From a candidate division FCPU426 bacterium (lineage in GTDB: Bacteria > Oederibacteriota > Muellerivitia > Muellerivitales > Muellerivitaceae): DNA of 64,000 nucleotides. The notes under the pieces were generated by a model, which searched no databases, was not told the DNA's origin, and worked only from the letters and a program-made list of their open reading frames with translations. Numbering within the stretch: position 1 is the stretch's first letter; every line of letters starts with the position of its first letter. The position numbers and the translations under genes were made by a program. Below, one piece after another: positions 1 through 64,000 of the stretch. The stretch spans positions 15,445 to 79,444 of the forward strand of contig PLZG01000093.1 in assembly GCA_003152075.1 (NCBI GenBank), in the 5' to 3' direction.

Positions 1-270
1 ATAATACTCGTCCTCGTGCATGGTCAAGACCACAACCGCCAAGTGGGGCCGGTCCTTGAAGACCTCCACGGCCACGCGGGGCCCGGGAATATCAGGAAGG
101 CTGATATCCAGCAAAAGCACGTCCAGGGGCATTTGGGCGGCGGCCTTGATGGTTTCCAGGCCCGTGCCCGTTTCCCCAACGACGATAATATCAGTTTCCT
201 TCTCAAGCAAAACCTTAAGGCCGCTGCGAAACACGGCGTGGTCGTCGGCGATCAGGACGCGGATAGACAT
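1..270 (-). CDS. NarL/FixJ-family response regulator, receiver domain only (C-terminal HTH lies beyond the window start; partial)
   Basis: Reverse translation from the ATG at 268-270 reads MSIRVLIADDHAVFRSGLKVLLEKETDIIVVGETGTGLETIKAAAQMPLDVLLLDISLPDIPGPRVAVEV..., a typical REC domain with acidic pocket. It sits immediately downstream of, and overlaps the stop of, the HisKA_3 kinase, which is the classic NarXL-type pairing. It runs off the window edge, so no ORF was called in the track. Confidence 0.7.
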   Translation of the reverse strand, partial: MSIRVLIADDHAVFRSGLKVLLEKETDIIVVGETGTGLETIKAAAQMPLDVLLLDISLPDIPGPRVAVEVFKDRPHLAVVVLTMHEDEYY

Positions 271-1850
271 GAACCCACCTCCTGTACCAGGGGTATTTGA
301 ATTCTTACCACCGTTCCCTTCCCGGGTTCGGACTCCACGATGCAGGTTCCACCCACCAACCCGGCCCGTTCCTTCATTCCGGTGATCCCTAGGAAATGGA
401 ATCCGCCTTGGTTGACGCCGGCCGTGTTGAAACCACGGCCGTTGTCCTCAACTAAAAGCGTCATGTTGTCCGGCTGGTAAATGATGACGATGCTGGCCCG
501 GGTGGCGGTCGCGTGTCTCACGACGTTGGTGACGGCTTCCTGGGCAATACGGTAAAAGGTGGTTTCCACCTGTCCTGGAAGCCTGGGGCGCCCGGGCGGC
601 CCCAGGTACTGATAGTCGATGCTGACCCCCGATTGCAGTGACATTTCCTCCGCGTAGCGGGCCAGCGCCGAATCCAGCCCGTAGTCGTCCAAGATGGAGG
701 GCCGCATGTTCCAAGCCAACCGGCGCACCTGATCGATCAGTTCCCGGAGTTTCCCTTCCAAGAGCTGGCACCGGCTTCGGGGTTTCGACCTATAAAGGCA
801 ATCCGATTGGAGGTTCAGAAGGATTGCCGAGAGGGATTGGCCCATTTGATCATGAAGTTCCCGGGAAATGCTCCGGCGTTCCTCCTCCTGAGCCCGAACG
901 ATTTTGTCCAATAAAGAAAGGCGACTTTTTTCCTTCTCCAGAATTTCCTGTCGGTACTTTTGAAGATTGGCGGTCATTTGGTTGAATGTGGCGGCCAAGC
1001 GCCCGATTTCGTCCTCATAAAACACTTCCGCTTTGGCGGATAATTCCCCCTCACTCACCGTTTGGGCGGCCTTGTCCAATAAATGGATGGGATAGGTCAA
1101 GAAGTGCGCCAGAACCCAAGCCAAGCCTGTTCCCACTACCGCGCAAAAAAGAAGAATCCAAATAACGGAACGACTCAAAACAGATAATTCCCCCACCACC
1201 GTTTGGTTCGCGAGCGCCAATTCTACTTGGCCCCCCCGGCTTCCCAGAATGGGATAGACCGCGTCGAACAAAAGACCTCCTTGAGTAGGGAAAACCCGCA
1301 GGAGACCCCCTTGCCCGACGGTAACAGAATCGGTCCCGCGAAGGTTTTCCGGAAAGGACTCGTTGAAGGTATCGCCTGCCACCCGGCCCTTTGAATTCCT
1401 GACCACGATATACCGAAGATCGGGGAAGATTTTCAAATAACGGGCTAACAGCTGGTCGAGGGACGACCGGGAGTCCATCGAAGGGGTTCGTTCCAGTTGG
1501 AGGGAAAGGGAATGGGCCAATTCAAGAGTCCGTTGTTCGAGGTTACGGTGAAGGATACGGGCCGTGATGGTTTGAGTTTGCCAAAGGGTTACTGTCCCGA
1601 ATAAAACTGCCACAAGGACCCCGATCCCCAATACCTTCCAAAAAATGGGGACGGACAAAAGCCTGCGAAAAAATCGATGCATTGGGCGGCTTTTACCGGA
1701 AGGAATGAAAAACGCGGTTAGGCGGGCCAAATCTGGAAAAAAAGCTTTGGTGCCGACCGGAAAATCGGATGCCGATAACTTCACTGGTGGGGCGGATGGT
1801 TTCATTTTCACCGGCTTTTTTGGTATTCGGTAAGCGAATGATTCATGCAA
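252..1850 (-). CDS. Sensor histidine kinase (2 TM, periplasmic sensor, HAMP, HisKA_3, HATPase_c)
   Basis: The translation contains ELHDQMGQSLSAILLNLQ (HisKA_3 H-box) and N/G1/G2 ATPase boxes (EAVTNVVRHA, DNGRGF, GLGITGMKERAGLVGG). Hydrophobic segments flank a periplasmic domain of about 150 aa. The true start may be the internal Met MHRFFRR at about 1682. Confidence 0.8.
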   Translation of the reverse strand: MHESFAYRIPKKPVKMKPSAPPVKLSASDFPVGTKAFFPDLARLTAFFIPSGKSRPMHRFFRRLLSVPIFWKVLGIGVLVAVLFGTVTLWQTQTITARILHRNLEQRTLELAHSLSLQLERTPSMDSRSSLDQLLARYLKIFPDLRYIVVRNSKGRVAGDTFNESFPENLRGTDSVTVGQGGLLRVFPTQGGLLFDAVYPILGSRGGQVELALANQTVVGELSVLSRSVIWILLFCAVVGTGLAWVLAHFLTYPIHLLDKAAQTVSEGELSAKAEVFYEDEIGRLAATFNQMTANLQKYRQEILEKEKSRLSLLDKIVRAQEEERRSISRELHDQMGQSLSAILLNLQSDCLYRSKPRSRCQLLEGKLRELIDQVRRLAWNMRPSILDDYGLDSALARYAEEMSLQSGVSIDYQYLGPPGRPRLPGQVETTFYRIAQEAVTNVVRHATATRASIVIIYQPDNMTLLVEDNGRGFNTAGVNQGGFHFLGITGMKERAGLVGGTCIVESEPGKGTVVRIQIPLVQEVGSCLSAS

Positions 1851-1984
1851 AATCGCATTTCGAGAAGTTCCGTGGGCATGACGTCATCCGGAAACCGGGT
1901 AGTTCCCACTGGCAATTTTCCGAGGCCTTTTTTCATATATAACGAGCCTTGCAGCTATAGGAAACCACAATTCCCCGGCTGTTA

Positions 1985-2002
1985 TTATGACAAGGATCAT
2001 AA
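1985..2002. promoter_or_regulatory. CRP/FNR-type palindrome TTATGAC-aagg-ATCATAA about 215 bp upstream of the cyc2-like gene
   Basis: Near-perfect inverted repeat with 5-N4-5 architecture (TGAC-N4-ATCA core). It is closely related to the site upstream of the cox operon (TTATGAG-ataa-ATCATAA). Confidence 0.35.
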
Positions 2003-2218
2003 AAAGATTTTGACCAATGAAAAGAGGGCGTTTTCGAGTGGGGGCGAGGTGATTTTTGATCCCTCCGTATTTTTTACTGATCCTCCCGTCATTAAATCGG
2101 CATTTCCCACGGACGAATTCTTTTTTCTACGTAAGTAAAATCCTCCTGAAATTGCGAAAAGCTTCTCAACTGAGCGGATCGCATATTTTGTCGAAGAAAT
2201 CTTGGGAGGAGAGAATCG

Positions 2219-3487
2219 ATGATGAAAACCCTGAAGTGGCTGGCCTTAGGAATCGTTTTAACTCTGTTTTGTTCGCAGGGGGCAATGGCCGTACCGATGT
2301 TCGCGAGGATGTACAGTTACAATTGCACCATGTGCCACGATCCGGGTTATGGCCAATTGAATAAGTTCGGGTACAATTTCCGCGCGGCCGGTTACCGAAT
2401 CCCCGCTGACATAGGGAAGGACATGAACGGCGGGAAGTTCGACATGACCAATTACATCGCCGCCCGATATTCCGCCGGTGGCAGCCTTAAAACCACTTCT
2501 AACGCCAATGGTGCTCCCACACCCGACAACGCCAGTTTCACCTTGGGGGGTGCCAGCATCTTTCTCGGAGGGGGAATCAGCAAGAATTTTTTCTCCTACA
2601 GTGAATTGGGCTTGGGAAACGGAACCAACATTTTCTCGGGAACAGCCCCCAATTTAAACAACGCTAAGATTGGATTTGTCACCGGAAGCGAAAACCAATT
2701 CTTTACGGTGAGAATCGGTAAATTCGGCGCCGATGGTTTCGGCGGATCGGACAGAGGTCCAGTGGGAAACTCGACCATCTCTTCTGCGATAAAGCCCACC
2801 GGAACCGGCTTGGAGTTGGGATATACCTACCAGGATACCCGAATCACGTTGGGTTTCTTTGACGGGATTCAAAATCCTCAAGTCACCGGTCTCGTGACTA
2901 GCAATTCAAAAGCGGTTACTTCCAGCAGCGTCCAAGGCCCCACCGCCGACTCCAATAACTCGAAGGACATCCAGCTGTTCGTCAATCAATTCATCGGTGA
3001 TGACGGGCTGGCTGTGAACGCAGTTTATTACAATGGGTTCAACGCCTCGGTTGGCGCGACCGCCGCGGCGGGCGGAACCGGTGACGCGGTTGGCCAAGAG
3101 TACTTCAACACGGCCATCTTCATCTCTTCTCCCATCGTTAAGAAGCTGGGCATCAAGGTAGGCGCGGAAATGGGCGCGACCAATATAGGAATTTTCCCAA
3201 CCACCGGAATTGTCGGCCCCACTAACGGCGGCTTTTTCGGCGAATTGGATTACGCGATGGACGACCTTACCCCCTTGGTCTTCCGTTACGACTATACAAC
3301 AACCGACTTCAACACTTTGTACACGGACACGCAGAAATTCACCCTGGGTGCCCTTTTACCCTTCGTCGAACAGGTTTACATGAACCCAACCTTCGCTTTG
3401 ACGATGAACAACGCCGGGTTAGTCAACGGTGCAGATGCTTACAACAACATCTATACGTTTACTGATTCATTAGCCGTATTCTTTTAA
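2219..3487 (+). CDS. cyc2: Cyc2-like fused monohaem c-type cytochrome / outer-membrane beta-barrel porin
   Basis: Signal peptide (MMKTLKWLALGIVLTLFCSQGAMA). A single CxxCH (CTMCH) lies within 20 aa of the mature N-terminus. The remaining ~380 aa is G/T/N/Y/F-rich with alternating amphipathic strands and ends in an aromatic residue (..AVFF), which is typical of beta-barrel OMPs. The N-terminal motif is paralogous to ORF 47633..49012. Acidithiobacillus Cyc2 and Leptospirillum Cyt572 have this architecture. Confidence 0.6.
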   Translation: MMKTLKWLALGIVLTLFCSQGAMAVPMFARMYSYNCTMCHDPGYGQLNKFGYNFRAAGYRIPADIGKDMNGGKFDMTNYIAARYSAGGSLKTTSNANGAPTPDNASFTLGGASIFLGGGISKNFFSYSELGLGNGTNIFSGTAPNLNNAKIGFVTGSENQFFTVRIGKFGADGFGGSDRGPVGNSTISSAIKPTGTGLELGYTYQDTRITLGFFDGIQNPQVTGLVTSNSKAVTSSSVQGPTADSNNSKDIQLFVNQFIGDDGLAVNAVYYNGFNASVGATAAAGGTGDAVGQEYFNTAIFISSPIVKKLGIKVGAEMGATNIGIFPTTGIVGPTNGGFFGELDYAMDDLTPLVFRYDYTTTDFNTLYTDTQKFTLGALLPFVEQVYMNPTFALTMNNAGLVNGADAYNNIYTFTDSLAVFF

Positions 3488-3564
3488 GAAGAGGGCATAC
3501 GGTGAGCCACTATAAAAGTGGCCCACTAAAAAATCTTAGATTCAAACTAACCAAGGAGTCGTTT

Positions 3565-3957
3565 ATGAAAAATCATCTCAGAGAACATGCAGGATTCGCC
3601 GCGATATTCTTTTCGCTGGCCCTATTCCTCCTGGCCTTTTCTGTGGCCCGGAGCGAGGATTTGGCCGCCGGCAAGAAAATCTTCGAGGGAAAATGTGCCC
3701 AATGCCATGGCAAGGACGCCAAGGGCGTGGTCAAAATGGCCAAGGTTCTAAAAGTGGAACCTGTGCTGATTGACCTTACCCGTGACGAGGCGGTCAAGCT
3801 ATCCAATGCGGACAAGGTAAAAACCGTAACCGAAGGCAATAAAAAGATGCCGAAATACAAAGGAAAACTCACAGATGAACAGATTGGACAGGTAGTCCAA
3901 TATCTGGAATCATTGCAAGGGGCTGGAAAAAAAACTAATAAAACAAAAGCTCGATAA
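3565..3957 (+). CDS. Periplasmic monohaem class-I cytochrome c (paralogue 1 of 3)
   Basis: RBS AAGGAG precedes the ATG at 3565. Signal peptide is followed by CAQCHGKDAKG (CxxCH) and a downstream Met ligand (KKMPKY). It is about 60% identical to ORF 4247..4603. An intrinsic terminator follows. Confidence 0.85.
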   Translation: MKNHLREHAGFAAIFFSLALFLLAFSVARSEDLAAGKKIFEGKCAQCHGKDAKGVVKMAKVLKVEPVLIDLTRDEAVKLSNADKVKTVTEGNKKMPKYKGKLTDEQIGQVVQYLESLQGAGKKTNKTKAR

Positions 3958-4016
3958 GGGCGGAGAAAAGAAAAAATAATAGGGGTTCACTCATCTCTCT
4001 CCTTAAAGCTTCACGA

Positions 4017-4048
4017 AAAGGGTCGGCCCCAAACCGGCCCTTTTCTTA
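4017..4048 (+). terminator. Rho-independent terminator after cytochrome c paralogue 1
   Basis: aaaaGGGTCGGCCCCaaaCCGGCCCttttctt: a GC hairpin followed by a T-run. Confidence 0.6.
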
Positions 4049-4246
4049 ATCGGGAGGTCATTTTTAGCAAGTATTCCAACAGGAGCGGATCACCCCAAGG
4101 CCAGGAAAAAGGGGTTTTGTTTAGTGTCAAGGAAAAGGCGGAGATTTAATTCCACTTTTTCTTAGGTTAAATGGGCAGAGTCTTGAAAATCCATGGGCAT
4201 CAAGCGATGATGACCCAGATTTTGAAAAGACAAACAGGGAGGACTT

Positions 4247-4603
4247 ATGCGCTGGTTTTTATTACTGGTTGGCGGCTTGATTCTTATTGCAGGAAACAAT
4301 GTTTGGGGCGCGGAAACCGCTGATCCCGGCAAGAAGCTTTTCGAGTCCAAGTGCGCCCAGTGTCACGGGAAAGACGCAAAAGGCCAACCCAAGATGGCAC
4401 CCGTCCTCATGGTAGAGCCGGCATTGATCGACTTAACGAGGGCCGACGCAGCCAAACTTTCCTTTGCCGAAAAAGTCAAAATTGTGACCAACGGGAAAAA
4501 TAAAATGTTGAAGTTCAAGAAAAAACTGACGGACGAACAGATTCAACAAGTGGTTAAATACGTGGAATCACTTCAAGGAGTTAGTGCCGGAAAGAAAAAA
4601 TAA
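4247..4603 (+). CDS. Periplasmic monohaem cytochrome c (paralogue 2)
   Basis: Signal peptide, CAQCHGKDAKG, Met ligand (NKMLKF). RBS GGGAGG sits upstream and a terminator downstream. Confidence 0.85.
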   Translation: MRWFLLLVGGLILIAGNNVWGAETADPGKKLFESKCAQCHGKDAKGQPKMAPVLMVEPALIDLTRADAAKLSFAEKVKIVTNGKNKMLKFKKKLTDEQIQQVVKYVESLQGVSAGKKK

Positions 4604-4633
4604 TTTTTTCGCCAACCTCTTTCCATCCAACAG

Positions 4634-4666
4634 AAAGACCGGTCCCGGACCGGCTTTTTGTTTTTA
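4634..4666 (+). terminator. Rho-independent terminator after cytochrome c paralogue 2
   Basis: GACCGGTCCcGGACCGGC hairpin followed by TTTTTGTTTTT. Confidence 0.6.
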
Positions 4667-4836
4667 GCCAACCGTTTAAAATATTGTTTAGTTCGTCGTT
4701 TATATGTGCTGCGTCATATTGAACATCTGGTGGACATTTTAAAATTTCTTAACTTAGGCGGGGTTTCGACCCGTTTGATTTTAAACACAACGAGCGGAAA
4801 ATTTTATTCTGTTCGGCCATTATCAAGGAGGTTCGC

Positions 4837-5229
4837 GTGATGAATTTCAGGATAAAACACGCTTGTGTTTTTTCAGTTTTCACTCTCTTGTCTTTTTTAA
4901 TCCCCGCCCTTTCCCGGGCTCAGGGAAGCAACATGGAGTTTGGAAAAAAATATTTCGATGGGAAATGCGCCCGTTGCCATGGAAAAGACGGGGCAGGAAA
5001 CCCCAAGATGACCCAATTATTAAATACCGATTTGAAAAAAATAAATCTTCATCGAGACGAGATCCGCCATATGTCTGTCATCCAAATCGAGGCGATAATC
5101 GACAGCGGCAAGCATCGGATGCCGAAATACGGTGGAAAATTAACGGATTCACAAATCCATGATATAGCCTCCTACGTTAAATTTTTGATCAGAAACGAAG
5201 CCAAGAAGGAAGAAAAGACATCTAACTAA
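4837..5229 (+). CDS. Periplasmic monohaem cytochrome c (paralogue 3, more divergent)
   Basis: Signal peptide, CARCHGKDGAG, Met ligand (HRMPKY). It has its own AT-rich promoter region and RBS AAGGAGG. It is followed after 10 bp by the Rieske gene, so it is probably co-transcribed with the bc complex. Confidence 0.8.
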   Translation: MMNFRIKHACVFSVFTLLSFLIPALSRAQGSNMEFGKKYFDGKCARCHGKDGAGNPKMTQLLNTDLKKINLHRDEIRHMSVIQIEAIIDSGKHRMPKYGGKLTDSQIHDIASYVKFLIRNEAKKEEKTSN

Positions 5230-5239
5230 GGAGAGATTA

Positions 5240-5743
5240 ATGTGCCCGTCCGATAATAAACCGAATCAACCCGAAAACCCCCAACGCCGGACGTTTCTCA
5301 TCGCCCTCATCACGGCTATGGGTGGATTCATCAGCTTTGTTTTGGGCGGTTCCGGCCTTTTTTATTTCCTCTCCCCCGCCTGGCGGAGCAAAAAGGAAGA
5401 TTGGGTGGAAGTAGGTCCGGTGGACAGCGTAAAAGAGGGCGACCCGGTTAAACTGGATTACGTCAAACGCAAGATGGACGGCTGGAATGTTATCGAGAGC
5501 CCCAGTTCCGTATGGGTAGTCCAACAAAAAGGAGAGTGGGTTGCCTATGACCCCCACTGCACCCATTTGGGCTGTCCTTACCGCTGGGATGCTTCCAAAC
5601 AGGCTTTTCTCTGCCCCTGTCACGGTGGGGTTTTCACTAAAGATGGCAATGTAGTCTCCGGGCCCCCTCCCAAACCCCTGAATCGCTTCCCCGTGAAGGT
5701 CGAGGGCGGGACCATTTACGTCCTGCCGGAGGGGATCGCCTAA
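5240..5743 (+). CDS. Rieske [2Fe-2S] iron-sulfur subunit of a cytochrome bc/b6f-type complex
   Basis: N-terminal TM anchor. Rieske boxes CTHLGCP and CPCHGGVF. RBS AAGGAGAG. The stop overlaps the start of the cytochrome b gene (ATGA). Confidence 0.85.
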   Translation: MCPSDNKPNQPENPQRRTFLIALITAMGGFISFVLGGSGLFYFLSPAWRSKKEDWVEVGPVDSVKEGDPVKLDYVKRKMDGWNVIESPSSVWVVQQKGEWVAYDPHCTHLGCPYRWDASKQAFLCPCHGGVFTKDGNVVSGPPPKPLNRFPVKVEGGTIYVLPEGIA

Positions 5744-7374
5744 TGAAAACTATTCTCGATTGGCTCGACGAACGCACCGGCTGGCGCAAAATCAAGGAAG
5801 TCATCCTGGACCGGCATATCCCCAAGGGTGTGGACTGGCGTTACACCCTAGGAAGCGTCACTCTTTTCTTCTTCGTTCTACAAGTAGTCACCGGCATCCT
5901 TTTGGCCATGCATTACTCCCCCTCCCCCGATCATGCCTATGACTCGGTAAAGTACCTTTCGAAGGAAGTCCCAATGGGGGGCTTCTTGAGGAGTTTACAC
6001 AAATGGGGCGCCACAGGAATGGTGGTGACGGTGTTCCTGCATATGCTTCGGGTGTTTTTCATGGGGGCCTATAAGTATCCCCGGGAAGTCACATGGCTCT
6101 CCGGAATCCTTCTCTTTTTCTTTGTGATCGGTTTTGGGTTTACCGGTTATCTTCTCCCCTGGGACCAGAAAGCCTATTGGGCCACCACCGTGGGCGCCCA
6201 TATGGTGGAACAAGTTCCTTATTTTGGCGCTGGCCTGGCGAAAATCATGAAAGGCGGCCAGGATTTGGGCGCCGTCACCTTGGCGCGGTTTTATGCCATC
6301 CACGTGCTGGTTTTCCCCGCCTTGACTCTCCTCTTCATGGTTATCCATCTTTTCCTGGTGGTTTGGCACGGAATCTCCGCTCCACCGGAGCGCGAAACTC
6401 CTTCGACCGATCGCAGGGATCCGAACTGGAAAACCCGCCTTCAGGCCCGCTACCTGGAACTCAAGTCCCAGGGAAAATCTTTCTGGCCCTATATCATCTT
6501 TAAGGACACCGTGGCGGTTACCTTGGTCTTCCTCATTGTCCTAGGCGTAGCCCTGTGGAAAGGTGCGGAGCTGGAGGATTTGGCCAACCCCACCGACACT
6601 ACCTATAACCCCCGGCCCGAGTGGTATTTCCTTTCGGTATTCCAATTGCTGAAATATTTCCCCGGCAAACTGGAAGCTTTCGCCATCGTCCTGTTGCCGC
6701 TGATTGTCGTCACACTATTGTTCGCCCTCCCCTTCCTGGATAAAGGGCCCCGGAGGCACCCGGCCGACCGCAAATGGCTGGTGGCGGCCGGTTGGATGGC
6801 CGTATTGGGTTTAATCGTTTTGACAGTCCAAGGCGCCTACACGCCCTTGACCAATCCCGTCGGCGAAAAAAACCCAATGGTCATGGAAGGAAAGCGTCTT
6901 TACGGAGACCTCCACTGCGAGTATTGCCACACCTTGCACGGCCACGGAGGAACAGTTGGCCCGGTCCTGGATGAAGTCGGCATACGCCGCAACCAGGATT
7001 GGCTGGCCAACCACTTCCGAAACCCCAAAAAAGTAACGCCTGGAACCAAGATGCCCAACTTCAATCTTTTGGATGGCGAGGTGGAATCCCTGGTGGCTTA
7101 CATGAGCACCTTGGGGGCGGGAACATTCACGGCGAAGGCCCCAGGGCTCTTCGAGGAAAACTGCGCTACCTGTCATAAATTCCATGGGGTAGGCGAGGAA
7201 ATCGCTACCGATTTGACCCATATCGCGGGAGTTCGGGACGCCGATTACATCGCGGCTTATATCAAGGATCCTATCAAGTTGAATCCCGATGCCGCCATGC
7301 AGGGCTTTTCCGACCAATTGACCGCGGACCAGATTAAGGACTTGGCCAATTACCTGTACCAGCAGGGTAAATAA
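5743..7374 (+). CDS. Cytochrome b (b6 plus subunit-IV-like) with fused C-terminal dihaem cytochrome c domain
   Basis: Eight predicted TM helices with paired His ligands in helices B/D (..HYSP.., ..LHMLRVFF.., ..HVLVFPAL.., ..HLFLVVWHG). The C-terminal ~170 aa carries two CxxCH motifs (CEYCH, CATCH). This domain is paralogous to the stand-alone dihaem cytochrome 49136..49798. Confidence 0.85.
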   Translation: MKTILDWLDERTGWRKIKEVILDRHIPKGVDWRYTLGSVTLFFFVLQVVTGILLAMHYSPSPDHAYDSVKYLSKEVPMGGFLRSLHKWGATGMVVTVFLHMLRVFFMGAYKYPREVTWLSGILLFFFVIGFGFTGYLLPWDQKAYWATTVGAHMVEQVPYFGAGLAKIMKGGQDLGAVTLARFYAIHVLVFPALTLLFMVIHLFLVVWHGISAPPERETPSTDRRDPNWKTRLQARYLELKSQGKSFWPYIIFKDTVAVTLVFLIVLGVALWKGAELEDLANPTDTTYNPRPEWYFLSVFQLLKYFPGKLEAFAIVLLPLIVVTLLFALPFLDKGPRRHPADRKWLVAAGWMAVLGLIVLTVQGAYTPLTNPVGEKNPMVMEGKRLYGDLHCEYCHTLHGHGGTVGPVLDEVGIRRNQDWLANHFRNPKKVTPGTKMPNFNLLDGEVESLVAYMSTLGAGTFTAKAPGLFEENCATCHKFHGVGEEIATDLTHIAGVRDADYIAAYIKDPIKLNPDAAMQGFSDQLTADQIKDLANYLYQQGK

Positions 7375-7429
7375 ACCAGGCCGTTTTCAAAATTCAGCCC
7401 AAGAGATTAAATTGCCTTACAATGGGCTT

Positions 7430-8014
7430 ATGGGAAAACACCTTACCATCTTTTTGCTTGGCGCGGCCTTCATGGCCTGTATCCCACTTTCCTCTTTCGC
7501 CGGCCAGGGTGGCGACCCCGTCACCCTAACCTTCCAGGAAAAACAGGGACATTTCGATATCATTGGCCATTTTAGTGTCCAAGCCGATTCAAAAGTGGTT
7601 TGGGATACCCTTACCGATTTTGAAAATTATCCCCATTTCTCACATGAGTTGAAAAAAGTAAACGTAACCAATCCGTCCCCAAATCATCTAACCGCGGAAG
7701 AAATGGCGGAAAGCGGAGTGTTGTTTTTTACTCAAAAGGTTTATTTCACTTTAGACATCCATTTGGAACCTGAAAAATCTATCCTTTCGAAGGACACAGG
7801 CCATAAAAGTTTCGTTTCCTACCAAAGCGAATGGAATCTCGAACCCGGCAATGGCAGAAAAACCATGGAATTGACTTATCATTTATTAGCGGAAGGGCAC
7901 TTCGGTGGACCCGCCTTCATGGTCAACGACACTTTCAAAGGTGGCATCAAGAACTTCCTGGAATCCATGCGCAAGGAAATCCTGCGGCGTCAGGAGAATA
8001 AATTTCAGAAATAG
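7430..8014 (+). CDS. Secreted SRPBCC (polyketide-cyclase/Bet v1-like) superfamily protein, hypothetical
   Basis: Signal peptide; mixed alpha/beta ~170 aa mature domain. Clear paralogue of 57293..57943 (shared ..W..LTD[FY].[NH][FY]..F.. core). Fold assignment is tentative. Confidence 0.45.
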   Translation: MGKHLTIFLLGAAFMACIPLSSFAGQGGDPVTLTFQEKQGHFDIIGHFSVQADSKVVWDTLTDFENYPHFSHELKKVNVTNPSPNHLTAEEMAESGVLFFTQKVYFTLDIHLEPEKSILSKDTGHKSFVSYQSEWNLEPGNGRKTMELTYHLLAEGHFGGPAFMVNDTFKGGIKNFLESMRKEILRRQENKFQK

Positions 8015-8066
8015 TTATTCTGGAGTTTTAATTTTATTCCACGATTTTGATTTCGGGATTTTCATT

Positions 8067-8249
8067 TCACGAAAAAATACGGATGACCCTTTTCGAATCA
8101 GGTCCCTCCCCCATGTATTTCCTGATTGTCGACCACGCAATGGCCCAAGCCCGCTTCCGGGCATAACCTTTCTTCTCATAAGTCTGTTCGATATGTTCCG
8201 CCATACGGTGCTGTTTCGGAGTGTATCTCGCCTTGCTTTTCGTTGTCAT
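8067..8249 (-). CDS. Small basic hypothetical protein (60 aa)
   Basis: ORF only. No recognisable motif; Lys/Arg-rich. Confidence 0.3.
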   Translation of the reverse strand: MTTKSKARYTPKQHRMAEHIEQTYEKKGYARKRAWAIAWSTIRKYMGEGPDSKRVIRIFS

Positions 8250-8434
8250 TTTCCCTCCTGAAAAACAGGGGATTCTCTTAATTTATTATCCCTTTTGAAC
8301 TAAAAGCTCATTATGAGTTGAGTCATAAAAAAGACCTCGGCCCTGCCCTATGATGAAAATGAACGGAAGAAAGATTGGATTCGAAACGAATTGAAATCGC
8401 TTGCAGCCTTCCGGATTTTTTCAACAAGGAGCAC

Positions 8435-8941
8435 AACATGACCCTGTCACAGCCCAAAAGCCTTTTGGAATTGAACGAGATTCACCGCGAAATTGAGGAT
8501 ATGTTTTATTGGCACCAAGCTGCCCTGTTGAAGGCCGACTTTACCGCCGCAAAAAATCTCTTGAAGGAGTATGAAGAAGTCGTCCTCAACCACATGAAAG
8601 AGGAGGAGGATATCTTACTTCCTCTCTACCGGGAGCGCGCCGGCAATATCCGGGGAGGGGACGCCGATATTTTTGTGCTGGAGCATAAAAAAATCTTGGA
8701 ATGGTTGGGCCGGTTGAAATTACGCCTCTCACGTTTAAACCCACCCAACGTGGACACGAAAAACCTGATCGCCCTGCTGGACGACGAAGCCCATTTTAAG
8801 AAATTCATCGAACACCATACGTTACGGGAGAATCGGATTTTTTATCCCGAGATTGAAAGAATTGTAAACGAAAAAGAGAAGGGTTATCTTTTGCGGCTTT
8901 TAACTTTCTCCCCGGAGGAAAAACCGCCCACCAAAGCATGA
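8435..8941 (+). CDS. Hemerythrin HHE cation-binding domain protein
   Basis: Spaced His/Glu ligand pattern (H..E, HxxxE, FIEHH..E) typical of hemerythrin-like O2/NO-binding domains. The start was moved to the Met 6 nt after RBS AAGGAG. Confidence 0.6.
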   Translation, partial: NMTLSQPKSLLELNEIHREIEDMFYWHQAALLKADFTAAKNLLKEYEEVVLNHMKEEEDILLPLYRERAGNIRGGDADIFVLEHKKILEWLGRLKLRLSRLNPPNVDTKNLIALLDDEAHFKKFIEHHTLRENRIFYPEIERIVNEKEKGYLLRLLTFSPEEKPPTKA

Positions 8942-9010
8942 AAAGCGCCTCTTCCCCCGGTCCCATTTCCTCTTTCGGCTCTCGGGACATAGAATGGGAA
9001 GGGAGGGTTT

Positions 9011-9802
9011 ATGAAAAAGTCTTATTTCTTCGCCCTAGTCGGCCTGGCCCTCGGGGCCGGCGCCCCCGTTGGTGCCTTTTTATTGCGGTGCGTCACCCCT
9101 ACTTTTCCTTTTTCCCTTTTCTACCGTCAGGAGATGGTGGAACATGGTTTCTTTTACATCTATATGCTGGTGGGCACTTGCCTGGTTTTCTCCATTTTCG
9201 GTTTTTTCATCGGTCGCAGCGAGGATTTGCTTATCCACAAGGACGTAATTCTATCCAAAGAGGTATTGACCGATCCCTTGACGGGCCTGGGCAACCACCG
9301 TTTTCTCCACGATACCTTCAAAGTCGAATTCCGCCGGCATGTCACCAGCCGCCAGCCTATTTCCTGCCTAATGTTGGACCTGGATCACTTCAAAGTAATC
9401 AATGACACCTACGGCCATCCCTTCGGTGATTATGTGCTGAAACAATTCGCCGGTCTGGTGAAAAGATCCATTCGGGTGGACGACGTGGCGGCCAGGTACG
9501 GCGGCGAGGAATTCTTATGTATCCTGCCCAATTGCGACCAGGACCAGGCCAGGACGGTGGCGGAAAGGATTCGCCGGGAGACGGAAAGACATTCCTTTTC
9601 CCATGGAGGGAAGAAGGTGAAAGTGACCGTCAGTCTTGGCGCCGTTACCAGTTACGAGAGCTCGGGGTTGAATTACCGCCAGCTCATCGCCTTGTCAGAC
9701 CAGGCCCTCTACGAGGCAAAGAAAAAAGGCCGAAACCAGGTGGTTCAAACAACCCTTCAGATGATGAAAAAATACGCGAGGCGTAAATCTTCAAAAAGCT
9801 GA
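9011..9802 (+). CDS. Membrane-anchored GGDEF diguanylate cyclase
   Basis: Two N-terminal TM helices. GGDEF domain with active-site RYGGEEF and an upstream I-site-like RxxD. Confidence 0.8.
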   Translation: MKKSYFFALVGLALGAGAPVGAFLLRCVTPTFPFSLFYRQEMVEHGFFYIYMLVGTCLVFSIFGFFIGRSEDLLIHKDVILSKEVLTDPLTGLGNHRFLHDTFKVEFRRHVTSRQPISCLMLDLDHFKVINDTYGHPFGDYVLKQFAGLVKRSIRVDDVAARYGGEEFLCILPNCDQDQARTVAERIRRETERHSFSHGGKKVKVTVSLGAVTSYESSGLNYRQLIALSDQALYEAKKKGRNQVVQTTLQMMKKYARRKSSKS

Positions 9803-11071
9803 GGCCAGCCGGTTCCGGACATCGGAAAGGATCGCTTCCACGTTCAAGGATTGGAAGCACCCCCCCGCGTCACAAACCTTGGCCATCTTATGCATGCAGG
9901 TGATGTTCCGGCAGGAACTTTCGGATTGATGGACACGGGCCCAGGCCTTTTGCTCGGCCTCCAGGAAATCCCACCGGAACGAATCATAGCCCGACAACCG
10001 GGGTGGGGTTGCCCCAAAAACCCCTAGAACGGAGGTCCGGTTTCGAAAGGCGCGCTTTCCCATTCGGTCTTTTTTCCATGCCGCGGCCAAATGAAGGGGT
10101 CCCGTATCGCCGGAAATGAAAACATCACTTCGGTCGATGAGTGCCGCGTAGGCGTCAAGGGACAAAGACGAGGGCACCAAAACAACTCGGTCCCGCTTCC
10201 ACAATGGAATTGTAAACAGAAGTCTTTCAGCCAACTCCTTATCCGCCCTCGCTTCGCCCAGCCAGACACGGCAAGGCAACTTCACCAAGCGGTTCAATAT
10301 TTCCGCCTGGTACTGAAAGGGTATTTGGGTAAAGGGCGAGGCCGTTTCAGGGTTGAGGAAAACTACGGGCTCACTTCCCTGTCGGAATCTTTCCTCAAAC
10401 CGGCGCGCCTCCTCGGTGGCTTCCGGAGAAAGGATCAAACAAGGGCCCTCGAAGACGCGGGATCTTCGGACAGGAAAAAAAGGATGCAAAATATCATATA
10501 TGAACCTGTGGGCCTGGTAAGAAATATGATTTAGAGTGTTTCCTTTCCACTCGTTGCGGGCGAAGGCAGATGTTTGGGTCATGATATTAAATACCTTTTC
10601 AGGTTCCGGAAACTGATCGGTTTTTATAAACGGACAAAGGTTGAATATAGCGTCATATTTGGTCGACACTTCCATGACGCTTAAGATATCACGCTCGTTA
10701 GGAAATTGGCCGCCCGTGAAGGCAGGCAAAAGCTTTGAAACGTCTTGGTGCCCCTCCAACAAACAGGCAACAGATTTTTTTACCATGTAATCGATCTGCG
10801 CTTCCGGAAAAAAATCCCGGATGGCCGACACCGCTGTCTGCGCGAGTACCGCGTCGCCGATATGGATGTCCGAAATGACGAGAATGTTTTTGAAGTCCAA
10901 AAGCCGCTTTATTTTCCGGTAGTTCCATTCCCGGAAAAAGTTCACCAGAAACTGGTTTCCCAAAAGGGGATAAAAAAAACCGTCCATCGCCTTCGCCCCT
11001 GCCTTGGGAAACAAACGCGTAACCCCACTGGTAAACTTAAAAAATCCTTCAAAAAACCGGTCAGATTCCAT
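9791..11071 (-). CDS. Glycosyltransferase family 9 (ADP-heptose:LPS heptosyltransferase-like) with Cys-containing C-terminal extension
   Basis: N-terminal ILVISDIHIGDAVLAQTAV and C-terminal SGDTGPLHLAAA motifs match the GT9 fold. The start is set at the internal Met so that it does not overlap the desaturase. Confidence 0.5.
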   Translation of the reverse strand: MESDRFFEGFFKFTSGVTRLFPKAGAKAMDGFFYPLLGNQFLVNFFREWNYRKIKRLLDFKNILVISDIHIGDAVLAQTAVSAIRDFFPEAQIDYMVKKSVACLLEGHQDVSKLLPAFTGGQFPNERDILSVMEVSTKYDAIFNLCPFIKTDQFPEPEKVFNIMTQTSAFARNEWKGNTLNHISYQAHRFIYDILHPFFPVRRSRVFEGPCLILSPEATEEARRFEERFRQGSEPVVFLNPETASPFTQIPFQYQAEILNRLVKLPCRVWLGEARADKELAERLLFTIPLWKRDRVVLVPSSLSLDAYAALIDRSDVFISGDTGPLHLAAAWKKDRMGKRAFRNRTSVLGVFGATPPRLSGYDSFRWDFLEAEQKAWARVHQSESSCRNITCMHKMAKVCDAGGCFQSLNVEAILSDVRNRLASAF

Positions 11072-12002
11072 CAGTCCCTCCGCGGCTTGCCGATTCAAGC
11101 GCTTCCGGGGAAATCGTTTGAATGTCCCAAACAATTCCCAACCAGGACAAGAATTTCAATAAATAATGTGAGCCATCCACCTCCCACCAATAGATGCCCT
11201 GTGGCTCGGCGTAAGGGAAGCGGTGATGGTTGTTGTGCCAGCCCTCCCCCATTGTGATGAGCGCCAGGATAAAACTGTTCTTGCTGTAATCGTTGGTCCT
11301 GAACCTTTGACGGCCGACCATATGAGTCAAGGAATTGATGAGGAATGTCCCGTGATAAAGCAGAACGGTGCTGGTGAAGAAACCCCATGCGATCATTTGA
11401 ATGCCGTTGGTATGAAGGCCGGGAGCGTATAGCCGAAGCACCTCGCCGAACCCAAAGATGGCCGCGGCCAGGAGGAATGGAGCCAAACCATAATGCTTGT
11501 TCAGCCAGCGCAATTCGGGATAGACGGCCAAATCCTTCACGCTTTCCTCCCTTGTGGCCTGGTATTTTTGACAAACCACCCAACCCATATGGGCCCACCA
11601 AAAGCCCCTAAGAATAGGGGAATGGATGTCATCCTTCGTGTCGGAGTATTTATGATGATGCCGGTGGTGGGCGGCCCACCAAAGGATTCCCTTCTGGCCA
11701 CTGGAGGAAGCCCAAAGGGCCAGGACGAGTTGAAAAAACCGGCTGGTTTTGAAACTGCGATGGGAAAAATAGCGGTGGTACCCAGCGGTCACGGCGAACA
11801 TGCGAAAAAAATACATGAAAAAGCACATGGCAAGGGCTGTCCAGCTAAAACCCGTCAAAAAAGCGAACAGGCCCGCCAAGTGAACTAGGAAAAAGCCAGC
11901 GCTTTTGACCCAGTCTATCTTTTCATCTTGGGCCATACCGTGAATCCGTTCCAAAGCTGGTGGGCCAATCGGTTCCCTTTTATTCTCGGCCTTTAAAAGC
12001 AC
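11061..12002 (-). CDS. Membrane acyl-CoA (stearoyl-CoA-type) delta-9 fatty acid desaturase
   Basis: Three His boxes HRYFSH, HHRHHHKYSDT and HNNHH in a 4-TM protein, the hallmark of delta-9 acyl-CoA desaturases. Confidence 0.85.
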   Translation of the reverse strand: MLLKAENKREPIGPPALERIHGMAQDEKIDWVKSAGFFLVHLAGLFAFLTGFSWTALAMCFFMYFFRMFAVTAGYHRYFSHRSFKTSRFFQLVLALWASSSGQKGILWWAAHHRHHHKYSDTKDDIHSPILRGFWWAHMGWVVCQKYQATREESVKDLAVYPELRWLNKHYGLAPFLLAAAIFGFGEVLRLYAPGLHTNGIQMIAWGFFTSTVLLYHGTFLINSLTHMVGRQRFRTNDYSKNSFILALITMGEGWHNNHHRFPYAEPQGIYWWEVDGSHYLLKFLSWLGIVWDIQTISPEALESASRGGTDGI

Positions 12003-12003
12003 G

Positions 12004-12837
12004 TTATTCCTTCTCCGCCAAAAAAAACCGGGCTAGATCAAAATCGAGGAACTTTTGTTTGAATTCCCCCATCTCGGCCATCTTGGCAAAAGACTTTCGG
12101 AGGATATATTCGGGGTCCATTCCTACCTGATCCCCATAAGGTTTCAAGTTACGAACTTCACGCACGGCCAATTTCACGAATAATTTCCACCAGGCTTTCA
12201 GTATCCACGTCTTTACCGGCCCGCAATGGTCCATCAAGGTCTGGATGCCTAGCTTGGTACCGGCGATGTGGCGGGATTCGTCCTTCAACTGCCAACGGAT
12301 CATTTCTTTTCCAGTGGGGTCGATGGCGGGGAGCTCCAGGGTCTTCTGGAAAATGGCGCCGGCCATGGTCTCCGTGAAAAAAGTTCCTAAAATCCATCGT
12401 TCCACCGGCATGGGCCCTGTGGTGGCCAGCCAAACCAACGGATCAAAAACCTTTTGCTTGGAGGGAGGCGAGTTGAGCTTGTTCAAATAGCGCCGGAAGA
12501 CAAACAGATGCTTGGCCTCGTCACTGCACTGGGTGGAATAATAGGTCACCATCTCAGGATTCTTGAACAAATGGGCGGCCTTGTTCATGAGGCGTTGGAT
12601 GATCTCCAGTCCTTGCCATTCCCCCTCGTAAAAATAATGTAGGATGTTGATCCAACCCTCCCTCACTTGGCCCAGTTCGATAGGCAGGTTCCAATTAATG
12701 GCCCCTTCCGGGTCCCAGTTAGCGGCGAAAGCCATGCGTGAAAGCCCGTCCCAAGTTTTGGCGCTGGCCTTTTCCAGCTCGTCATTGTTGTCTTTAGTTT
12801 TACTCGGCGCTACTTTTGCCTTTGGGGCTATCATCAC
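12004..12837 (-). CDS. Ferritin-like diiron-carboxylate protein of unknown function
   Basis: Two E...ExxH half-sites (..EGEWQGLE..CSDEAKH.. and ..TETMAG..DESRHIAG..). The stop abuts the desaturase start, so the two are probably co-transcribed. Confidence 0.5.
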   Translation of the reverse strand: MMIAPKAKVAPSKTKDNNDELEKASAKTWDGLSRMAFAANWDPEGAINWNLPIELGQVREGWINILHYFYEGEWQGLEIIQRLMNKAAHLFKNPEMVTYYSTQCSDEAKHLFVFRRYLNKLNSPPSKQKVFDPLVWLATTGPMPVERWILGTFFTETMAGAIFQKTLELPAIDPTGKEMIRWQLKDESRHIAGTKLGIQTLMDHCGPVKTWILKAWWKLFVKLAVREVRNLKPYGDQVGMDPEYILRKSFAKMAEMGEFKQKFLDFDLARFFLAEKE

Positions 12838-12924
12838 GACTCCTTTTTAATAGTTAATGGGCAGCTATGGCGCCACCCTTTTAGAAATTCAGACCGAACA
12901 AAATTATTTTTCTTTGTTGGTTTT

Positions 12925-13224
12925 TCAAAAAACCCGCGGGAAATAAACTTTTACATGGGCGACGTCGGGCATCAACAGGATCACCATAATGGCGAACAGA
13001 ACCAAGGGGAAGACGAAGATGATAATCACCACGGGCCCCTCCATTCGAAGACCCATATATTGGGCGACCACCAGTCCCGCCAGGACGAAAGCGACCCCAA
13101 AAATCACTAGGTTGTTCCACAAGGCCGGAAGGTGAAGTAACGCCTTTTCGACCGAGAAAAGCGCCAGGATAACCAAAAGGGTAAAAACCATCCCATGCTT
13201 CATGGAGACGGTTTTCGATTCCAT
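12925..13224 (-). CDS. Cytochrome c oxidase subunit IV (prokaryotic COX4 family), paralogue 2
   Basis: Three-TM small protein, paralogous to 14312..14614 (shared ..LHLP...NN..IF..AFV.AGLV..QYM.L..EG.. pattern). It is the last gene of the cox operon. Confidence 0.6.
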   Translation of the reverse strand: MESKTVSMKHGMVFTLLVILALFSVEKALLHLPALWNNLVIFGVAFVLAGLVVAQYMGLRMEGPVVIIIFVFPLVLFAIMVILLMPDVAHVKVYFPRVF

Positions 13225-13451
13225 TTTCCATCCTTTTAAAGCTGGTTTTAAAGGGCCTCTCCACCCCCAGGTTGAGGCCAAGCAACCACAGTATAAAAAC
13301 AGGGGAATAGGCCCAATATGACGCGGCTCATATAAGGGGGAACGGCAAATTTCACATTTAAGGGTTTTCGGGGGAAAGGCGGAACTAAAAGGAAAGAACG
13401 AGGATCGGCGAAAGAGAATTTTCAGGGTGGACGGGGTTTAAAAAATCTGGG

Positions 13452-13691
13452 TTATTCCTGATCCGACGGTAAATGACGGCGGACCCACCAGATCAAAGTT
13501 CCCGCCAAGACAAAAGGAACAGGCAAGAGAAACGCGACTGCCCACTGCAAACCATGCTTATAAGGTGTGGAATCCACGCACAAGGGACAAGCCCCCGCCA
13601 CCTTTGGCAGCAACAGCGCGATCATCCCTAAAGCGGGAAGGAGAGCGAGTTTAATTTTCCCGGTTTTTTTCAATTCAATCGTTGTTTTCAT
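13452..13691 (-). CDS. Small two-TM membrane protein with CPLC motif (possible Cu/haem assembly factor), hypothetical
   Basis: 79 aa. TM, CPLCVD, TM. Embedded between coxC2 and coxD2. Confidence 0.4.
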   Translation of the reverse strand: MKTTIELKKTGKIKLALLPALGMIALLLPKVAGACPLCVDSTPYKHGLQWAVAFLLPVPFVLAGTLIWWVRRHLPSDQE

Positions 13692-13707
13692 CAGATTCCA
13701 ATTTTCC

Positions 13708-14310
13708 TTAAATTAAATAGACCAAAAAGAAAAGAATGGGCCAAAGGCCGACCACGAAAAACCAATACATCCGGCAAAGCTCCACTCCCAGCGTGTTTTG
13801 GGCACTGTACTTCTCCTTCCATGCCTTATTCAAGACCCAAAGCAAGGCGATAAGGCCGCCCGTCACATGGACCGCGTGGATTCCCACCAGGCAATAGAAA
13901 AAACCGCCGAAGATGCTGGCGTGGACGGTGAGCCCGAAATGAAGAAGGCGGACCCATTCCGCCCCTTGGACAGCCAGGAAGATAAATCCCAAAACCGCCG
14001 TGGCTGTCAACAACCCCTTGAACAATTGGCTATTGGAGGCCTTGAGGGGTTTGAGGGCCAGAAAAAACGTGAGCCCGCTTAAAAGAAGGATCAATGTGTT
14101 CGCGGAGGTGACTTCCAGGGGGAGGCGAGGTTGGCCCGGTGGGGGCCAGGGCACGGGGCTGAAACGGAACATCACAAAGGAACTGATGAGCCCTGAGAAG
14201 AACATGATTTCGGCGATGATAAATAGGATGATTCCAAGCCTGGCTGGTTCCATGCGGCGATCGGAGGCTGGCCCGGCGGAAGGCCCCGAGCCGGAAACCG
14301 GCCCGTCCAT
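13708..14310 (-). CDS. Cytochrome c oxidase subunit III, paralogue 2
   Basis: Five or more TM segments. Subunit III signatures (..FF..GIHAVHVT.GLIALL..). The start was moved to an internal Met to avoid overlapping the upstream coxD. Confidence 0.75.
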   Translation of the reverse strand: MDGPVSGSGPSAGPASDRRMEPARLGIILFIIAEIMFFSGLISSFVMFRFSPVPWPPPGQPRLPLEVTSANTLILLLSGLTFFLALKPLKASNSQLFKGLLTATAVLGFIFLAVQGAEWVRLLHFGLTVHASIFGGFFYCLVGIHAVHVTGGLIALLWVLNKAWKEKYSAQNTLGVELCRMYWFFVVGLWPILFFLVYLI

Positions 14311-14311
14311 A

Positions 14312-14614
14312 TTAGAAGAACCTTCGAAGGAAATTGATCGAGAAGTGACAGACGTCGGGAATAAACAAGACAAGAAGGATGCCGAACAAGATGAAGGGGA
14401 TGATCATAATCCAATAGATGAGTTTTCCCTCCGATTTCAGGTCCATGTACTGGAAAAAGACCAGCCCAGCCATCACGAAGGCAATTGCGAAGATAGCAAC
14501 GTTGTTGGTCACGATGGGCAAATGGAGGAAAGTCACCCCTACCGCCGAAAGAGCCATCACCACAAGCACTGAAAATATCATCGTATGGTTATTGGAAGCC
14601 GTGGTTGAGTTCAT
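14312..14614 (-). CDS. Cytochrome c oxidase subunit IV, paralogue 1
   Basis: Three-TM 100-aa protein, paralogous to 12925..13224. Confidence 0.65.
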   Translation of the reverse strand: MNSTTASNNHTMIFSVLVVMALSAVGVTFLHLPIVTNNVAIFAIAFVMAGLVFFQYMDLKSEGKLIYWIMIIPFILFGILLVLFIPDVCHFSINFLRRFF

Positions 14615-14629
14615 TGATTCCTCCTGGGG

Positions 14630-15256
14630 TTAAGCTAAAAGATAAAGCATCGGGAACAGGAAAATCCAGACTACTTCAACGAAAGACCAGTAAATACCCG
14701 TAATGGCCACCCGGCCTTTCCAATTCCCCATCGATCCCGTTAAAGCCCTATTCAAGAGCAGGCCCAGAGCAACCAATCCACCCAGAATGTGGGTAGCGTG
14801 GATTCCTGTCATCAGGAAATAAAAGGACCAGAAACCACCGCTAGTGGGAAATTCACCATGAGCGAACTCAGCTGTGTACTCGAAAGCCTTAACGCCTAGA
14901 AAAAGCACACCCATGGCCATGGTCAGGACTAGGTACTTCTTGACGTTATCGTTGTTTTCCGCCCCTGCCGCACCAGAGGCTTTCATCATGAAAAAATTGC
15001 TGACGAGAAGAACCAACGAGTTAAGAGTGCCGGCGACCAGGTTCAGGTGTCGAGCCTCTTCGGACCACTCGGGATGAATCATGCGCATGAGGATGAAGGA
15101 ACCAAAGAGCCCCGCGAAAAGGACAATTTCGGAGGCGATCAGTGCCCAAATACCCAGCCGGCCCGCGGTCAATCCCGCCGGCGCCGAATTGTAACCTTCA
15201 GGACCCTCATTCTCGGGATAGTGGGGTGTCAATGGCAGGTTGGCGCTTTTATCCAT
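14630..15256 (-). CDS. Cytochrome c oxidase subunit III, paralogue 1
   Basis: Subunit III signatures (..FFMTGIHATHILGGLVAL..). Start set at MDKSANLP (ATG 15254-15256), just after the coxA stop. Confidence 0.8.
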   Translation of the reverse strand: MDKSANLPLTPHYPENEGPEGYNSAPAGLTAGRLGIWALIASEIVLFAGLFGSFILMRMIHPEWSEEARHLNLVAGTLNSLVLLVSNFFMMKASGAAGAENNDNVKKYLVLTMAMGVLFLGVKAFEYTAEFAHGEFPTSGGFWSFYFLMTGIHATHILGGLVALGLLLNRALTGSMGNWKGRVAITGIYWSFVEVVWIFLFPMLYLLA

Positions 15257-16943
15257 GGACCGTTTCTCCTTTGATGTTACTAGCTTGGGAATGCCAATCC
15301 TCGGATTCCCCGGGCTTGCTGTACTCGTAAGGACCACTCGTCACCACCGGAAGAACCGGTCCCCAGTTGCCATGGGGCGGGGGCGAATCGGCAAGCCATT
15401 CCAGGGTGTTGGATTGGTAGGGATTTTTCCCCGCTTTCGGACCGTGGTTCATGCTGAGGACGAGGTTCCAAAGGAAGACGGATTGCGAGGCAATCAGTGA
15501 AATGGCGCAAATCGTGGCGAATATATTCCAATTGGCGAACTGGTGGTACTGGGGATAAAAGGACGGATCAGCTATACGGCGGATCATGCCGCCGATACCC
15601 ACCCTGAATAAAGGCCAGAATGTGCCGTTGAAGAAGATGAAAGTAAGCGCCAAGTGCAACAGGCCCAGCTTCTCGTTGAGCTTGCGGCCGTACATCTTGG
15701 GGAACCAATAGTAAACCGCCGAAAAGCCCCCGAAGAAAACCGAGGGGAATAGGGTGTAGTGGAAGTGAGCCACCACGAAATAGGTGCCATGAAGGTAGAT
15801 ATCGACGGAGGCCGAACCCAAGAAGATGCCGGTCAATCCCCCGACCAGGAAGGTGGCAAGGAACCCTAGCATCCAAAGCATGGGCACCTCCAGGCGGATG
15901 GACCCGTGCCGAAGAGTGGCTAACATACAGAAAATGATGATGGCGAAGGGAATTGAAATGAGGATAGTGGTGATCGAGAAGGGCGTGGCCAGGATCGGGT
16001 TCAAGCCCGACAGGAACATATGATGGGCCCAAACGATGAAGCTCAGAAGGATGGCAGAAACCGTGCTCCACAGGATGAGTTTATAGCCAAAAATGGGCTT
16101 GCGGGTGAAGGTGGCCATTATGTCCAACCCCATCCCCAGGGCCGGGAAGAAAAGTACGTAAACCTCCGGATGGCCGAAGAACCAGAAAAGATGTTCCCAC
16201 AACATCGGCTCACCACCTTTGGCGGGCAGGAAGAAACCGGTGCCGAACATGTTGTCCATGATGAGCATAAAATCGCCAGCGATGAGCGGTCCCACCGAGA
16301 AAAAGAAAGTTACGGCGGAGGCTAGGAGAAACCAAACAGTCATGGGAATACGGGAATAGGTCATGCCCTTCGCGCGAAGGGTAATGGCCGTAACCAGGTA
16401 GTTCAAGCCGCCCAGGCTCGAGGAGAAAAAGGCCATAGCAAGAGCAAGCAGCCACAGGCACGCCCCCCACTTGACACCGGCGAATTCGGAGCTGGCGGAC
16501 AAGGGCGGATAACCTACCCAGCCTCCGGCCACCGGACCGCCCGGGACGAAAAAGGATGCAACCAATAACACGGCTCCGGCGAAAGTTAACCAGAAAGAAG
16601 CCATGTTCAGCTTCGGAAAAGCCATATCCCGCGCACCGATCATCAAGGGAATAAAAAAATTGGAGGGAAATGCCGACAAGAAAGGCATTCCCACGAAGAA
16701 GATCATAATGGTACCGTGCAAGGTGATGATGGCGTTGAACTTGTCCGGCGAAACCAGCCCAAAGAAAGGCGCCGGGACGTTGGGAAATGCCACTTCCCAA
16801 CGGATCAGGTAGGCCATGAACCCGCCCAAACAGGCCATGATAGTGGAGAGCAAAAGAAACTGCTTGCCGATCATCTTATGGTCGGTCGAAAAAATATAGT
16901 GGCTGATGAAACTCTGCTTGTGTTCGTGGGCGTCTTGGCTCAT
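15249..16943 (-). CDS. ctaD: Cytochrome c oxidase subunit I (haem-copper oxidase, A-family)
   Basis: 564 aa, 12 TM. Conserved WFFGHPEVY, the HH pair and other haem a / CuB ligand motifs. The start overlaps the coxB stop (ATGA). Confidence 0.95.
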   Translation of the reverse strand: MSQDAHEHKQSFISHYIFSTDHKMIGKQFLLLSTIMACLGGFMAYLIRWEVAFPNVPAPFFGLVSPDKFNAIITLHGTIMIFFVGMPFLSAFPSNFFIPLMIGARDMAFPKLNMASFWLTFAGAVLLVASFFVPGGPVAGGWVGYPPLSASSEFAGVKWGACLWLLALAMAFFSSSLGGLNYLVTAITLRAKGMTYSRIPMTVWFLLASAVTFFFSVGPLIAGDFMLIMDNMFGTGFFLPAKGGEPMLWEHLFWFFGHPEVYVLFFPALGMGLDIMATFTRKPIFGYKLILWSTVSAILLSFIVWAHHMFLSGLNPILATPFSITTILISIPFAIIIFCMLATLRHGSIRLEVPMLWMLGFLATFLVGGLTGIFLGSASVDIYLHGTYFVVAHFHYTLFPSVFFGGFSAVYYWFPKMYGRKLNEKLGLLHLALTFIFFNGTFWPLFRVGIGGMIRRIADPSFYPQYHQFANWNIFATICAISLIASQSVFLWNLVLSMNHGPKAGKNPYQSNTLEWLADSPPPHGNWGPVLPVVTSGPYEYSKPGESEDWHSQASNIKGETVHG

Positions 16944-17626
16944 TGGGCTCCTCCATGTTCTTCTTTATCTTTTGCGGCAAGCCAATCATCAAAAGTTTTT
17001 TGGTCGTCCACCTGCAAAACTCCTGTCATACGGGTATGGCCGAAACCACAGATTTCGTCGCAAACCAAATGAAAAGTTCCCACTTGGTTTGTGTCAAACC
17101 AGCCATTGATCAGCCGAAGGGGCATGACATCCTGCTTCAAGCGCACCTCGGGCAGGAAAAAATCATGAATGACATCCAGGGAAGTCATGATGATGTGGAT
17201 TTTCTTACCGACCGGCACATGCAATTCGCGGTAGGAGGAAATCGCCGCAGGAGTATCGAACTTACCATCCTTATCGGGATAAAAGAAAGTCCAGTCAAAC
17301 TGCTTGGCTTGCACCTTTACCGTAATATCACAGGGCGGCAGGTCTTCTTTAACATCAGCCCAAGTCTTGCCTCCCCGGAAGTCGAGGAACAGATCAATTC
17401 CCAGGATGATGACGGAAAAAACGATGATCCATTGGATTTGGACCCAAGTATCACCCGTCTCATACTTAGCGGTTGTCCCCTTCTTTTGGCGGTATCTGAC
17501 CACCAAGAAAACAAGATAACCTTCCATTACAACGAAGAAGAACCCAGTGATGTAATAAATCAGTTTTAGCATATTGTCGATATCAGGAGCGAATGACGAG
17601 AGTGACAGGGGCAGGGCATCAAGCAT
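16940..17626 (-). CDS. ctaC: Cytochrome c oxidase subunit II (CuA, no fused cytochrome c)
   Basis: Two N-terminal TM helices. Cupredoxin domain with CuA motif H...CDEICGFGHTRM (C-x3-C-G-x2-H-x2-M). First gene of the operon coxB-coxA-coxC-coxD-coxC'-orf-coxD'. Confidence 0.9.
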   Translation of the reverse strand: MLDALPLSLSSFAPDIDNMLKLIYYITGFFFVVMEGYLVFLVVRYRQKKGTTAKYETGDTWVQIQWIIVFSVIILGIDLFLDFRGGKTWADVKEDLPPCDITVKVQAKQFDWTFFYPDKDGKFDTPAAISSYRELHVPVGKKIHIIMTSLDVIHDFFLPEVRLKQDVMPLRLINGWFDTNQVGTFHLVCDEICGFGHTRMTGVLQVDDQKTFDDWLAAKDKEEHGGAQ

Positions 17627-17774
17627 GGAAAATTTCCTTTCAATGTTTTAAAAGAACGGAAAAGGGGCCCGGACCCGCAGGCCATTCAGCAGTAGGTGTC
17701 GAAATCACTCGAAGCCTTGATAGCCTCGATTCGTTTTAAGGCAGCGGAAAGCCGGGCTCAGAAACCGGGGTATT

Positions 17775-17792
17775 TTATGAGATAAATCATAA
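17775..17792. promoter_or_regulatory. CRP/FNR-type palindrome TTATGAG-ataa-ATCATAA upstream of the cox operon
   Basis: Inverted repeat about 150 bp upstream of the coxB start in an AT-rich promoter region. Same architecture as the sites at 1985 and 43213. Confidence 0.35.
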
Positions 17793-18026
17793 AAGAACCA
17801 TAATAAAAAATAATCCCCGCCAACCAATAATTGGTTCGGTTTATTTATCGCGGAGAGTTAAGTCACATCTTTCTTGGCCTTTTAAGGGCAATATAAAGTT
17901 GTTGATCACCCGAAGGATGGTCAAGAACAACTATTAAATTTATAAAGGAATTTGATGATTAGGTGGTTCGGCTCCCGGCCAGGAATCTTTCAGGGCCGCT
18001 TTAGCGAAAAACCAAAGCCTGCCGAA

Positions 18027-19478
18027 TTAAGCGAGGCCCGGCGCTGGAAAGCTCAGGGTATTTAAAAGGTAGTTTATGACATCCGCCGCGGAATAGGAAA
18101 GCTTGCTTCCTTTAAGAAAGGAAACGATCCGGGCCAAGTCATCGCCTGAAGTGACGAGGGGTTTTTCCAAGTAGCCGTTTTTTTGAGCTTGGGCCAATTT
18201 AATGCTCGCCATAAGCCCATTGCAAACGCATTTACGTCCTATGGTATCCTCCAACTTGCCTTCCTTTTGTAGATAGGACTCCACAGGCTCACCGGGGCAG
18301 CGGTAACCCACCGAACCGCCTTTTCTTTTAAAAGCGGTGCGCAGGTAACCTAAATCGCAAAGGCGTGGCCGGTCTTTATATTCCTGTGATTCGGACTGGG
18401 TGCCCTCCAAGCGCACGACCTTAAAGGGAAAGCCGGTGGGCGAGGCCACGGGGTCGGTGAAAACCTCTTCTCTTCCCCTGAGAGCTTTGGCGAAAACCCT
18501 TCGCTTGATCCGGTCCATCAGTCCAGATTCCTCGCAATAAGCAAACACGGTTCCTACTTGGATTCCCGTCGCGCCTTCGGCAAGCGCTTCTTTTAGTTTA
18601 TTTGGATCGGCATAGGAACCCGCAAGCCAGAAAGGCAATCCTAATTTCCGGAAAGCCGCCGTATCCACCTTATCTTTGGGGCCATAAACCGGCTCCCCTT
18701 TTTCATTAACGTGAAGCGGGCCTCTTGGCGGGGCATTGTGCCCTCCGGCGGTGGGGCCCTCGATGACGAACCCGTCCACGTGCCCAGCGGATTTTCGGGC
18801 CAGCGTGATCGCCAAAACTTCGGAAGAAACAATGGCGATGAACTTGGGGCGCCGCAAGGGGGGCAAGGTTTTTTCCAGGATATCCCTTGGATTAAAAGTC
18901 ATTTGAAAATCGTCCTCCGGCGCGGCTCCATGGACATTGAGCTTCAGCGAGACCTTCTGGTGCAACACCAGATGATCCAGTACCGAGGGAATGGCGCGGG
19001 GAATACCGGCTCCCATGAGGACATAATCAACCCCCGCCAACAGGGCACCGTAAAACGAAGGAAGGGTGGGAAGCTGGATTTTCTCCAGGTAATTGATCCC
19101 TACCAGCCCATCGTTTCCTTCTTTGGCAAGGAAAACCTCCACGAAATTAGCGGCAACGGTCAGTTCCAAAAGTTCCCGTGGTGGGTTCAAGGAAAACATG
19201 GGCGGATTCTTGAAGGGGATTTGTGAGGCTTTTCCACCGGGAATGTAGTAACGGTCTAAAATTCTCCCAACAATGGACGGATCGGGAAAATGCTCTAGGG
19301 CCCGCCGGACGGAGCCATCCAAGTCTCCCGCTTGTAGGCGCCGGGACATGACATTGTCCAGCGCTGTTCCCGAAACGACTCCCAATTGCCCTGTTTGGGC
19401 GACAGCCTTAGCCAGCTTCCAATTGGAAACGGCCACTCCCATTCCACCCTGTATGATGACGGGTTCGATCATATTCAC
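18027..19478 (-). CDS. Nitronate monooxygenase (NMO/2-nitropropane dioxygenase, FabK-like) family flavoprotein, long form
   Basis: N-terminal IIQGGMGVAVSNWKLAKAV (TIM-barrel FMN motif). 483 aa. Paralogous to 40735..42210. Confidence 0.75.
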   Translation of the reverse strand: MNMIEPVIIQGGMGVAVSNWKLAKAVAQTGQLGVVSGTALDNVMSRRLQAGDLDGSVRRALEHFPDPSIVGRILDRYYIPGGKASQIPFKNPPMFSLNPPRELLELTVAANFVEVFLAKEGNDGLVGINYLEKIQLPTLPSFYGALLAGVDYVLMGAGIPRAIPSVLDHLVLHQKVSLKLNVHGAAPEDDFQMTFNPRDILEKTLPPLRRPKFIAIVSSEVLAITLARKSAGHVDGFVIEGPTAGGHNAPPRGPLHVNEKGEPVYGPKDKVDTAAFRKLGLPFWLAGSYADPNKLKEALAEGATGIQVGTVFAYCEESGLMDRIKRRVFAKALRGREEVFTDPVASPTGFPFKVVRLEGTQSESQEYKDRPRLCDLGYLRTAFKRKGGSVGYRCPGEPVESYLQKEGKLEDTIGRKCVCNGLMASIKLAQAQKNGYLEKPLVTSGDDLARIVSFLKGSKLSYSAADVINYLLNTLSFPAPGLA

Positions 19479-19534
19479 TTCCCCTTGAACTGATAAATTG
19501 CTTTAACGTTACCATTTTTAAACTTCGTCCCTCT

Positions 19535-19548
19535 ATGATCCACATCAT
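19535..19548. promoter_or_regulatory. FNR-box-like palindrome ATGAT-ccac-ATCAT upstream of the nitronate-monooxygenase-family gene
   Basis: TGAT-N4-ATCA core about 70 bp upstream of the start at 19478. Confidence 0.35.
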
Positions 19549-19677
19549 GTTGGACTCGCAATCAACCAGGAGGGTTGTGGTGGAACCCCCCCGGGTAAGG
19601 CTGTGGATTTCAAATCGACGACTTTAAAACCCGGTAGTGGGACAATTTGGTCGTCCAATGATTAGGACCTTAAATCA

Positions 19678-19824
19678 CCCCTCACCCTACCCTCTCCCGC
19701 AAGGGACGAGGGTGTTTAGAAAAGGCCTTTTCTAGATTCCCCTCTCCCTTTGCGTCGTGGTTTTGATGGGTACATAGGGGTTATTCCCTATGAGTGCTTT
19801 TGGGGAGAGGGTAGGGTGAGGGGG
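19678..19824. repeat. 147-bp intergenic element with perfect 21-bp terminal inverted repeats (CCCCTCACCCTACCCTCTCCC) and nested internal palindromes
   Basis: Left end at 19678-19698; the reverse complement sits at 19803-19824. There is an internal 18-bp perfect palindrome TAGAAAAGGCCTTTTCTA (19717-19734). A GGGTAGGGTGAGGGG motif is shared with 27927-27941. Confidence 0.6.
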
Positions 19825-19854
19825 AAACAAAAATCATTCAAATTGACCCACTGC

Positions 19855-20523
19855 CTAAAACCCGTATCCCATCCCCACATGGCCATGTAACGCCAAATTG
19901 GTGACTTCCGAATAACCCCCGGCCGTAGGCGCCCACCAGGCCCAACCCGCCGTGGCCGCAACTTCCAAGACGACAAATAGGTTTGGGTTAAGAGGAAGGT
20001 TCTTACCAACCGCTCCCTGGATCCCGATCCCTGAAACGTAATAGCCCGCGTCAAAAAGTCCACCATGGTCCGAATCCTGGACTTGGCCCCTTATGATGGA
20101 TTGGGGGTGGGTGACAATGGGTCCTATTCCCAAGTGAAAAACGAGTTCCGCCCTTTTCCATGCGTGTCCAAGAAAAAAATAGTTAAACCCATGACACATC
20201 TCCAAATCCTGAATTTCCGCCGTTGTATTGGAAAGGTAAAGCTTGTGATGGATATGCTGGATTTCCCACGCCTCATCGCCATTCCAAAGCCCAACCCTCC
20301 AAGAGTAATAAGGGGCCTCGTCACCAAAGGGATTGGTGTCGTAATTAGCCGTTAATTGAAGGTCGGGCTGTCCGGATTGATGGACTGTAAGGCCGGTCGG
20401 AAAGTTAAAGGCGGTTCCTGTCATCAGCTCAACCGAAACGGTTTGGGCCTCGGCGGCGATTCCTCCTCCAAGCGCCAATGCCCCTAAGACGAAAATAACG
20501 ATTTTGAGTTTGTTAAAAAGCAA
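19855..20523 (-). CDS. Outer-membrane beta-barrel protein (OmpA-like 8-strand barrel?), hypothetical
   Basis: Probable TTG start giving signal peptide LFNKLKIVIFVLGALALGGGIAAEAQ. The mature part has alternating aromatic/glycine strands and ends ..GMGYGF. Confidence 0.45.
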   Translation of the reverse strand: MLFNKLKIVIFVLGALALGGGIAAEAQTVSVELMTGTAFNFPTGLTVHQSGQPDLQLTANYDTNPFGDEAPYYSWRVGLWNGDEAWEIQHIHHKLYLSNTTAEIQDLEMCHGFNYFFLGHAWKRAELVFHLGIGPIVTHPQSIIRGQVQDSDHGGLFDAGYYVSGIGIQGAVGKNLPLNPNLFVVLEVAATAGWAWWAPTAGGYSEVTNLALHGHVGMGYGF

Positions 20524-20542
20524 TGGATTCCCCTTTACAATT

Positions 20543-20731
20543 TTATTTTTCGGGCCAGGGTGTGTTCTTATCCCTCCCGCTTTCCCGCGATGGATTGGAA
20601 AGGCTTTCCTCGTCGTCGGCAAAACGAACTTTTCCCCGTAGGACGCACCCTTTCATTCCGGGGACACAATCCCTGTTTGCCCTTTGGCAAAAATAATCCC
20701 CCGTTTGATAGGGGCATGACCAACTGGACAT
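20543..20731 (-). CDS. Small Cys4 protein (62 aa), paralogue A
   Basis: WSCPYQTGDYFCQRANRDCVPGMKGCVLRGKVRF: a C-x8-C-x6-C-x5-C core conserved with 53834..54043 (WSCRYQSGESYCDRVRVGCIPGMLGCALRGKVRF). Divergent from the Crp/Fnr gene. Confidence 0.45.
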   Translation of the reverse strand: MSSWSCPYQTGDYFCQRANRDCVPGMKGCVLRGKVRFADDEESLSNPSRESGRDKNTPWPEK

Positions 20732-20805
20732 GGATTCCGTTCCTTAAGCGCGGGCTTTTAAGTCACCCGACAGTGACATTCTTGAGCGAATCGGTTTCGG
20801 CCTAT

Positions 20806-21486
20806 ATGATGGGCATCATGAACAAGATCGATGCCCTGAGAAAAACGGAGATGTTCGGCTCCCTTTCGGGCGAGGAATTAAAAGTTGTCGCCAAATCCTG
20901 TGTGGAAAAACCCTTGAAAAAGGGCGAAACACTCTTTTGCGCGGGGGACGAGGCCCGGGGCCTTTACGTGATCGCGAAAGGTTCCTTGCGGGCTTTCCGG
21001 ACAAACGAGGACGGCCGGGAACAAGTCATCCACGTGGAGCGGGCCGGCACCACCATGGCCGAGGTCCCCGTTTTCGATGACCGGCCCTATCCCTCCACGG
21101 TGGTGGCGGAGGAGGACAGCGACGTCCTTTTCATTTCAAAAGCGGACGTGAAACGGCTATGCCTCCAACACCCGGCCATCGCCTTGTCGGCTTTGAAACT
21201 CCTGGCAGCTCGCCTCAGAAAAACGGCTGCCCTGGTTGAATCACTCTCCCTTCGTGAAGTCGACCAACGCCTGGCTGCTTTCCTCCTCCAGGAATTCAAG
21301 GAAAAGCGTTTGAAAAAACTCCAACTGCCGACCAATTCGGACATCGCAACCCGCCTAGGCTCGGTTCGGGAAGTGGTTTCCCGCGCCTTCGCCAAACTGG
21401 AATCCGAAAAACTGATCTCGGTCGACAAGCACCGCAACGCCGAACTGTTGAACGAGAAAGGTCTAGGCAGTTACTCCGGAAGTTGA
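20806..21486 (+). CDS. Crp/Fnr-family transcriptional regulator (no N-terminal Fe-S Cys cluster; Dnr/NnrR-like)
   Basis: cNMP-binding beta-roll (..GETLFCAGDEARGLYVIAKGSLRAF..) and C-terminal HTH (..TNSDIATRLGSVREVVSRAFAKL..). The start was chosen at MMGIMNK because the upstream GTG-initiated extension of the track ORF overlaps gene 20543..20731. Confidence 0.85.
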   Translation: MMGIMNKIDALRKTEMFGSLSGEELKVVAKSCVEKPLKKGETLFCAGDEARGLYVIAKGSLRAFRTNEDGREQVIHVERAGTTMAEVPVFDDRPYPSTVVAEEDSDVLFISKADVKRLCLQHPAIALSALKLLAARLRKTAALVESLSLREVDQRLAAFLLQEFKEKRLKKLQLPTNSDIATRLGSVREVVSRAFAKLESEKLISVDKHRNAELLNEKGLGSYSGS

Positions 21487-22206
21487 CCTTTCCCCAGCCA
21501 ATTTTTCCGCCATCGGAAAAAGTACGTTGTTTTCCAAATGGATGTGGTGATGCAGGTCCTCTTCCAGTTCAATGAAAGCCTGGTAAAAAGACCGGAAAGT
21601 GACGCAAGCGTCATCGGGCGGTGTAAAGTTCCCTGTCAATCGGCGCGCTTCCCTCAATTGTTCCCCTACCGTCTCGTGGTCAGCCATGAGAACAGCCCGG
21701 GGCCCCGCTTGGAATCCCTCAAAGGGGAAGAAAAGGCCTTCGTCACCTTCACCTTTTACCGATTTCTCCAAGGCCAAAAGATAGGGGAAGGCGATCTGTT
21801 CTTCTTTTAACATGTGGTGTTCCAATTCGTCGGCCATTTGGATGAAAACCTTTCGAACCGCCAAGAGGTCAGGATGGTTTTGTCCGTGAACCCGGGCCAC
21901 CTTTTCGGACAGTTTGTCGAGTAGGGCCAATTGCTTGCGGGTATAAACATGATGTTTTTCCAGAAGAAACTCCACCAACTCGGAAAGTTTTCGCTCGCTC
22001 CAGTCTTGTTCTCTCGAAGGGGATACAGGAAGACTCTCCAAGGAACGGACCACCTTTTCCACCGAAGCCCCCGCCTTGTCGCAAGCGTCCTTTAACGTCT
22101 TATTCCCCCCACAGCAGTAATCGATTTTCAAGCCTTCGAACAAAGGAATGGCGGACGGGTACTGAATCACGATACTGGCCACTGTTTGGTTGACTTCAGC
22201 TTTCAT
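21463..22206 (-). CDS. ytfE: Iron-sulfur cluster repair di-iron protein (RIC / YtfE / ScdA family)
   Basis: N-terminal ScdA_N motif (..FEGLKIDYCCGG..) followed by a hemerythrin-like di-iron domain (H..E/HxxxE ligands). Paralogous to 50710..51444. Convergent with the Crp/Fnr gene. Confidence 0.8.
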   Translation of the reverse strand: MKAEVNQTVASIVIQYPSAIPLFEGLKIDYCCGGNKTLKDACDKAGASVEKVVRSLESLPVSPSREQDWSERKLSELVEFLLEKHHVYTRKQLALLDKLSEKVARVHGQNHPDLLAVRKVFIQMADELEHHMLKEEQIAFPYLLALEKSVKGEGDEGLFFPFEGFQAGPRAVLMADHETVGEQLREARRLTGNFTPPDDACVTFRSFYQAFIELEEDLHHHIHLENNVLFPMAEKLAGERSTSGVTA

Positions 22207-22268
22207 AAAAGCCTCCTAAGGGATTTCTTTAGCTGGTTTCAGCTTATGAGGAAGGGCCAGGGAATGCC

Positions 22269-22282
22269 GTGACTTAAGTCAC
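22269..22282. promoter_or_regulatory. Perfect 14-bp palindrome GTGAC-ttaa-GTCAC about 65 bp upstream of ytfE-like gene A
   Basis: 5-N4-5 inverted repeat. The same TGAC-N4-GTCA core recurs upstream of RIC paralogue B (51520), pirin (55372) and the cupredoxin operon (43213). Confidence 0.45.
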
Positions 22283-22565
22283 CTTTCAGGTGATTGTCCC
22301 AACCTTCTAAGGGCGGGTCATTTGACAAAGGAAAGAACGCCCCACTATCCTTCATAAGGGGTAAAATCGAGTCAATTTCAGGAAATGATTTGTCCACGAC
22401 GGGGACCGTCGTGGACAGTTGACTGTTGAGACAGCCGCTCGGTTTTACCAGATTTAGAAAAAACCGTCCTGGTCCTTTCTCAAAATTTTATTAAACCCCA
22501 AAAACTGGCCTCTTGGAATCGTGATAAGCTATTGCCGTATTGGCTTTCCAATCACCCGTCCATCC

Positions 22566-24125
22566 ATGGGGAATATTTTGAAGAATCTAACGATCGTATT
22601 AGGGGCTCTTTTCCTCCTGGATTCCGCGCCCAGTGTGGTTCTTTCCCAATCCTGTTGCGTAGACCGTAATTCCATCATCAACACCTTCGCAGGAACAGGA
22701 GTCAGCGGTTATACGGGGGATGGGGGGCCCGCCACTTCAGCCACCTTGGGCCAGGTTTTCGGCGTTTGCTCGGACGCGGTAGGAAACGTCTATATCTGCG
22801 TCAGCGACCCGGGAAACTCGGTCATCCGCAAAGTTTCCATCTCGGGCATCATCACCACCTACGCCGGAAACGGGACCGCCGGTTATTCGGGGGATGGGGG
22901 GCCCGCGACCTTGGCCCAGATGAACCGGCCCAGCCACGCGGCTCTGGACGCCGCGGGAAACCTTTACGTCACCGAATTCCAAAATAATGTCGTTCGAAAA
23001 ATCACCCCGGGTGGGATCATCAGCACCTTCGCCGGAACGGGCACCGCCGGTTACAGCGGGGACGGCGGTCCCGCCAACCTGGCTACCTTGAACGAACCCT
23101 TCGGCGTGACGGTGGATTTTTCGGGAAACGTCATTGTCGCCGATACCTGGAACAGTGTGCTGCGCAAAATCAACATTTCAGGAATCATCAGTACCATTGC
23201 CGGAAATGGGACCGTTGGTTATTCCGGGGATGGAGGTCCCGCCACTTCGGCGTTGATTGGTTTCCCAGAGGCCGTATCGGTGGATCCCTACACGGGGGCC
23301 ATTTATTTCTTCGACGACGGCTATGGAAGGATCCGCATGATCGATACCTGCGGCATCATTACGACGGTGGCGGGAAACGGGGCGCTCGGGGGGACCGGTA
23401 ATGGCGGGCCCGCGACCTTGGCCGAGTTGGATGACGTCCATGGATTTGCTTTTTGCGGGAACAACATTTATTTCAATGACCTCAACAATGGTCTCCGGGA
23501 AATCGATAACTGTGGCATCGTCCATCTTCTCGCGGGACCGAGCAGCAGTACGGGTGACGGGGGGCCGGTGACTCTGGCTGCCGTCAATTTTCCCGTGGGA
23601 TTGACCACGGATGGGCAGGGAAATCTCTATGTGGGGGAACAGGGCGGTTATCGAGTGCGTAAAATCAGTTATGACTGTTCACCCACGCCCACCCCTGCCT
23701 GCAATACCCCGACCCCAGCTTGCACAGTACCTCCGACGTCCACCTTCACCTTCACGCCGACCGCCACTTTCACCCCAACCCCGACATTTACGGCAACCTC
23801 AACCCCCACCATCACCAACACCCCGACCGTGACTTTTACCCCGACCCCTCTTTGTGCCGTCCAGGTTTGGCCTGATCCTTATAATCCAAATTACGCGAAT
23901 GGTGGATTTCTCAAAGTGGATTGCCTGCCGCCGCGGGCCGTAGTTTCCCTCTATACAGTTTCAGGGGAATTGGTCCGAATCCTGTACGAAAATGGCGGGC
24001 TGGCGCAATGGGATGGCCACAACCAATCGAGCGCCTGGGTTTCCCCGGGCATTTACTATTACGTGATCCAGCAAGACACCCGGGTTTTGGGAACGGGGAA
24101 GTTCCTCGTGATTAACAACCGCTGA
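22566..24125 (+). CDS. Secreted NHL-repeat beta-propeller protein with Pro/Thr-rich linker and T9SS-type (Por_Secre_tail / FlgD-Ig-like) C-terminal domain
   Basis: At least eight tandem repeats of AGxGxxGYSGDGGPAT...N.P.GV..D..GN.Y..D..N..IRKI (NHL). A (TPTP/TFTP)n linker. The C-terminal 85 aa reads VWPDPYNPNYANGGFLKV....VVSLYTVSGELV....GLAQWDGHNQSSAWVSPGIYYYVIQ...LGTGKFLV, matching the T9SS C-terminal sorting-domain pattern. Confidence 0.7.
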   Translation: MGNILKNLTIVLGALFLLDSAPSVVLSQSCCVDRNSIINTFAGTGVSGYTGDGGPATSATLGQVFGVCSDAVGNVYICVSDPGNSVIRKVSISGIITTYAGNGTAGYSGDGGPATLAQMNRPSHAALDAAGNLYVTEFQNNVVRKITPGGIISTFAGTGTAGYSGDGGPANLATLNEPFGVTVDFSGNVIVADTWNSVLRKINISGIISTIAGNGTVGYSGDGGPATSALIGFPEAVSVDPYTGAIYFFDDGYGRIRMIDTCGIITTVAGNGALGGTGNGGPATLAELDDVHGFAFCGNNIYFNDLNNGLREIDNCGIVHLLAGPSSSTGDGGPVTLAAVNFPVGLTTDGQGNLYVGEQGGYRVRKISYDCSPTPTPACNTPTPACTVPPTSTFTFTPTATFTPTPTFTATSTPTITNTPTVTFTPTPLCAVQVWPDPYNPNYANGGFLKVDCLPPRAVVSLYTVSGELVRILYENGGLAQWDGHNQSSAWVSPGIYYYVIQQDTRVLGTGKFLVINNR

Positions 24126-24218
24126 GGTGTGGAAAAAGCGACGAATGAAAATACTTGTCCACGACGGGGACCCACATTGGACAAAGGCGGAAACGAGAAA
24201 GAAGCCGGTGTAGCTTCC

Positions 24219-27200
24219 TTAACCTTTTTCTATCACTGAGGGCGGGGCGGTTTGGGCCACGGCGGCAACGCCCGCGGTAAAGGCTTTGGGGTCCAGCTTG
24301 GAGAGGTACTGGTAATAGTTCCACCGTTGTTGGGCCTCAGCCTGGGCCTGCTCGAAATACTTTTGGGCCTCCTCGGGCTTGGTTAATGTGAGCGATTTGA
24401 AACGGTTTTCCTGCATTTCGTATTCCTTCACCGAAATCTTCAGGGGGCCCGAATCAACCGTAAGGGGATTAACCCCAACTGCCATCTTTTCTGGGTTATA
24501 TCGATAGAGAACCCACTGGCCCGAATCCACGGCGCCTTTCTGTTGTTTAAGGCCATTCACCAAATCATACCCGTGGGCAATGCAATGGGAATAGGCGATC
24601 ACGATGGAAGGTCCGTCGAAAGCTTCCGCCTCCCTCAGGGCCTTAAGGACTTGGCCGTCGTTGGCGCCCAAAGCTACCCGGGCCACATAAACATTGCCAT
24701 AGGTCATGGCCATGAGCCCCAAGTCCTTTTTAGCCTGGGCCTTTCCCCCGGCGGCGAATTTGGCTACCGCTCCCTTGGGGGTTGACTTGGAAGCCTGTCC
24801 CCCCGTGTTTGAATAGACCTCCGTGTCCAGCACCAGGATATTCACATTGCGCCCGGTAGAAATCACATGGTCCAACCCGCCATAGCCGATGTCGTAAGCC
24901 CATCCGTCGCCGCCCATGATCCAAACCGATTTTTTTACCAGGTTGTCGGCAAGGCGAAGCAGCTCCATCGCCTCGGGCTTAGGAATCCCCTTGAGAATTT
25001 CCTTCAACTGGGAAACCCGGGCCCTCTGGGCCTCGATGTCCGCGTCTGTCTTTTGAACGGCCTTTAGGAGTGATTCCACCAATTCCTTCCCCACTTCCTT
25101 TTCCAGCCGATTCAGGAGAGAGGTCGCGGTCTTTGTCTGGTGGTCCAGGGAAATTCGGAAACCCAACCCAAACTCGGCGTTGTCCTCGAAAAGGGAGTTG
25201 CACCAGGTGGGTCCCCTTCCCTGCCCGTTCACGGCCCAGGGGGTGGTGGGCAGGTTGCCGCCATAGATAGAGGAACAACCCGTGGCGTTGGCCACCAGCA
25301 TTCGGTCCCCGAATAACTGGGAGACTATCTTGATGTAGGGCGTCTCACCGCAACCAGCGCAGGCCCCAGAAAACTCGAAGAGGGGCTGTTGGAACTGTTG
25401 TTGGCTAAGCATGTCCAGGTTGATCTTGGACCGGTCCACCTCAGGCAGGGTCAGGAAGAAATCCCAATTCTTGATTTCCTTCTCCACCAAAGAAGCCTGG
25501 ACCTTCATGTTGACGGCCTTATGGGTGGAATCGGTCTTGGATTTAACCGGGCAGACGTCCACGCAAAGCGCGCATCCCGTGCAATCCTCCGGGGCCACCT
25601 GCAGGGTATAGTTCATGCCCTTCCAATCCCGATGCTTGGCCACGGCCGTCTTGAAGCTCTCTGGAGCCTGGGCCAAAAGGGAGGGTTCGTAAACTTTGGG
25701 ACGAATGACGGCGTGGGGGCAGACCGCCACGCACTTGTTGCATTGGATGCAGATTTGCTCGTCCCAAACGGGAATCTCCAGGGCGATGTCGCGCTTCTCG
25801 AAATGGGCTGTTGCCGTGGGATAGGTGCCATCCTCAGGGAAAGCCGAGACGGGCAAGCTGTCACCCTCGCCCCGGATGATGGCAGCCACAACCTTTTGCA
25901 CGAAACTGGGGGCGTTGTCTGGAACGGCTTTGCGGAAAGGCGTGACGCCCGCTTTGCGGCCTGCCAGGCTGACCTCGTGAAGATGGGCCAGGGTGGTGTC
26001 CACGGCCTGGAGGTTGGCGTTAACAATTTTTTCTCCCTTGCGCTTGTAAGTCTTCTCGATGGATTTCTTGATGGCCTTGATGGCCTCTTCCCGGGGCAGA
26101 ACCCCCGACAGGGCGAAATAACAGACCTGCATGATGGTATTGATCCGGTTCCCCATACCCGCCTGCTTGGCCACCGTATCGGCGTCGATCACGAAGAACT
26201 TGGCCTTTTTGGCCAACAGGTGTCCCTGGACAATTTGGGGCAGGGATTCCCAAACCGCTTCAAAGGGAGAGGCACTGTTCAAAAGAAAGGACCCGCCCGG
26301 CTGCAAATCCTTGAGCATATCGATGCGGTTGAGAAACACGGGCTGGTGGCAGGCTACGAAGTCTGCCTGCTGAACCAGGTAGGTGGAGCGGATGGATTTT
26401 GGACCGAACCTCAGATGGGAGGTGGTCATAGAGCCGGATTTTTTCGAGTCATACACGAAAAATCCCTGGGCCCACAGATCGGTGTTCTCGCCGATGATCT
26501 TGATGGTGTTTTTGTTGGCGCCCACCGTGCCGTCCGAACCCAGACCGAAGAAGAGGGCCCGTTTCACTTCCGGTGGCTCGATCGAAAGATGTTCGTCGTA
26601 GGGCAGGCTGGTGTGGGTTACGTCGTCATTGATCCCCAGGGTGAAGTGGCCTTTCAGGGACTTCTCTTTGAGATGATCGAAGAGTCCCAGGACCATGGCC
26701 GGAGTAAATTCCTTTGAGGAAAGGCCGTACCGGCCCCCGATAATGCGGGGCATGGACTTCATCGGGGCTTTGCCCGCCGTGATGGTTTCGCTTAAGGCCG
26801 TCAGGACATCCAAGTAAAGGGGCTCACCCATGCTTCCCGATTCCTTGGTGCGGTCCAGCACGGCGATGGATTTCACGCCCAGCGGCAGGGCCGAGACGAA
26901 ACTCAAGGCGTCAAAGGGCCGGTAAAGCCGCACCTTCAGCAAACCCACCTTTTCGCCCTCAGCCTGAAGATAATCCACCGTCTCATGGGCCGTCTCCGCG
27001 CCCGATCCCATCATGACAATCACCCGCTCGGCGTCAGGGGCTCCGTGGTACTCATAAATTTTATAGGCCCGCCCGGTCAACCGGGCGAATTGGTCCATGG
27101 CCTTTTGGATGATGCCGGGAACTGCCAGGTAAAAGGAATTGGCCCTCTCCCGGCCCTGGAAAAAAACGTCCGGGTTCTGGGTGGAACCGCGAAGGACGGG

Positions 27201-27839
27201 GTGGTCCGGATTCATCGCCCTTAAGCGGGAGGGAGCTGTTCTTTCTGGACCCACCATGGCCTGTAGAACCTCATCTCCAATAAGCTTCACTTTTGTTACT
27301 TCGTGGGAAGTGCGAAAACCATCGAAGAAATGGATGAAAGGAAGGCGTGACTCCAGGGTGGCGGCCTGGGCGATCAGCGCGAAGTCCCCGGCCTCCTGGC
27401 CTGAATTGGAACAAAGCATGCCGAATCCCGTGCCCCGGCAGGCCATGACATCGCTATGGTCGCCAAAAATGGAAAGGGCCTGGTAGGCCAGGGACCGGGC
27501 CGTGACGTGGAAAACCGCGGGGGTCAACTCGGCGGCAATCTTGAAAAGGTTTGGGATCATCAGGAGCAGGCCCTGGGAAGCCGTAAAGGTGGTGGTAAAG
27601 GCCCCGGTTTGAAGGGCCCCATGGGCGGCGCCCGCCGCGCCTCCCTCGGATTGCATTTCCATGATCGTCGGGACAACGCCCCAAAAGTTCAAACGGCCCC
27701 CGGCGGCCCATTCATCGCAATATTCCGCCATGCCCGAGGAAGGGGTGATAGGATAGATGGATATCACTTCGTTCAAGCGGTAAGCCACATTGGCCACAGC
27801 CTCGTTTCCATCGATCGTCGTGAATAAGGAATCCTCCAT
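24219..27839 (-). CDS. nifJ: Pyruvate:ferredoxin (flavodoxin) oxidoreductase, single-polypeptide form
   Basis: About 1200 aa. Two ferredoxin-type CxxCxxCxxxCP motifs (CIQCNKCVAVCPHAV, CTGCALCVDVCPVKS). C-terminal TPP-binding GGDGWAYDIG. RBS AGGAGA sits before the Met at 27839, and the start was trimmed from the track ORF accordingly. Confidence 0.95.
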   Translation of the reverse strand: MEDSLFTTIDGNEAVANVAYRLNEVISIYPITPSSGMAEYCDEWAAGGRLNFWGVVPTIMEMQSEGGAAGAAHGALQTGAFTTTFTASQGLLLMIPNLFKIAAELTPAVFHVTARSLAYQALSIFGDHSDVMACRGTGFGMLCSNSGQEAGDFALIAQAATLESRLPFIHFFDGFRTSHEVTKVKLIGDEVLQAMVGPERTAPSRLRAMNPDHPVLRGSTQNPDVFFQGRERANSFYLAVPGIIQKAMDQFARLTGRAYKIYEYHGAPDAERVIVMMGSGAETAHETVDYLQAEGEKVGLLKVRLYRPFDALSFVSALPLGVKSIAVLDRTKESGSMGEPLYLDVLTALSETITAGKAPMKSMPRIIGGRYGLSSKEFTPAMVLGLFDHLKEKSLKGHFTLGINDDVTHTSLPYDEHLSIEPPEVKRALFFGLGSDGTVGANKNTIKIIGENTDLWAQGFFVYDSKKSGSMTTSHLRFGPKSIRSTYLVQQADFVACHQPVFLNRIDMLKDLQPGGSFLLNSASPFEAVWESLPQIVQGHLLAKKAKFFVIDADTVAKQAGMGNRINTIMQVCYFALSGVLPREEAIKAIKKSIEKTYKRKGEKIVNANLQAVDTTLAHLHEVSLAGRKAGVTPFRKAVPDNAPSFVQKVVAAIIRGEGDSLPVSAFPEDGTYPTATAHFEKRDIALEIPVWDEQICIQCNKCVAVCPHAVIRPKVYEPSLLAQAPESFKTAVAKHRDWKGMNYTLQVAPEDCTGCALCVDVCPVKSKTDSTHKAVNMKVQASLVEKEIKNWDFFLTLPEVDRSKINLDMLSQQQFQQPLFEFSGACAGCGETPYIKIVSQLFGDRMLVANATGCSSIYGGNLPTTPWAVNGQGRGPTWCNSLFEDNAEFGLGFRISLDHQTKTATSLLNRLEKEVGKELVESLLKAVQKTDADIEAQRARVSQLKEILKGIPKPEAMELLRLADNLVKKSVWIMGGDGWAYDIGYGGLDHVISTGRNVNILVLDTEVYSNTGGQASKSTPKGAVAKFAAGGKAQAKKDLGLMAMTYGNVYVARVALGANDGQVLKALREAEAFDGPSIVIAYSHCIAHGYDLVNGLKQQKGAVDSGQWVLYRYNPEKMAVGVNPLTVDSGPLKISVKEYEMQENRFKSLTLTKPEEAQKYFEQAQAEAQQRWNYYQYLSKLDPKAFTAGVAAVAQTAPPSVIEKG

Positions 27840-27884
27840 GAACTCTCCTAAAAATAAACCCTCGCCCATTGGCCTTGGTTTTGC

Positions 27885-28000
27885 GGGTACACAGGGGATT
27901 TTCCCTGTGAGAGCCGTTGGGGCGATGGGTAGGGTGAGGGGTGTGACTTCTCGCTATTTCCACCCTCATACCATCCTTCTCCCGTCAAGGGAGAAGGTGA
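27885..28000. repeat. Three consecutive hairpins, including a copy of the GGGTAGGGTGAGGGG repeat family
   Basis: Perfect hairpins CACAGGGGAtttTCCCTGTG (27889-27908) and CTTCTCCCgtcaAGGGAGAAG (27976-27996). Between them GGGTAGGGTGAGGGG ... CCACCCTCATACCATCC can pair imperfectly. The segment is related to both ends of the 19678-19824 element. It lies between the hppA 3' end and the PFOR promoter. Confidence 0.5.
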
Positions 28001-28009
28001 AAACACCAA

Positions 28010-30343
28010 TCAATAACTTTCCGCTTCCTTGCCCAACCTGGCCGAAACAGGCTTCTTGCTTTGACGGTAGCTCCAGATGAGGGCCGCGACCAATAAAACC
28101 ACTATCGACCAACCGACCATTCCCAAAGTTGGATACTGCACCACAATGGGCGCGATGATGACCGAGATCAGGTTGACCACTTTGATCATGGGGTTCAAGG
28201 CTGGACCGGCCGTATCCTTCAAGGGATCCCCTACCGTATCGCCCACCACGCTGGCTTTGTGACGGTCCGAGCCCTTGCCGGTATTACGGGCCGGGTTTCT
28301 CGCCTCATCCTCGATAGCTTTCTTGGCATTGTCCCAGGCCCCGCCCGCGTTTGACATGAAGACCGCTAAAAGCTGGCCGGACAAGATGACGCCCGCCAGG
28401 AATCCGCCTAGGGCTTCCACCTGCAGGAGTAACCCCACCAAAATAGGGGTCAACACACCGAGCAATGCCATGCTGATCAACTCATGCTGGGCCGCGTAGG
28501 TACAAATGGTAACCACATGGTGATAATTGGGCTTCACCTTGCGGGTGAGAACTCCCGCTTTAAACTGTTTACGGACCTCATCCACGATCAAGGCCGCCGC
28601 CCGGCCAACGGCTTTAAGGGCAAAAGCGGAAAAGAGCCAGGGCAGTCCCCCGCCGATGAGCATCCCGATCAAAACCTGCGGATTGGAAACCCGAATACCG
28701 ATCGACACCAATTGTTCCGAGAGGGGCACCTTCATCATTTCCTGGACCGCGCTGACGTTCACGATAAAAGAACCGAAAAGCGCAACCGCCGCGATGACGG
28801 CCGACCCGATGGCCACCCCCTTGGTAACGGCCTTGGTGGAATTGCCTGCCTGATCTAAACCCGTCAAGACCTTGCGGGCTTCCACGGTGACCTTGTCCTT
28901 GCGGTCGCCCCAGGCCATTTCGCCGATGCCGCTGGCGTTATCCGAGATGGGCCCGAAGGAATCCATGGCCACGTTATCGCCGGTGAGGGTCAACATGCCG
29001 ATACCGGTGAGGGCCACACCATATAAGATATAAGTTAGGCGTTCGGCCGCCAGCATTCCCGGGATGGTACCAAAGATGGCCACCGAAACCATGAGGGTGA
29101 CGGCGATAAGGATAATGGCCCAAAAGGTGGATTCAAAACCCACCGACAACCCCGTAATAATTGTCGTCGCCGCTCCGGTATGGGTGGCATCCTTGATCTC
29201 GTTGACCGGGCCCCGCTCCACCTCGGTGAAATAGCTGGTCAGGAAGAAAAGACCAACAGCCAAAGCCACACCCAGGGCGGTCGCCAGCACCGGCCTCCAC
29301 CAGCCGAAGGGCACACTTTGAAGATAGAAGTAGCCAATCAAGCCAAAAAAGAAGACCGAGTTCACGGCGGATATCAGGAAGCCCCGAAGGATAGGGATCA
29401 TGGCGTTGCCCTTGTCCGAGGGACTCGCCTTGACCAAATAGGTTCCTAAAATGGAGGACATGACGCCTACGGCCCGCACCATCAGGGGGAATACCACCCA
29501 CTCCATGCGGCCCGTCAACTGATACAGCGCCAGCCCCAAGATCAATCCTGAAACAATGGTCACCTCATAAGACTCAAAAATATCAGCCGCCATACCGGCG
29601 CAGTCTCCCACATTGTCCCCCACCAGGTCGGCGATAACCGCTGGGTTTCTTGGATCGTCCTCGGGTATACCCGCCTCGATTTTACCCACCAAGTCCGCCC
29701 CAACGTCAGCGGCCTTCGTATAGATACCCCCGCCCACCCTCATGAAAAGGGCAATCAGCGTGCCGCCGAACCCAAAACCCAAAAGCGCGTCAGGGGCCGC
29801 CACTCCCAAAACCATGAAAATAACCGTGCCGCCCAAGAGGCCCAAACCATCGGTGAGCATTCCCGTGAAGGTCCCAGCCCGATAGGCGATGCGCAACGCT
29901 CCGGGAAAGCCTTTGCGGGAAGCCTCGGCCACCCGGACGTTGGCCTGCACCGCCATGCGCATACCCAACTGGCCCACCGCCAGGGAAAAGCCGGCGCCTA
30001 GGAGGAAAGCGAAGGCGCGGGCCAGTCCGATATAAAGCCGGATGTCCTCGGGACTCAAATGGGGAAAACGTAAGAGGGCGTCCTTGGAGGGGGGAACGAT
30101 ATAGACGGAATAAAAAAGGGCAAAAGTTAAGAGGACCATCAAGGGGAGGATGCTTTTCAATTGGCGGCTCAAATAAGCCTTTGCTCCCTCCTCGATAGCC
30201 GCCCAGACTTTCCGCATATCCCCGTCACCCGTGGGTTCCAAAAGAACGTGGCTTCGAAGGTAATAGGCGTAGGCAAGGCCTAAGAGGGAAACCCCCAGGA
30301 TGATCCAAAGGGAGTACTGCTCGAGAAGTGTAAGGCCTTGCAT
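28010..30343 (-). CDS. hppA: Membrane-bound proton (or sodium)-translocating pyrophosphatase
   Basis: 777 aa, about 16 TM. Conserved [20 protein letters not shown] and [11 protein letters not shown] motifs of V-type H+-PPases. Confidence 0.95.
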
Positions 30344-30476
30344 GGAACCGCTCCTTAAAGTAATGATATGAGGCAGAGTCCAGTCGCGAATTTATGGTAC
30401 GGTTTTTCGTTGCCTCATTCTCAAGACAATGGAGAAAGGCGAGCATGACGGCAATCATATTGTTAGCAGGTTGTTG

Positions 30477-30503
30477 AAAAAGTCCGAGAAACGGACTTTT
30501 TCC
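30477..30503. terminator. Bidirectional intrinsic terminator between radical SAM gene and hppA
   Basis: aaaaaGTCCGagaaaCGGACttttt: a GC stem flanked by an A-run and a T-run. Two further hairpins lie at 30510-30552 and 30571-30601. Confidence 0.5.
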
Positions 30504-30656
30504 CATTTACGAACGAGCCACGGATAAAAAATCCAGTTTTAGCGGCTCGTTCTATCCCATGGCTGTCGACAAGGAGCTGAAAAAAATTTCAGCTCCTTGT
30601 TAAGAAGATTCGGTTCTTAAGCGGTGATCCTATTTCACTTAGAAAATCTTTATGGA

Positions 30657-32291
30657 TTAATGAATCGGCGTTGGGCTTAAGAAAGGAAACAAGGCTGGCG
30701 TTTGGCTGAGACGGTGGCGCGGATCCCCTTCCTTTTCTAAGACTGACATCTCATTATCCAACCGATCCAAGACAAAATCCCGGAACGTCCCGAAGTGAAG
30801 ATAAAGGGCCATCAGGGAAACGGCGTTCCGCAAGGCCCGGGGATTCCGGAACAGACAGGTGATCAGCACTTTCCAGAATTGAACCCGGGTTTCTTTGGCC
30901 ATACCAAGTTTAAGAATTAAGCGGTAGAGTGAACGAATATCCCGCAAATGATGGCGCAACGGAATTTTTAACCGTTTTTTGGAGCAGTCCTGCATCAGAG
31001 CCAACCGCAAGACCCTTCCAAAATATTTCTCAGGAAGCAGTGCTTCCTTCACGACCCGCCGGAAATCCTTGAGGATGTTGAACCTGGGCCGTAGGGTGGT
31101 GAAGTTCAACCCCGCAACGCATTGGCAGGCGGTTTTATCAGGTGGGACTTCGAAATCCGCGTCCAATCTGCCTTCCCTTTCAAGCCGCCGGGTGAGCTGG
31201 GTTTTAGGGAGCGCGAAAAGAAGGCCCACCATGTTGACGGGTATGGAAGTGGCTTCGATATTGTCCAGGATGGCCTGGGCCACATCGCCCTTTTCCCCGT
31301 CGAACCCCATGATGTAGCCGGCGTTCACGATCATGCCGTGCCGCATGATCTTGTGGATACTGCCGGCGATGGACCGGTGGGTGTTCTGCCTTTTCTGGGT
31401 GGCCTTCAGGGTCTCCTCGTCCGGGTTCTCGATACCTACAAACAACCAGTTGAACCCCGCCTCCTGCATGAGGTTCATCAACTCCTCGTCGTCGGCCAGG
31501 TTCATGGAGGCCTCGGTGCTGAACTCAAAGGGCCAGTCGTGGTCCTTGAGCCACTGGATGATCTGGGGCAATAGAAGTTTCACTTCTTTTTTATTGCCGA
31601 TGAAATTGTCGTCCACGATGTCAATATGTCCCCGGTAGCCCAGGTCATAAAGGTTTTGAAGTTCGGCCATGACTTGATGGGCGGGTTTGCCCCGGGGAAC
31701 CCGGCCGAAAAGCTCAATGATGTCGCAGAACTCGCACATAAAGGGACATCCCCGGTTCCATTGAATGCCGACGTGCAAATAGTTATCGAACTTGAGCAGG
31801 TCGAATCGCGGCGTGGGACTCTCAGCCATGGCGGCCCTTGTTTCCCCCGCTTTGTAAAGATGCTGGGCTTCACCCTTGGCAAAATCGCTGAGGAACTGGG
31901 GCATGGTCACTTCGGCCTCGCCGAGAATCAGATAGTCGGCTTTGTCGTAAAGATGGGGGCTGGAAGTGGCGTCCGGGCCACCCACAACAACGGTCTTTCC
32001 TTGTGAATGAAAATAGTCAATGAGATGCAAATGGTCCGGCTGTTGGGCGATCATCCCTCCCAGGAATATCATGTCGGCCCATTCCACGTCCCGGCCGTCC
32101 AGTTCCTCGGCGTTAAGGTCGGCCAGCCTGACTTCCCATTCGGGCGGAAGCATGGCGGCAACGGTTATAAGGCCCAGGGGGGCGGCCGGATATTTGGCTC
32201 CCACCACCTCGCAGGTGGCCCGGTAATTCCAGAAGGATTGGGAAGTGAAATGGGGATAAACAAACAAGCATCGGGGCGGACTTCTCATCAT
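30657..32291 (-). CDS. Class B (B12-binding) radical SAM protein with DUF4070-like C-terminal region
   Basis: N-terminal cobalamin-binding Rossmann region. CxxxCxxC radical SAM motif (CPFMCEFC). The length is typical of HpnP/BchE-like methyltransferases, but the specific function cannot be assigned. Confidence 0.75.
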   Translation of the reverse strand: MMRSPPRCLFVYPHFTSQSFWNYRATCEVVGAKYPAAPLGLITVAAMLPPEWEVRLADLNAEELDGRDVEWADMIFLGGMIAQQPDHLHLIDYFHSQGKTVVVGGPDATSSPHLYDKADYLILGEAEVTMPQFLSDFAKGEAQHLYKAGETRAAMAESPTPRFDLLKFDNYLHVGIQWNRGCPFMCEFCDIIELFGRVPRGKPAHQVMAELQNLYDLGYRGHIDIVDDNFIGNKKEVKLLLPQIIQWLKDHDWPFEFSTEASMNLADDEELMNLMQEAGFNWLFVGIENPDEETLKATQKRQNTHRSIAGSIHKIMRHGMIVNAGYIMGFDGEKGDVAQAILDNIEATSIPVNMVGLLFALPKTQLTRRLEREGRLDADFEVPPDKTACQCVAGLNFTTLRPRFNILKDFRRVVKEALLPEKYFGRVLRLALMQDCSKKRLKIPLRHHLRDIRSLYRLILKLGMAKETRVQFWKVLITCLFRNPRALRNAVSLMALYLHFGTFRDFVLDRLDNEMSVLEKEGDPRHRLSQTPALFPFLSPTPIH

Positions 32292-32425
32292 AACGTTTCC
32301 TTTCAAATCTCGGGCATAACTTTGGAAAAACACAATGTCCGCGGATATTGAAACACGATCGGACGATCATCGAACATGATATGAATCACTTACGCTATTT
32401 TGCACAGGGTGGGGCGGTCGGAATT

Positions 32426-33088
32426 TCAGGCTTTTTCCGGTAACACGTAAACCAATATAGCGAAATAATGAAAAAGACTTCCCGCCAGGACGAACAGGTG
32501 CCAAATAGCGTGGCTGTAATAAAACCTTTCCCGGTGGTAAAAGACAGTTCCGAAGGTGTAACTGATTCCCCCTAAAACCAGCAGGACCATTCCCCCCAAT
32601 GGAAGGTTTGCCACGAGGGGCTTGAAAGCCAACAGCGCCATCCAACCCAGCCCGATATAGAGAAAGGTGGAAAATATCCGGTGGCGTCCGGTAAAAAATA
32701 ATTTGTAAACAATTCCAAGTATCCCCAGTCCCCATACCACACCAAAGAGGGACCATCCCCAGGGGCCCCTTAAAGTCACCAGAGTAAAGGGGGTATAGGT
32801 TCCCGCAATGAGAAGGAAAATAGCCGAATGGTCCAGAGTCTCAAAAAACCGCTTGGCCCCAGGCGACCGGAAACTGTGGTAAAGGGTGGCAATCAAATAC
32901 AGAAAAAAAAGCGTCCCACCGTAAACGCTGAAACTGACAATGTGCCAGGCATTCCCTTTGAGGCAGGCCAGGACGATCAACAAGGCAGTTCCAACCCCCA
33001 CCAAGACCGCACCCGCGCCCGCCGTTAAGCGATTAGCCATCTCCTGCTTGCGTGTATATATGTGAGTAAAAGCAGTCGCGGTCGTCAT
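32426..33088 (-). CDS. Hemolysin III / PAQR family 7-TM membrane protein
   Basis: Seven TM helices. HSAIFLLIAGTYTPF and C-terminal HxxxH (..HAIWHLFV..) motifs of the HlyIII/YqfA family. Confidence 0.8.
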   Translation of the reverse strand: MTTATAFTHIYTRKQEMANRLTAGAGAVLVGVGTALLIVLACLKGNAWHIVSFSVYGGTLFFLYLIATLYHSFRSPGAKRFFETLDHSAIFLLIAGTYTPFTLVTLRGPWGWSLFGVVWGLGILGIVYKLFFTGRHRIFSTFLYIGLGWMALLAFKPLVANLPLGGMVLLVLGGISYTFGTVFYHRERFYYSHAIWHLFVLAGSLFHYFAILVYVLPEKA

Positions 33089-33103
33089 GAGTGGTTTTTA
33101 TCC

Positions 33104-34471
33104 TTATTCCTTCGGGGTTAGCCGGACAATAACGCCCGACTTATAGGGCGTGATCGTGTGCTTATTGGGGATGGAGGCATAGTTGGTCCAGACGTTGCCC
33201 TTCCCGTCAAAGACCATGGTTCGGGTATAAGCTCCGGCCCTGGGGAGACGGAAAACAGTGAATTTGTAGGTCTTAGGATCGATGCGGTAAAGACTGTCCG
33301 AACCACAGCCGGTGGCCCAAAGATTGCCAGTGAACCGGTCTCGGCGGATGCAATAAACGTAATCCCCCGGAATGGGCAATGGCAGCTGTTTCACTATTTT
33401 CTTTTGATGGGTGTCGTAGAGGGTAATTTCACCCGAGCCCAATTGGGGAATCCAAAGGCGATCCTCCTCGTCAATGGCCAAACGTTTGGGACCGGCCCAG
33501 GGTTCGAAGATGTCGAGCAATTCGGATTTGCCGGTCTGGGGGTCCAACCAACCCAGGCGGTTGCCGTGGGTTTCGGTAAACCAAATCAACCCGGTTGAAT
33601 CAGCCACAGCCGCGTAGGTATGGACGGCAGCCTCCTCCATCCCCTCCCGGTGCTGAACCGGGAAAACCGTGACCTTTCCGGTTTTGGGGTTGGTTCGGCA
33701 GAGGATTTCCTTATTAAAGTGCGTGGTCCAGAAGCATCCGTCCTTGTCGTGGTAAATGAACCGGTTTTTATCCAACACGAAATACTGGACGCTTCCCCCC
33801 TTGGGATATCCGGAAAAAATCTTAAAGGTTTTTTTTGCGGGGTCAAACCGCGCGACCTTTTCGGCTTTGGTCAGGCAGATCCAAAGCATTCCTTCCTCAT
33901 CCACGTCAATGGCGTGGGCTCCGGCAGGTTTGCCCTTGGCCACACCGGCAGGTATGGGGTATTGCTCAATGGCCCCCGTTTCGGGGTCTATTCCGTAGAG
34001 AATATTGCCGAAGTAATCGGCAATCCAGGCCCTTCCCCCAGCCAGGGCCATGTCATGGTAAAAACCCTCGAAGGCGCCCAAGGGATATTCCTTAATATCC
34101 GCCTTGGCGGTGTGGATTCGAAAACCCTCCTCAGGAAGCTTGGAATGTTCCCCCAACCAATTGGGTAATTCCATGTCGTAGTTGAAGGGGATTAGTTTCA
34201 GTTCCAAATCATCGTCGAGTTTTTTCATCTTTAGATAGGCTTGGTTCCAAGCCTCGGCAGTCGGGGCATAGGCCGCGGGAAGGCCCAAGGGGTGGCAGGC
34301 GGTACAACAGACCACCACTTTACGCCTCATTTCGGTGTTAGGAATACTGGCGATCCAGTCACAGGAACGGGGAATTTCTCTCATGCCACAGCCGGATGTA
34401 AACAGGAATAAGAGGCTTATCAACCCCAATAATCCAACTCCGCCTCGCCCCAACCGCTGTCCCTGGATCAA
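33104..34471 (-). CDS. Lipoprotein with N-terminal monohaem cytochrome c motif fused to a Vgb/NHL-like beta-propeller
   Basis: Signal peptide with lipobox (LFLFTSGC). CxxCH (CTACH) about 30 aa into the mature protein. The remaining ~380 aa has repeated ..G.IW.T.....L.R.DP.TG.. blades resembling virginiamycin-B-lyase / streptogramin-lyase-type propellers. Confidence 0.55.
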   Translation of the reverse strand: MIQGQRLGRGGVGLLGLISLLFLFTSGCGMREIPRSCDWIASIPNTEMRRKVVVCCTACHPLGLPAAYAPTAEAWNQAYLKMKKLDDDLELKLIPFNYDMELPNWLGEHSKLPEEGFRIHTAKADIKEYPLGAFEGFYHDMALAGGRAWIADYFGNILYGIDPETGAIEQYPIPAGVAKGKPAGAHAIDVDEEGMLWICLTKAEKVARFDPAKKTFKIFSGYPKGGSVQYFVLDKNRFIYHDKDGCFWTTHFNKEILCRTNPKTGKVTVFPVQHREGMEEAAVHTYAAVADSTGLIWFTETHGNRLGWLDPQTGKSELLDIFEPWAGPKRLAIDEEDRLWIPQLGSGEITLYDTHQKKIVKQLPLPIPGDYVYCIRRDRFTGNLWATGCGSDSLYRIDPKTYKFTVFRLPRAGAYTRTMVFDGKGNVWTNYASIPNKHTITPYKSGVIVRLTPKE

Positions 34472-34728
34472 AAAAGCCTCCTGTTTGCGGGCCGCAAAAA
34501 TAAATTAAGCTTCAAAGCGGCCCTGCGACCCCTAAAATTCCGCAGGAATTTGGGGATTACTTTGAATGTTTTCGGAAAAAGCCCAACGCGGTTGGACTTT
34601 TTCAATTTACAAATAGACCCCCCAGGCTGATATACATCATATTTCTCGGGAGCCATTTAACCTTTAATACGGCAGGGTTAATTGTCCTTGGAAGGGGACG
34701 GGCCCACAATCAACCCCGGGGGTGGAAA

Positions 34729-35235
34729 ATGATCACTTGGTTCCAGGAAGCATTGAGGAAAAGTCACACCAGCATTTGTTTGCTGAGGAAGGGCAACAAG
34801 GTCTTCTATCAAAATTCAGTTTGTAAAAAACTTTGTGGGAATTTTTCAGGAAAGGATTGCCCCCAAACTTGCGTCTCCTCTTGCGAGAAAAGTCTGGGAC
34901 GGCCCTTGGGCGAGGATGGCATCGAACACTTCTCCAACAACAAGGTCGGCAACGAGTTTTTTGACGCTCTTTTCTTCAATGCTCTTCCCTATCGAATGGT
35001 CCTTTTGTATCCTCTTCAGCAAAAATACGACGCTTGGCTCAAACGGTTCAAAGACAAGAACCTAAGCCGGAGGGAATTGGAAATCGCGAACCTTTGCATT
35101 CAGGGATTCACCAACTCCCGGATTATCAAAAGACTTTCGATTTCAAAAGCCACGTTGAAAACCCACTTGAACAACATCTACAAAAAAATGCCCGAGGCCC
35201 GTTCTGAATCCTGGCGCAGGTATACAGCGGCCTGA
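34729..35235 (+). CDS. LuxR/GerE-family transcriptional regulator with Cys-rich N-terminal domain
   Basis: C-terminal HTH (..LSRRELEIANLCIQGFTNSRIIKRLSISKATLKTHLNNIYKKM..). N-terminal C-x14-C-x3-C-x7-C-x3-C-x3-C cluster (CLL..CKKLCGNFSGKDCPQTCVSSC). Confidence 0.65.
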   Translation: MITWFQEALRKSHTSICLLRKGNKVFYQNSVCKKLCGNFSGKDCPQTCVSSCEKSLGRPLGEDGIEHFSNNKVGNEFFDALFFNALPYRMVLLYPLQQKYDAWLKRFKDKNLSRRELEIANLCIQGFTNSRIIKRLSISKATLKTHLNNIYKKMPEARSESWRRYTAA

Positions 35236-35259
35236 CAGCGAAAAATTAAGGGAGGTTGT

Positions 35260-36303
35260 TTGAAAGAGACCGTAATCACCGTGCTACCCATGGCCACGGC
35301 CAAAAGGATTGTGCAAGACCTGTTCAAGCCGAATCCGCTCCTCTATTGGTCGGATTTTTTATTCTTCGACCTTTTGGGTTGGGCCGCTTTCATCTTAGCC
35401 GTAAGGGCGAATAACTTTTCCCCTTTACAGTTGTCCGCCTTGATCGTGGCGGGCTTTGCCTTCTATCGGTCCGTCCTTTTCGTGCATGAGTTGTCCCATT
35501 TTAAAAAGGGGACGTTCCGGCTTTTCCATTTCGTTTGGAACCTCCTTTGTGGTTTCCCGCTCACGATTCCATCTTTTATTTACATAGGAGTCCACACCGA
35601 GCATCACAAACAGTCGGTTTATGGGACGAAGGACGATCCCGAGTATTTCGCCTTCGCTTTGGCGAAGCCCTACCGGATTCCCCTCTTCCCCCTGACCATG
35701 TTGGTGGCACCCGCTTTCTTTCTCCTCCGGTTCCTGATCCTGACCCCGCTCTCCTATGTTTTCTATCCCCTCCGTAAGCCCCTATGGGTTTTTGCTTCCC
35801 ACCTAGCGGCGGGAGGCACTTACCGGCGGCCCCTACCCAACCCAAAGGAAAAATGGGAAGCTGCCATCCAGGAATTCATGACTTTCGCCTACCTGGCCAC
35901 TGCTTTCACTTTGATGGTGAAGGGAATCCTTCCCTGGAAGGTGCTGGGCGTTTGGTACTTCATGGCTGGATTCATATTGGTCTTCAACTCCCTGAGAAGC
36001 CTTGCCGCCCATTGCGACAGGAACCCCCCCGACCATGTGATGACTTTCGAAGAGCAAATCCGGGATTCCACCGATATTCCCGGCAATCCCCTCACCACGC
36101 CCCTTTGGGCTCCGGTGGGACTTCGGTTCCATGCAACCCATCACCTGTTCACCGGTATTCCTTATCATTCCCTTGGCGAGGCCCATCGGAGGTTGATGCG
36201 GGAGCTTCCCAAAAACAGCGTCTATTCCCAGACCTTCCGTAAAAGTTTATGGAGTGCCGTGGGTCAATTGTGGAAGGAAGCCAGCCTAAACAGCGTGAAA
36301 TAA
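35260..36303 (+). CDS. Membrane fatty-acid desaturase / hydroxylase family di-iron enzyme
   Basis: His boxes HELSH, HTEHH and HATHH with 4-6 TM helices. Distinct from the delta-9 enzyme at 11061. Confidence 0.75.
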   Translation: MKETVITVLPMATAKRIVQDLFKPNPLLYWSDFLFFDLLGWAAFILAVRANNFSPLQLSALIVAGFAFYRSVLFVHELSHFKKGTFRLFHFVWNLLCGFPLTIPSFIYIGVHTEHHKQSVYGTKDDPEYFAFALAKPYRIPLFPLTMLVAPAFFLLRFLILTPLSYVFYPLRKPLWVFASHLAAGGTYRRPLPNPKEKWEAAIQEFMTFAYLATAFTLMVKGILPWKVLGVWYFMAGFILVFNSLRSLAAHCDRNPPDHVMTFEEQIRDSTDIPGNPLTTPLWAPVGLRFHATHHLFTGIPYHSLGEAHRRLMRELPKNSVYSQTFRKSLWSAVGQLWKEASLNSVK

Positions 36304-36316
36304 ACTTCGGTTGTTT

Positions 36317-37231
36317 TCAGCCTTTGAAGAACCGGCTCGCCTCATCCAGTTCCTCGACTTGGGCTTGTGCCAAACGCCAGCCCATCGCGCCAGCGTTTTC
36401 CCTTACCTGGGCGGCCGTCTTGGCGCCGGGTATGGGAAGTGCCCCCTTGCATAAGAGCCAGTTCAGGGCGACCTGATTCACCGTTTTTCCACCGTGGGTC
36501 GCCCCCAATGCATTAAGTTTCCCGACCAGGGTTTGGATTCGACCCAATTGGCCGAAGTAAAAAAGCCGCCGGGGACCCGAAGGCGGATTTTGGGGCGAGT
36601 ACTTACCCGAAAGCATTCCCATCCCCAAGGGGCTGTAGGCAATGAAGCGCACATTGGTTTTTTTACATTCTTCCAATAGGCCATTCAGCTCATTCTTACG
36701 GCGAACCAAACTGTATTGCATTTGGTTGGAGGCCAGGGGCACACCGTGGGCCGCTAAAGCCTCCTGGGCCCGCAACATCTGTCCTCGGGTGAAATTGGAA
36801 ACGCCCACTTCCTTCGCTAACCCTTCCTTGACCGCTTCGGCCATGGGCTCCATCCAGGACTTAACGGTACGAGGAGGGCTTGCCCAGTGCATCTGATATA
36901 GGTCCACGGATTTCAAACCCAGGCGGGTCAGGCTGGCCTTCAAGGCTTTCAACAATTGGGACGTGGAAACCCGCCAGGGATAGGGCGCGAACTTAGTGGC
37001 AACGTAACTTTTCTTGGGCTTTATCTCCTTGAGAAATTGGCCCAGAAAGCTTTCCGATTCGCCCTCGCCGTAAACTTCCGCCGTGTCAAACAGTTGGATG
37101 CCCGAATCCAAGGCCGCCCGGAAGGTTTCCCTCAGATCCTGGTCGTTGTAACCTTTGCCGTACCCCCAAACCTGGCCCTTGCCCCATGCCCAGGTGCCAA
37201 GTCCCATCTCACATTCGGTTAAAAAGCTCAT
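36317..37231 (-). CDS. Aldo/keto reductase
   Basis: AKR (beta/alpha)8 signature (..GTWAWG.., ..FDTAEVYG.., ..LDLYQMHW.., C-terminal ..GAMGW..). Paralogous to 56262..57248. Confidence 0.9.
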   Translation of the reverse strand: MSFLTECEMGLGTWAWGKGQVWGYGKGYNDQDLRETFRAALDSGIQLFDTAEVYGEGESESFLGQFLKEIKPKKSYVATKFAPYPWRVSTSQLLKALKASLTRLGLKSVDLYQMHWASPPRTVKSWMEPMAEAVKEGLAKEVGVSNFTRGQMLRAQEALAAHGVPLASNQMQYSLVRRKNELNGLLEECKKTNVRFIAYSPLGMGMLSGKYSPQNPPSGPRRLFYFGQLGRIQTLVGKLNALGATHGGKTVNQVALNWLLCKGALPIPGAKTAAQVRENAGAMGWRLAQAQVEELDEASRFFKG

Positions 37232-37277
37232 GACAGTTCCTTTCGCAATTCATTACTTATAAAAAATCTGTCTTTGT

Positions 37278-37441
37278 GTTGTCATTGCGAGGAACGAATT
37301 TTGTGACGAAGCAACCCCAGTTCACGGCTTGTTTTCGTCTTAAAAGGAACAGGCAGACGAACTTCAAAGTCGTATTAATACCCAAAAACTGTGGTTGCTT
37401 CGTCGCTGAAACTAAGGAATGACGCTCTTCGCAATGACAAC
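37278..37441. repeat. Low-GC (~42%) 164-bp element with ~40-bp imperfect terminal inverted repeats and internal hairpin (MITE-like or structured RNA)
   Basis: Left arm GTTGTCATTGCGA...GACGAAGCAACC (37278-37316). Right arm GGTTGCTTCGTC...TCGCAATGACAAC (37393-37441). Internal hairpin CGTCTtaaaaggaacaggcAGACG. The GC content is well below that of the flanking genes. Confidence 0.5.
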
Positions 37442-37492
37442 TTCCGACATTCACTATATATCATTTCTCTATTCGAAATTTAATGCGCCGAA

Positions 37493-38542
37493 TCATAAAG
37501 GAGGCTCTTCCGCTTGAGCCTTTAAGAATGACCTAATGGTATCTAAATATAGGGCGGTGGAAATCGCCAGGGGAATCAGAAAAAAAACAAGCCGGTAGAT
37601 CAGGGCCGCCACCAGGGTTTTCTCAAAACTCACTCCCATGTTCTTGAAGGTAAGAGCTACCAAGGACTCGCTGACTCCCAGCCCGGCGGGCACCGGATTG
37701 ACATTGGACGAAAGAAACATCACCGCGAAACCCACCAGCAGAAGACCCAGGGGCAAGTCCACCCCCACGGCGTGAAAACAGAAATAAAAGGTCAAAGGCA
37801 TCAGGCACCAATCCAGGGCAATCCAGAAAAAGACCAGCAGGAGATAAACCCGGCCCTTATGCAAAAGGGCCACGGTGGTTTCCAACTTAGCGCGGATTAT
37901 CACCAATCCCCGGGGGTCCTTTTTCCTACGCAGAATTTTATGACTGATCCAATGGCTCGTGCGAAGGATTTGGCGCAAAACCCAGCGGCGAAAGGCGCGG
38001 TGGAGAAAGATCATCATCATCGCCCCCATGACAACCAAAAGCCCCGCCATAAAAACCAAGACCAAGGCTTGTTTTGGTCCGCCTGTGAATTCGGGGTGTC
38101 CATGAAGATAAAACAGGGCCCCAAAGCAGACGCAGGACAGTACCAGGTTGAAAATCATGTTTTGGGCCAGCGACAGCGGAATCGTGACCGAAAAGGGAAC
38201 TTTTTCATGTTTGAGGAGGAAAGCCCGGTTCGCGATACTGGACATGCCGCCGGAAGAAACGATGATGTTGATCGTGTCGGAGATGAACATGATGGAAAAA
38301 AATTTAGGGAAGGGGACCCGGTAGGGTGTCATTTTAAAAAGCGCGTTAAAGGAGAGCGCGGAGGCCAAATAGGCACCCACGGTGGAAAAGAGCGCGAAAG
38401 CCAAGGGGCCGATGGCCAAATGGCGAAAGACGTCCTTGAGCTTGGAAAAGTCGCTCGTGAGGGCAGTGGCCAAGGCCAACACCATAAGGCCCGCCACGAT
38501 CAGGAAAACAACCATGAGTGATTTAGGTTTGGATGGATTCAC
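37493..38542 (-). CDS. UPF0104 (lysylphosphatidylglycerol-synthase TM-region-like / flippase-like) integral membrane protein
   Basis: Eight TM helices. The N-terminal region matches the family pattern by eye. The gene is flanked by ~50-bp direct repeats (37449-37500 and 38736-38790). Confidence 0.55.
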   Translation of the reverse strand: MNPSKPKSLMVVFLIVAGLMVLALATALTSDFSKLKDVFRHLAIGPLAFALFSTVGAYLASALSFNALFKMTPYRVPFPKFFSIMFISDTINIIVSSGGMSSIANRAFLLKHEKVPFSVTIPLSLAQNMIFNLVLSCVCFGALFYLHGHPEFTGGPKQALVLVFMAGLLVVMGAMMMIFLHRAFRRWVLRQILRTSHWISHKILRRKKDPRGLVIIRAKLETTVALLHKGRVYLLLVFFWIALDWCLMPLTFYFCFHAVGVDLPLGLLLVGFAVMFLSSNVNPVPAGLGVSESLVALTFKNMGVSFEKTLVAALIYRLVFFLIPLAISTALYLDTIRSFLKAQAEEPPL

Positions 38543-38636
38543 AAAACTTTCTTTGGGAAACCGGGTTTTATCCCAGCCTTAGCCGGGAAAGACAAACTGT
38601 AACCTCTGAAAACTCATCAATCCGTGTTTTTTGCGG

Positions 38637-38716
38637 TTGTAGGAGCGGGATTCATCCCGCCCGGCCTTTGTTTTCATTCGTTTCCGCCTCGGACGCGATA
38701 AATCGCGCCCCTACAA
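38637..38716. other. Structured palindromic element (outer stem TTGTAGG/CCTACAA enclosing two hairpins) in a divergent promoter region
   Basis: Hairpins GCGGGAttcaTCCCGC (38645-38660) and GCGCGATaaATCGCGC (38694-38709), enclosed by a 7-bp outer stem. It lies between the divergent genes 38542(-) and 38817(+). Confidence 0.4.
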
Positions 38717-38816
38717 AAACCAGTTATTCAGAAGTTACAAACTATATCATTTCCCTATTCGGCCCTAAGTGACCCGGATCATAAAACCCTATGTTATTCC
38801 ACCCTAGTATCACCCG

Positions 38817-39761
38817 ATGAAATCCAACCACCTAAAATTCAAAAAATTTATCCTTGGATTGGACATCGGCGGGACCAAATGCGCGGTCGTCCTGGGCGAT
38901 AAAAAGATGAGGATTTACGACCGACTTTCCTTTTCCACCCGACCCCAAAGGGGTTGGAAACGGATATGGAAACAATTGTTCGCATCCATCGATGAAATCA
39001 TCCTCCGCAACCACCTCAAGCCTGCTTCTATTTACAAAGCGGGCATCAGCTGCGGCGGTCCCTTGGATAGCCGCCGGGGGCTCATCCTCTCACCACCGAA
39101 CCTACCGGGTTGGGATAAAGTCCCTATCGTCAAAATGCTCCAAAAGAAGCTCCACTGCCCTGTCCGTCTCGAAAACGACGCTAACGCTTGCGCGGTAGCG
39201 GAGTGGAAATTTGGGGCGGGCCGGGGATGCCGCAACCTCGTTTTTCTCACCTTTGGCACGGGCTTGGGCGCGGGCCTTATCCTCAATGGCCGTCTTTACC
39301 GTGGCGCCAATGACATGGCGGGTGAAGCCGGTCATATCCGCCTGGCGATGGACGGGCCGATGGGTTATGGGAAAAAAGGATCTTTCGAGGGTTTCTGCAG
39401 CGGGGGCGGCATTGCCCGTATGGCTAAAAGGGATGGGGGCCAGACCATTTCGGCCAAAGAACTTTTCGAAGCCGCAAGCAGGGGAGATAAAGTTTCGCGC
39501 CGAATCCTCGAGAAAAGCGTTGGTTACCTGGGACTAGGCCTATCCATCCTCATAGACCTCTTAAATCCAGAACGGATCATCTTGGGCGGTATCTATTACA
39601 GGAACGAGAAATTTTTCCGCTCGGCTGCCCTTAAAGTTATCCGACAGGAGGCCCTTGCTCGCTCCCGGTCCGTTTGCCAGATTCTTCCTTCGGGCCTGGG
39701 CGAGAAAATAGGCGACATCGCTAGCCTTTCGGTCGCGCTCATGGATGAGCTGGATGTTTAA
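38817..39761 (+). CDS. ROK-family sugar kinase (glucokinase / N-acetylglucosamine kinase-like)
   Basis: N-terminal LGLDIGGTKCAVVLG phosphate-1 motif. ROK signature region with CGGPLD and a Cys/His zinc motif (..GH..C..G..C..G..). Confidence 0.85.
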   Translation: MKSNHLKFKKFILGLDIGGTKCAVVLGDKKMRIYDRLSFSTRPQRGWKRIWKQLFASIDEIILRNHLKPASIYKAGISCGGPLDSRRGLILSPPNLPGWDKVPIVKMLQKKLHCPVRLENDANACAVAEWKFGAGRGCRNLVFLTFGTGLGAGLILNGRLYRGANDMAGEAGHIRLAMDGPMGYGKKGSFEGFCSGGGIARMAKRDGGQTISAKELFEAASRGDKVSRRILEKSVGYLGLGLSILIDLLNPERIILGGIYYRNEKFFRSAALKVIRQEALARSRSVCQILPSGLGEKIGDIASLSVALMDELDV

Positions 39762-39805
39762 TTAAAAATATCCACAATCTAGCCCGCCCAACTCAGAATC
39801 TTCTG

Positions 39806-40723
39806 TTAGAAAGTTTGCTCGATTTGGAAAATAACCAAAGCTGGCCCAGAAAAATCCGACCGACCGTTCAAGGTGCCATTCAGGGAAAGGCGTGTTTGTT
39901 TGGCCACCCAGTAATTGATCCCAGCTCCCAATAGCTGATAATTTTGCGAAGCACCCATCAGCCCCAACTCACCCCAAGCCAAGGGCTCCAGATCCCCGGA
40001 CCGGTAAGAGGTCTGAACCAAATAAGCGTTCTTGCCCAAGGGAGCCCATATCCCTTCCGCCCGGGCATCAAAACCTCCCGAGGAATAACGGGCATGGGCG
40101 CCAAACCAACTTTGATAGGTGATGAACCCGGTGGTGTTTCCCGTCCCTCCATAATAAGAACCACCAATCAACCATTCACCCGTTTTCCATTCTAACCGGG
40201 TGGAGATATCCTTGAAGTTGTCATTGTCTTTCAAGACATTTGGCCCGGCGCCTTGGATTACATCGGCCAAAACCGTGAAATCGCCAAAAACTTTTTTAAC
40301 CTTGAAGCCCATGTCCCAGGGATTGCCTGGAAAGGCGAACTTATCCATCTTGGCGTAATCCACCCGCTTCAACTGGTCAGGAAAAAGGACGCGGTCGTCG
40401 CCAAAGGCAAACTTAAATTGTCCTCCCGTGAGCGTCCAATCGTTACCCAAGTCCCTTTGGACAAAAGCATCTAATAAAGTGAAATTGGTGTTGGTGCCCA
40501 GAACCGGCATGACCAAAACTTTCGTTTGTGGATCGACGAGGGCGGTCGCTTTTAACCGGACATAATGGAAGGTCTGGTCCCATTTATTATCCGAGACCTG
40601 GTTCCAAAATTGGAGCAATCCACTCCATTTCACCGCGGGGATGAACGTTTCTTCGGCCACCGGGGCGGCGTCTTTTCCCTCCGCAGACCTCAGCGCCAAT
40701 ACCGACAGGATGAACAAGACAAT
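39806..40723 (-). CDS. Outer-membrane porin-like beta-barrel protein, hypothetical (start codon uncertain)
   Basis: Signal-peptide-like RLKIRKRWIVLFILSVLALRSAEG, then an amphipathic strand pattern ending ..VIFQIEQTF. The track ORF's 5' extension to 40936 overlaps the upstream nitronate-monooxygenase-like gene. No canonical ATG/GTG is present in frame near the signal peptide. Confidence 0.4.
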   Translation of the reverse strand: MVLFILSVLALRSAEGKDAAPVAEETFIPAVKWSGLLQFWNQVSDNKWDQTFHYVRLKATALVDPQTKVLVMPVLGTNTNFTLLDAFVQRDLGNDWTLTGGQFKFAFGDDRVLFPDQLKRVDYAKMDKFAFPGNPWDMGFKVKKVFGDFTVLADVIQGAGPNVLKDNDNFKDISTRLEWKTGEWLIGGSYYGGTGNTTGFITYQSWFGAHARYSSGGFDARAEGIWAPLGKNAYLVQTSYRSGDLEPLAWGELGLMGASQNYQLLGAGINYWVAKQTRLSLNGTLNGRSDFSGPALVIFQIEQTF

Positions 40724-40734
40724 CCATCGTTTTC

Positions 40735-42210
40735 TTATTTTGAGCCTAACCCCGCCGGGAATGCCCCCAAAAGATATTGAATGACATCCGCCGCGGAGTA
40801 CGAACTTTTGCCGCCCTTTAGAAACAAGGCGATTCGAGGCAGGTCGTCGCCTGAAGTAACCAGGGACTTTTCCGTATATCCACCCTTTTGTTCCTGTTCC
40901 AATCCCACAGCGGCCACCAGGCCGTTGCAAATGCATTTCTTCCCCTTTGTCTCTTCCTCTTTCCCTTCTTTTTGGAGGAAAACCTCCAAGGGTTCACCGC
41001 CACAACGATAACCTACCGAACCGTCTTTTCTTTTAAAGGTGGTCCTTAACAATCCCAGGTCGCAGGTGCGGGGTCGCGCCTGATATTCCTCCGCCTCGGA
41101 CAGGGTTCCTTCGAGTTGGGCCACCTTGAAGGGAAAACCCGTGGGCGAAGCGAGCGGGTCGGTAAATACCTCCGCGTGACCAGCCAAGGCCGCCTTAAAC
41201 GCTTTCTGTTTGACGCTGTCGGTAAAACCAGATTCCTCGCAATAAGCGAAGATGGTTCCCACCTGAACACCCGTCGCGCCCTGAGCCAGGGCCTCTTTTA
41301 ATTTATGGGGTTCGCCATATTGGCCGGCCAGCCAGAAAGGCAGTCCCAACTCACGGAAGGCGCCCAAATCCACCTCGTCCTTGGGGCCGTAAATCGGTTC
41401 GCCCTTTTCATTCAACTGTTGAGGACCCCGGGGTGGGGCGTTATGGCCCCCCGCAGTGGGAGCTTCGATGACGAATCCGTCCACGTGGCCGGAGGCTTTT
41501 TTAGCCAAGTTGACCGCCAAAATTTCCGATGAAACAATGGCAAGGAATTTGGGCCTTTTTAATTTAAAGGGACTTGGATTGAGAATGCTGAGCGGATTAA
41601 AGGATGTGTGGAAATCATCCTCCGAGGCGGCTCCGCGCACGTTGAGTTTGAGCGAAACTTCCTCATGTAAGGCGAGCTTGTCGAGGATCGCGGGGATGGC
41701 CCGTGGGATGCCCGCCCCCATGAGAACGTAATCTACCCCCGCCAGGAGAGCCCCATAAATGGAAGGCAAGGTGGGAAGCTGGATCTTTTCCAAATAGTTG
41801 ATCCCCACCAGGCCAGGGTGGCCTTCCTTGGCCAGGTACACCTCAACGAAATTGGCCGCCACCGTCAGTTCTAAAAGCTCCTGGGGAGGATTGGTCGAGT
41901 ACATCGTCACACTCTTAAAGGGGACACCCTTGGGCTTGCCGCCCGGGATGAAATAACGGTTTAAAATTCGTTGGGCGATATCGGGATTGGGGAAATGGGC
42001 CAGCGCCCGCCGCATATGGCCTTCCGGGTCCCCCTGTTGAAGGCGCCTGGCCAGTATGGTTTCCAGTATGGTTCCCGATACCACGCCCAATTGCCCTGCG
42101 AGGGATACGGCCCGGGCCAGCCTCCAATTGGAAACCGCGATTCCCATGCCTCCTTGAATAATTACCGGTTCAGTCATCCCACACTCCTTGTTTTTTTCGG
42201 GGCATTCCAC
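40735..42210 (-). CDS. Nitronate monooxygenase family flavoprotein, long form (paralogue 2)
   Basis: 491 aa. N-terminal MTEPVIIQGGMGIAVSNWRLARAV. Collinear similarity to 18027..19478 over the full length. Confidence 0.75.
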   Translation of the reverse strand: MECPEKNKECGMTEPVIIQGGMGIAVSNWRLARAVSLAGQLGVVSGTILETILARRLQQGDPEGHMRRALAHFPNPDIAQRILNRYFIPGGKPKGVPFKSVTMYSTNPPQELLELTVAANFVEVYLAKEGHPGLVGINYLEKIQLPTLPSIYGALLAGVDYVLMGAGIPRAIPAILDKLALHEEVSLKLNVRGAASEDDFHTSFNPLSILNPSPFKLKRPKFLAIVSSEILAVNLAKKASGHVDGFVIEAPTAGGHNAPPRGPQQLNEKGEPIYGPKDEVDLGAFRELGLPFWLAGQYGEPHKLKEALAQGATGVQVGTIFAYCEESGFTDSVKQKAFKAALAGHAEVFTDPLASPTGFPFKVAQLEGTLSEAEEYQARPRTCDLGLLRTTFKRKDGSVGYRCGGEPLEVFLQKEGKEEETKGKKCICNGLVAAVGLEQEQKGGYTEKSLVTSGDDLPRIALFLKGGKSSYSAADVIQYLLGAFPAGLGSK

Positions 42211-42407
42211 CCCCTCGGTCGATACTGATTGATCGTATTAAATGTACCAACAAGGAAAGATGTTCCCGGTCATATTCAATCCAAGTCATGGCATTTCCAC
42301 CCGAGGGGTTGATGGCGGCCCTTTTTCCCTTCAACAACAATGTTGCGCGCGGCAAATGCCGCTCATAGGATTCGTCTTCCAACCAAAACTTCCCCAGGGA
42401 CTCCACC

Positions 42408-43025
42408 ATGGCTTCCTTTCCGAAAATCCGTTTCCTCACCACCTGGTTCGTCAACCTCTATTGGCGCACGAAAGTTTATGGAATTGAAAACATCCCCCCG
42501 ACCGGGCCCTTCGTTGTCGTGGCCAACCATGCCAGCATTCTCGACCCCTATTTAATTGATTGGGCCAGCAAGGAAAGGGAACTTTACTTTTTGGCCAAGG
42601 AAGAACTCTTTCGAAACCCCTTCATTGGTTATTTCTTGGCCCAATGCAATGCCATTCCGGTCAGGAGGGGTGTTATCGACGAGGCGGCCATTAACAAATT
42701 TCATGAAATTCTAGGCAGTGGTAAACCTATGGGTATTTTCCCAGAGGGAACAAGGACCTTAACCGGTGAAATCCAGCAGGGGAAAAAAGGCGCCGGAATG
42801 CTGGTTTATAACGCCGGAGTGCCGGTCTTGGCGGCCTACATCGCGGGTACCTTCGAGTGTTTTCCCAAGGGAAAAACCTGGCCCCGGCCCGGCAAAACAT
42901 CCATCACTTTTGGTCCGGTCATTCCAATGGAGGATCTTTACGGGGAAAAAGCGGAGAAAGCCACTTACCGAAAAATCACCGACCGGTTAATGGAAAATAT
43001 TGCCCGGCTCCGGCCGAAAGTCTGA
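42408..43025 (+). CDS. plsC: 1-acyl-sn-glycerol-3-phosphate acyltransferase
   Basis: HX4D motif (VANHASILDP) and FPEGTR motif of lysophospholipid acyltransferases. Confidence 0.85.
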   Translation: MASFPKIRFLTTWFVNLYWRTKVYGIENIPPTGPFVVVANHASILDPYLIDWASKERELYFLAKEELFRNPFIGYFLAQCNAIPVRRGVIDEAAINKFHEILGSGKPMGIFPEGTRTLTGEIQQGKKGAGMLVYNAGVPVLAAYIAGTFECFPKGKTWPRPGKTSITFGPVIPMEDLYGEKAEKATYRKITDRLMENIARLRPKV

Positions 43026-43089
43026 CGGACACCATCAAAGTTGCTTGGCTTTGTCCGTCCCACCCCGCTATGGCGTCCACGCCATAGCG
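43024..43089 (+). terminator. Two hairpins downstream of plsC, including the perfect palindrome CGCTATGGCG-tcca-CGCCATAGCG
   Basis: GACGGACAC...GTCCGTC (43024-43059) and the 10-bp perfect stem at 43066-43089. No strong T-run, so this is a weak terminator or a protein-binding site. Confidence 0.35.
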
Positions 43090-43212
43090 CCCAAACCCCA
43101 TTTCTGTTTTCCTCCCCCTTCTTCCATTCCCAAAAATGCTTTTTCAAAGCTTTTTTCATTGGCACTTCCCTTGCTTTAACCAATGACGACTGTCCAAAGA
43201 CCCCGCGCCTTG

Positions 43213-43232
43213 TATATGACATCTGTCATATA
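43213..43232. promoter_or_regulatory. Perfect 20-bp palindrome TATATGAC-atct-GTCATATA about 67 bp upstream of the cupredoxin operon
   Basis: 8-N4-8 inverted repeat with TGAC-N4-GTCA core. It is the best-conserved instance of the motif found upstream of both RIC genes and pirin. Confidence 0.5.
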
Positions 43233-43298
43233 GAGATAAATGAAGCGGGGATATCTTTCTGGCAGCCGAACTCAGTTTTTAATAAAAGGAGATTTCCA

Positions 43299-43997
43299 AT
43301 GAAGCTTAAAAAAAGTTTAATAAAAGCCGGAAGCAAAAAAACTCTTCGGACTTTATTCGGCGAGCTGTCCATCGGATTGGGGCTGAGCCTCTTCCTGGCC
43401 TCTTTCGCTTTCGCTGGGGAAGGTGCCACAGTATCCGGAAACATCCAAGTGAAGAAAGCCTACGTGGAAACCACCGGGGCCAAGAGCGACAAGGACGTGG
43501 TGGTTTACCTGGTGTCGGCTGAGAAAGGCGCTTCAGCGGCCCCCGTCGAACACGCCAAAATGAACCAAAAAAACCTCGTTTTCGTACCTCACGTTCTGGC
43601 AGTTCAAAAGGGCACCACCGTCGATTTCCTCAACGAGGACGCCGTCAACCATAACGTCTCTTCCCCCGCCGCCTGCTGTTCCTTCGACCTGGGCCAATGG
43701 GGCAAGGGAGTGACAAAAAGCTATAAGTTCGACTCGACGGGCGTGGCTCCCCTCCTTTGCAGCCTGCATCCAGAAATGGCCGCCTCGGTAGTGGTTGTCG
43801 ACACCCCCTATTACACGACGGCCTCCCTTATCACCAACAACGCGGAAAAAAAGCAATCGGCCAAGTACTCCATCAAGGGCGTTCCAGCGGGTGATTACAC
43901 CTTGAAGGTATGGAATGGCAAGTTGGTAGCCGCCGATCAAAAGGTGACCGTCACCGCGACCGGCGCCAAGGCTGATATCGACATCCACAAGAAGTAA
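43299..43997 (+). CDS. Periplasmic type-1 (blue) copper cupredoxin with C-terminal carboxypeptidase-regulatory-like (Ig-like) domain
   Basis: RBS AAAGGAG 7 nt before the ATG. Signal peptide. T1Cu ligand set: His (..NEDAVNHNV..) then C-x2-H-x2-M (CSLHPEM, amicyanin/pseudoazurin-like spacing). The C-terminus has a GDYTLKVWNG beta-sandwich motif. Confidence 0.6.
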   Translation: MKLKKSLIKAGSKKTLRTLFGELSIGLGLSLFLASFAFAGEGATVSGNIQVKKAYVETTGAKSDKDVVVYLVSAEKGASAAPVEHAKMNQKNLVFVPHVLAVQKGTTVDFLNEDAVNHNVSSPAACCSFDLGQWGKGVTKSYKFDSTGVAPLLCSLHPEMAASVVVVDTPYYTTASLITNNAEKKQSAKYSIKGVPAGDYTLKVWNGKLVAADQKVTVTATGAKADIDIHKK

Positions 43998-44024
43998 TCG
44001 GGAAAACCGTAAAGGAGAGCGGCC

Positions 44025-44564
44025 ATGGACTTCACGAATAAAGGCAAATGGATTTCGGCGGTGCTGGTGGTGGTGGCAGGGCTGACCCTGCCGGCCTTCA
44101 CCACGCCGGCCGCTCCCAAACCCGAGCGCCGCGACTTCAGCATCGTGGCCCGCAAGTACGCCTACGACCCCCCGATCATCAAGGTCAACCAGGGGGACGA
44201 GGTGCACGTAAAATTCGCTTCTCGGGACGTGACCCACGGATTTTTCATGGAAGGCTACGATGTCGAAGCCCTTTCCGAGGCCGGCAAATCCACCATCCTC
44301 TTCCGGCACCCTTCGATGACGGGTAACTTCACCCCCGCCGACGAGATCATCTTCACTGCCGATAAGCGCGGTAAATTTCGTTATCGCTGTTCCATGACTT
44401 GCGGCTATATGCACCCCTTCATGTTGGGAGTAATGATCGTGCAGCCCAATTCCCTTTTCGGCCAGGCCCTGGGGCTCATGACCGGAATCCTGCTGGCTGG
44501 CTTCATCCTGGTTTGGCCCGCGGGTAAGATCACCCCGAAAGCGCCGGAAGGAGCCCGCTCATGA
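44025..44564 (+). CDS. Membrane-anchored stand-alone CuA-type cupredoxin (COX2-like copper centre, no haem)
   Basis: N-terminal TM. Cupredoxin domain with His (VTHGF) and CSMTCGYMHPFM, which matches the binuclear CuA signature C-x3-C-G-x2-H-x2-M exactly. C-terminal TM. The stop overlaps the next start (ATGA). Confidence 0.55.
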   Translation: MDFTNKGKWISAVLVVVAGLTLPAFTTPAAPKPERRDFSIVARKYAYDPPIIKVNQGDEVHVKFASRDVTHGFFMEGYDVEALSEAGKSTILFRHPSMTGNFTPADEIIFTADKRGKFRYRCSMTCGYMHPFMLGVMIVQPNSLFGQALGLMTGILLAGFILVWPAGKITPKAPEGARS

Positions 44565-45028
44565 CCCGCAAACTTGAGGAACTCTCCCCTAAGGAAATGC
44601 TGGCCCTGGCCATTTCCATCGAGCAGTCCAACCAAAAGGCCCTGCATAACTTCTCCGAGATGTTCAACGGATATGACGATCAGGTTTCCAAGAATTTCGC
44701 GGAAATGTCCGTGGAGGAAGGCCGCCACGAGCAGATCTTACTGGAAAAATTCAAGAACATGTTCAAGGGGCCTGTTCCGGAAATAAGTAACTTCGACGTT
44801 GAGGAAGTGGTTGAAGCCATTGACTTTGACGACTCCGAGCACTTGATCTTCGACAGCTTGAAGGCCAAGCAAGTTTACCAATTGGCTTACGAGGCCGAAA
44901 AAAGGGCCAAGAGTTTTTACGAGAAGGCCATGAAAACCGTGAAAAACAAGGAATTGGCAGTGCTATTCAAGGAACTGGCCGCAATGGAAGGCGATCACGC
45001 GAATTGGCTGGAAAACAAAATCAAGTAG
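44561..45028 (+). CDS. Rubrerythrin/ferritin-like diiron protein (cytoplasmic)
   Basis: Two E...ExxH half-sites (..IEQ..EEGRH.. and ..EAEKRAK..EGDH..) in a ~150-aa four-helix-bundle-sized protein. No signal peptide. Confidence 0.6.
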   Translation: MTRKLEELSPKEMLALAISIEQSNQKALHNFSEMFNGYDDQVSKNFAEMSVEEGRHEQILLEKFKNMFKGPVPEISNFDVEEVVEAIDFDDSEHLIFDSLKAKQVYQLAYEAEKRAKSFYEKAMKTVKNKELAVLFKELAAMEGDHANWLENKIK

Positions 45029-45038
45029 GAGTGAAACC

Positions 45039-46568
45039 ATGAGTGAAGCCATCAACCCCAATCTAACTCCCCAATCCGTTCCAAGCCCGGTTCCCATACC
45101 CGCTGTCGTCCGGTCGGCCCCAACGCCGCTGACCCCTCCACCCGCCCGAGAGGGTTGGCGCATTGACCTTTTAAAGATGTTCCCCTTGCTCAAGTGGGTG
45201 GTGAAACAACGCTGGTTCCAGTTCGTGGTAATCCTTCCCAACCTATTCCTTTTCCTGGTCTTCTTGGCCGCCGGAATTTGGGGCACCCCGGTGGGCAACC
45301 GTAATATCTTGATCGTCTTCGTTTGGATTTTTTGGTGGTTCCTCCTCATCAGTGCCATGGTGCCCTTCCTTTCTCGCATTTGGTGCACCGTTTGTCCCTT
45401 CCCCTTCTTTGGAGAATGGATCCAACGTGGTTCCCTAACCACCCCCAAAATGGCCACTCCCGGCGCCAAAGGCACCAAGATTGGTATCAATCGCTATTTC
45501 GGTCTGAACCTGCGGTGGCCCAAGGCTCTTTCCAATATTTGGATGCAGAACATCGGTTTCCTCGGCCTTTGCACCTTCAGCGCCTTTTATCTCACCCGGC
45601 CCATCGTCAGCGTGATCGTCCTGGGCAGCTTGATCGTGGTGGCTACCGTGCTCCACGTGATTTATCGCCAAAGGGCCTTCTGCAATTACGTCTGTCCTGT
45701 CAGCGGTTTCTTAAGCCTTTATGCCATGAGTTCCATGACCGAGGTTCGTTCCAAGGATGCCGATGTCTGCCTGAAGTGCCACGACAAGAGCTGTCTGGTG
45801 GGAAGCGAGAGGGGTTGGGGATGTCCCTGGTTCAACTTCCCCAGCAAGATGGAACGAAATAACTATTGCGGCATGTGCATGGAATGCATTAAGTCCTGTC
45901 CCCATGACAACATGACTGTGAATCTGCGGCCCTTCGCCGCCGACACCAAACTCAAAGGCTACGATGAGGCCTGGAAGGCCTTTATCATGCTGGCCCTAGC
46001 CCTGGCCTACAGCGTCATTTACCTGGGCCCTTGGGCTTTTTTCAAAAACCTGGCCAACTACACCGAAAGCGGTGTGGGTCTTCCCGCCTTTATCGGCTAC
46101 GCCCTGGCCCTTTGGGCATTGCCTATGGTAATCATTCCGAGCATCTTCTCGGCATTCCACTGGATCGCGCGCAAGGTTGCTGGAGCCGAGCCGAAACCTT
46201 GGAAAGAATCTTTCCTACTCATGGCCTATCCCCTGGTTCCGCTGGGACTCTTGGCTTGGATCGCCTTCAGCGTACCCCTCATCTTTATCAACGGCAGCTA
46301 CATCCTGGTCACCATGTCCGATCCCTTTGGCTGGGGCTGGGACCTTTTCCATACAGCTCACACGGCCTGGTCGCCCGTCGTGCCTCAGTTGATGCCCACC
46401 ATCCAGGTCTTCATTATGGCCCTGGGGCTGATCCTCACCTTGAAATCGACTTTCAAACAAGCCGGGAAGGTTTATGAGGACGCCAAAGCCAAGGTGCGGT
46501 TCGCCGCCCCCATGGCGATTTTTTACACCGCCATCGTGCTGTTATTCATCCAGCTTTACGTGAACTGA
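45039..46568 (+). CDS. NapH/MauN/CcoG/NosR-C-like polytopic membrane protein with two [4Fe-4S] ferredoxin motifs
   Basis: Two membrane CxxCP motifs (IWCTVCPFP, FCNYVCPVSG), the hallmark of the NapH family. A soluble loop carries CLKCHDKSC...CPW and CGMCMECIKSCP cluster-binding motifs. About 10 TM helices. Pro-rich N-terminus. Confidence 0.65.
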   Translation: MSEAINPNLTPQSVPSPVPIPAVVRSAPTPLTPPPAREGWRIDLLKMFPLLKWVVKQRWFQFVVILPNLFLFLVFLAAGIWGTPVGNRNILIVFVWIFWWFLLISAMVPFLSRIWCTVCPFPFFGEWIQRGSLTTPKMATPGAKGTKIGINRYFGLNLRWPKALSNIWMQNIGFLGLCTFSAFYLTRPIVSVIVLGSLIVVATVLHVIYRQRAFCNYVCPVSGFLSLYAMSSMTEVRSKDADVCLKCHDKSCLVGSERGWGCPWFNFPSKMERNNYCGMCMECIKSCPHDNMTVNLRPFAADTKLKGYDEAWKAFIMLALALAYSVIYLGPWAFFKNLANYTESGVGLPAFIGYALALWALPMVIIPSIFSAFHWIARKVAGAEPKPWKESFLLMAYPLVPLGLLAWIAFSVPLIFINGSYILVTMSDPFGWGWDLFHTAHTAWSPVVPQLMPTIQVFIMALGLILTLKSTFKQAGKVYEDAKAKVRFAAPMAIFYTAIVLLFIQLYVN

Positions 46569-46583
46569 AAAGGGAGGATCAAC

Positions 46584-47552
46584 ATGAAATTCAGGGAAAT
46601 TATCTCCAGCGTCCTCGCGGTAGTGGCCGTGGTCGGGGCCTTCGCCATCCCCTTTGCTTACCAGAAGCAAAGAATGACCAGTGACCATAATGTGCGGACA
46701 ATCACCTTGACCGGTTTGGCCCCGCAAGGCATTTGGACCCAGGATGAGGTTAACGGCGGCAACTATTGGAAAGCCCATTTCAAACCCGCCGAGCTCAACC
46801 TTAAGGCGGGCGAACAGATCCGTCTGATCCTTCGCAGTGCCGACGTAGTCCACCGCTTTTACATGCCCCAATTGGGAATCGGCCCTATTGAGCTTGTTCC
46901 CGGCCATACCGAGGTGGTCAATTTCAAAGCCGACAAGGAGGGAATCTATCCTTACTACTGTACAGCTGTCTGCGGAGATTGCCATTTCCACATGCTAAAC
47001 ATGAGGGGATTGGTTGCCATCGGGAAAGAGATCGACACCAAAACCGCCCCCATCATCAATGAGCCTCTTTGCATGGTGAATATTACTTCGGACCTGCCTT
47101 CCTTCACGGACATCACCCAAAAGGGACATTTCCTGTTCCAAACCAGGGGTTGCGTCACTTGCCACGGGGTCGATGGCGCGGGAGGAATCCCCAACTTCAA
47201 TTACGTACGTGGTACCGTTCCGGCTTTGAACACCTTGGCCTCCAAGATGTCCCTGGGTAGCAAGGATGAAGTGGAGGCCTTTACTAAAGCCCTGGAAATA
47301 AAAGAAGGGCCCGCGAAGGACAAACCCGAACCAGGGCTCTCCAATTGGCCGCTTTCTTTCGCCCAGTATCAGTCGGTTGTAAAAACCATTGAGGGTGGCA
47401 GTCCGCCCTTGAAGGCTGACCCGAATGGGCCCGAACCTCCCCTTTTTATGCCGAGCTGGAAGGAAAACCTCGACCACGAACAGATCAATTCGATAATCGC
47501 CTTTCTTATCTCAGAGCAGAAGTTCGAGGAACACACGGGCTGGGGAAACTAG
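46584..47552 (+). CDS. Cytochrome oxidase subunit II-like CuA protein with fused C-terminal monohaem cytochrome c (caa3-type subunit II architecture, orphan)
   Basis: Single N-terminal TM. CuA signature H(RFYMP)...CTAVCGDCHFHM. C-terminal CVTCH plus Met ligand (LFMPSW). No subunit I gene is adjacent. Confidence 0.7.
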   Translation: MKFREIISSVLAVVAVVGAFAIPFAYQKQRMTSDHNVRTITLTGLAPQGIWTQDEVNGGNYWKAHFKPAELNLKAGEQIRLILRSADVVHRFYMPQLGIGPIELVPGHTEVVNFKADKEGIYPYYCTAVCGDCHFHMLNMRGLVAIGKEIDTKTAPIINEPLCMVNITSDLPSFTDITQKGHFLFQTRGCVTCHGVDGAGGIPNFNYVRGTVPALNTLASKMSLGSKDEVEAFTKALEIKEGPAKDKPEPGLSNWPLSFAQYQSVVKTIEGGSPPLKADPNGPEPPLFMPSWKENLDHEQINSIIAFLISEQKFEEHTGWGN

Positions 47553-47632
47553 TAGAATCTCGTCGGTAACCGGGCGCGGGTGGCGCGCTAATTAAAGCTG
47601 AACAGTAAATTTGTAACCTTGGGAGGGTGTAA

Positions 47633-49012
47633 ATGAGTAATCGTTCAATAAAAGCGATCCTGATCGGGATTTTAGGATGTATTGGTTTGATTGTCTGCGC
47701 GGCTCCCGCCCAGGCATTGCCAACCTTTGCCCGGCAGACAGGCATGTCCTGCGCGGCCTGCCACACGGTTTATCCCGAACTGACGACTTACGGGAGAACC
47801 TTCAAGCTCAACGGCTACACCACCAACAATTCCGATTCACTCAAGGACGGTGCGGATGAGACGGGGTACCGGTTGAATATCAGCAACACTCCCCCGATCG
47901 CGGCCATGCTTCAGGTTGCCGACGTATTTACCCATGCTCCTCAAACAGGCGGTTTAGTGGCCGCCAACTCGGATAACAACGGCACTTTGGAGTTTCCCAG
48001 TCAGTTCAGTCTTTTCTACGCGGGAGCCATCTCCCCGAAGATGGGGGCCTTCGTCCAGTTTACTTACGACTCTGGCTCAGGCTCTTTTGGCATGGACAAT
48101 ACGGACATCCGTATTGCCGACCGTTTTCAAGTGGCCAACACCGATCTGGTCTTGGGCTTAACCCTCAATAACAATCCCACCGTACAGGATATTTTTAACA
48201 ACATTCCGGCTTGGGGCTTCCCCTATGCGACAGGCAAATCGGCCATTACTCCCGCAACCGCCAGCATGATCGAGAGTCTGGGTGGTAGTGTCGGAGGATT
48301 GGGTCTTTACGCCTTTTGGAACCAGCTTTTATACGCTGAAATTTCAGCATACCGCACGGCTCCCCAAGGCATGGAAGCCGTGGGTGCCCCAGACATCCAG
48401 GGTTACGCTCCTTATTGGAGGGTGGCTTTGACCAAGGATTTCGAGACCAATTCCTTTGAAATCGGCGCTTTCGGGATGAACGCTAATACTTATCCAAACA
48501 GCGGGGATCCCACTCTGTTCACTCAAAATAATGTGGACGATATTGGGGTAGACGGTCAGTTCCAGTTCGTGGGCAAGGAACATCAATTGACGGTCAAAGG
48601 AAGTTGCATTTGGGAAAACCAGAAATTGGGCTATTCCAGTCCTGTAACGGTTATCGACCCCAGCGGACCGACGACCACCATCAGCTCAGTCGCGGCCAAT
48701 GCTACCGACACCTTCACGACCGCCAAGGCGGATATCACCTATTATTACGACCGTAAAGTCGGGGCAACGGTGGGCTATTTCACCAACTATGGTTCCGGCG
48801 ACACGGGCCTTTATTCCACCGCCAGCGGAACACCCGATAGCGCCGGCTGGGTGATCGAGGTGAATTACGTGCCTTGGTATAACACGAAATTCTCCTTGCA
48901 ATACACTATGTACGATAAGTTCAACGGTTCCGTGAATAATTACGATACCGTCCCTGGCCGTAACGCTTCGGATAACAACACCCTAATGGCAATGGCTTGG
49001 TTGATGTACTAA
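47633..49012 (+). CDS. cyc2: Cyc2-like fused monohaem cytochrome / outer-membrane beta-barrel porin (paralogue 2)
   Basis: Signal peptide. CxxCH (CAACH) within ~15 aa of the mature N-terminus. The N-terminal motif LPTFARQTGMSCAACH..TYGRTFKLNGY parallels VPMFARMYSYNCTMCH..KFGYNFRAAGY of the gene at 2219. The ~400-aa G/T/N/Y-rich barrel ends ..AWLMY. Confidence 0.6.
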   Translation: MSNRSIKAILIGILGCIGLIVCAAPAQALPTFARQTGMSCAACHTVYPELTTYGRTFKLNGYTTNNSDSLKDGADETGYRLNISNTPPIAAMLQVADVFTHAPQTGGLVAANSDNNGTLEFPSQFSLFYAGAISPKMGAFVQFTYDSGSGSFGMDNTDIRIADRFQVANTDLVLGLTLNNNPTVQDIFNNIPAWGFPYATGKSAITPATASMIESLGGSVGGLGLYAFWNQLLYAEISAYRTAPQGMEAVGAPDIQGYAPYWRVALTKDFETNSFEIGAFGMNANTYPNSGDPTLFTQNNVDDIGVDGQFQFVGKEHQLTVKGSCIWENQKLGYSSPVTVIDPSGPTTTISSVAANATDTFTTAKADITYYYDRKVGATVGYFTNYGSGDTGLYSTASGTPDSAGWVIEVNYVPWYNTKFSLQYTMYDKFNGSVNNYDTVPGRNASDNNTLMAMAWLMY

Positions 49013-49037
49013 TCTCTCTTTCAATTTTTCAGGAGAG

Positions 49038-49072
49038 AAGGCCGGGTTCCATTGGAATCCGGCCTTTTTTAT
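49038..49072 (+). terminator. Rho-independent terminator after cyc2-like paralogue 2
   Basis: AAGGCCGGGTTCCattgGGAATCCGGCCTTTTTT. Confidence 0.65.
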
Positions 49073-49135
49073 TATGACCGCTATCATCTTTTCCCTTACC
49101 TTTCAGACTAAAATGGATCTATCAGGGAGAGTTCA

Positions 49136-49798
49136 ATGGCACTAAACAAGATGACTGTCCCAAATGAAAAAAAGCGGTTCTTCACACCCTTATTAATAGA
49201 ATGGCTGGGGGCCTTGGTTTTATTCTCCTTACTCGCCCCTTCCTTAGCCTTGCCCCCGGCCCAAACTACCCCGGTAAATTCAGTCCACAAAAAAGACCCC
49301 CTTGTCTTGAAAGGCAAACAGCTTTACGCCGACTTGAGGTGCTTTTACTGCCACAAACTCAAGGGTCGGGGTGGTACGGTCGGCCCAGCCCTGGACAACG
49401 TGGGTTTCAGGCGCACCCAGGAATGGATGGCCCACCACTTCCGTGATCCCAAGGAAGTCTCTCAGGGAACCAAAATGATCAACCTCAAGCTGAAAGACAG
49501 CCAGGTTCAGGCCCTGGTGGCTTACATGAATAGCCTGGGAGGCTATACCTTCACCCCCCAAGCTCCGGATCTTTATAAAGCTAACTGTGCCGCTTGTCAT
49601 TCCCTCAACGGCGAGAGCGCGAATGCCACCGACTTGTCCAAGGAAGGAAAATTCCGGGATGTGGACTTCCTCATGGATTACATCCGGGATCCCGCCAACG
49701 TGAACTCGGAGGCCAAAATGATAAAATTTGAGGGTGTTTTGACCGAAGCCCAAATCAAGGATATCGCCGCTTACCTTTACAAGCAGAGCCGCAAATAA
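49136..49798 (+). CDS. Periplasmic dihaem cytochrome c (c4-like)
   Basis: Signal peptide; CFYCH and CAACH. About 45% identical over its length to the C-terminal domain of the cytochrome b at 5743..7374 (shared ..KGRGGTVGPALDNVGFRRTQEWMAHHFRDPKEVSQGTKM..). Confidence 0.8.
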   Translation: MALNKMTVPNEKKRFFTPLLIEWLGALVLFSLLAPSLALPPAQTTPVNSVHKKDPLVLKGKQLYADLRCFYCHKLKGRGGTVGPALDNVGFRRTQEWMAHHFRDPKEVSQGTKMINLKLKDSQVQALVAYMNSLGGYTFTPQAPDLYKANCAACHSLNGESANATDLSKEGKFRDVDFLMDYIRDPANVNSEAKMIKFEGVLTEAQIKDIAAYLYKQSRK

Positions 49799-49974
49799 AG
49801 GCGGTTTTCAATCCGCTAAATGATCTGGATCATATTCCCCTTTTCCGCGAAACATTAGGATACAACCTGTATTGCAGTTCGGGACCAAAACCCCGAGCTT
49901 GAACGGCGGAAAAGTATCAAATAAAAAAGGAGGCGGTCTTAACCAAAGTTAAAATCGACTCTGTTGGAATTTGG

Positions 49975-50015
49975 AAAACAAGGCCGGACCTGGCAAGGCT
50001 CCGGCCTTTTCTTTT
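49975..50015. terminator. Bidirectional intrinsic terminator
   Basis: aaaacaAGGCCGGAcctggcaaggcTCCGGCCttttctttt, flanked by an A-run upstream and a T-run downstream. Confidence 0.6.
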
Positions 50016-50121
50016 AAGGAGCCTTTCTTTTACTTTTATACCTTTTGGGAAGCCTTGGAATTTTTCAATATTTGAATCACTTCCCAATCACTGACCGGTC
50101 GGAAGTCCTCGAAGAATTCCC

Positions 50122-50700
50122 CTACCGCGCCGAAGTTGGATTCAACCCTGAGGACGGCCACCTCATCGGCTTCCTTGTGGAGGGATCCATGGCTTCCGGG
50201 GGTGCCACAGCGGCGACCACTACCACCTTCAGGGGCCCTTTTCGGCGAACCTCCCGGATAGCCGCCATCATGGTGGAAGCCGTGGCGATCCCGTCATCCA
50301 CCAGGATGACGATTCTCTTATCGACGCGCGACTTGGCGCCTAACCCGTAAAGCTTGCGTTTCTCCTTCAAGGCCTTTACCTGCCGCTGGATTTCGGTTTG
50401 TATCTTTTCCTCGGGATAACCCATTGAACGGGCATAGTGTCCCTCGTAATATTCACCGCTCTCGTTCACCGCTCCCAGGGCCAACTCAAGATTGCCGGGC
50501 GCGCCCACCTTGTGCACCAGGACCACATCCAGCTCCCCCTTCAGCTCGTCAGCGATAATCCTCCCTATGGGAACGGCCCCGTGGGGAATGGCCAGCACCA
50601 GTGGGTTTTCCCCCTTGTAGTCCACCAGCCTGCCAGCCAGCAATTGGGCCGCTTCCTCACGGTTTTTAAAAAAAGGTTTTTCCCAAGCGAAATGGTCCAC
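50122..50700 (-). CDS. Phosphoribosyltransferase-domain protein
   Basis: PRPP-binding motif VILVDDGIATASTM in a ~190-aa protein. Confidence 0.7.
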   Translation of the reverse strand: MDHFAWEKPFFKNREEAAQLLAGRLVDYKGENPLVLAIPHGAVPIGRIIADELKGELDVVLVHKVGAPGNLELALGAVNESGEYYEGHYARSMGYPEEKIQTEIQRQVKALKEKRKLYGLGAKSRVDKRIVILVDDGIATASTMMAAIREVRRKGPLKVVVVAAVAPPEAMDPSTRKPMRWPSSGLNPTSAR

Positions 50701-50709
50701 AGCATCCTC

Positions 50710-51444
50710 CTAATCTAAAAAACCCATCTGATTGGCCCGCTTCAAGAGAATGTTATTCTCCAAGTGGAGATGTTGAATGTTGTCTTTTTCCAGTTCCAGG
50801 AGGGCATCATAAAGGGGCTGGAGCATCATCCGCCTGGATTCGGGCGCGCGAAAATGGTCGGTGAGCCGGTCGATTTCCTTCCATTCCCTGTCCGTCATTC
50901 CATGCTCCCACTCCAACACGCGCAAGGGATGGTTGAAGGAGTCGTATTTACTGAAAGTTTGGGGAAGGGGCCGGTCGTGCAGAAGGCACTGTTCTGCTTC
51001 AATTAAGTAAGGAAAGACCACCTCTTCTTCGCGCCTCAAGTGGTTCTCCATTTCATCGGCCATAGTGTTGAAAAGACTATGGATGGTGGCTAGTTCGGGG
51101 GGCGGCCCCCCGGGACCCGTAACCACCTTATACATCAGACCTTTGACACGCCTCATTTGGGACCGAGCGTAGGTGTGGTGTTTCTTGAGGATGTAACCGA
51201 TCAGCTCAGCTAGTGGTTCCTGTCGCCAGTCCCGCTCCTTATACCATTCCTTTGGGGCAGGCTCGATTTTTTCCAGGGCCTCGGTAACCTCCTCCAATGG
51301 GATGCCGACGTAATAACAAGCGTCTTTCAAAGTCCGACCGCCCTCACAGCAATAGTCGATCCCGAATTTCTCGAATAGGGGGATGGACTCCTTCATTTCC
51401 ACCGCAATTTCAGCGACGCTTTGGGATGGATTAATCTTCGCCAT
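50710..51444 (-). CDS. ytfE: Iron-sulfur cluster repair di-iron protein (RIC/YtfE family), paralogue B
   Basis: N-terminal ..FEKFGIDYCCEGG.. ScdA_N motif plus a hemerythrin-like domain. Collinear with 21463..22206. Confidence 0.8.
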   Translation of the reverse strand: MAKINPSQSVAEIAVEMKESIPLFEKFGIDYCCEGGRTLKDACYYVGIPLEEVTEALEKIEPAPKEWYKERDWRQEPLAELIGYILKKHHTYARSQMRRVKGLMYKVVTGPGGPPPELATIHSLFNTMADEMENHLRREEEVVFPYLIEAEQCLLHDRPLPQTFSKYDSFNHPLRVLEWEHGMTDREWKEIDRLTDHFRAPESRRMMLQPLYDALLELEKDNIQHLHLENNILLKRANQMGFLD

Positions 51445-51519
51445 TTTGTGCCCCCGATGGTGGATTTGATTTTCTCTCTCTTGGAGTTTTTTTCACATGA
51501 CATGGATCACATTCAACTT

Positions 51520-51533
51520 ATGACTTTGGTCAT
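51520..51533. promoter_or_regulatory. Palindrome ATGAC-tttg-GTCAT about 80 bp upstream of RIC paralogue B
   Basis: TGAC-N4-GTCA core. Same architecture and distance as the site upstream of RIC paralogue A. Confidence 0.4.
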
Positions 51534-51611
51534 AAGTACTTAACCACCCACGCCGTAAACTTAAATAACGTTCCTCCGGACTATAAAGGATGAGCGAAAA
51601 AGGGGAATAAT

Positions 51612-51989
51612 ATGAAACACCATAAAAAAATTTTAGTGGGAACTGTCGTGTTGGGCATCTTTTCTTTGTCCATGTGGGCTTTTGAAAACAACAACACTCA
51701 ACTACAAAAGGATGTCGAAACCAAGGTGGCCGACCTTCACCAGGTTTACAACCAGTTCTCCGGGGATCGCAGGGATATGGCCGCGGCCCAAGAAAACTTG
51801 AAATCACCCACACTCACCCTTGACCAAAGGCAGGCCCTTCGGGAAAAGATCGATAAAGACCGGGATGTCATCCAGGCGGAAAGCTCGACCATTCTGGGGG
51901 ACATTAGTTATCTTCAAAACAATTGGGGGGTCTTAACCCAGGCGGAAAAGGATTTTGTGGGTCAGGTGCAAAAGGACCTGCAAACCTAA
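51612..51989 (+). CDS. Periplasmic LTXXQ-motif protein (Spy/CpxP/ZraP-like chaperone family), hypothetical
   Basis: Signal peptide. Predicted all-helical. LTLDQRQALREK matches the LTxxQ motif of the CpxP/Spy family. Confidence 0.45.
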   Translation: MKHHKKILVGTVVLGIFSLSMWAFENNNTQLQKDVETKVADLHQVYNQFSGDRRDMAAAQENLKSPTLTLDQRQALREKIDKDRDVIQAESSTILGDISYLQNNWGVLTQAEKDFVGQVQKDLQT

Positions 51990-52111
51990 CCGAGGGGCAA
52001 AGGTAACCAAAAGTTAACGTTCAAAAAAACCAGTTTCCTTCCCTTGATATCCGTCCCCTCTTTTCACATGATGTGCCCCTATTCAAGCAATCCAAAAACA
52101 AGGGGTTCACG

Positions 52112-52966
52112 ATGATCCTGGTGATTGGCGGCACGGGAAAAGTTGGAATTGAAGTAGTCAAACAACTCGCGGAAAAGAAAGTGAACGCCCGGATTTTGGT
52201 TCGCAACGCCCAAAAGGAAGCCGAGATCAAAAAACTGGGTTTTGAGACGGCCTTGGGCGACGTCACCCAAATCGGCACTATCGAGCCGGCCTTGAAGGGC
52301 GTGAACAAACTTTTCCTCCTTACCCTCGCCAGCCCCCAGCAGTCATCTCAGGAAATCGCCATCATGGACGCGGCCAAGAAGTCGGGGGTAAAGCAGGTGG
52401 TTCTGGTTTCAGCAATGGGCGTTAACTCCGCTTCCCCTCTCACCTTGGCCCGCAACCATGGCCAGAGCGAGGACTACCTGAAAAAATCCGGTCTCTCCTG
52501 GACCATCCTCCAGCCCCATTCCTTCATGCAGAACATCCTGAACCAGGCTGGGGCCATTAAAAGCCAAGGCGCGATTTACGGCAATTTCAAGGACGGCAAG
52601 ATCGCCATGGTGGATGTCCGGGATATCGCGGCTGTAGCCGTGACAGCACTGACCGAACCGGGCCACGAGGGAAAAACCTACGTCATCACCGGGGGCGAAG
52701 CGGTCACTTACACACAGGTGGCGGACAAGCTTTCGGCGGTCGCGGGCAAAAAAGTGAATTACGTGGACGTTCCCTCCGCCGGACTCGTTCAATCCATGAC
52801 TTCCATGGGCTTGCCCGATTGGCTGGCGAGCGACCTAGCCAAACTGGGCGAGGTCTTCGCGGCTGGCCATGGCGCCGCAACAACGGAAGTGGTGGAAAAG
52901 GTAGCGAAGAAAAAGCCCGTGACGGTGGACCAGTTCCTGAAGGATAATGCCTCAGCTTTTAAATAA
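52112..52966 (+). CDS. NmrA-like / atypical SDR NAD(P)-binding protein
   Basis: N-terminal Rossmann motif MILVIGGTGKVG. ~285 aa with the NmrA-family layout. The start was trimmed from the track ORF. Confidence 0.75.
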   Translation: MILVIGGTGKVGIEVVKQLAEKKVNARILVRNAQKEAEIKKLGFETALGDVTQIGTIEPALKGVNKLFLLTLASPQQSSQEIAIMDAAKKSGVKQVVLVSAMGVNSASPLTLARNHGQSEDYLKKSGLSWTILQPHSFMQNILNQAGAIKSQGAIYGNFKDGKIAMVDVRDIAAVAVTALTEPGHEGKTYVITGGEAVTYTQVADKLSAVAGKKVNYVDVPSAGLVQSMTSMGLPDWLASDLAKLGEVFAAGHGAATTEVVEKVAKKKPVTVDQFLKDNASAFK

Positions 52967-52977
52967 GGAGGGTAGGC

Positions 52978-53703
52978 ATGAAAAAGTTCTCAGGAATTTT
53001 GTGTTTAGTCTGTCTTTCCGCCATCGGTTTCGTCGCGACCGCGTACGCACAAGTCAATGTCGGGGTCCGGATCGGAGCCAATGGTGGCCTTGACGCCTTT
53101 CACGTGGCCATCGGGGATTATTTCAAGGTGTCCGACCAACAGGTGGAAACTTGCCAGGACAGCAATATCTCCGATGAGGATCAACCGGTGGTTTTTTTCA
53201 TGGCCCAGCGGGCCAACGTTCCCCCCGAATCGGTAATTCTGCTCCGTTCCCGCGGGTGGAGCTGGATGCAAATCGCCCTTCACTTCCGCCTCAATCCCCG
53301 CATTTTCTATACCCCCGGCACTTACGAGGGGACGCCCTATGAGAACGGCCACAGGGCCTTTCACGGAAGGGGCCGGATCCGGCTTTCCGACGCGGACATC
53401 GTCAATTTCGTTAACTTGAAATTCGCGTCCGAGCATTATGGGCATGACCCGCGGGAAATCGCCCAGATGCGGGCCCAAGGCCGGAGCTTCCGTGAAATCC
53501 ACGACGGCTTCGCTCAAAAAGAGGAAAGGATCGAGTGGGACGCCAAGGAAGAACCTCGCCACCGGGATAACAGGAGAATGAGACAGGATGACCGGCCTCA
53601 CCCGGACCAAAATGGGCGGAATAGGGATAATAATGGGGATCAAAACGGAAGGGGCGGGAACGACCACAAAGACCGTAACGACCGGCATGACGACAACCAA
53701 TAA
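52978..53703 (+). CDS. Secreted hypothetical protein with highly charged R/D/N/H-rich low-complexity C-terminal tail
   Basis: Classic signal peptide (MKKFSGILCLVCLSAIGFVATAYAQ). The tail reads RDNRRMRQDDRPHPDQNGRNRDNNGDQNGRGGNDHKDRNDRHDDNQ. The antisense ORF of similar length lacks any such features. Confidence 0.5.
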   Translation: MKKFSGILCLVCLSAIGFVATAYAQVNVGVRIGANGGLDAFHVAIGDYFKVSDQQVETCQDSNISDEDQPVVFFMAQRANVPPESVILLRSRGWSWMQIALHFRLNPRIFYTPGTYEGTPYENGHRAFHGRGRIRLSDADIVNFVNLKFASEHYGHDPREIAQMRAQGRSFREIHDGFAQKEERIEWDAKEEPRHRDNRRMRQDDRPHPDQNGRNRDNNGDQNGRGGNDHKDRNDRHDDNQ

Positions 53704-53742
53704 ACAAACTCAAGCCTAACCACACCAAGCCGATTAAAACAC

Positions 53743-53778
53743 AAAAGCCGGGAATCTTTGGTTCCCGGCTTTTTCATT
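53743..53778 (+). terminator. Rho-independent terminator
   Basis: aaaaGCCGGGAAtctttgGTTCCCGGCttttt. Confidence 0.65.
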
Positions 53779-53833
53779 TAATCCAAGCCTTGCGATGAAA
53801 CGATGACAGGGTGTGCTTTTGAGTTTCCGTGGA

Positions 53834-54043
53834 CTAAACCTGGCTTTTCCTGGCCCGCCGGGGACTGTCCTTTTTCCCCCCCCAATCCGACGGCGGGACT
53901 AGTTTTCCTTCTTCATCATAGGTAAAGCGCACTTTCCCGCGCAGGGCGCACCCTAACATGCCGGGGATACAACCCACTCTCACCCTATCGCAATAGGATT
54001 CCCCACTTTGATAACGGCAAGACCATCCGGGCATGAATCCCAC
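53834..54043 (-). CDS. Small Cys4 protein (69 aa), paralogue B (GTG start)
   Basis: WSCRYQSGESYCDRVRVGCIPGMLGCALRGKVRF core, about 60% identical to ORF 20543..20731 over 34 aa. Preceded by a long structured leader. Confidence 0.45.
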   Translation of the reverse strand: MGFMPGWSCRYQSGESYCDRVRVGCIPGMLGCALRGKVRFTYDEEGKLVPPSDWGGKKDSPRRARKSQV

Positions 54044-54080
54044 TCCTTGTCAGTTGAAGGTGGATATTGTAAAAGGGCTT

Positions 54081-54116
54081 AAAAAAAGCCCCGGACCGCT
54101 TGGTTCCGGGGCTTCC
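54081..54116 (-). terminator. Intrinsic terminator (minus strand) located 40 nt upstream of the small Cys4 ORF start
   Basis: On the minus strand: GAAGCCCCGGAAccaagcGGTCCGGGGCTTTTTTTAAG. It either ends a long pirin 3' UTR or an sRNA, or acts as an attenuator in the leader of the Cys4 ORF. Confidence 0.55.
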
Positions 54117-54326
54117 AGCAACATCTTCAGCAAGATTCATTGATGGTTATGGGCCTTTGCCCAGCGTCATTGAAACGCAACCCTTGAACCTTTCCAACGA
54201 TTGTACCGACCAACCTCCTACTAACATCTGAAGGACCCGACCTTCGGGGCCTCACCAACAACAACTCAGCAACAAACATCAACAACCTAACTGAACTCAC
54301 CGGCTTCGCCAGGCTGGATTCCTTGA

Positions 54327-54470
54327 CGGTTCGGGACCGCAGTCCCCGCAACACCCTTAAGGGCGCTTCAACCGGAACCCTTACCAGTTCCACCGCTCTC
54401 GACGGCCGTGTTCCTCATCGGTTTGGGACCTCAGTCCCCGCTGCACCTCTAAGGTGCCTTGATTTGGAAC
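54327..54470. repeat. Two ~52-bp imperfect direct repeats (about 80% identical), each containing a GGGAC-N4-GTCCC hairpin, in a 530-bp noncoding region
   Basis: R1 is at 54327-54378 and R2 at 54419-54470 (cggtTYgggaccKcagtccccgcWRcacc.YtaaggK.cc...). An AAC-rich tract lies at 54255-54292. No plausible ORF on either strand. Confidence 0.45.
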
Positions 54471-54577
54471 AGTTCCTACGGTTCTATTAATACAACTCTT
54501 TTTAATAAAACTTTATGATTTGAATCAGGTTGGTTTTTTTAAGGTAATTCATGCTGGGATGCTTTTTTACCCCGATT

Positions 54578-55279
54578 TTATCCAGGCAGGTCAAAGTAAA
54601 GAAAGTGGGAATCCTTCTCAGCTAGAACGTTAAAGGAGTTTTCCTCCCAAATGGCAAGTCCGTCACCTTCGGAAAGCTTCTGGTCGCCGACCTTCAATTC
54701 GCCGCTGGCCAATTGAATCCAGCCTTTGCGATCCCAATGCAGGGTCAGGTCCAGCTTCGTCCCGGCCGTGGGCCGAGCCAAGTATAAATTAGCGTCCTGA
54801 TTGAGGGTAATGGACCCTTCCCGACCGTCCTTGGAGGCCGCCAGAAAGAGATTTCCTGTAGCTAATTCCTTCGAAAAATCCTTTTGTGCGTAGCCGGGCT
54901 TCAGACCGTCCTCCGCCGGCATGATCCAAATCTGAAAAAAGTGCGTTTCCTGGTCCTTCAAGTGGTTATGCTCCGAATGCCTTACCCCCGTTCCGGCGCT
55001 CATGCGCTGTACTTCCCCAGGCAAAATGGTTGATGCCGTTCCCATGGAATCCTTGTGATCCAGGGCCCCGTTTAAGACGTAAGAGATGATTTCCATGTCC
55101 CGATGACCGTGGGTGGGGAAGCCCGTCCCCCCCTGGATACGGTCCTCATTGATCACCCGCAAATCGCCGAATCCCATTTCGGTTTTGTCAAAGTACTCGC
55201 CAAATGAAAAGGTATGCCGGGACTTGAGCCATCCCATGTCGGTCAAACCGCGTTTGTCGGACTGCCTGAGTGTCATCAT
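54578..55279 (-). CDS. Pirin-family bicupin protein
   Basis: N-terminal cupin metal site ..GFPTHGHRDMEIISYVLNGALDHKDSMG.. (HxH...E...H). Both cupin domains are present. Start set at MMTLRQ. Confidence 0.85.
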   Translation of the reverse strand: MMTLRQSDKRGLTDMGWLKSRHTFSFGEYFDKTEMGFGDLRVINEDRIQGGTGFPTHGHRDMEIISYVLNGALDHKDSMGTASTILPGEVQRMSAGTGVRHSEHNHLKDQETHFFQIWIMPAEDGLKPGYAQKDFSKELATGNLFLAASKDGREGSITLNQDANLYLARPTAGTKLDLTLHWDRKGWIQLASGELKVGDQKLSEGDGLAIWEENSFNVLAEKDSHFLYFDLPG

Positions 55280-55371
55280 ATCGGTCTCCTTTGGCCCTAG
55301 GATTAAGGAGCAGGCCACCCTATTGCAAGCCCTGGAACAGAATGAAGGCGATGATAAATAATGACCTCCCC

Positions 55372-55385
55372 ATGACAGCCGTCAT
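55372..55385. promoter_or_regulatory. Palindrome ATGAC-agcc-GTCAT about 90 bp upstream of pirin
   Basis: TGAC-N4-GTCA core. An extra half-site ATGAC lies 11 nt upstream. Confidence 0.4.
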
Positions 55386-55498
55386 AGAGCCAATGCCTTC
55401 CCTAAAGCAATATAAACCTAAGGCTCTTGGAGTACCTTGAATAGGGGCATAAGGTTTCCTAGATTCCCCTTAACAAGTACCTACACAGGAGGTGGGCC

Positions 55499-55684
55499 AT
55501 GACGAATACAATCGAAACCGCAACCACTGTCCTTTTTGACGACAAAAGTGCCGTCGAGGCCTTTATCAAGAATGGCTGGCTGAAGAAGGTCGCAGACGGG
55601 AAGAAACCGGATGAATTCTTGTGCCGTTACACCCCCAAAGGGATGGAATTCCGTAGGATCATCAGCCGCTTCGAAGCTAACTAA
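55499..55684 (+). CDS. Small hypothetical protein (61 aa)
   Basis: ORF with a plausible RBS (ACAGGAGG) 7 nt before the ATG. No recognisable motif. Confidence 0.35.
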   Translation: MTNTIETATTVLFDDKSAVEAFIKNGWLKKVADGKKPDEFLCRYTPKGMEFRRIISRFEAN

Positions 55685-55727
55685 TCACAAAGTAATTCAC
55701 ATTTTAGTATTTACTATTCCACGGTGA

Positions 55728-55811
55728 CCATTTTCGCCATCATTTCCACATAGCCGGCACCTGCCACGCGGAACCTCGACGGGATATGGTTGATCTCCGC
55801 CTAATCATTGA
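55728..55811 (-). pseudogene. 3'-terminal remnant (~28 codons) of an aldo/keto reductase paralogue
   Basis: The minus-strand translation EINHIPSRFRVAGAGYVEMMAKMVTVE* aligns with the C-terminus of the AKR at 56262 (EITHILSKFRVAGNRYSEAMAKMVSAE*). DNA identity is about 75% over ~85 bp. It begins immediately after the DoxX stop. Confidence 0.5.
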
Positions 55812-55814
55812 AGT

Positions 55815-56237
55815 TTACCCGCGTTTGCGTCCGACCAGCGCGTCCAAACTCCAATCACCGGCTCCCTGCGCGGCCATAAACAGGAAAATGAAACAAAAAA
55901 GGACCGCGGGCTCGCCGCGGTTCAGGATGGGCCAAGCGCCATGCGGCGCGTGAAACTGCCAATAGGCCACCGCCATCTCACCGGACAAGATAAATGCGAC
56001 GGGTCGGGTGAAGAGGCCCAGTATGATCAAAGCCCCACCAAAGGTTTCGAGCATGCCGCCAATCCAGAGTTGGGACATAAAAGGCATTGCCGTATTCCCC
56101 ATTCCACCGAACCACCCGAACAACTTAATCGTCCCCACTTGAAAGAACATCCATCCCGGCACGACTCGAAGCAAAAAGTAGGATACCTGCAAGGCCCTTT
56201 TCCTGTTCATCCACAGCCTCCCGTATTTAGTATCCAT
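55815..56237 (-). CDS. DoxX-family membrane protein
   Basis: Four-TM ~140-aa protein with the DoxX pattern (..LLRVVPGWMFFQVGTIKLFGWFGG..). Confidence 0.75.
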   Translation of the reverse strand: MDTKYGRLWMNRKRALQVSYFLLRVVPGWMFFQVGTIKLFGWFGGMGNTAMPFMSQLWIGGMLETFGGALIILGLFTRPVAFILSGEMAVAYWQFHAPHGAWPILNRGEPAVLFCFIFLFMAAQGAGDWSLDALVGRKRG

Positions 56238-56261
56238 AGCAAGACTTCCAACAAAGATAAT

Positions 56262-57248
<987 letters not shown>

Positions 57249-57292
57249 AAGAGACCTCCGCCTTAAGAACTAATTATTGGTGTGAGGAAATA

Positions 57293-57943
57293 CTAACGAG
57301 CAGCCAACCCACTTGCTTGAACCATGGAACCGACCGGCTCTTTTTTCCCCCGTGGGACAGCAGCCCGAATTTTCGCTTCTCGACGCTCAATTTCCTTTTT
57401 CATCTCGACCATCAGGTCTTCCGAGCTCTGGCGGAAAAGGTCCGCTGTAACGAAATGGGGCGTGCGGAGGTTCTTCTGCGCCTCAAGGTCATAGGTGATT
57501 TTCATGGTTTTCGCGGTGGGGTCGGGTTGGATTTTCCAAACCCCCTGGTAAACCTGGAAGTGCTTTTGGCTGACTTCCCGGAGGGAAAGGACGCTCAAGG
57601 GTTCCTCATGGACCTTTAAAAGCCCTTTGACTTCCTCCCGGATGAAAAGAAACCCTCCCCCCACAGTCTGTTCCACCAGAAGGTCGTTGCCATCCTGCTG
57701 GCGGACATGGCAGTTCATATTGGAGATGAATTTCGAGAAATGGTTGTAATCGGTCAAAACGTTCCAGGCGGTTTGTTGGTCCGAGTCTACGGCGAAGGTT
57801 CCATTGAAGTTATATTGGTCGCCTTCCTGGCGAAAGGTGAATTGGACCTTGTCGCGGGGATGGCTAATTCCGTTGGATGGAAGGGCCATTAACCCGGCGA
57901 GGAAAAAAACGGCCAACAATGAGTTGAAAAAATATTTTTTCAC
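57293..57943 (-). CDS. Secreted SRPBCC-like protein, paralogue of 7430..8014
   Basis: Signal peptide. Shared core with 7430..8014 (..F.GTFAVDSDQQTAWNVLTDYNHFSKFISN..). Confidence 0.45.
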   Translation of the reverse strand: MKKYFFNSLLAVFFLAGLMALPSNGISHPRDKVQFTFRQEGDQYNFNGTFAVDSDQQTAWNVLTDYNHFSKFISNMNCHVRQQDGNDLLVEQTVGGGFLFIREEVKGLLKVHEEPLSVLSLREVSQKHFQVYQGVWKIQPDPTAKTMKITYDLEAQKNLRTPHFVTADLFRQSSEDLMVEMKKEIERREAKIRAAVPRGKKEPVGSMVQASGLAAR

Positions 57944-57992
57944 GTATTTAGTTTAAGCCTCGTTCTTGCCCAAATCCAGGTCCGAACTCCCT

Positions 57993-58688
57993 TTAATATC
58001 GCTGTTTCTTTTTGGAAAATAGGCGTGTCAAAAACCCCAAAATGAAACTTCTAAAAAAAGCGCCTAAACCAACAAGAACTATCCCCGCAAGAATCAGGTA
58101 AAGCGCCGTTGGGCCCAACCAAGCTTGCAGAAGCAGCCACTTCTTCCCGAAAAAATAACCGATCAGGATATAACTGCAGGAATAAACCACCGAACCCGTG
58201 AGATCGTAAAAAAGAAAGACCCGCCAGGGCATTTTCGCCATGCCCGCCAATAAATTCGCCAGGATGGGCGGAAGCAGGGCGATGAACCGCGCGATAAAGA
58301 CCGCCTTGGGACCATGGCGTTTGAAAAAGCCTTCAACCCTTCCCACCCTTTCGGGCGTGAGATGGAGCCATCGGATTTTCTTCAACCCGCTATTGCCCAA
58401 CCGCCTCCCCAGCCAAAAAGCCACAATGCCGCCCAGGAAACAGGCCGCCGTCCCTGCGATCATGGGTGGCCACAACGAAAACCCGTGTTTTCCTAGGATG
58501 AATCCCGCCGCTAAAAGGGTCGTGTCACCCGGCAGGGGAATCCCAATGTTGTTCAAAAACTCGATGAGAAAGACGAGCACATACCCGTAATGGGGGAAAT
58601 GAGGCAGTAAAGAATGGAGCCATTGGACCATAGTCCCCCCAGGATAAGCCCATCGGCGGTTAAAAACATGACCAGAGTCATAAGTCAT
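57993..58688 (-). CDS. DedA / SNARE-associated-domain family membrane protein
   Basis: ..FLIEFLNNIGIPLPGDTTLLAAGFILGKHG.. re-entrant loop motif typical of DedA. Confidence 0.8.
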   Translation of the reverse strand: MTYDSGHVFNRRWAYPGGTMVQWLHSLLPHFPHYGYVLVFLIEFLNNIGIPLPGDTTLLAAGFILGKHGFSLWPPMIAGTAACFLGGIVAFWLGRRLGNSGLKKIRWLHLTPERVGRVEGFFKRHGPKAVFIARFIALLPPILANLLAGMAKMPWRVFLFYDLTGSVVYSCSYILIGYFFGKKWLLLQAWLGPTALYLILAGIVLVGLGAFFRSFILGFLTRLFSKKKQRY

Positions 58689-58696
58689 CCCTGGGC

Positions 58697-61414
58697 TTGA
58701 ACCTATCCTCGCTTTCGGGGAAGATCGTTCCGGAAACGCGGGTCCAATCTATGCCATTTTTAAAAAACCATTTTTACCGTCTGCTCCAACCGGAAAGGCC
58801 GAAGGGCGAAACCGTCAAGGCTCAGGCGGCCGCTTCCCTCGCCTCCTTGTTGGAAATGGCCAAGGCCGACACCCCCACGCTGCTCAAGCAGCTGCACAGC
58901 TCCCCGGAAGGCCTTACCGAAAGCCAGGCCCGCCATCGACTCACGCTGCACGGGCCCAACCTTGTCGTGCACGAAAAACCCGACTCCTGGTACCAGCAGC
59001 TATTTCGTAATTTCCGCACCCCCTTCACCTTGCTTTTGGGTGTCCTTTCCCTTATTTCTTTTCTCACCCACGATGTCGCGGGAGGGACAGTAATCACCGC
59101 AATGGCCCTTATCAGCGTGACCCTCGGCTTTTTCCAGGAATACCGCTCCAGCCAGGCCGCCGAAAAACTCAAGGCCATGGTGACCAACCGGGCCACGGTC
59201 ATGCGCCGCAAAGAGGGTGCCCCACCTGAATATCTTGAGGAACCCATGCAGAACCTGGTGCCGGGCGACATCCTCCACCTGGCCGCCGGGGACATGGTTC
59301 CCGCCGACCTTCGCCTGCTTTCGGCCAAGGACCTTTTCGTGAGCCAAGCGGCCCTCACGGGAGAATCCCTGCCCGTGGAAAAATTAGCGGTCCCACCCGA
59401 ATCCGCAGCCGCCAATCCCTTGGAGATGCCCATTCTATGCTTCATGGGAAGCAACGTCTTGAGCGGCACCGCCACCGCCGTGGTACTGCGCACCGGCGCG
59501 GGAACTTACCTGGGCACATTGGCCGAAACCGTGGTGGGCCGCAGGGTCCTGACTTCATTCGAGCAGGGAGTAAACCGCTTCACCCTGCTCATGTTGTACT
59601 TCATGCTGGTAATGGTTCCCCTTGTCTTCCTGATCAACGGTTTGCTCAAGCATAACTGGTTCGAGGCCTTCATGTTCGCCATCGCGGTGGCGGTAGGGCT
59701 GACCCCCGAGATGCTCCCCATGATCGTGACCGTCAACCTGGCAAAAGGGGCCCTCATGATGTCCCGCAAGAAGGTCATCGTGAAGCGCCTCAATTCCATA
59801 CAGAACTTCGGCGCCATGGACGTTCTTTGCACGGACAAGACCGGTACCCTGACCCAGAACAAGGTGGCCCTGCTGAAATACGAGGACGCGCACGGCTCCA
59901 AGAGCCCCAAAACCCTGGAGTATGCCTACCTGAATAGCTTTTACCAGACCGGCTTGAAGAACCTCCTGGACGTAGCGGTTCTAGCCTTCGCGGACTTGGA
60001 AAAAACCTTGAAACCCCAAGCCAACTACAAGAAAGTCGATGAGATCCCATTTGATTTCGTCCGGCGGCGCATGTCGGTGGTGGTGGAGGAGGAAGGTAAA
60101 AGGGACCTCCTTATCTGCAAGGGAGCCCAGGAAGAGATTTTCAGCGCCTGTGACCAGGTGGAAATTGACGGTGCCCGGACACCCCTGAACGAGGAAACGA
60201 GAAAGGGCCTCACGGGGGTGCTGGAGAATTTGAACGGGGATGGACTACGGGTCATCGCCGTGGCTTATAAGGAAATGCCCACCGACCACGCCGGATATTC
60301 GGTAAAGGACGAATGTAACCTGGTTTTATTGGGATACCTGGCGTTCCTAGACCCGCCGAAGGAAAGCACCAAGCAGGCCGTGGCTCTTTTGAAGGATCAC
60401 GGTGTGACCGTAAAAGTCCTGACCGGGGACAACGATACGGTAACCCGGATGGTTTGCAACCAGGTAGGCATCAGCACGGAAAAAATATTATTGGGCGGGC
60501 AAATCGAAACCATGAGCGACGGGGACCTGGCCGGGGCCGTCGAGGGCTGTCACGTGTTCGCCAAGCTTTCCCCCTCTCAAAAAGAACGTATTATCAAAGC
60601 CCTGCACCAGAAAAATCACGTAGTGGGCTTTTTGGGCGACGGTATCAACGACGCCCCGGCCCTTCGGTCCGCCGACGTGGGCATCTCGGTGGATAACGCC
60701 GTAGACATCGCCAAGGAATCTGCCGATATCATCCTGCTGGAACAAAGCCTGCTGGTGCTGGCAGACGGAGTGCTGGAAGGCCGCAAGGTTTTCGGCAATA
60801 TCATCAAATACATCAAGATGGGCGCAAGTTCCAACTTCGGCAACATGTTCTCAGTGCTGGGGGCCAGCGCCATGCTGCCTTTCCTGCCTATGAAGCCGGT
60901 ACAGATCCTCATCCAGAACCTTTTATACGATATCTCCCAAACCGCCATTCCCCTGGACCGGGTGGACGATGAATACCTGGCCCTTCCCCGCAAATGGGAG
61001 ATCGCCGATATCGCGCGCTTCATGCTTTTCATCGGCCCCATCAGCTCTATTTTCGATTACACCACCTTCGCTTTGATGTGGTTTTTTTTCCACGCTAACA
61101 ACCCCAATCACCAGGGACTGTTCCAGTCCGGCTGGTTCGTGGAGGGGCTCCTGACCCAGACTCTCATCGTCCACGTGATACGGACCAACAAGATTCCTTT
61201 CATTCAAAGCATGGCGGCTCCGGCCCTGGTATTAACCACCCTGTGTGTCATGGCCATAGGAATCTATATCCCCTTCTCCCCCCTGGCTTCCCATGTTGGC
61301 TTCTCGCGCCTGCCCCTTTCCTATTTCGGCTATCTCGCCCTGACCCTATTGAGTTACTGCGTCTTGACCCAGCTGATGAAGGCCTGGTTTATTAAGAAAT
61401 TCGGAATTAAATAA
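58697..61414 (+). CDS. mgtA: Magnesium-importing P-type ATPase (MgtA/MgtB type)
   Basis: P-type motifs CTDKTGTLT, TGES, GDGINDAPAL. Ten TM helices. N-terminal ..SPEGLTESQARHRLTLHGPN.. is typical of MgtA. The true start may be an internal Met (58751 or 58856), because the annotated start lies 8 bp from the divergent DedA gene. Confidence 0.9.
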   Translation: MNLSSLSGKIVPETRVQSMPFLKNHFYRLLQPERPKGETVKAQAAASLASLLEMAKADTPTLLKQLHSSPEGLTESQARHRLTLHGPNLVVHEKPDSWYQQLFRNFRTPFTLLLGVLSLISFLTHDVAGGTVITAMALISVTLGFFQEYRSSQAAEKLKAMVTNRATVMRRKEGAPPEYLEEPMQNLVPGDILHLAAGDMVPADLRLLSAKDLFVSQAALTGESLPVEKLAVPPESAAANPLEMPILCFMGSNVLSGTATAVVLRTGAGTYLGTLAETVVGRRVLTSFEQGVNRFTLLMLYFMLVMVPLVFLINGLLKHNWFEAFMFAIAVAVGLTPEMLPMIVTVNLAKGALMMSRKKVIVKRLNSIQNFGAMDVLCTDKTGTLTQNKVALLKYEDAHGSKSPKTLEYAYLNSFYQTGLKNLLDVAVLAFADLEKTLKPQANYKKVDEIPFDFVRRRMSVVVEEEGKRDLLICKGAQEEIFSACDQVEIDGARTPLNEETRKGLTGVLENLNGDGLRVIAVAYKEMPTDHAGYSVKDECNLVLLGYLAFLDPPKESTKQAVALLKDHGVTVKVLTGDNDTVTRMVCNQVGISTEKILLGGQIETMSDGDLAGAVEGCHVFAKLSPSQKERIIKALHQKNHVVGFLGDGINDAPALRSADVGISVDNAVDIAKESADIILLEQSLLVLADGVLEGRKVFGNIIKYIKMGASSNFGNMFSVLGASAMLPFLPMKPVQILIQNLLYDISQTAIPLDRVDDEYLALPRKWEIADIARFMLFIGPISSIFDYTTFALMWFFFHANNPNHQGLFQSGWFVEGLLTQTLIVHVIRTNKIPFIQSMAAPALVLTTLCVMAIGIYIPFSPLASHVGFSRLPLSYFGYLALTLLSYCVLTQLMKAWFIKKFGIK

Positions 61415-61439
61415 GGGAAGGGATTTCTCTTTTCGGAGA

Positions 61440-63299
61440 CTAGGGATCGTAAGGCTCGAAGTCGGGAGTACCTTCCGGCTCCCACCGTTCAGGGGATTTC
61501 CAAAGGGCCGATAGCATCAGTTCCCGCATCAGGAAAAGTTCCCGGGGCAATCGGTCATACAGCTTCTCGAAGTGGGATTCCTGGGAAAGCAATTCGGCCT
61601 TCCATTCCTCCCGGTGCACTTGTGTCATTTCCGAAAAATGGGCCGGTGTCACCGATTCCAGCCCCTTCCAATCCATATCCTCGTAGCGGGGCGTCCAGCC
61701 AACTGGGCTTTCGATGGCGAAGGCCCGGCCATGCACCCGGGCCAGAATCCACTTCAGAACCCGGGCGTTCTGGCTAAAACCGGGCCAGAGGTATTTCTTG
61801 TCCGCGCTTTTCCGGAACCAGTTCACCCCGAAAATGCGGGGGGGGTTCTTGAGCCGCCGCCCGATTTCCAGCCAATGCTTAAAATAGTCCCCCATGTGGT
61901 AACCGCAGAAGGGCAACATGGCGAAGGGATCACGCCGCACCTGCCCCACCGCCCCCTCCGCCGCCGCAGTGGTTTCCGAGCCCAAGGTGGCGGCCAGGAA
62001 AACCCCAAAGTTCCAGTTGAAGGCCTGGTACACAAGTGGTACGGTTGTGGGACGCCTTCCCCCGAAAATGAAAGCGCTAATAGGCACTCCAGCCGGGTTT
62101 TCCGCGTTGGCGTCCAAGCTGGGAACCTGGGACAGGGGAGCGGTGAAGCGGGCATTTGCGTGAGCGGCAGGTCGGCCCGAGGTGGGCGTCCAATCCTTTC
62201 CCTGCCAGTCGGTGAGCTTTTGGGGTGGAATGGCTGTCATGCCTTCCCACCAGACGTCTCCCTCAATGGTCAGGGCTACGTTAGTAAAAATGGTGTTTTG
62301 CCTGATCGCCGCCATGGCGTTGGGATTGGTTTCCTCGGAAGTGCCCGGCGCAACGCCGAAGAGTCCCGCTTCCGGGTTAATGGCGTAAAGCCGCCCGTCC
62401 TCACTGGGTTTTAACCAAGCGATGTCGTCTCCCAAGGTGGTCAGTTTGAGGCCTTCCAGGCCTGCCGGGGCGGACATCATGGCGAAGTTAGTCTTCCCGC
62501 ATTGGCTGGGGAAGGCCGCGCAGACGTAGGTTTTGGCCATGTCAGGCCCCTCGGCCCCCAGAATCAGCATGTGTTCCGCCAGCCATCCCTCATCCCGGCC
62601 CTGCACTGAGGCGATACGAAGGGCGAAGCACTTCTTCCCCAACAAGGCATTCCCGCCATAGCCGCTTCCGTAGGACCAGATAGCCCTCTCCTCGGGGAAA
62701 TGCACGATGTACCTATCCTTCGGATTGCAGGGCCAGGAGCCGTCCTTCTCGCCCGGCACCAGGGGCTTCCCCACCGAATGGAGGCATTTGACGAAATCGC
62801 CATGGCCCAGGACTTCCCAGGCCCGGCGCCCCATCCGTGTCATGATCCTCATGCTGGCGGTGACATAGGGGGAGTCGGTAAGCTCGATGCCGATCTTGGA
62901 AAGGGGCGACCCCAAGGGGCCCATAGAGAAGGCGACCACGAAAAGCTTCCGCCCTGTCATACAACCGGTAAAAAGTTTTTCCAGTTTTCCCTTCATTTCC
63001 GTCGGGCTCATCCAGTTGTTGGTGGGTCCCGCCTCTTCCCTCCGGGTACTACAGATAAAGGTGCGTTCCTCGGTACGGGCAACATCCTGGGGGTCCGACA
63101 GGGCCAGGTAGCTTCCAGGGCGCAACCGGGGGTTCAACTTACGCAGCATTCCCGATTCCACCATTTGGGCGCAAAGGCTTTCGTATTCCTCTTGCGACCC
63201 GTCGCACCAATGGATGTCCTCGGCGTCGCACATTTTGGCGACCTCGTGAACCCAGTCGATGGCGGGCTGGTGAGTAACGAAGGCGGGTATCTTTTTCAT
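61440..63299 (-). CDS. pckG: Phosphoenolpyruvate carboxykinase (GTP)
   Basis: 619 aa. Conserved PEPCK-GTP kinase-1a/P-loop regions (..[31 protein letters not shown].., ..[13 protein letters not shown]..) and the C-terminal nucleotide-binding region. Confidence 0.95.
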
Positions 63300-63376
63300 C
63301 AGCGAACTCCTTGATGATTTCTTCCATCACGGTACCTTTTGAACCAAGGTGTCCATATGAGGATAGTCATAGAAAC

Positions 63377-64000
63377 CTATTCGTACCGGAGGGCCAGGAT
63401 AGGGCTTAGCTTGGAGGCCTTAATGGCCGGCCAGAGACCGAAAGCGATTCCAACAAAAGCCGAGAAAAGTGAGGATAGAATCACGGAAAAGGGCGTGATG
63501 ATGGTCTGCCATCCGGCGAAGAAAGAAATGGCAAGGGAAACGCCCCAACCCATCAGGATTCCCGCCAGTCCCCCCATCAGGCTAATCGTCATGGCTTCGA
63601 TCAGGAATTGGGAAAGGATGTCCAGTCGCCGTGCTCCGATAGCCTTGCGCAGGCCGATTTCCTTGGTCCGTTCCGTTACCGAGACCAGCATGATGTTCAT
63701 GATACCGATGCCGCCCACCAGGAGGGAAATGGCCGCCACCGAGCCCAGAAGCAGGGTCATGAGCCGGGTTATGCTGTTGAAGGTGGCCTGGATGTCGGCC
63801 ATGTTGCGCACCATGTAGGCGTTCTCGTTGCCCTGGGTGTTGGGGACACGCATTTGCTTCCTCATGAAGGCCTGCACCGAGTTCGTCACCAGGTCGGTGT
63901 CGCCGGGGTCCTCCACCTCGATGTCCACCATGTTCACATACTCACGGCCGAAGAGCCGGTACATGGCGGTGGTGACGGGCACGATAATCCGGTCATCCCG
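63377..64000 (-). CDS. ABC transporter permease, FtsX/MacB-LolE family (C-terminal 4-TM domain; N-terminus beyond window end)
   Basis: FtsX-domain pattern ..TERTKEIGLRKAIGARRLDILSQFLIEAM... The ORF is open to the window edge, so it is partial. Confidence 0.75.
   Translation of the reverse strand, partial: RDDRIIVPVTTAMYRLFGREYVNMVDIEVEDPGDTDLVTNSVQAFMRKQMRVPNTQGNENAYMVRNMADIQATFNSITRLMTLLLGSVAAISLLVGGIGIMNIMLVSVTERTKEIGLRKAIGARRLDILSQFLIEAMTISLMGGLAGILMGWGVSLAISFFAGWQTIITPFSVILSSLFSAFVGIAFGLWPAIKASKLSPILALRYE

Follow-up and report, generated by a model that had tools for sequence, protein, structure and literature searches.

This locus raises the question of whether a gene enclosed by direct repeats and palindromic DNA marks the footprint of a mobile element. 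The original prediction held that a UPF0104 membrane-protein gene (LPG), bracketed by two palindromic elements and a direct repeat of about 50 bp, might be a small insertion cassette in the window, by which is meant the whole 64-kb stretch of DNA analysed here, itself part of a metagenome contig of 287.6 kb. The described pieces are present (Table 1), but a different history is favored. A duplicated promoter, a relocated LPG and later palindrome arrivals explain the locus as a whole with a probability of roughly 70%.

Table 1. Positions in the window of the genes, predicted promoters and palindromic elements discussed in the text
Feature	Position	Strand	Remarks
CRP/FNR-family gene, candidate regulator	20560-21486		17 kb from the locus
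AKR, aldo-keto reductase gene	36317-37231	minus	Predicted to be read from promoter copy 1
164-bp MITE-like element	37278-37441		AKR 5' leader, between the predicted -10 and the start codon; TGTCATTGCGAGG termini
Promoter module copy 1, predicted for AKR	37452-37499	minus	Box TATGATTCGGCGCATT at 37497-37482
Copy 1, putative extended -10	37463-37462; 37460-37455	minus	TG; TATATA, or TATAGT two bases on
Direct repeat, 43-nt core	37457-37499; 38743-38785
LPG, UPF0104/LPG_synthase_TM membrane protein gene	37493-38542	minus	349 aa, GTG start
80-bp element	38637-38716		LPG 5' leader; head-to-head dimer of GTAG-tagged REP units
REP unit a	38639-38662	plus	Spacer to unit b of about 28 nt
REP unit b	38714-38691	minus
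Promoter module copy 2, predicted for LPG	38738-38785	minus	Box TATGATCCGGGTCACT at 38783-38768
Copy 2, putative extended -10	38749-38748; 38746-38741	minus	TG; TATAGT
Possible leaderless ROK promoter	38768-38810	plus	Copy-2 box reused; TAGTAT at +37, 38805-38810
ROK, ROK-family sugar kinase gene	38817-39761	plus	Divergent from LPG

The enclosed gene is confirmed as a membrane-protein gene by the match of its product to the LPG_synthase_TM profile (PF03706, E = 1e-35), and its GTG start is kept in relatives. Besides AKR on the minus strand and ROK on the plus strand, its neighbors include the fatty-acid desaturase gene FAD (plus strand), which has a GerE-family gene directly upstream in the window. 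The compositional deviation that the original prediction proposed to look for is not seen in LPG, which has a GC3 of 0.66, the same as its neighbor genes. LPG orthologues are 64-68% identical, in line with those of FAD (73-76%) and ROK (74-78%). Normal orthologue identity and normal GC3 together identify LPG as an ordinary, vertically inherited gene and rule out a foreign origin. No integrase, transposase, other recombinase or attC-like partner is found within about 10 kb of LPG.

The direct repeat occurs at both of the places predicted, with a 43-nt core that is 77% identical between the copies and near-perfect in its flanks. Its 21-nt left block has only these two matches in 64 kb (0.00 expected), and the search for further copies of the repeat in the 64-kb window finds none. 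On the minus strand the repeat reads TTTATGAy-N6-kCAy-N~17-AAATGrTATAGTG. The direct repeat represents a predicted promoter with an operator, present as a paralogous pair, in which the box lies at the position typical of class II CRP/FNR promoters. The original prediction had itself named a shared promoter or operator as the alternative to insertion boundaries, and it is this alternative, a conserved promoter/operator, that held.

Class II CRP/FNR promoters, exemplified by those of E. coli CRP and FNR, carry a palindromic site that is centered near -41.5 and replaces the -35 element. In cyanobacterial NtcA promoters, GTA-N8-TAC is found at -41.5 together with TAN3T. Copy 1 scores 58 with a position weight matrix and aligns with the AKR-upstream regions of four relatives (L003, L005, L007, L009), in which the module precedes the AKR start by 40-60 nt. 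In L003 and L005 the module is also found ahead of LPG, and relatives at 74-80% protein identity carry it, including those that lack LPG at the site. TATGA begins exactly 37 nt ahead of a -10-like hexamer in all eight AKR and LPG module instances. With the hexamer assigned to -12 to -7, the center of the box would fall at about -41.5, a placement that depends on this -10-like hexamer. A sigma-70 scan detects no -35 hexamer in the module promoters, and scans for sigma-70 promoters and terminators return no more matches than in shuffled sequence. The module therefore resembles class II CRP/FNR promoters in its TGA-N6-TCA core, its fixed center near -41.5, its often extended TAnnnT -10 and its lack of a -35 element.

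The copy-2 box might also be shared with a leaderless ROK promoter on the opposite strand, the shared spacing being a feature of this window only. There, TAGTAT ends 6 nt before the ROK ATG (38817). Ahead of ROK in relatives, TGnTAnnAT is followed by 5-6 nt and then ATG.

The box is a 16-bp palindrome with the consensus TATGA-N6-TCATA and the core xTGA-N6-TCAx, and it is strongly enriched in the window. Boxes with at most one mismatch number 16 (0.62 expected), seven of them perfect, and they are mostly intergenic; the density is about one site per 4 kb. No perfect box is found in about 1.1 Mb of unrelated loci. Across the 23 box sites of the window and four relatives, a TAnnnT hexamer occurs on one side at offset +37 in 14, and every other offset is represented at most twice. 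All four relatives examined have a perfect box with TAnnnT at +37 at FAD, and the desaturase gene is preceded by a box in every relative examined. Genes preceded by boxes include those for cytochromes c, hemerythrin, ScdA/RIC and pirin, a cytochrome oxidase operon and two NMO-like genes; the box at 30444 precedes an H+-pyrophosphatase gene (H_PPase, 28010-30343). The nature of these targets points to functions connected with oxygen, redox state or nitrosative stress.

A candidate regulator is encoded in the same window. The likely true start of the CRP/FNR-family gene is near 20818, giving a probable product of 222 aa that lacks an N-terminal cysteine cluster; its closest named homologues are from Acidobacteriota (about 60% identity). 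The box half-site, A-TGA, differs from those of CRP (G-TGA) and FNR (T-TGA), and the recognition helix of the regulator, R-E-x-x-S-R, does not obviously predict the box. The lineage has at least one other CRP/FNR paralogue. The many target promoters and the presence of a CRP/FNR-family gene in the genome are as in class II CRP/FNR systems, whereas the half-site, TATGA rather than TGTGA or TTGAT, and the very high site density are not.

We infer the transcription start sites, the identity of the binding regulator and activation rather than repression from sequence. The activator reading is drawn from sequence geometry, and a repressor operator, or a site for another protein such as the adjacent GerE/LuxR-type protein, is a rival reading. 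The GerE-family gene sits directly upstream of FAD, as noted, and the CRP/FNR gene has a box with one mismatch that overlaps its likely start codon, as might be expected of a repressor site. Nevertheless, the strict 37-nt spacing, the missing -35 element and the xTGA-N6-TCAx core form a textbook class II CRP/FNR layout, which makes a repressor or unrelated site unlikely.

The history of the two predicted promoters emerges from gene order in seven related loci, found through ROK orthologues at 66-80% identity. L003 and L005 share the order FAD-AKR-LPG-ROK with the window but have much shorter intergenic regions. In L007 and L197, LPG lies on the other side, divergent from FAD; L197 lacks AKR, and FAD abuts ROK. 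L009 and L198 have FAD-AKR-ROK with LPG not nearby, and the most distant locus, L196, has FAD and then ROK. The comparison with relatives proposed in the original prediction reveals an AKR-ROK site empty of LPG in L007, L009 and L198. A single copy of the repeated sequence is present at each of these unoccupied sites. The promoter module occurs in two copies where LPG lies between AKR and ROK and in one copy where it does not, the pattern expected from an insertion or relocation that duplicates its target. The part of the insertion-footprint claim that stands is this variability of the segment and of the repeat number; the repeats themselves are better read as promoters.

Convergence offers another explanation for the likeness of the two promoters, which would then be independent members of one regulon that arrived at the same box and extended -10 rather than duplicates. 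The architecture is indeed generic, as many unrelated genes of the window also have a box with TAnnnT at +37. Outside the functional elements, the box and the -10, however, AKR and LPG promoters have 12-24 of 32 positions in common, and only 5-16 of 32 in common with other box promoters in the window. This difference identifies the AKR and LPG promoters as paralogous and not merely as members of one regulon. The AAATGrTATAGTG block is likewise specific to AKR and LPG across genomes, and convergence is accordingly improbable. The similarity of the AKR-LPG promoter pair is 23/32 in the window, 14 in L003 and 18 in L005. Orthologous LPG promoters are alike at 12-15 of 32 positions, below the 23/32 of the window's own pair; gene conversion, or faster drift elsewhere, may account for the higher likeness of that pair.

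LPG was inherited vertically but has been relocated in comparison with L007 and L197, and its placement between AKR and ROK is probably the derived one. The tree of five loci (window, L003, L005, L007, L009) is nearly star-like and unrooted, and the polarity of the move is drawn from outgroup gene orders only. The box between LPG and FAD in L007 and L197 is placed for FAD only, which suggests that LPG gained a copy of the AKR promoter on moving.

The same occupancy pattern could be claimed for a site-specific or MITE-mobilised cassette, with the repeats as attL/attR-like or target-duplication ends and the palindromes as recombination sites. Two repeat copies at occupied sites and one at empty sites would fit such an insertion, as would the exact abutment of copy 1 on the LPG stop codon. 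That codon, TGA (37495-37493), lies inside the copy-1 box, and the junction is equally tight in L003, where the stop codon is likewise inside the box. The repeats, however, hold promoter geometry across relatives, and the two relatives that match the window in repeats and gene order, L003 and L005, have neither palindrome. The ordinary character of LPG and the lack of a recombinase within about 10 kb also count against mobility. A 45-bp duplication exceeds the size of transposase target-site duplications, and an att-type insertion would have to reckon with an event older than 20-25% protein divergence. A mobile cassette is therefore very unlikely. Like an integron cassette, the segment has a single, promoterless-looking gene between structured, imperfectly palindromic DNA. 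It differs from integron cassettes in having no integrase (within about 10 kb), attI or attC core sites, and in that its palindromes do not coincide with the ends of the variable segment and do not occur in relatives with the same gene order.

The absence of both palindromes from L003 and L005, despite the same gene order and repeats, indicates that they are later insertions and not carriers of LPG. The 164-bp element, predicted as a low-GC sequence with terminal inverted repeats, is present with two pairs of arms and a local GC of about 0.40-0.42. Its outer arms (19 nt) have 89% complementarity and its inner arms (18 nt) 94%, and the element forms a single long hairpin (z = -5.8 as DNA; z = -6.7 and -65.7 kcal/mol as minus-strand RNA). 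It is absent upstream of AKR in L003, L005, L007 and L009. The search for additional copies of the palindromes, suggested in the original prediction, is negative in the 64-kb window; for the 164-bp element it is also negative in about 100 kb from relatives.

Copies do exist farther afield. The TGTCATTGCGAGG tips are related to a widespread unit, TCATTGCGAGGAGCGnAGCGACGAAGCAAC, and a metagenome scan of JGI contigs recovers 59 inverted doublets, 15 of which are full-length homologues at 79-85% identity. Copies of the family are intergenic, are found in all orientations and in some cases separate convergent genes. The promoter box is missing from the contigs that host these copies, and the copies are therefore probably from other lineages. 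With terminal inverted repeats, multiple copies and no coding capacity, the family is of the MITE type, although flanks of 10 copies share no target-site duplication. The stems are nearly invariant within the family, and there is consequently little covariation to read. Literature searches with sequence strings return only primers.

The terminal unit of the 164-bp element has a TGTC + AT tag, and its only pairing is that of ATTGC with GCAAY, which encloses a long loop. In having TGTC/CGTC and then AT at its tips, it resembles CGTC/TGTC-tagged REPs and the long palindromic repeats ERIC, Correia and RPE. An intergenic, imperfect hairpin of about 165 bp, found in either orientation and as diverged copies in several genomes, is also typical of ERIC/Correia/RPE-type repeats. 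Described CGTC families have a CGTC/TGTC tag, a stem of 8-9 bp starting with AT and a loop of 4-5 nt, dimensions that the terminal stem-loop of the 164-bp element does not clearly match. No target-site duplication or known transposase is seen for the element, and a conserved asymmetric internal loop distinguishes its two arms.

The 80-bp element belongs to a different class. Its predicted outer stem and two hairpins are confirmed as a DNA fold (z only -1.7), whereas the minus-strand RNA forms a single long hairpin (z = -4.4, -44.2 kcal/mol). The arms of 27 nt have 81% complementarity, each with its own hairpin inside. GTAG-tagged REPs are short palindromes with an unpaired GTAG at one end, a stem of 5-13 bp and a short loop (PMC3733652), and head-to-head (HH) dimers consist of two inverted units, tags outermost, that are separated by 20-100 bp (Di Nocera et al., 2013; PMC3733652). 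The element agrees with both the unit and the inverted-pair definitions. Each of its units is GTAG followed by a 9-bp stem, a TC or TT loop and the other strand of the stem, with one mismatch. The stems of the two units differ, which makes the element a heterodimer, and REP unit stems vary by compensatory changes. The 9-bp stem, 2-nt loop, inverted units, outside tags and extragenic location are as in GTAG-REP HH dimers (REPIN/BIME). The element is absent from the LPG leaders of L003 and L005, and neither the 64-kb window nor about 100 kb of DNA from relatives has a second REP dimer. A Logan contig from the same species ends inside both palindromic elements, as assemblers do at repeats, which hints at further copies.

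The 21-nt REP unit is widely distributed. A genome-collection scan places it at 118 loci or more, in MAGs labelled as about 18 phyla among the matches listed. The labels among these matches include Acidobacteriota, Chloroflexota, Gallionella, Gemmatimonadota, Bacillota, Actinomycetota, Bacteroidota, Omnitrophota, Patescibacteria and others. In other genomes, again among the matches listed, 46 of 128 REP units (36%) have a head-to-head partner, and some other MAGs have several unit copies. This distribution of one 21-nt unit over many phyla is unlike usual GTAG-REPs, as are the single dimer in 64 kb in place of a high copy number, the lack of a RAYT gene in the window and the position within a 5' leader instead of 3' to a gene. 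TnpAREP/RAYT proteins are associated with REP systems (PMC8266576). A tblastn search with the Y1_Tnp protein encoded beside ROK in L009 finds nothing in the window or in the REP-bearing loci (among the at least 118 listed). A RAYT link through this gene is not supported, as neither the window nor these loci have a homologue and the Y1_Tnp flanks have no GTAG REP.

The location of the palindromes raises the possibility that they are dedicated cis-regulatory RNAs, serving AKR and LPG as leaders of riboswitch or attenuator type. Each sits in a 5' leader and has the strong minus-strand RNA fold given above. Yet Rfam gives no meaningful match (at the gathering threshold over the window; at E < 1 over the locus), and the orthologous leaders lack both palindromes. 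Elsewhere, members of the family are found in both orientations and at sites where two genes converge, and the REP unit occurs in unrelated contexts in many phyla. A dedicated leader function is extremely unlikely as a result. For the 164-nt family, a riboswitch or leader-RNA reading is out because copies lie in all orientations, even between convergent genes.

The favored history, a duplicated promoter followed by palindrome arrivals, might have unfolded as follows. In the common ancestor of the window, L003 and L005, LPG would have shifted from a divergent position beside FAD to its position between AKR and ROK, duplicating the AKR promoter in the process. One possible route is a tandem duplication of LPG-FAD-AKR with subsequent loss of the redundant copies. 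Such tandem duplication-random loss would match the swap of the LPG and FAD-AKR blocks without inversion and the duplicated junction left behind; an intermediate with duplicated genes is not found among the loci compared. Copy 1 would drive AKR and copy 2 LPG, with the copy-2 box possibly also serving the divergent ROK. Both copies are proposed to have been retained by selection because each drives a gene. Later, in the window lineage, two unrelated nonautonomous palindromic elements would have landed in the AKR and LPG 5' leaders, where they would now add long hairpins to the AKR and LPG mRNAs.

The components of the locus are of known kinds, and the by-products of note are the TATGA-N6-TCATA regulon and the broad GTAG-REP spread. 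The locus illustrates that direct repeats on either side of a gene can be copies of a promoter and not scars of recombination, and that hairpin elements close by can be unrelated late arrivals. A bolder interpretation is possible but tentative, namely that palindrome families circulate between distant lineages and that promoter duplication rewired the gene of a lipid-modifying membrane protein, LPG, into a global regulon of the CRP/FNR type that is specific to the lineage and uses a new box. REP/RAYT systems are usually assumed to be vertically inherited and host-bound. The identical 21-nt REP unit in about 18 phyla (among the matches listed) and the 164-nt element in contigs without the box would, if true, imply ongoing horizontal spread. 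One GTAG-REP unit common to MAGs of many phyla thus bears on how REP elements spread. The dense, lineage-specific operator precedes genes for respiration, oxygen/iron-center repair and lipid desaturation, and it gives an uncultured soil/peat lineage a testable regulon and a candidate regulator.

The exact 21-nt unit of the GTAG-REP dimer in the LPG leader, GTAGGRGCGSGATTYATCSCG, occurs in MAGs labelled as at least roughly 18 phyla among the matches listed from a genome-collection scan (L011-L128), an unusually broad phylum range for a single REP sequence. A 1381-bp Logan contig from another sample (L001, SRR35570692) matches window positions 37295-38674 at 99.9% identity, and its two ends fall within the palindromic elements, one in each. 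The right-end break lies just past 38644, the sole base departing from the REP consensus. These end positions are as expected if further copies of the elements exist in that sample.

The related locus L198 carries a 116-bp palindrome that differs from that of the window but occupies the same place, and palindromic insertions have struck the AKR (aldo-keto reductase) leader more than once. An IS200/RAYT-like Y1_Tnp gene with a weak DnaA_C-type tail is found in another relative, L009; the GTAG REP was not seen in its flanks, and no homologue was found within the window. A (TGn)TAnnAT hexamer sits 5-6 nt ahead of the ATG of the ROK-family kinase gene in the window and in all six relatives checked, a spacing that implies a conserved leaderless ROK mRNA.

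Coordinates of features in the window and in related loci
Feature	Locus	Position	Strand	Remarks
(TGn)TAnnAT and ROK start region	Window	38805-38819
	L003	about 6325-6345
	L005	about 7985-8003
	L007	about 7985-8003
	L009	about 7975-8003
TATGA-N6-TCATA box, sites 1-8 of 16	Window	1986, 4703, 8312, 13317, 17449, 17776, 19534, 20805
TATGA-N6-TCATA box, sites 9-16 of 16	Window	30444, 43215, 49073, 49819, 51519, 55371, 58667, 63356
One-mismatch box	Window	49819-49834		TAGGAT at +37; between ends of two convergent genes
Two-mismatch box, GerE/LuxR-type and FAD pair	Window	34626-34641		TTTAAT at +37
GerE/LuxR-type and FAD region	Window	34729-36303
CRP/FNR-family regulator gene	Window	20560-21486	+	cNMP_binding and HTH_Crp_2; likely true start near 20818
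Second CRP/FNR-family paralogue	L197	8964-9656	-	Directly downstream of ROK
116-bp palindrome	L198	7796-7911		41-nt arms, 80% complementary; between AKR promoter and AKR start
Y1_Tnp (IS200/RAYT-like) gene	L009 (also L010)	9883-10836		1 kb downstream of ROK

The TATGA-N6-TCATA palindrome is enriched about 25-fold in the window, where its 16 sites are for the most part intergenic, and the distance from box start to TAnnnT hexamer is exactly 37 nt. The box between convergent genes has no ORF as long as 80 aa downstream of it; this box could point to an sRNA or to a small gene that lacks annotation. Only in the window does a 168-aa GerE/LuxR-type gene precede the fatty-acid desaturase gene (FAD), only 24 nt away, and the pair has the two-mismatch box; in the relatives, in contrast, a perfect box stands directly upstream of FAD.

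The 222-aa core of the window's CRP/FNR-family regulator is kept at 60-87% across many contigs, and the paralogue in L197 is 25% identical to the window's regulator. Autoregulation is possible, since a one-mismatch box (20805-20820) overlaps the probable start codon of the window gene. The next gene, in convergent orientation, encodes ScdA/hemerythrin. The genes behind the boxes include functions in respiration, hemerythrin, ScdA/RIC, desaturase and pirin, and, judged from sequence, the boxes of the window look like a lineage-specific global regulon of CRP/FNR type.

Follow-up and report, generated by a model that had tools for sequence, protein, structure and literature searches.

A copper-rich operon joined to a Cyc2-family cytochrome-porin probably encodes an electron-transfer module independent of haem-copper oxidase

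An operon predicted in a 64,000-nucleotide stretch of DNA from a candidate division FCPU426 bacterium (hereafter the window) probably encodes a self-contained electron-transfer chain that is conserved in many phyla and needs no haem-copper oxidase. Its products probably form an electron route linking the cell membrane with the cell surface, in which a conventional oxidase has no part. The core of the proposed module, which rests on sequence, synteny and gene fusions, consists of a polyferredoxin (g4), two CuA proteins (g2 and g5), a blue cupredoxin (g1) and a cytochrome-porin (g6). An earlier note on this DNA had claimed a coherent Cyc2-linked redox module in a combination that it did not recognise as a described system. 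Domain content, synteny and ligand conservation bear out the first part of that claim, and we found no description of the module in the searchable literature.

The seven genes, g1 to g7, all lie on the forward strand, each preceded by a GGAG-type ribosome-binding site. They encode, in order, a secreted type-1 (blue) cupredoxin with a C-terminal Ig-like (CarboxypepD_reg/fn3_3) domain (g1, 43299-43997); a stand-alone, membrane-anchored CuA protein (g2, 44025-44564); a cytoplasmic rubrerythrin-like (erythrin-type) diiron four-helix protein (g3, 44561-45028); a NapH/MauN-like membrane polyferredoxin (g4, 45039-46568); a COX2-like CuA domain fused to a monohaem cytochrome c (g5, 46584-47552); an outer-membrane fused cytochrome-porin of the Cyc2 family (g6, 47633-49012); and a membrane-anchored or secreted dihaem c4-type cytochrome (g7, 49136-49798). 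Successive genes are spaced by 27, -4, 10, 15, 80 and 123 nt, the start of g3 overlapping the stop codon of g2 by 4 nt. The domain assignments agree with those proposed in the earlier note.

The copper ligands of g1, g2 and g5 are essentially invariant among about 75 homologues of each protein. In g1, which has a signal-like N terminus and exceeds the family cut-off of PF00127 at 27.7 bits, the type-1 ligands H118, C154, H157 and M160 are conserved in 76 to 77 of 77 homologues. The periplasmic cupredoxin domain of g2 lies between transmembrane helices at both ends of the protein and carries the motif CSMTCGYMHPFM, exactly the C-x3-C-G-x2-H-x2-M signature previously claimed for it; ligands H71, C122, C126, H130 and M133 are conserved in 71 to 72 of 72 homologues. 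g5 has a single-helix anchor and matches PF00116 (COX2) and PF00034 (Cytochrom_C). Its CuA ligands H90, C126, C130 and H134 are conserved in 78 of 79 homologues, about half of which have the haem domain. Such strong conservation of all CuA and type-1 copper ligands is expected of working redox centres.

By family profile comparison, g4 matches the NapH/MauN family only. Its matches (two to Fer4_5 and one to TIGR02163) are far below equivalog cut-offs, with 28 bits against a NapH cut-off of 213. Two 4Fe-4S cysteine motifs and the motifs CTVCP and CNYVCP are invariant among homologues; thus, of the two CxxCP motifs described earlier, the first stands and the second is in fact CxxxCP. These motifs and both 4Fe-4S clusters are predicted to face the cytoplasm. 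A C-terminal extension of four to five helices is also conserved, and identity across phyla is 50-65%. No solved relative of g4 was found, by sequence or by fold. g2 and g4 form a single protein in 6 loci and among many 600-700 aa representatives in the database, with g2 often at the N terminus, and other periplasmic domains fused to g4 relatives include cytochrome c, c554 and TlpA-like thioredoxin. In at least six g4 representatives, a GltD-like NAD(P)H flavoprotein lies within or beside the cytoplasmic part, and one protein (P0249) unites this flavoprotein, g4 and CuA in a single chain. The insertion of an NAD(P)H flavoprotein in some g4 homologues therefore ties periplasmic CuA to cytoplasmic redox chemistry. 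The neighboring g3 matches PF02915 (Rubrerythrin) at 53.7 bits, has two ExxH motifs and no signal peptide, and occurs in 49 of 82 related loci.

g6 has a single CAACH and no Pfam match; it bears the published Cyc2 motifs, and its predicted structure is an OprP-like barrel. The earlier note allowed that the CxxCH of this porin might prove unconserved. It is invariant in 38 homologues and positioned inside the published Cyc2 motif, so the objection that g6 is an ordinary porin fails. g7 contains two CxxCH motifs in two cytochrome c domains, shares 48.5% identity with the dihaem c domain of a cytochrome b-c fusion elsewhere in the window (5743-7374), and may be regarded, by analogy, as a counterpart of Cyc1.

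Synteny of the g2-g4-g5 core extends to 82 loci in more than 10 phyla, with the order g2-(g3)-g4-g5 kept in essentially all of them. g1 is present in 61 of these loci, and a Cyc2-family gene adjoins the core in 44 (33 of the 55 with full flanks), so the gene set is no isolated case. At E<=1e-30, the g4 family has 345 representatives among 1.84 billion proteins, and homologues occur in Acidobacteriota, Planctomycetota, Myxococcota, Marinimicrobia, Desulfobacterota, Ignavibacteria/Kapabacteria, Verrucomicrobiota, Omnitrophota and Binatia. The Cyc2 gene is upstream of the module in most phyla, whereas the FCPU426 clade has a different subtype downstream, which suggests that Cyc2 was recruited independently. 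Other partner modules include arsenite oxidase and peroxidases, with AioAB under AioXSR-like control, as well as Rieske/cytochrome b complexes and alternative complex III.

We also considered whether the module is a routine accessory, assembly or split-subunit cluster of a haem-copper oxidase or nitrous-oxide reductase. The best family matches of g2 and g5 are indeed the CoxB and NosZ CuA models, and NosL copper chaperones are encoded in six loci, from Desulfobacterota and Verrucomicrobiales. However, g5 reaches 63 bits against a CoxB equivalog cut-off of 147.7, the ligand conservation described above speaks for redox function, and neither the NosZ propeller nor NosD was seen. Moreover, the gene for haem-copper oxidase subunit I (COX1) occurs in 0 of the 82 loci, and on this count the routine nos or cox assembly variant raised in the earlier note fails; we regard it as highly improbable. 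The window also already holds a canonical cox operon with its own COX2, encoded with COX1 and two COX3 at 13708-17626. The earlier note correctly placed this operon apart from the module, but the span it gave, 12925-17626, takes in a small unrelated open reading frame at 12925-13281. Its suggestion of a role in trans, in feeding or assembling that oxidase, is not supported.

As to direction, we lean, with less than even confidence, toward export, with quinol or NAD(P)H as the source and Cyc2 as the outlet, over uptake of electrons from Fe(II). The electrons would enter g4 from either menaquinol/ubiquinol or a donor in the cytoplasm, which in some relatives would be the NAD(P)H flavoprotein built into g4, and would pass on to the CuA of g2, the CuA and haem c of g5 and the type-1 copper of g1. 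The single Cyc2 haem would then reduce a soluble, high-potential acceptor at the cell surface, and periplasmic peroxidases could also tap the same electron pool. g3 may act as an accessory partner to the iron-sulfur clusters of g4 or may protect them, and through g7 the periplasmic pool may be linked to two complexes encoded in other parts of the window, the bc complex and the aa3 oxidase. If true, this would be a copper-based route of extracellular electron transfer in which a complex III analogue is joined to an outer-membrane conduit.

Characterised members of NapH/MauN, the only family that g4 matches, deliver electrons from quinol to enzymes of the periplasm, among them NosZ with its CuA centre. 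The NAD(P)H-flavoprotein/CuA fusions likewise point outward, since only the step from NAD(P)H to CuA is thermodynamically spontaneous, and 9 loci have a stand-alone GltD-like gene after g5. Also in line with export, one relative sits in an island of multihaem cytochromes (MtrC-type or Geobacter-type), with alternative complex III on its other side, and dihaem peroxidase genes (two CCP_MauG) are found 3' of the module in 6 loci. Several observations weigh against export: copper centres at about +250 to +350 mV could reduce high-potential acceptors only, g3 has no clear role in such a chain, and the AlphaFold2 model of g4 is poor (pLDDT 62.5). g4 also has no obvious membrane-spanning cofactor, so transmembrane electron passage is not accounted for. 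Furthermore, Cyc2, arsenite oxidase, Rieske/cytochrome b and alternative complex III are textbook donors to a cytochrome c-level pool, and variable partners of this kind fit the module as a sink rather than a source.

These partners would be more readily explained by inward flow, in which Cyc2 takes electrons from Fe(II), or from another soluble reductant, outside the cell and these pass through g1, g5 and g2 to g4 and a sink. One candidate sink is g3: by reducing cytoplasmic O2 or H2O2, it would serve as a terminal oxidase or peroxidase that has no haem-copper centre and builds membrane potential. The other is the quinone pool, which would be reduced uphill. Cyc2 homologues tested so far oxidise Fe(II), which is inward flow and the sole demonstrated activity of Cyc2 proteins. 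Donors to the cytochrome c pool are normally encoded beside their terminal oxidase, a Cyc1-like dihaem cytochrome follows g6 as in the neutrophilic Cyc2 pathway, the layout of g5 is that of an electron entry point in caa3 oxidase, and the g3 family reduces peroxide. The cupredoxin FtrB and polyferredoxin FtrD of FtrABCD iron uptake have likewise been proposed to act inward. However, transfer from the copper centres to menaquinone is uphill by >300 mV, inward electron movement opposes the membrane potential, and no transmembrane cofactor is apparent among the invariant residues of g4. The NAD(P)H-flavoprotein fusions could not run inward without bifurcation, g3 is absent from 33 of 82 loci, and the Gallionellaceae pangenome paper does not mention the module. 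We consider inward flow less likely than export, and the iron oxidation proposed in the earlier note is not supported; NapH homology, the NAD(P)H-flavoprotein chains and the multihaem island all point outward.

Three regulatory elements precede g1. A perfect sigma-54 (-24/-12) promoter, TGGCAC-N5-TTGCT, is predicted at 43160-43175 on the forward strand, 124 nt 5' of g1, and is the sole match in the 64 kb at <=1 mismatch; related motifs occupy the same place in L004 (TGGTAT-N5-TTGCT) and L007 (TGGCAT-N5-TTGCT), and sigma-54 response regulators flank the module in 32 of 82 loci. Farther upstream, the palindrome TATGGCG-N4-CGCCATA (43069-43086, forward strand; sole match in the window, 0.13 expected) is exactly conserved 5' of the operon in L003, L004 and L007 and is likely the site of a sigma-54 enhancer-binding protein. 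Both elements were missed in the earlier note, which described a single, perfect 20-bp CRP/FNR-type palindrome. That palindrome is real (43213-43232, TATATGACA-TC-TGTCATATA, 9-bp arms), but its TC centre leaves it self-complementary at 18 of 20 positions and it is one control among three. Allowing <=1 mismatch, the window contains 10 copies of its core, ATGAC-N4-GTCAT (0.93 expected), which places the palindrome in a predicted 10-site CRP/FNR-type regulon; a CRP-family regulator is encoded at 20560-21486, and related half-sites lie 5' of g1 in L004, L007, L008 and L010. Expression would thus be driven from the sigma-54 promoter and upstream palindrome, with the CRP/FNR-type regulon as a second layer of control. 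The two terminators reported earlier, both on the forward strand, fold strongly: one follows g6 (49034-49070; dG -27.2 kcal/mol, z -6.45, then a U run) and the other g7 (49980-50008; dG -22.5 kcal/mol, z -3.56, then a U-rich tail). Immediately 3' of the first and 49 nt ahead of g7 is a second CRP/FNR-type site, ATGACCGCTATCAT (49074-49087), with one mismatch to the regulon motif.

The CRP/FNR-type motif is shared with RIC/ScdA (51520), hemerythrin (8313) and pirin (55372) genes in the window, as might be expected of a redox defence hub that would detoxify peroxide or oxygen by supplying periplasmic peroxidases and g3 with electrons from quinol or NAD(P)H, while Cyc2 scavenges at the cell surface. 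The rubrerythrin-like g3, the CCP_MauG genes and the presence of the module in many anaerobes fit this proposal as well. Yet peroxidase genes accompany 6 of 82 loci, compared with 44 for Cyc2, and detoxification would hardly call for a five-centre copper/haem chain and an outer-membrane porin; we think defence improbable. Of similarly low probability is reductive or oxidative acquisition of iron or copper at the envelope through Cyc2 as a metal-permeable porin, akin to oxidase-dependent iron uptake of the FtrABCD/EfeUOB type or to cupric reduction by the polyferredoxin CcoG. Consistent with metal handling, one g4 relative has a YHS metal-binding domain, g3 is similar to the N-terminal, iron-binding ferritin-like domain of the exporter MbfA, and besides the six NosL-encoding loci, L060 and some others have genes for an ABC ATPase, a permease of the MacB/FtsX type or a protein resembling FtrD (PF10080). 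The conserved core, however, contains no Ftr1/EfeU-type permease or metal transporter, the NosL and ABC genes are more simply explained as maturation factors for three copper sites, and metal uptake is not typically under sigma-54 two-component control, a Fur-type or CueR-type site being more usual.

Among known systems, the rus operon of Acidithiobacillus ferrooxidans (cyc2-cyc1-coxBACD-rus) and the neutrophilic Cyc2-Cyc1 pathway share outer-membrane Cyc2 with the module, along with counterparts of g1 (rusticyanin) and the dihaem c4-type g7 (Cyc1) and a CuA protein in the same neighborhood. Unlike rus, neither this operon nor any of its 82 relatives includes oxidase subunit I, III or IV; two orphan CuA proteins are present, a NapH-like polyferredoxin and a diiron protein replace the oxidase, and the phyla with the module are mostly not known iron oxidisers. 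Subunit II of caa3-type oxidases, like g5, combines a membrane-anchored CuA cupredoxin with a monohaem cytochrome c, but it has two N-terminal helices where g5 has one, and g5 has no subunit I nearby and lacks the haem domain in about half of its orthologues. The mau cluster (amicyanin, MauG, MauM/MauN) resembles the Planctomycetota variant L086 in uniting a type-1 cupredoxin, CCP_MauG and the NapH-family MauN, whereas the module has no MADH subunits and mau clusters have neither CuA proteins nor Cyc2. Like the module, FtrABCD ferrous-iron uptake pairs a periplasmic cupredoxin (FtrB) with a NapH-like membrane polyferredoxin (FtrD) in an iron-redox context; the module differs in having no Ftr1 permease or P19 and in having CuA and classical type-1 copper sites. 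Finally, NapGH, NosGH and NosR share with g4 a four-helix core, paired CxxCP-type motifs and two cytoplasmic 4Fe-4S sites, and in nos systems the electron acceptor bears CuA, as it would here. In contrast to those systems, g4 scores far below the NapH cut-off and has an extra C-terminal domain, and the module lacks a NapG or NosG partner, NosZ and NapAB, its CuA domain instead being tethered directly to g4.

The operon encodes a real, conserved, and undescribed redox module linked to Cyc2, the outer-membrane fused cytochrome-porin. Its seven genes (g1 to g7) all lie on the + strand, each behind a GGAG-type ribosome-binding site, and most are separated by short distances (successive spacings of 27, -4, 10, 15, 80, and 123 nt). 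The first, g1 (43299-43997, 232 aa), encodes a plastocyanin/azurin-type cupredoxin with an Ig-like CarboxypepD_reg/fn3_3 domain, and g2 (44025-44564, 179 aa) encodes a cupredoxin with CSMTCGYMHPFM whose top matches are the CuA (binuclear copper) domains of NosZ and CoxB. These are followed by g3 (44561-45028, 155 aa), a member of the Rubrerythrin family that is similar to the MbfA ferritin-like domain; g4 (45039-46568, 509 aa), with two Fer4_5 domains and a weak NapH/MauN match; and g5 (46584-47552, 322 aa), which combines COX2 and Cytochrom_C domains. The product of g6 (47633-49012, 459 aa) matches none of the Pfam and NCBIfam models, whereas that of g7 (49136-49798, 220 aa) contains two cytochrome c domains.

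Folding against shuffled sequence identified hairpins at 49034-49070 (-27.2 kcal/mol, z -6.45) and 49980-50008 (-22.5 kcal/mol, z -3.56). The domain matches and these hairpins uphold the gene content and the two terminators proposed in the earlier note; the single perfect 20-bp palindrome that it placed upstream did not hold, as the element at 43213-43232 has a TC centre flanked by arms of 9 bp. The second terminator follows the g7 stop codon after ~180 nt (49799-49979), a stretch with a Shine-Dalgarno-like AAAGGAGG near 49926. At 13708-17626 lies a complete aa3-type cox operon, which has a COX2 of its own. The g7 product shares 48.5% identity with the dihaem cytochrome c domain at the C terminus of a cytochrome b-c fusion encoded in the window (5743-7374), and we therefore regard it as a stand-alone paralogue of the cytochrome that belongs to the bc complex.

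Cyc2 proteins are defined by a signal peptide, a single CXXCH motif, and a minimum length of 365 residues; AxPxFAR[Q/K][T/Y] directly precedes the CXXCH, PxL occurs four residues after it, and the porin part has 16 strands in a structure like that of OprO/OprP (Keffer et al., PMC8406198). The g6 product has a signal peptide, exceeds this minimum length, and contains one CxxCH in the arrangement AQ-ALPTFARQT-GMS-CAACH-TVY-PEL. Across 38 homologues, down to 43% identity, F32, Q35, T36, C40, C43, H44, P48, and L50 are invariant, which counts against the alternative, named in the earlier note, of an ordinary porin whose CxxCH is not conserved. An AlphaFold2 model (pLDDT 77.9) is a beta-barrel, predicted to have 16 strands and to resemble OprO/OprP, and the family is large, with >3,400 matches. 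By these sequence and modelled-fold criteria g6 fits Cyc2, with a putative Fe(II) oxidase activity.

The copper ligands of the remaining proteins are likewise conserved. In g1, the type-1 set H...C-x2-H-x2-M lies in a plastocyanin/azurin fold (PF00127, 27.7 bits; cut-off, 21.2), and the H/C/H/M ligands are retained in 76-77 of 77 homologues. Both g2 and g5 carry the binuclear CuA ligand set, a histidine and then C-x3-C-[GS]-x2-H-x2-M. The ligands H/C/C/H/M are conserved in 71-72 of 72 homologues of g2, and H/C/C/H in 78 of 79 homologues of g5; the alignment column for the g5 Met ligand is misplaced, and the Met is seen in the window's own g5 sequence. Neither protein reaches the cut-off of 147.7 for TIGR02866 (CoxB), with 63.1 bits for g5 and 25.8 bits for g2, and neither has the two N-terminal transmembrane helices of CoxB, since g5 has one helix and g2 has one at each end. 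The four-helix g3 scores 53.7 bits against PF02915 (cut-off, 22.8), contains diiron motifs of the E...ExxH type (EEGRH and EGDH), and is considered erythrin-like because a rubredoxin domain is absent. The g4 protein possesses the NapH/MauN core of four helices with two each of the CxxCP-type and 4Fe-4S motifs, Fer4_5 being matched twice, together with an additional 200-residue membrane domain; its score of 27.9 bits lies below the NapH/MauN family cut-off of 213. Comparison of homologues found CTVCP, CNYVCP, C244/C247/C252/C262, and C277/C280/C283/C287 to be invariant, and a survey of invariant residues in g4 found no histidine pair among them. A periplasmic loop of g4, SDPFGWGW, is conserved. 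The conserved block contains no NapG-like gene that would supply a NapG/NosG/NapC-type partner for g4. Our simplest guess for how electrons might cross the membrane through g4 is a quinone loop.

Homologues of g4, 50-65% identical, occur in many phyla. Searching 1.84 billion representative proteins with a profile returned a family of 345 representatives at E<=1e-30, and scanning genomes, one for each species, returned 172 relatives, the best 80 of which were studied as loci. Locus counts refer to 82 non-redundant loci, obtained by tblastn and ORF clustering, that span >10 phyla. The nearest relatives are metagenome-assembled genomes with 74-90% identity, most of which bear the label candidate division FCPU426, a little-known phylum of soil and peat and the probable taxon of the window. 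The gene order g2-(g3)-g4-g5 is found in essentially all 82 loci, with g1 in 61, g3 in 49, and the haem domain of g5 in about half. A Cyc2-motif protein of 420-540 aa (for example, AVPSFARKYQTSCATCHEAFPRL) is encoded within the block in 44 of the 82, and in 33 of the 55 loci with full flanks. The earlier note had proposed to check for synteny and for co-occurrence with cyc2, and both are evident in these counts. In most phyla the cyc2 gene precedes g1; the FCPU426 clade has a different subtype, located downstream of g5. That two Cyc2 subtypes are joined to one module argues for functional coupling. More remote g6 homologues are found in contexts of cyc2 with cytochrome c, or of cyc2 with Rieske and cytochrome b-c genes.

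No gene for haem-copper oxidase subunit I (COX1) lies within 8 kb of g4 at any of the 82 loci, so the CuA proteins stand without a subunit I there, as had been claimed for the window. A NosZ propeller with CuZ, NosD, NosF, and NosY are all absent from the window operon and the conserved block, and no NosZ was seen in the 82 loci. The alternative that the operon is a routine variant of a nos or cox cluster is thereby discarded, in agreement with the earlier reading. A link to the clade III lactonase-type NosZ was also considered, prompted by weak L-NosZ matches to the CuA domains and by YVTN propellers near 6 loci. This link was ruled out: the conserved block contains no propeller-CuA protein, and described clade III contexts differ.

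Several other redox systems adjoin the module. In six loci from Planctomycetota and Lindowbacteria (L086 [= L017], L049, L050, L058, L061, and L070), arsenite oxidase AioAB and two CCP_MauG peroxidase-family genes belong to the same gene string as the copper module. One of these (L086, 1389-20178) has the order PBP-like, sensor kinase, sigma-54 regulator, g2-g3-g4-g5-g1-g1-CCP-CCP-aioB-aioA-cytochrome c, in which the PBP-like genes, kinase, and regulator resemble AioXSR. Rieske/cytochrome b genes occur in 8-9 loci, usually with a gene for a GltD-like iron-sulfur flavoprotein directly after g5. This flavoprotein, the Rieske protein, cytochrome b, and a large multi-cytochrome c protein adjoin the module in L025, L027, L028, L042, L048, L078, and L083, the group being downstream of g5 or, in L083, upstream; we take it to resemble the NAD(P)-linked Rieske/cytochrome b complexes proposed for anammox bacteria and Nitrospira. 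Alternative complex III is present in 3 loci, and next to it in L087 come cyc2-g1-g2-g4-g5-g3 and then MtrC-type or Geobacter-type multihaem cytochromes. Only 6 loci, from Desulfobacterota and Verrucomicrobiales, have NosL copper chaperones; the locus of the cultured Desulfoluna limicola (L060) adds an ABC ATPase, a MacB/FtsX-type permease, and an FtrD-like protein. Sigma-54 response regulators are encoded in 32 loci, usually with a sensor kinase alongside.

Natural fusions provide a view of how the core proteins may be arranged. In 6 loci, g2 and g4 form a single polypeptide. Many g4-family representatives are 600-700 aa long, with the g4 profile beginning near residue 160-200, and all six long representatives that were checked (P0242, P0248, P0249, P0251, P0253, and P0259) have an N-terminal g2-like cupredoxin, four with a full CuA motif by pattern search. 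Because the CuA domain would be periplasmic and the N terminus of g4 cytoplasmic, we infer from these fusions that the CxxCP-type and 4Fe-4S motifs of g4 face the cytoplasm. Further N-terminal fusions to g4 comprise two cupredoxins, cytochrome c, cytochrome c554, a YHS domain, and a TlpA-like thioredoxin; TlpA-type proteins assist CuA maturation. A GltD-like NAD(P)H flavoprotein (Pyr_redox_2, plus Fer4_20 in five) lies in or beside the cytoplasmic part of g4 in at least 6 representatives (P0243, P0249, P0259, P0272, P0275, and P0286). It is inserted in g4 in five of them, whereas P0272 consists of the flavoprotein and the C-terminal half of g4 only. Cupredoxin and flavoprotein share one chain in P0249 and P0259, with a full CuA motif only in P0249, which runs from CuA (residues 1-168) through the N-terminal half of g4 and the flavoprotein to the C-terminal half of g4. 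Such fusions, which set CuA and an NAD(P)H flavoprotein on opposite sides of the membrane, indicate that g4 is the link between high-potential centres in the periplasm and redox partners in the cytoplasm, and they make the module a handle on the NapH/NosR/MauN polyferredoxin family, the mechanism of which is poorly understood.

We tentatively favour a direction of flow in which the module exports electrons from the membrane or cytoplasm to Cyc2. In such a scheme, g4 would accept electrons from quinol or a cytoplasmic donor and pass them to the CuA of g2, then to the CuA and haem c of g5, and on to the type-1 copper of g1; g1 would in turn reduce the Cyc2 haem, and Cyc2 would reduce a soluble high-potential acceptor. 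Export is favoured because g4 matches only the NapH/MauN family, whose studied members pass quinol electrons outward and, in nos systems, to a CuA enzyme. In the flavoprotein fusions, moreover, only transfer from NAD(P)H (about -320 mV) to CuA (about +250 mV) would be spontaneous. Many module carriers belong to menaquinone-using phyla, and for copper centres to reduce menaquinone would be a strongly uphill step. The position of L087 in an island of multihaem cytochromes and the need of the adjoining peroxidases for periplasmic electrons point the same way. The main rival is uptake, with electrons moving from Fe(II) through Cyc2 and the copper proteins to g4, and from there to g3 and O2/H2O2 or to quinone. 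Fe(II) oxidation is the sole demonstrated activity of Cyc2, g7 is Cyc1-like, g5 has a caa3-like layout, the g3 family reduces peroxide, and all the variable partners (Cyc2, Aio, bc, and alternative complex III) normally donate to a cytochrome c-level pool. We consider uptake somewhat less likely than export. The interpretation in the earlier note is partly supported: the Cyc2-linked redox module holds, and iron oxidation and service to the canonical oxidase stay hypothetical roles.

A broader proposal, to which we give a fair though less than even chance, is that the g2-g4-g5 core represents an unrecognised class of respiratory complex, a haem-free, CuA-headed polyferredoxin that links cytoplasmic partners, via blue copper and Cyc2, with the cell surface. 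Some lineages would use the built-in NAD(P)H flavoprotein as the cytoplasmic partner, others the diiron protein, and the complex could act either as a terminal oxidase that is free of haem-copper or as a redox loop that conserves energy. If true, this would provide many uncultured phyla with a copper-based route of extracellular electron transfer.

The region upstream of g1 contains two elements that were absent from the earlier note. A palindrome, TATGGCG-N4-CGCCATA (43069-43086), is the sole match in the window and is identical in L003, L004, and L007, three related loci. A perfect sigma-54 promoter, TGGCAC-N5-TTGCT (43160-43175), is likewise the sole match in 64 kb, with equivalents in L004 and L007. 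No gene for a sigma-54 activator turned up in these 64 kb; relatives encode one beside the operon. In other phyla, simple patterns placed sigma-54 promoters before cyc2 in only 3-5 of 34 cases, a low count that may stem from crude calling of ORF starts.

The third element upstream of g1 is the palindrome at 43213-43232. Its core, ATGAC-N4-GTCAT (in longer form, yATGAC-N4-GTCATA), has 10 sites in the window at up to one mismatch, versus 0.93 expected. These 14-bp sites precede the genes for a second Cyc2-like protein (1987), a hemerythrin (8313), an H+-pyrophosphatase (30445), g1 (43216), g7 (49074), RIC/ScdA (51520), a pirin (55372), and a P-type ATPase (58668); the others are at 13318 and 63357. 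The cox operon was rejected as a member of this regulon, as what follows the 13318 site is a small ORF accompanied by AurF-like and desaturase genes. The window also encodes, at 20560-21486, a regulator of the CRP/FNR family that lacks an FNR-type cysteine cluster and is a putative binder of the ATGAC-N4-GTCAT motif. The window has two genes for RIC/ScdA-type diiron iron-sulfur repair proteins (21463-22206 and 50710-51444) and a separate hemerythrin-domain gene (8375-8941). The latter and RIC/ScdA 50710-51444 have one regulon site each, and RIC/ScdA 21463-22206 has only a weaker TGAC-N4-GTCA (22270). These genes hint at a theme of nitrosative or oxidative stress. The second, divergent Cyc2-like gene (2219-3487, AVPMFARMYSYNCTMCH) is followed by genes for a monohaem cytochrome c (3502-3957), a Rieske protein (5240-5743), and the cytochrome b-dihaem cytochrome c fusion (5743-7374). 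In another lineage (L090), a g6 homologue likewise sits within a cyc2-Rieske-cytochrome b-c layout.

Microbial iron oxidation is inferred from metagenomes chiefly with Cyc2 as the genetic marker, and we know of no periplasmic or inner-membrane partners of Cyc2 outside the classic iron oxidisers. Because Cyc2 is tied to an oxidase-free module in 44 of 82 loci, many environmental cyc2 matches may report a process other than aerobic iron oxidation, one that could even run the opposite way. The cultured module carrier Desulfoluna limicola ASN36, whose cluster lies at about 5.553-5.570 Mb of NZ_AP024488.1, makes this question directly testable.

The open-access literature, including the main Cyc2 papers, yielded no description of the module, which accords with the initial impression of a novel system. 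The "polyferredoxin" of "Ca. Tenderia electrophaga" was not taken as an instance: the published text mentions a polyferredoxin and three hypothetical genes, in regions syntenic with Mariprofundus ferrooxydans, without copper proteins or domain detail, and we guess that it is CcoG-like. We class the module among Cyc2-type envelope electron-transfer pathways. The systems nearest to it are the rus operon, the Cyc2-Cyc1 pathway, NapGH/NosGH/NosR, caa3 subunit II, the mau cluster, and, we presume, FtrB-FtrD. The module differs from every one of these in combining two orphan CuA proteins, a blue-copper protein, and a NapH-like polyferredoxin with Cyc2.

What the first reader, a model, noticed from the sequence alone, without database searches (positions are those of the whole stretch)
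43213..50015. Copper-rich operon fused to a Cyc2-like cytochrome-porin: candidate undescribed iron-oxidation / extracellular electron-transfer module
Six translationally tight genes follow a single perfect 20-bp CRP/FNR-type palindrome. The operon ends in two terminators. In order it encodes: (1) a periplasmic type-1 cupredoxin; (2) a stand-alone membrane CuA protein with the exact C-x3-C-G-x2-H-x2-M binuclear signature but no haem and no oxidase partner; (3) a cytoplasmic rubrerythrin-like diiron protein; (4) a NapH/CcoG/NosR-like polyferredoxin membrane protein with two CxxCP and two 4Fe-4S motifs; (5) a COX2-like CuA plus haem c protein with no subunit I; (6) a Cyc2-like outer-membrane cytochrome-porin. 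A dihaem c4-like cytochrome follows the first terminator. In Acidithiobacillus the rus operon is cyc2-cyc1-coxBACD-rus. Here the canonical cox operon sits elsewhere (12925-17626), and Cyc2 is instead wired to two orphan CuA centres, a blue-copper protein and a NapH-like quinol-side module. I do not recognise this combination as a described system. The established functions of the component families suggest a path from outer membrane to periplasm to membrane that bypasses haem-copper subunit I, or that assembles or feeds it in trans.
Basis: partly seen in the sequence, partly recalled or inferred. Interest (0 to 1): 0.85.

Follow-up and report, generated by a model that had tools for sequence, protein, structure and literature searches.

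The report
Cyc2-linked copper and iron-sulfur electron module
A six-gene operon joins an outer-membrane iron-oxidising cytochrome-porin (Cyc2) to three copper proteins, an uncharacterised iron-sulfur membrane protein and a cytoplasmic di-iron protein; the same cluster recurs in many bacterial phyla and I found no description of it, so it may be an unknown route for electrons between the cell surface and the cell interior.

Summary
Six co-oriented genes (43299-49012) encode a type-1 cupredoxin, a small CuA protein, an erythrin-like di-iron protein, a 9-helix polyferredoxin, a COX2-like CuA plus haem c protein, and a Cyc2 cytochrome-porin. A terminator follows. The "perfect 20-bp palindrome" is really 9+2+9. 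The dihaem gene after the terminator is not a conserved part.

New findings:
- The operon is strictly syntenic in six related genomes, with different flanks.
- The core (small CuA protein, polyferredoxin, COX2-like protein) was present in 48 of 48 complete loci from many phyla. The blue-copper gene was present in 42, a Cyc2 gene in 29 and the di-iron gene in 19.
- Two different Cyc2 subtypes are attached to the same core.
- Five loci fuse the small CuA protein to the polyferredoxin.
- A complex model docks the di-iron protein on the polyferredoxin's cytoplasmic Fe-S domain.
- The polyferredoxin has no solved relative, and it fails the NapH, CcoG and NosR membership tests.
- The promoter region carries a sigma-54 promoter, an enhancer-like palindrome and a CRP/FNR-type box. 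The box is shared with the cox and bc operons.

Best reading: this is a respiratory electron path from Cyc2 through copper centres to a new inner-membrane complex. Its direction and terminal chemistry are inferred, not shown.

The parts
43066..43089 (+). Palindrome CGCTATGGCGT-cc-ACGCCATAGCG; candidate upstream activating site for a sigma-54 enhancer-binding protein
   Evidence: 11+2+11, 100% complementary. CTATGGCG-N4-CGCCATAG occurs only twice in the 4.1-Mb genome. The other copy lies next to a sigma-54 activator gene and a second sigma-54-like promoter at C106:5374-5447. The palindrome is conserved upstream of the module in L023 and L024.
43160..43175 (+). Sigma-54-type promoter TGGCAC-N5-TTGCT (-24/-12 elements)
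   Evidence: 13 strict matches in the genome on both strands, 7.7 expected. The same element type lies upstream of g1 in L023 and L024. It lies before the first module gene in 6 of 66 loci from other phyla, against 0.7 expected. A histidine kinase and a sigma-54 activator sit directly upstream of the module in L031.
43213..43232 (+). CRP/FNR-type box TATATGACA-TC-TGTCATATA (core TGA-N6-TCA)
   Evidence: The genome has 20 copies of TATGA-N6-TCATA against about 3.5 expected, 11 of them on this contig, before cyc2b/bc, cox, RIC and other genes. Similar boxes lie upstream of the module in L023, L024, L025 and L026. Two CRP-family regulator genes lie on the same contig.
43299..43997 (+). g1: secreted type-1 (blue) copper protein with a C-terminal Ig-like domain, 232 aa
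   Evidence: The ligand pattern H...C-x2-H-x2-M is kept in 66 of 67 homologues beside the core. The gene is present in 42 of 48 complete loci.
44025..44564 (+). g2: small membrane-anchored CuA-type cupredoxin, 179 aa, with a C-terminal transmembrane helix
   Evidence: H...C-x3-C-x3-H-x2-M is kept in 66 of 68 homologues. g2 is fused to the N-terminus of g4 in five loci, including Desulfoluna limicola.
44561..45028 (+). g3: cytoplasmic erythrin-like di-iron protein, 155 aa, without a rubredoxin domain
   Evidence: E21, E53-x2-H56, E113 and E143-x2-H146 are invariant in 22 sequences. g3 is predicted to dock on the Fe-S domain of g4. It is present in 19 of 48 complete loci.
45039..46568 (+). g4: 9-helix inner-membrane polyferredoxin, 509 aa; CxxCP, CxxxCP and 2x[4Fe-4S] motifs, all cytoplasmic
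   Evidence: It is the most conserved gene of the operon: 75-91% identity within the family and 55-65% across phyla. It has no relative among solved structures.
46584..47552 (+). g5: COX2-like CuA domain with one N-terminal helix, fused to a monohaem cytochrome c, 322 aa
   Evidence: CoxB 63.1 bits against a cut-off of 147.7. It follows g4 in 48 of 48 complete loci. CuA ligands are kept in 69 of 76 homologues (Met axial in 54, Leu in 15), and haem c is present in 48 of 76.
47633..49012 (+). g6: Cyc2-family fused cytochrome-porin, 459 aa
   Evidence: Motif ALPTFARQT-GMS-CAACH-TVY-PEL matches the family definition in PMC8406198. C40, C43 and H44 are invariant in 56 homologues. The model is a 16-strand barrel with pLDDT 82.5, and Foldseek finds OmpF, OprP and OprO.
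49038..49075 (+). Intrinsic terminator after g6
   Evidence: a 14-bp stem (93% complementary) followed by TTTTTTATT.
49136..49798 (+). g7: dihaem c-type cytochrome, 220 aa; adjacent but not a conserved member
   Evidence: It is not found downstream of the module in L021-L026. It is 49-54% identical to the dihaem tail of the cytochrome b fusion of relatives.
49975..50018 (+). Second terminator-like hairpin after g7

Best explanation
The six genes form one conserved respiratory module that spans the cell envelope.

Proposed path:
1. Cyc2 (g6) in the outer membrane exchanges electrons with a dissolved extracellular species. Fe(II) is the family's known substrate.
2. The secreted blue-copper protein (g1) and the haem c domain of g5 carry electrons across the periplasm.
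3. The two CuA domains (g2 and g5) are the periplasmic ports of a new inner-membrane complex built around the polyferredoxin g4.
4. g4's two [4Fe-4S] clusters and both Cys-Pro motifs lie in the cytoplasm. There the erythrin-like di-iron protein g3 docks.

Most likely direction: inward. Cyc2 passes electrons to the copper and haem carriers, these to g4, and g4 to cytoplasmic Fe-S and the di-iron site. That site would reduce O2, H2O2 or NO. Electrons would be taken from the periplasmic side and protons from the cytoplasmic side, as in the charge-separating part of a terminal oxidase, but without a haem-copper subunit I.

Regulation: expression is probably set by a PAS kinase and sigma-54 activator pair, and by a CRP/FNR-type regulator that also controls the cox and bc operons.

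Shown by computation: gene content, ligand conservation, synteny, the g2-g4 fusion, g4 topology and the Cyc2 signature.
Predicted: g3-g4 binding.
Inferred: direction of flow, the terminal acceptor, how electrons cross the membrane, and the regulators.
For: Unit and conservation:
- g1-g6 have the same order in six related genomes with unrelated flanks.
- g5 orthologues are patchy: 7 of 24 genomes of the same family.
- In 48 named loci with complete flanks from many phyla, g5 was present in 48, g2 or a g2-g4 fusion in 48, g1 in 42, Cyc2-like in 29 and g3 in 19. The usual order is cyc2-g1-g2-(g3)-g4-g5.
- Census: a Cyc2-like gene lies within 5 kb of g5-like genes in 24 of 51 carrier genera, and in 0 at random places. 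By likeness band this is 3 of 12 and 15 of 33, with the two upper bands holding under 5 carriers each.
- For the g4 core the counts by likeness band are 0 of 96, 0 of 87, 3 of 75 and 15 of 39, and 0 at random.

Two Cyc2 subtypes on one core:
- The window's g6 (FARQT type, at the 3' end) shares only the N-terminal 150 residues or so, at 25-33% identity, with the FARKY-type Cyc2 found 5' of the core elsewhere.

Physical complex:
- Natural g2-g4 fusions of 643-648 aa occur in five loci.
- The complex model for g4 with g3 scores 0.68, against 0.04 for the best of 3 controls. That mark was reached by 58 of 80 solved complexes and 2 of 110 mismatched pairs. The three runs agree in at least 70% of contacts, and the partner's pLDDT is at least 76.
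- No like complex is solved, so the pass is not from memory.
- The interface covers g4 residues 242-254 and 264-276, which hold the Fe-S cysteines. On g3 it covers residues 22-39 and 77-98, which include E85, E93, F97 and D98, residues that are invariant or nearly so outside the di-iron site.

Topology:
- Lys plus Arg count is 37 on the inside and 3 on the outside. All 12 motif cysteines lie in inside loops.

Ligands:
- The copper, haem and di-iron ligands are conserved across phyla.

Context pointing to an electron sink:
- Where Cyc2 is absent, the core sits beside enzymes that hand electrons to periplasmic carriers. Examples are a Rieske/cytochrome b complex with multihaem cytochromes (L029) and an arsenite-oxidase-like molybdoenzyme (L031).

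Thermodynamics (established knowledge, not tested here):
- CuA centres sit near +250 mV.
- Rubrerythrin di-iron sites sit above +200 mV.
- An electron moved inward against the membrane potential needs a high-potential acceptor such as O2 or H2O2.

Regulon:
- The CRP/FNR-type box is shared with the cyc2b-bc, cox and RIC promoters.
- The enhancer-like palindrome is shared only with the operon beside the sigma-54 activator.
Against: - No experiment bears on function, direction or substrate.
- g4 has no haem or other evident cofactor inside the membrane, so there is no visible path for electrons across about 35 A.
- g3 is missing from 29 of 48 complete loci, so the proposed terminal site is optional. 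Those versions would need another acceptor.
- Ferredoxin-type CxxCxxCxxxCP clusters are usually of low potential. That makes CuA to Fe-S transfer uphill.
- The nearest named relatives of g4 (NapH, NosH) are quinol dehydrogenases that send electrons outward.
- The module occurs in sulfate reducers (Desulfoluna, Desulfosarcina, Desulfobulbaceae), where an O2-reducing role is less obvious.
- The genome already has five or six haem-copper oxidase loci.
- Co-transcription is not shown. RNA-library contigs from a relative only touch parts of the operon.
Confidence: 0.45

Rival explanations
1. Outward flow. g4 with g2 and g5 is a NapGH/NosGH-like dehydrogenase in which CuA domains replace the periplasmic Fe-S subunit. 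It takes electrons from quinol, or from a cytoplasmic donor through the Fe-S domain. It passes them to haem c, the blue-copper protein and Cyc2. Cyc2 then reduces an extracellular high-potential acceptor (chelated Fe(III), Mn oxides), or the carriers feed periplasmic reductases.
For: - The only named relatives of g4 are NapH/MauN, at 27.9 bits. They share Cys-Pro motifs and cytoplasmic 2x[4Fe-4S] clusters. From established knowledge, NapGH and NosGH pass quinol electrons to the periplasm.
- Flow from low-potential Fe-S or quinol to CuA is downhill and runs with the membrane potential.
- The module is found in anaerobes: Desulfoluna limicola, Desulfosarcina, Desulfobulbaceae and Thermoanaerobaculia.
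- The organism lives in peat, where Fe(III) and humic acceptors are common.
Against: - Cyc2 proteins tested so far oxidise Fe(II) (PMC8406198, PMC13647500). None is known as a reductase.
- High-potential copper centres would limit acceptors to those above about +200 mV.
- A di-iron erythrin makes little sense as an electron donor.
- The core sits next to quinol-oxidising Rieske/cytochrome b complexes in L029, and the window's genome has such a complex too. A second quinol dehydrogenase would be redundant there.
- g4 fails NapH membership, and no NapG-like partner is present.
Confidence: 0.25
2. Accessory branch of the ordinary oxidases. The copper proteins and haem c only shuttle electrons from Cyc2 to a canonical haem-copper oxidase encoded elsewhere. 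g4 (with g3) is a CcoG-like cupric reductase or a NosR-like maintenance factor that keeps the periplasmic copper centres loaded and reduced.
For: - The genome has five or six COX1 loci, and four of five other carriers tested have one.
- The cox operon shares the CRP/FNR-type box.
- From established knowledge, CcoG and NosR carry the same Fer4_5 and 2x[4Fe-4S] architecture and serve copper enzymes.
- In the fused-g2-g4 subgroup, two NosL copper chaperones and a MacB-type ABC transporter follow the module.
Against: - g4 is the most conserved gene of the module (75-91% identity in the family, 55-65% across phyla). That is more typical of a catalytic core than of an assembly factor.
- g2 is fused to g4, so a CuA centre is a stoichiometric part of it.
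- g4 has no FixG_C, Fer4_18 or FMN-binding domain.
- No oxidase genes are linked to the module in any of the loci examined.
- One carrier MAG had no COX1 match, although its completeness is unknown.
Confidence: 0.15
3. There is no functional unit. The genes are neighbours by chance, or this is a routine variant of a nos or cox cluster, with an ordinary porin that happens to carry CxxCH.
For: - Single domains (COX2, cupredoxin, Fer4_5, rubrerythrin) are common, and the Pfam scores are low.
Against: - The order is conserved across phyla.
- A neighbour control at random places gives 0.
- CxxCH and the Cyc2 motif are invariant.
- The genome has no NosZ.
- The module holds no subunit I, Sco, CtaG or NosDFY.
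Confidence: 0.02

Closest known systems
rus operon of Acidithiobacillus ferrooxidans (cyc2-cyc1-cup-coxBACD-rus)
   Same: An outer-membrane Cyc2, a blue-copper protein, a c-type haem and a CuA subunit-II-like protein are encoded together. The logic is an outer membrane to periplasm to inner membrane chain for Fe(II) electrons.
   Different: There is no subunit I, III or IV and no haem a synthesis genes. In their place stand a second CuA protein, a polyferredoxin with cytoplasmic Fe-S clusters and a di-iron protein. The haem c is fused to the CuA protein. The Cyc2 is of another subtype.
NapGH / NosGH quinol dehydrogenase modules and NosR
   Same: g4 is a membrane protein with Cys-Pro motifs at the cytoplasmic face and a cytoplasmic 2x[4Fe-4S] ferredoxin domain. 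It is associated with periplasmic redox partners, and in the Nos system that partner is a CuA enzyme.
   Different: g4 has 9 helices rather than 4-6. It scores 27.9 bits against a NapH cut-off of 213. It has no NapG-like periplasmic Fe-S partner, no FMN-binding domain and no NosZ. Its partners are CuA cupredoxins, one of them fused to it in some lineages.
CcoG (FixG) cupric reductase of cbb3 oxidase assembly
   Same: Both have a Fer4_5 membrane domain plus two [4Fe-4S] clusters, and both are linked to copper proteins.
   Different: g4 has no FixG_C or Fer4_18 domains and no ccoGHIS or ccoNOQP context. It is far more conserved than the genes around it and is fused to a CuA domain.
Rubrerythrin, sulerythrin and the erythrin domain of MbfA
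   Same: g3 is a four-helix di-iron carboxylate protein with two ExxH motifs. Family members reduce H2O2 or O2 at a high-potential di-iron site.
   Different: g3 has no rubredoxin domain and no VIT1 transporter domain. It is predicted to dock on a membrane polyferredoxin, not on rubredoxin.
Cyc2-Cyc1-cbb3 pathway of neutrophilic iron oxidisers (Zetaproteobacteria, Gallionellaceae)
   Same: Cyc2 is the outer-membrane entry point. Proteins 43-48% identical to g6 sit beside cytochrome c or bc-complex genes.
   Different: Here the periplasmic and inner-membrane partners are copper and Fe-S proteins. They are not soluble cytochromes feeding a cbb3 oxidase.

Membership tests
Cyc2 fused cytochrome-porin (criteria of Keffer et al. 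2021, PMC8406198) | N-terminal signal peptide and a single CXXCH | tested here: met
   g6 starts MSNRSIKAILIGILGCIGLIVCAAPAQA and has one CAACH. C40, C43 and H44 are invariant in 56 homologues.
Cyc2 fused cytochrome-porin (criteria of Keffer et al. 2021, PMC8406198) | AXPXFAR[Q/K][T/Y] motif just upstream of CXXCH, and PXL four residues after it | tested here: met
   ALPTFARQT-GMS-CAACH-TVY-PEL, checked against the definition read.
Cyc2 fused cytochrome-porin (criteria of Keffer et al. 2021, PMC8406198) | Length of at least 365 aa with a 16-strand beta-barrel porin | tested here: met
   g6 is 459 aa. The AlphaFold2 model has pLDDT 82.5 and pTM 0.81 with 16 long strands. Foldseek best matches are 16-strand porins, including OprP 2o4v and OprO 4rjw.
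Cyc2 fused cytochrome-porin (criteria of Keffer et al. 2021, PMC8406198) | Fe(II) oxidase activity; assignment to FeGenie cluster 1, 2 or 3 | not testable with these tools
The FeGenie HMMs and reference sequences are not at hand.
Haem-copper oxidase subunit II (CoxB, TIGR02866) | Score over the family cut-off | tested here: not met
   g5 scores 63.1 bits and g2 25.8 bits, against a cut-off of 147.7.
Haem-copper oxidase subunit II (CoxB, TIGR02866) | CuA ligand set H...C-x3-C-x3-H-x2-M | tested here: met
   g2 has CSMTCGYMHPFM and g5 has CTAVCGDCHFHM. The set is conserved in 66 of 68 g2 homologues and 69 of 76 g5 homologues.
Haem-copper oxidase subunit II (CoxB, TIGR02866) | Encoded with, and bound to, a subunit I | tested here: not met
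   There is no COX1 in the operon. None was seen in the gene tables of four other loci or in the syntenic relatives. The binding itself is not testable.
NapH/MauN ferredoxin-type protein (TIGR02163) | Score over the cut-off; four helices; NapG-like partner | tested here: not met
   g4 scores 27.9 bits against a cut-off of 213. It has nine helices. No periplasmic Fe-S protein is encoded in the operon.
NapH/MauN ferredoxin-type protein (TIGR02163) | Two Cys-Pro motifs and two [4Fe-4S] motifs on the cytoplasmic side | tested here: met
   C116/C119-P, C215/C219-P, C244/247/252/262 and C277/280/283/287 are all invariant in 47 sequences. All lie in inside loops.
CcoG/FixG cupric reductase | FixG_C and Fer4_18 domains; ccoGHIS context | tested here: not met
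   The only Pfam match is Fer4_5. The neighbours are cupredoxins.
NosR / nos cluster | Periplasmic FMN-binding domain; NosZ and NosDFY present | tested here: not met
   g4 has no FMN_bind match. No NosZ in the genome scores over the cut-off; the best match is 48.8 bits against 625, and it is the CuA domain of g5.
Rubrerythrin | Di-iron ligands E, ExxH, E, ExxH | tested here: met
   Pfam Rubrerythrin at 3.7e-14. The ligands are invariant in 22 sequences.
Rubrerythrin | C-terminal rubredoxin-like Fe(Cys)4 domain | tested here: not met
   g3 has 155 aa and no cysteine pairs. It belongs with the erythrin/sulerythrin type.
Sigma-54-dependent operon | -24 GG and -12 GC elements at the correct spacing, an upstream palindrome, and an activator gene in the genome | tested here: met
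   TGGCAC-N5-TTGCT lies at 43160-43175. The palindrome at 43066-43089 is shared only with the region beside the activator gene C106:5484-6881. Activity is not testable here.

The most novel reading that the evidence does not exclude
g2-g4-g5, with g3 where present, is a new class of respiratory enzyme and a third biological home for CuA besides haem-copper oxidases and N2O reductase. It would take electrons at periplasmic CuA ports, carry them across the membrane through a NapH-like polyferredoxin without haem, and reduce O2, H2O2 or NO at a cytoplasmic di-iron site. This would conserve energy by charge separation. It would be the missing inner-membrane partner of Cyc2 in many uncultured lineages of peat, sediments and groundwater.
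Probability: 0.2. Interest if true: 0.95.

Novelty: new variant of a known kind. Interest (0 to 1): 0.8.

Why it matters
- Cyc2 is the most widespread candidate marker of microbial Fe(II) oxidation. What takes its electrons at the inner membrane is known only for a few proteobacteria and acidophiles.
- This module gives a specific, conserved and testable partner set. The six-gene form occurs in the window's lineage, and the cyc2-g1-g2-(g3)-g4-g5 form occurs in Acidobacteriota, Planctomycetota, Fidelibacterota, Ignavibacteria, Myxococcota, Desulfobacterota and others.
- One cultured carrier exists (Desulfoluna limicola ASN36), which opens the way to genetics and biochemistry.
- The polyferredoxin family is large: over 1000 sequence clusters, and 1263 genera score at least 100 bits in the census. 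It has no solved structure and no known function. Its copper partners would extend the known uses of CuA.
- If the core is a terminal sink, it changes how Fe(II)-, As(III)- or quinol-derived electrons are budgeted in microoxic peat and sediment.
- If it runs outward, Cyc2 genes can no longer be read as iron-oxidation markers by themselves.

Tried and rejected
- A profile search of g4 against PDB sequences found 0 matches at E up to 1.
- Foldseek of the g4 model found no match at E up to 0.001.
- VIA-align wide found only generic helical-bundle matches with Z under 8, over residues 307-509. This does not show that the fold is new.
- The ESM Atlas search for g4 found only unnamed Fer4_5 clusters.
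- The listing of cluster members returned no names for ten Cyc2 relatives.
- NCBI taxonomy knows the phylum name Oederibacteriota, but no paper in the library uses it.
- Literature searches for Cyc2 with cupredoxin, rubrerythrin, polyferredoxin, 4Fe-4S or NapH, and for polyferredoxin with cupredoxin, gave no description of the cluster.
- The polyferredoxin mentioned for Ca. Tenderia electrophaga is described with three hypothetical proteins in a region syntenic with Mariprofundus. I could not check its sequence and left the lead open.
- A COX1 census in five other carriers was meant to test 'feeds an oxidase in trans'. Four of five have COX1, and the fifth is a MAG of unknown completeness, so the test does not discriminate.
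- RNA evidence: one soil metatranscriptome holds contigs 90-96% alike to parts of g1/g2, g2, g4, g5, the end of g6, and g7. One contig bridges the g1-g2 junction. These come from a relative, DNA carry-over cannot be excluded, and contigs cannot show a single transcript.
- The promoter and terminator scanner missed the terminator after g6 because its loop is too tight. I found it by inverted-repeat search and by eye.
- The CLKCH in g4 looked like a haem c site. I rejected this because it lies in the cytoplasm and the His is not conserved in the wider family.
- A conserved periplasmic HxxH in g4 (H438, H441) is likewise not conserved outside the family.

Full report
**What is there**

On the + strand between 43299 and 49798 lie seven ORFs. 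The first six are tightly packed, with gaps of 27, -4, 10, 15 and 80 nt. A strong hairpin with a T-run follows them at 49038-49075. The seventh ORF starts 123 nt after g6 and ends before a second hairpin near 49975-50018.

- g1 (232 aa): plastocyanin/azurin-type copper protein with a C-terminal Ig-like domain.
- g2 (179 aa): cupredoxin with CSMTCGYMHPFM.
- g3 (155 aa): rubrerythrin-fold protein. Its best NCBIfam match is the N-terminal erythrin domain of MbfA.
- g4 (509 aa): Fer4_5, with weak NapH similarity (27.9 bits against a cut-off of 213).
- g5 (322 aa): COX2 plus cytochrome c (CoxB 63.1 bits against 147.7).
- g6 (459 aa): no Pfam family.
- g7 (220 aa): dihaem c.

The canonical cox operon lies on the minus strand at 13708-17626. 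The palindrome at 43213-43232 has 9-nt arms around a 2-nt asymmetric centre, so it is not a perfect 20-mer.

**g6 is a Cyc2**

Keffer et al. (PMC8406198, read) define the family by these features:
- a signal peptide;
- one CXXCH;
- an AXPXFAR[Q/K][T/Y] motif just upstream of it;
- PXL four residues downstream;
- a length of at least 365 aa;
- a 16-strand porin.

g6 reads ...AQ-ALPTFARQT-GMS-CAACH-TVY-PEL.... The haem cysteines and histidine are invariant in 56 homologues. The family has more than 3466 members in the protein collection. The AlphaFold2 model (pLDDT 82.5) is a 16-strand barrel. Its Foldseek matches are OmpF-type porins and the phosphate porins OprP and OprO, the same relatives reported for Cyc2. 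The refutation 'ordinary porin with an unconserved CxxCH' therefore fails.

**The operon is a conserved unit**

- Cyc2 relatives at 70% and 56% identity sit at the end of the same g1-g5 series, in contigs whose flanks are unrelated to the window's. One has an integrase directly upstream.
- A search of 40 related genomes found g5 orthologues in 7 of 24 genomes of the same family and in one of the same order.
- Six fetched loci carry g1-g6 in the same order. A seventh contig is too short to judge.
- g7 is never downstream there.
- g4 is the best conserved gene, at 75-91% identity.
- Cyc2 relatives at 48% and 44% identity lie in other contexts: cytochrome c-Cyc2-Rieske-cytochrome b, and Cyc2-cytochrome c.

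**The core is much wider than this lineage**

- g4 has over 1000 relatives that are 55-65% identical, annotated only as '4Fe-4S binding protein' or 'polyferredoxin'.
- A scan of one genome per species returned 80 named loci. They come from Acidobacteriota, Planctomycetota, Myxococcota, Fidelibacterota/Neomarinimicrobiota, Ignavibacteria, Gemmatimonadota, Binatia, Omnitrophota, Armatimonadota, Verrucomicrobiota and Desulfobacterota. One is from a cultured strain, Desulfoluna limicola ASN36.
- I annotated these loci with profiles built from the family-level orthologues.
- Among the 48 loci with complete flanks, g5 follows g4 in 48. g2 precedes g4, or is fused to it, in 48. g1 is present in 42, a Cyc2-like gene in 29 (28 of them upstream of g1) and g3 in 19. 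The usual order is cyc2-g1-g2-(g3)-g4-g5.
- The metal ligands are kept: g2 CuA in 66 of 68; g5 CuA in 54 of 76 with Met and 15 of 76 with Leu; haem c in 48 of 76; g1 type-1 copper in 66 of 67.
- Genus-level census, g5-like genes (at least 120 bits): found in 51 genera of 12 phyla, with a Cyc2-like neighbour in 24 and none at random places. By likeness band the counts are 3 of 12 and 15 of 33, with the upper bands too small to count.
- Genus-level census, g4 core domain (at least 100 bits): found in 1263 genera of 58 phyla. The Cyc2 link is confined to the closest forms. By band the counts are 0 of 96, 0 of 87, 3 of 75 and 15 of 39, and 0 at random.

**Two Cyc2 subtypes, one core**

The module-linked Cyc2s of other phyla read PxFAR[KR]YxTSCxTCH..P.L. 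They match g6 only over the N-terminal 150 residues or so, at 25-33% identity. g6 itself is 43-49% identical over its full length to Cyc2s of bc-complex or cytochrome c contexts. In the window's lineage the Cyc2 gene is also at the other end of the operon. The simplest reading is that a Cyc2 of another subtype was recruited to, or replaced in, the same core. That argues for a functional link rather than inherited adjacency.

**Evidence for a physical complex**

- In five loci g2 and g4 are one protein of 643-648 aa. These are a Desulfobacteraceae MAG, a Verrucomicrobiales MAG, a Desulfobulbaceae MAG, D. limicola and Desulfosarcina. The fused protein runs: signal or anchor, CuA domain, one helix, then g4.
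- This fits the g4 topology. Lys plus Arg count is 37 in the even loops and 3 in the odd loops, so the N-terminus is inside. All twelve cysteines of the CxxCP, CxxxCP and two [4Fe-4S] motifs are cytoplasmic (helices from the model).
- g3 has no signal peptide, and its start overlaps the stop of g2.
- The complex prediction for g4 with g3 supports binding. The score is 0.68, against 0.04 for the best of three controls. That mark was reached by 58 of 80 solved complexes and 2 of 110 mismatched pairs. The runs agree in at least 70% of contacts, and the partner's pLDDT is at least 76.
- The interface lies on g4 residues 147-166, 210, 216, 242-254, 264-272, 276 and 306, which is the Fe-S domain. 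On g3 it lies on residues 22-39 and 77-98. These include E85, E93, F97 and D98, which are invariant or nearly so but are not di-iron ligands.
- No similar complex is solved, so the pass is not a memory effect. It remains a model, not a measurement.

**Regulation**

Three elements precede g1.

1. A sigma-54-type promoter, TGGCAC-N5-TTGCT, lies at 43160-43175.
   - The same kind of element stands upstream of g1 in two relatives.
   - It stands before the first module gene in 6 of 66 loci elsewhere, against 0.7 expected.
   - In a Planctomycetota locus, a histidine kinase and a sigma-54 activator directly precede the module.
2. The palindrome CTATGGCG-N4-CGCCATAG lies at 43066-43089, about 90 bp upstream.
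   - It occurs only twice in the genome.
   - The other copy is at C106:5447, beside a second sigma-54-like promoter.
   - That copy lies immediately next to the gene of a response-regulator-type sigma-54 activator (C106:5484-6881).
   - A PAS histidine kinase and two CRP-family regulator genes lie nearby on the same contig.
   - The genome has 20 copies against about 3.5 expected, and 11 are on this contig.
   - All seven copies inside the window are intergenic.
   - They stand before the second Cyc2-like gene with its cytochrome c/Rieske/cytochrome b operon (1986), a hemerythrin gene (8312), the cox operon (17776 and 13317), the module (43215), the RIC/ScdA gene (51519) and PEPCK (63356).
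   - Its centre lies 41.5 bp upstream of a possible start near 43264, with TATCTT at -12 to -7. A class II CRP/FNR-dependent promoter is therefore possible (inference).

The module thus appears to belong to the respiratory regulon of the organism.

**What it is not**

- It has no subunit I and no NosZ. The genome has none over the cut-off.
- It has no NosDFY, Sco or CtaG.
- g4 fails NapH by score, helix number and partner. It fails CcoG (no FixG_C or Fer4_18 domain) and NosR (no FMN domain).
- g5 and g2 fail CoxB by score. g5 has one helix, not two.
- g3 lacks the rubredoxin domain of true rubrerythrins.

**How it most likely works**

The parts give a continuous chain: outer-membrane haem (Cyc2), periplasmic type-1 copper and haem c, two CuA ports on g4, cytoplasmic Fe-S clusters, and the di-iron site.

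I favour inward flow, for three reasons:
- Every Cyc2 tested oxidises Fe(II).
- Where Cyc2 is missing, the core sits next to enzymes that reduce periplasmic carriers. Examples are a Rieske/cytochrome b complex with multihaem cytochromes, and an arsenite-oxidase-like molybdoenzyme. That is the place a terminal oxidase would take.
- From general knowledge, a high-potential di-iron centre is a competent acceptor for electrons of CuA potential and reduces O2, H2O2 or NO.

Taking electrons from outside and protons from inside would conserve energy.

The weak points are these:
- There is no visible cofactor inside the membrane.
- g3 is optional (19 of 48 complete loci).
- Ferredoxin-type clusters usually have a low potential.
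- The module is present in sulfate reducers.
- g4's nearest relatives work in the outward direction.

I therefore keep two rivals open. One is an outward, NapGH-like quinol (or cytoplasmic donor) to CuA to Cyc2 route. The other is an accessory role in shuttling electrons or maintaining copper centres for the ordinary oxidases. The genome has five or six such oxidase loci.

**Organism and habitat**

- The closest census carriers fall in GTDB phylum Oederibacteriota, class Muellerivitia.
- NCBI titles of relatives say 'uncultured proteobacterium'.
- Contigs at least 99% identical occur in peat metagenomes of three studies.
- A soil metatranscriptome holds 90-96% similar contigs over parts of the operon. 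This is weak evidence for expression of a relative's copy.

**Novelty**

The component superfamilies are known, and the Cyc2-based logic resembles the rus operon. The inner-membrane complex and the conserved cluster are not described in any paper I could search, including a November 2026 review. I rate the finding a new variant of a known kind. There is a real chance that the core is a categorically new respiratory enzyme.

Noticed in passing
window 1986-7374: A second, divergent Cyc2-like gene lies at 2219-3487 (AVPMFARMY-SYN-CTMCH, without the PXL motif). It is followed by three monohaem cytochromes c, a Rieske protein and a cytochrome b fused to a dihaem cytochrome c. The same TATGA-N6-TCATA box lies at 1986. 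This looks like a Cyc2-bc complex operon, and a similar arrangement is seen in L008.
   Followed up: partly
G000 contig C106:1-15444 (L112), upstream of the window: A regulatory island holds a sigma-54 activator with a receiver domain (5484-6881, minus strand), a PAS histidine kinase (7540-8667, minus strand) and two CRP/FNR-family regulators (4181-4879 and 8891-9550, both minus strand). It also holds a single-domain response regulator and a MacB-type ABC/FtsX pair. The only other genomic copy of the module's upstream palindrome lies at 5447, beside a sigma-54-like promoter.
   Followed up: partly
window 8312, 13317, 17776, 51519, 63356, plus contigs C5 and C35: TATGA-N6-TCATA boxes cluster on three contigs: 11 on C106, 4 on C35 and 3 on C5. 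In the window they stand before hemerythrin, cox, RIC/ScdA and PEPCK genes. This suggests one CRP/FNR-type regulon of respiration and carbon metabolism. The genes on C5 and C35 were not examined.
   Followed up: no
L068, L070, L075, L081, L084, L093: This subgroup has the fused g2-g4 protein (L093 was not checked for the fusion). It carries, downstream of g5, a MacB-type FtsX permease and ABC ATPase, an FtrD-like Fe-S protein and two NosL copper chaperones. These are likely maturation factors for the copper centres. Such genes are not adjacent to the module in the window.
   Followed up: partly
L029:6207-6524: A 105-aa ORF carries only the Cyc2 cytochrome domain (PSFARRYQTSCQTCH...PKL) without a porin. 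It lies just upstream of the core and downstream of a Rieske/cytochrome b/multihaem set. It is either a soluble or truncated Cyc2 head or a broken gene.
   Followed up: no
L049, L051, L052, L066, L072, L099: A 655-725-aa ORF with eight CXXCH motifs follows the core in several Fidelibacterota and Terriglobia loci. It may be a further periplasmic partner.
   Followed up: no
G000:C1:4852-6193 (L115, L118): One of the COX1 loci of the genome is read in two pieces, with an in-frame TGA in one piece. This could be a frameshift, a split gene or an assembly error.
   Followed up: no
window 50710-51444 (minus strand): A RIC/ScdA-type di-iron repair protein (ScdA_N plus hemerythrin) is encoded convergently just downstream, with its own box at 51519. 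It hints at NO or oxidative stress as a shared signal. It is not conserved next to the module in relatives.
   Followed up: partly
L006:4632-5612 and L003:18854-19897: An integrase (rve) gene directly precedes the module in one relative, and a DDE transposase gene lies nearby in another. Together with the patchy distribution (7 of 24 family genomes), this suggests that the module moves horizontally.
   Followed up: no
window 12004-12837 (minus strand): An AurF-like di-iron N-oxygenase family protein is encoded at the end of the cox gene row.
   Followed up: no
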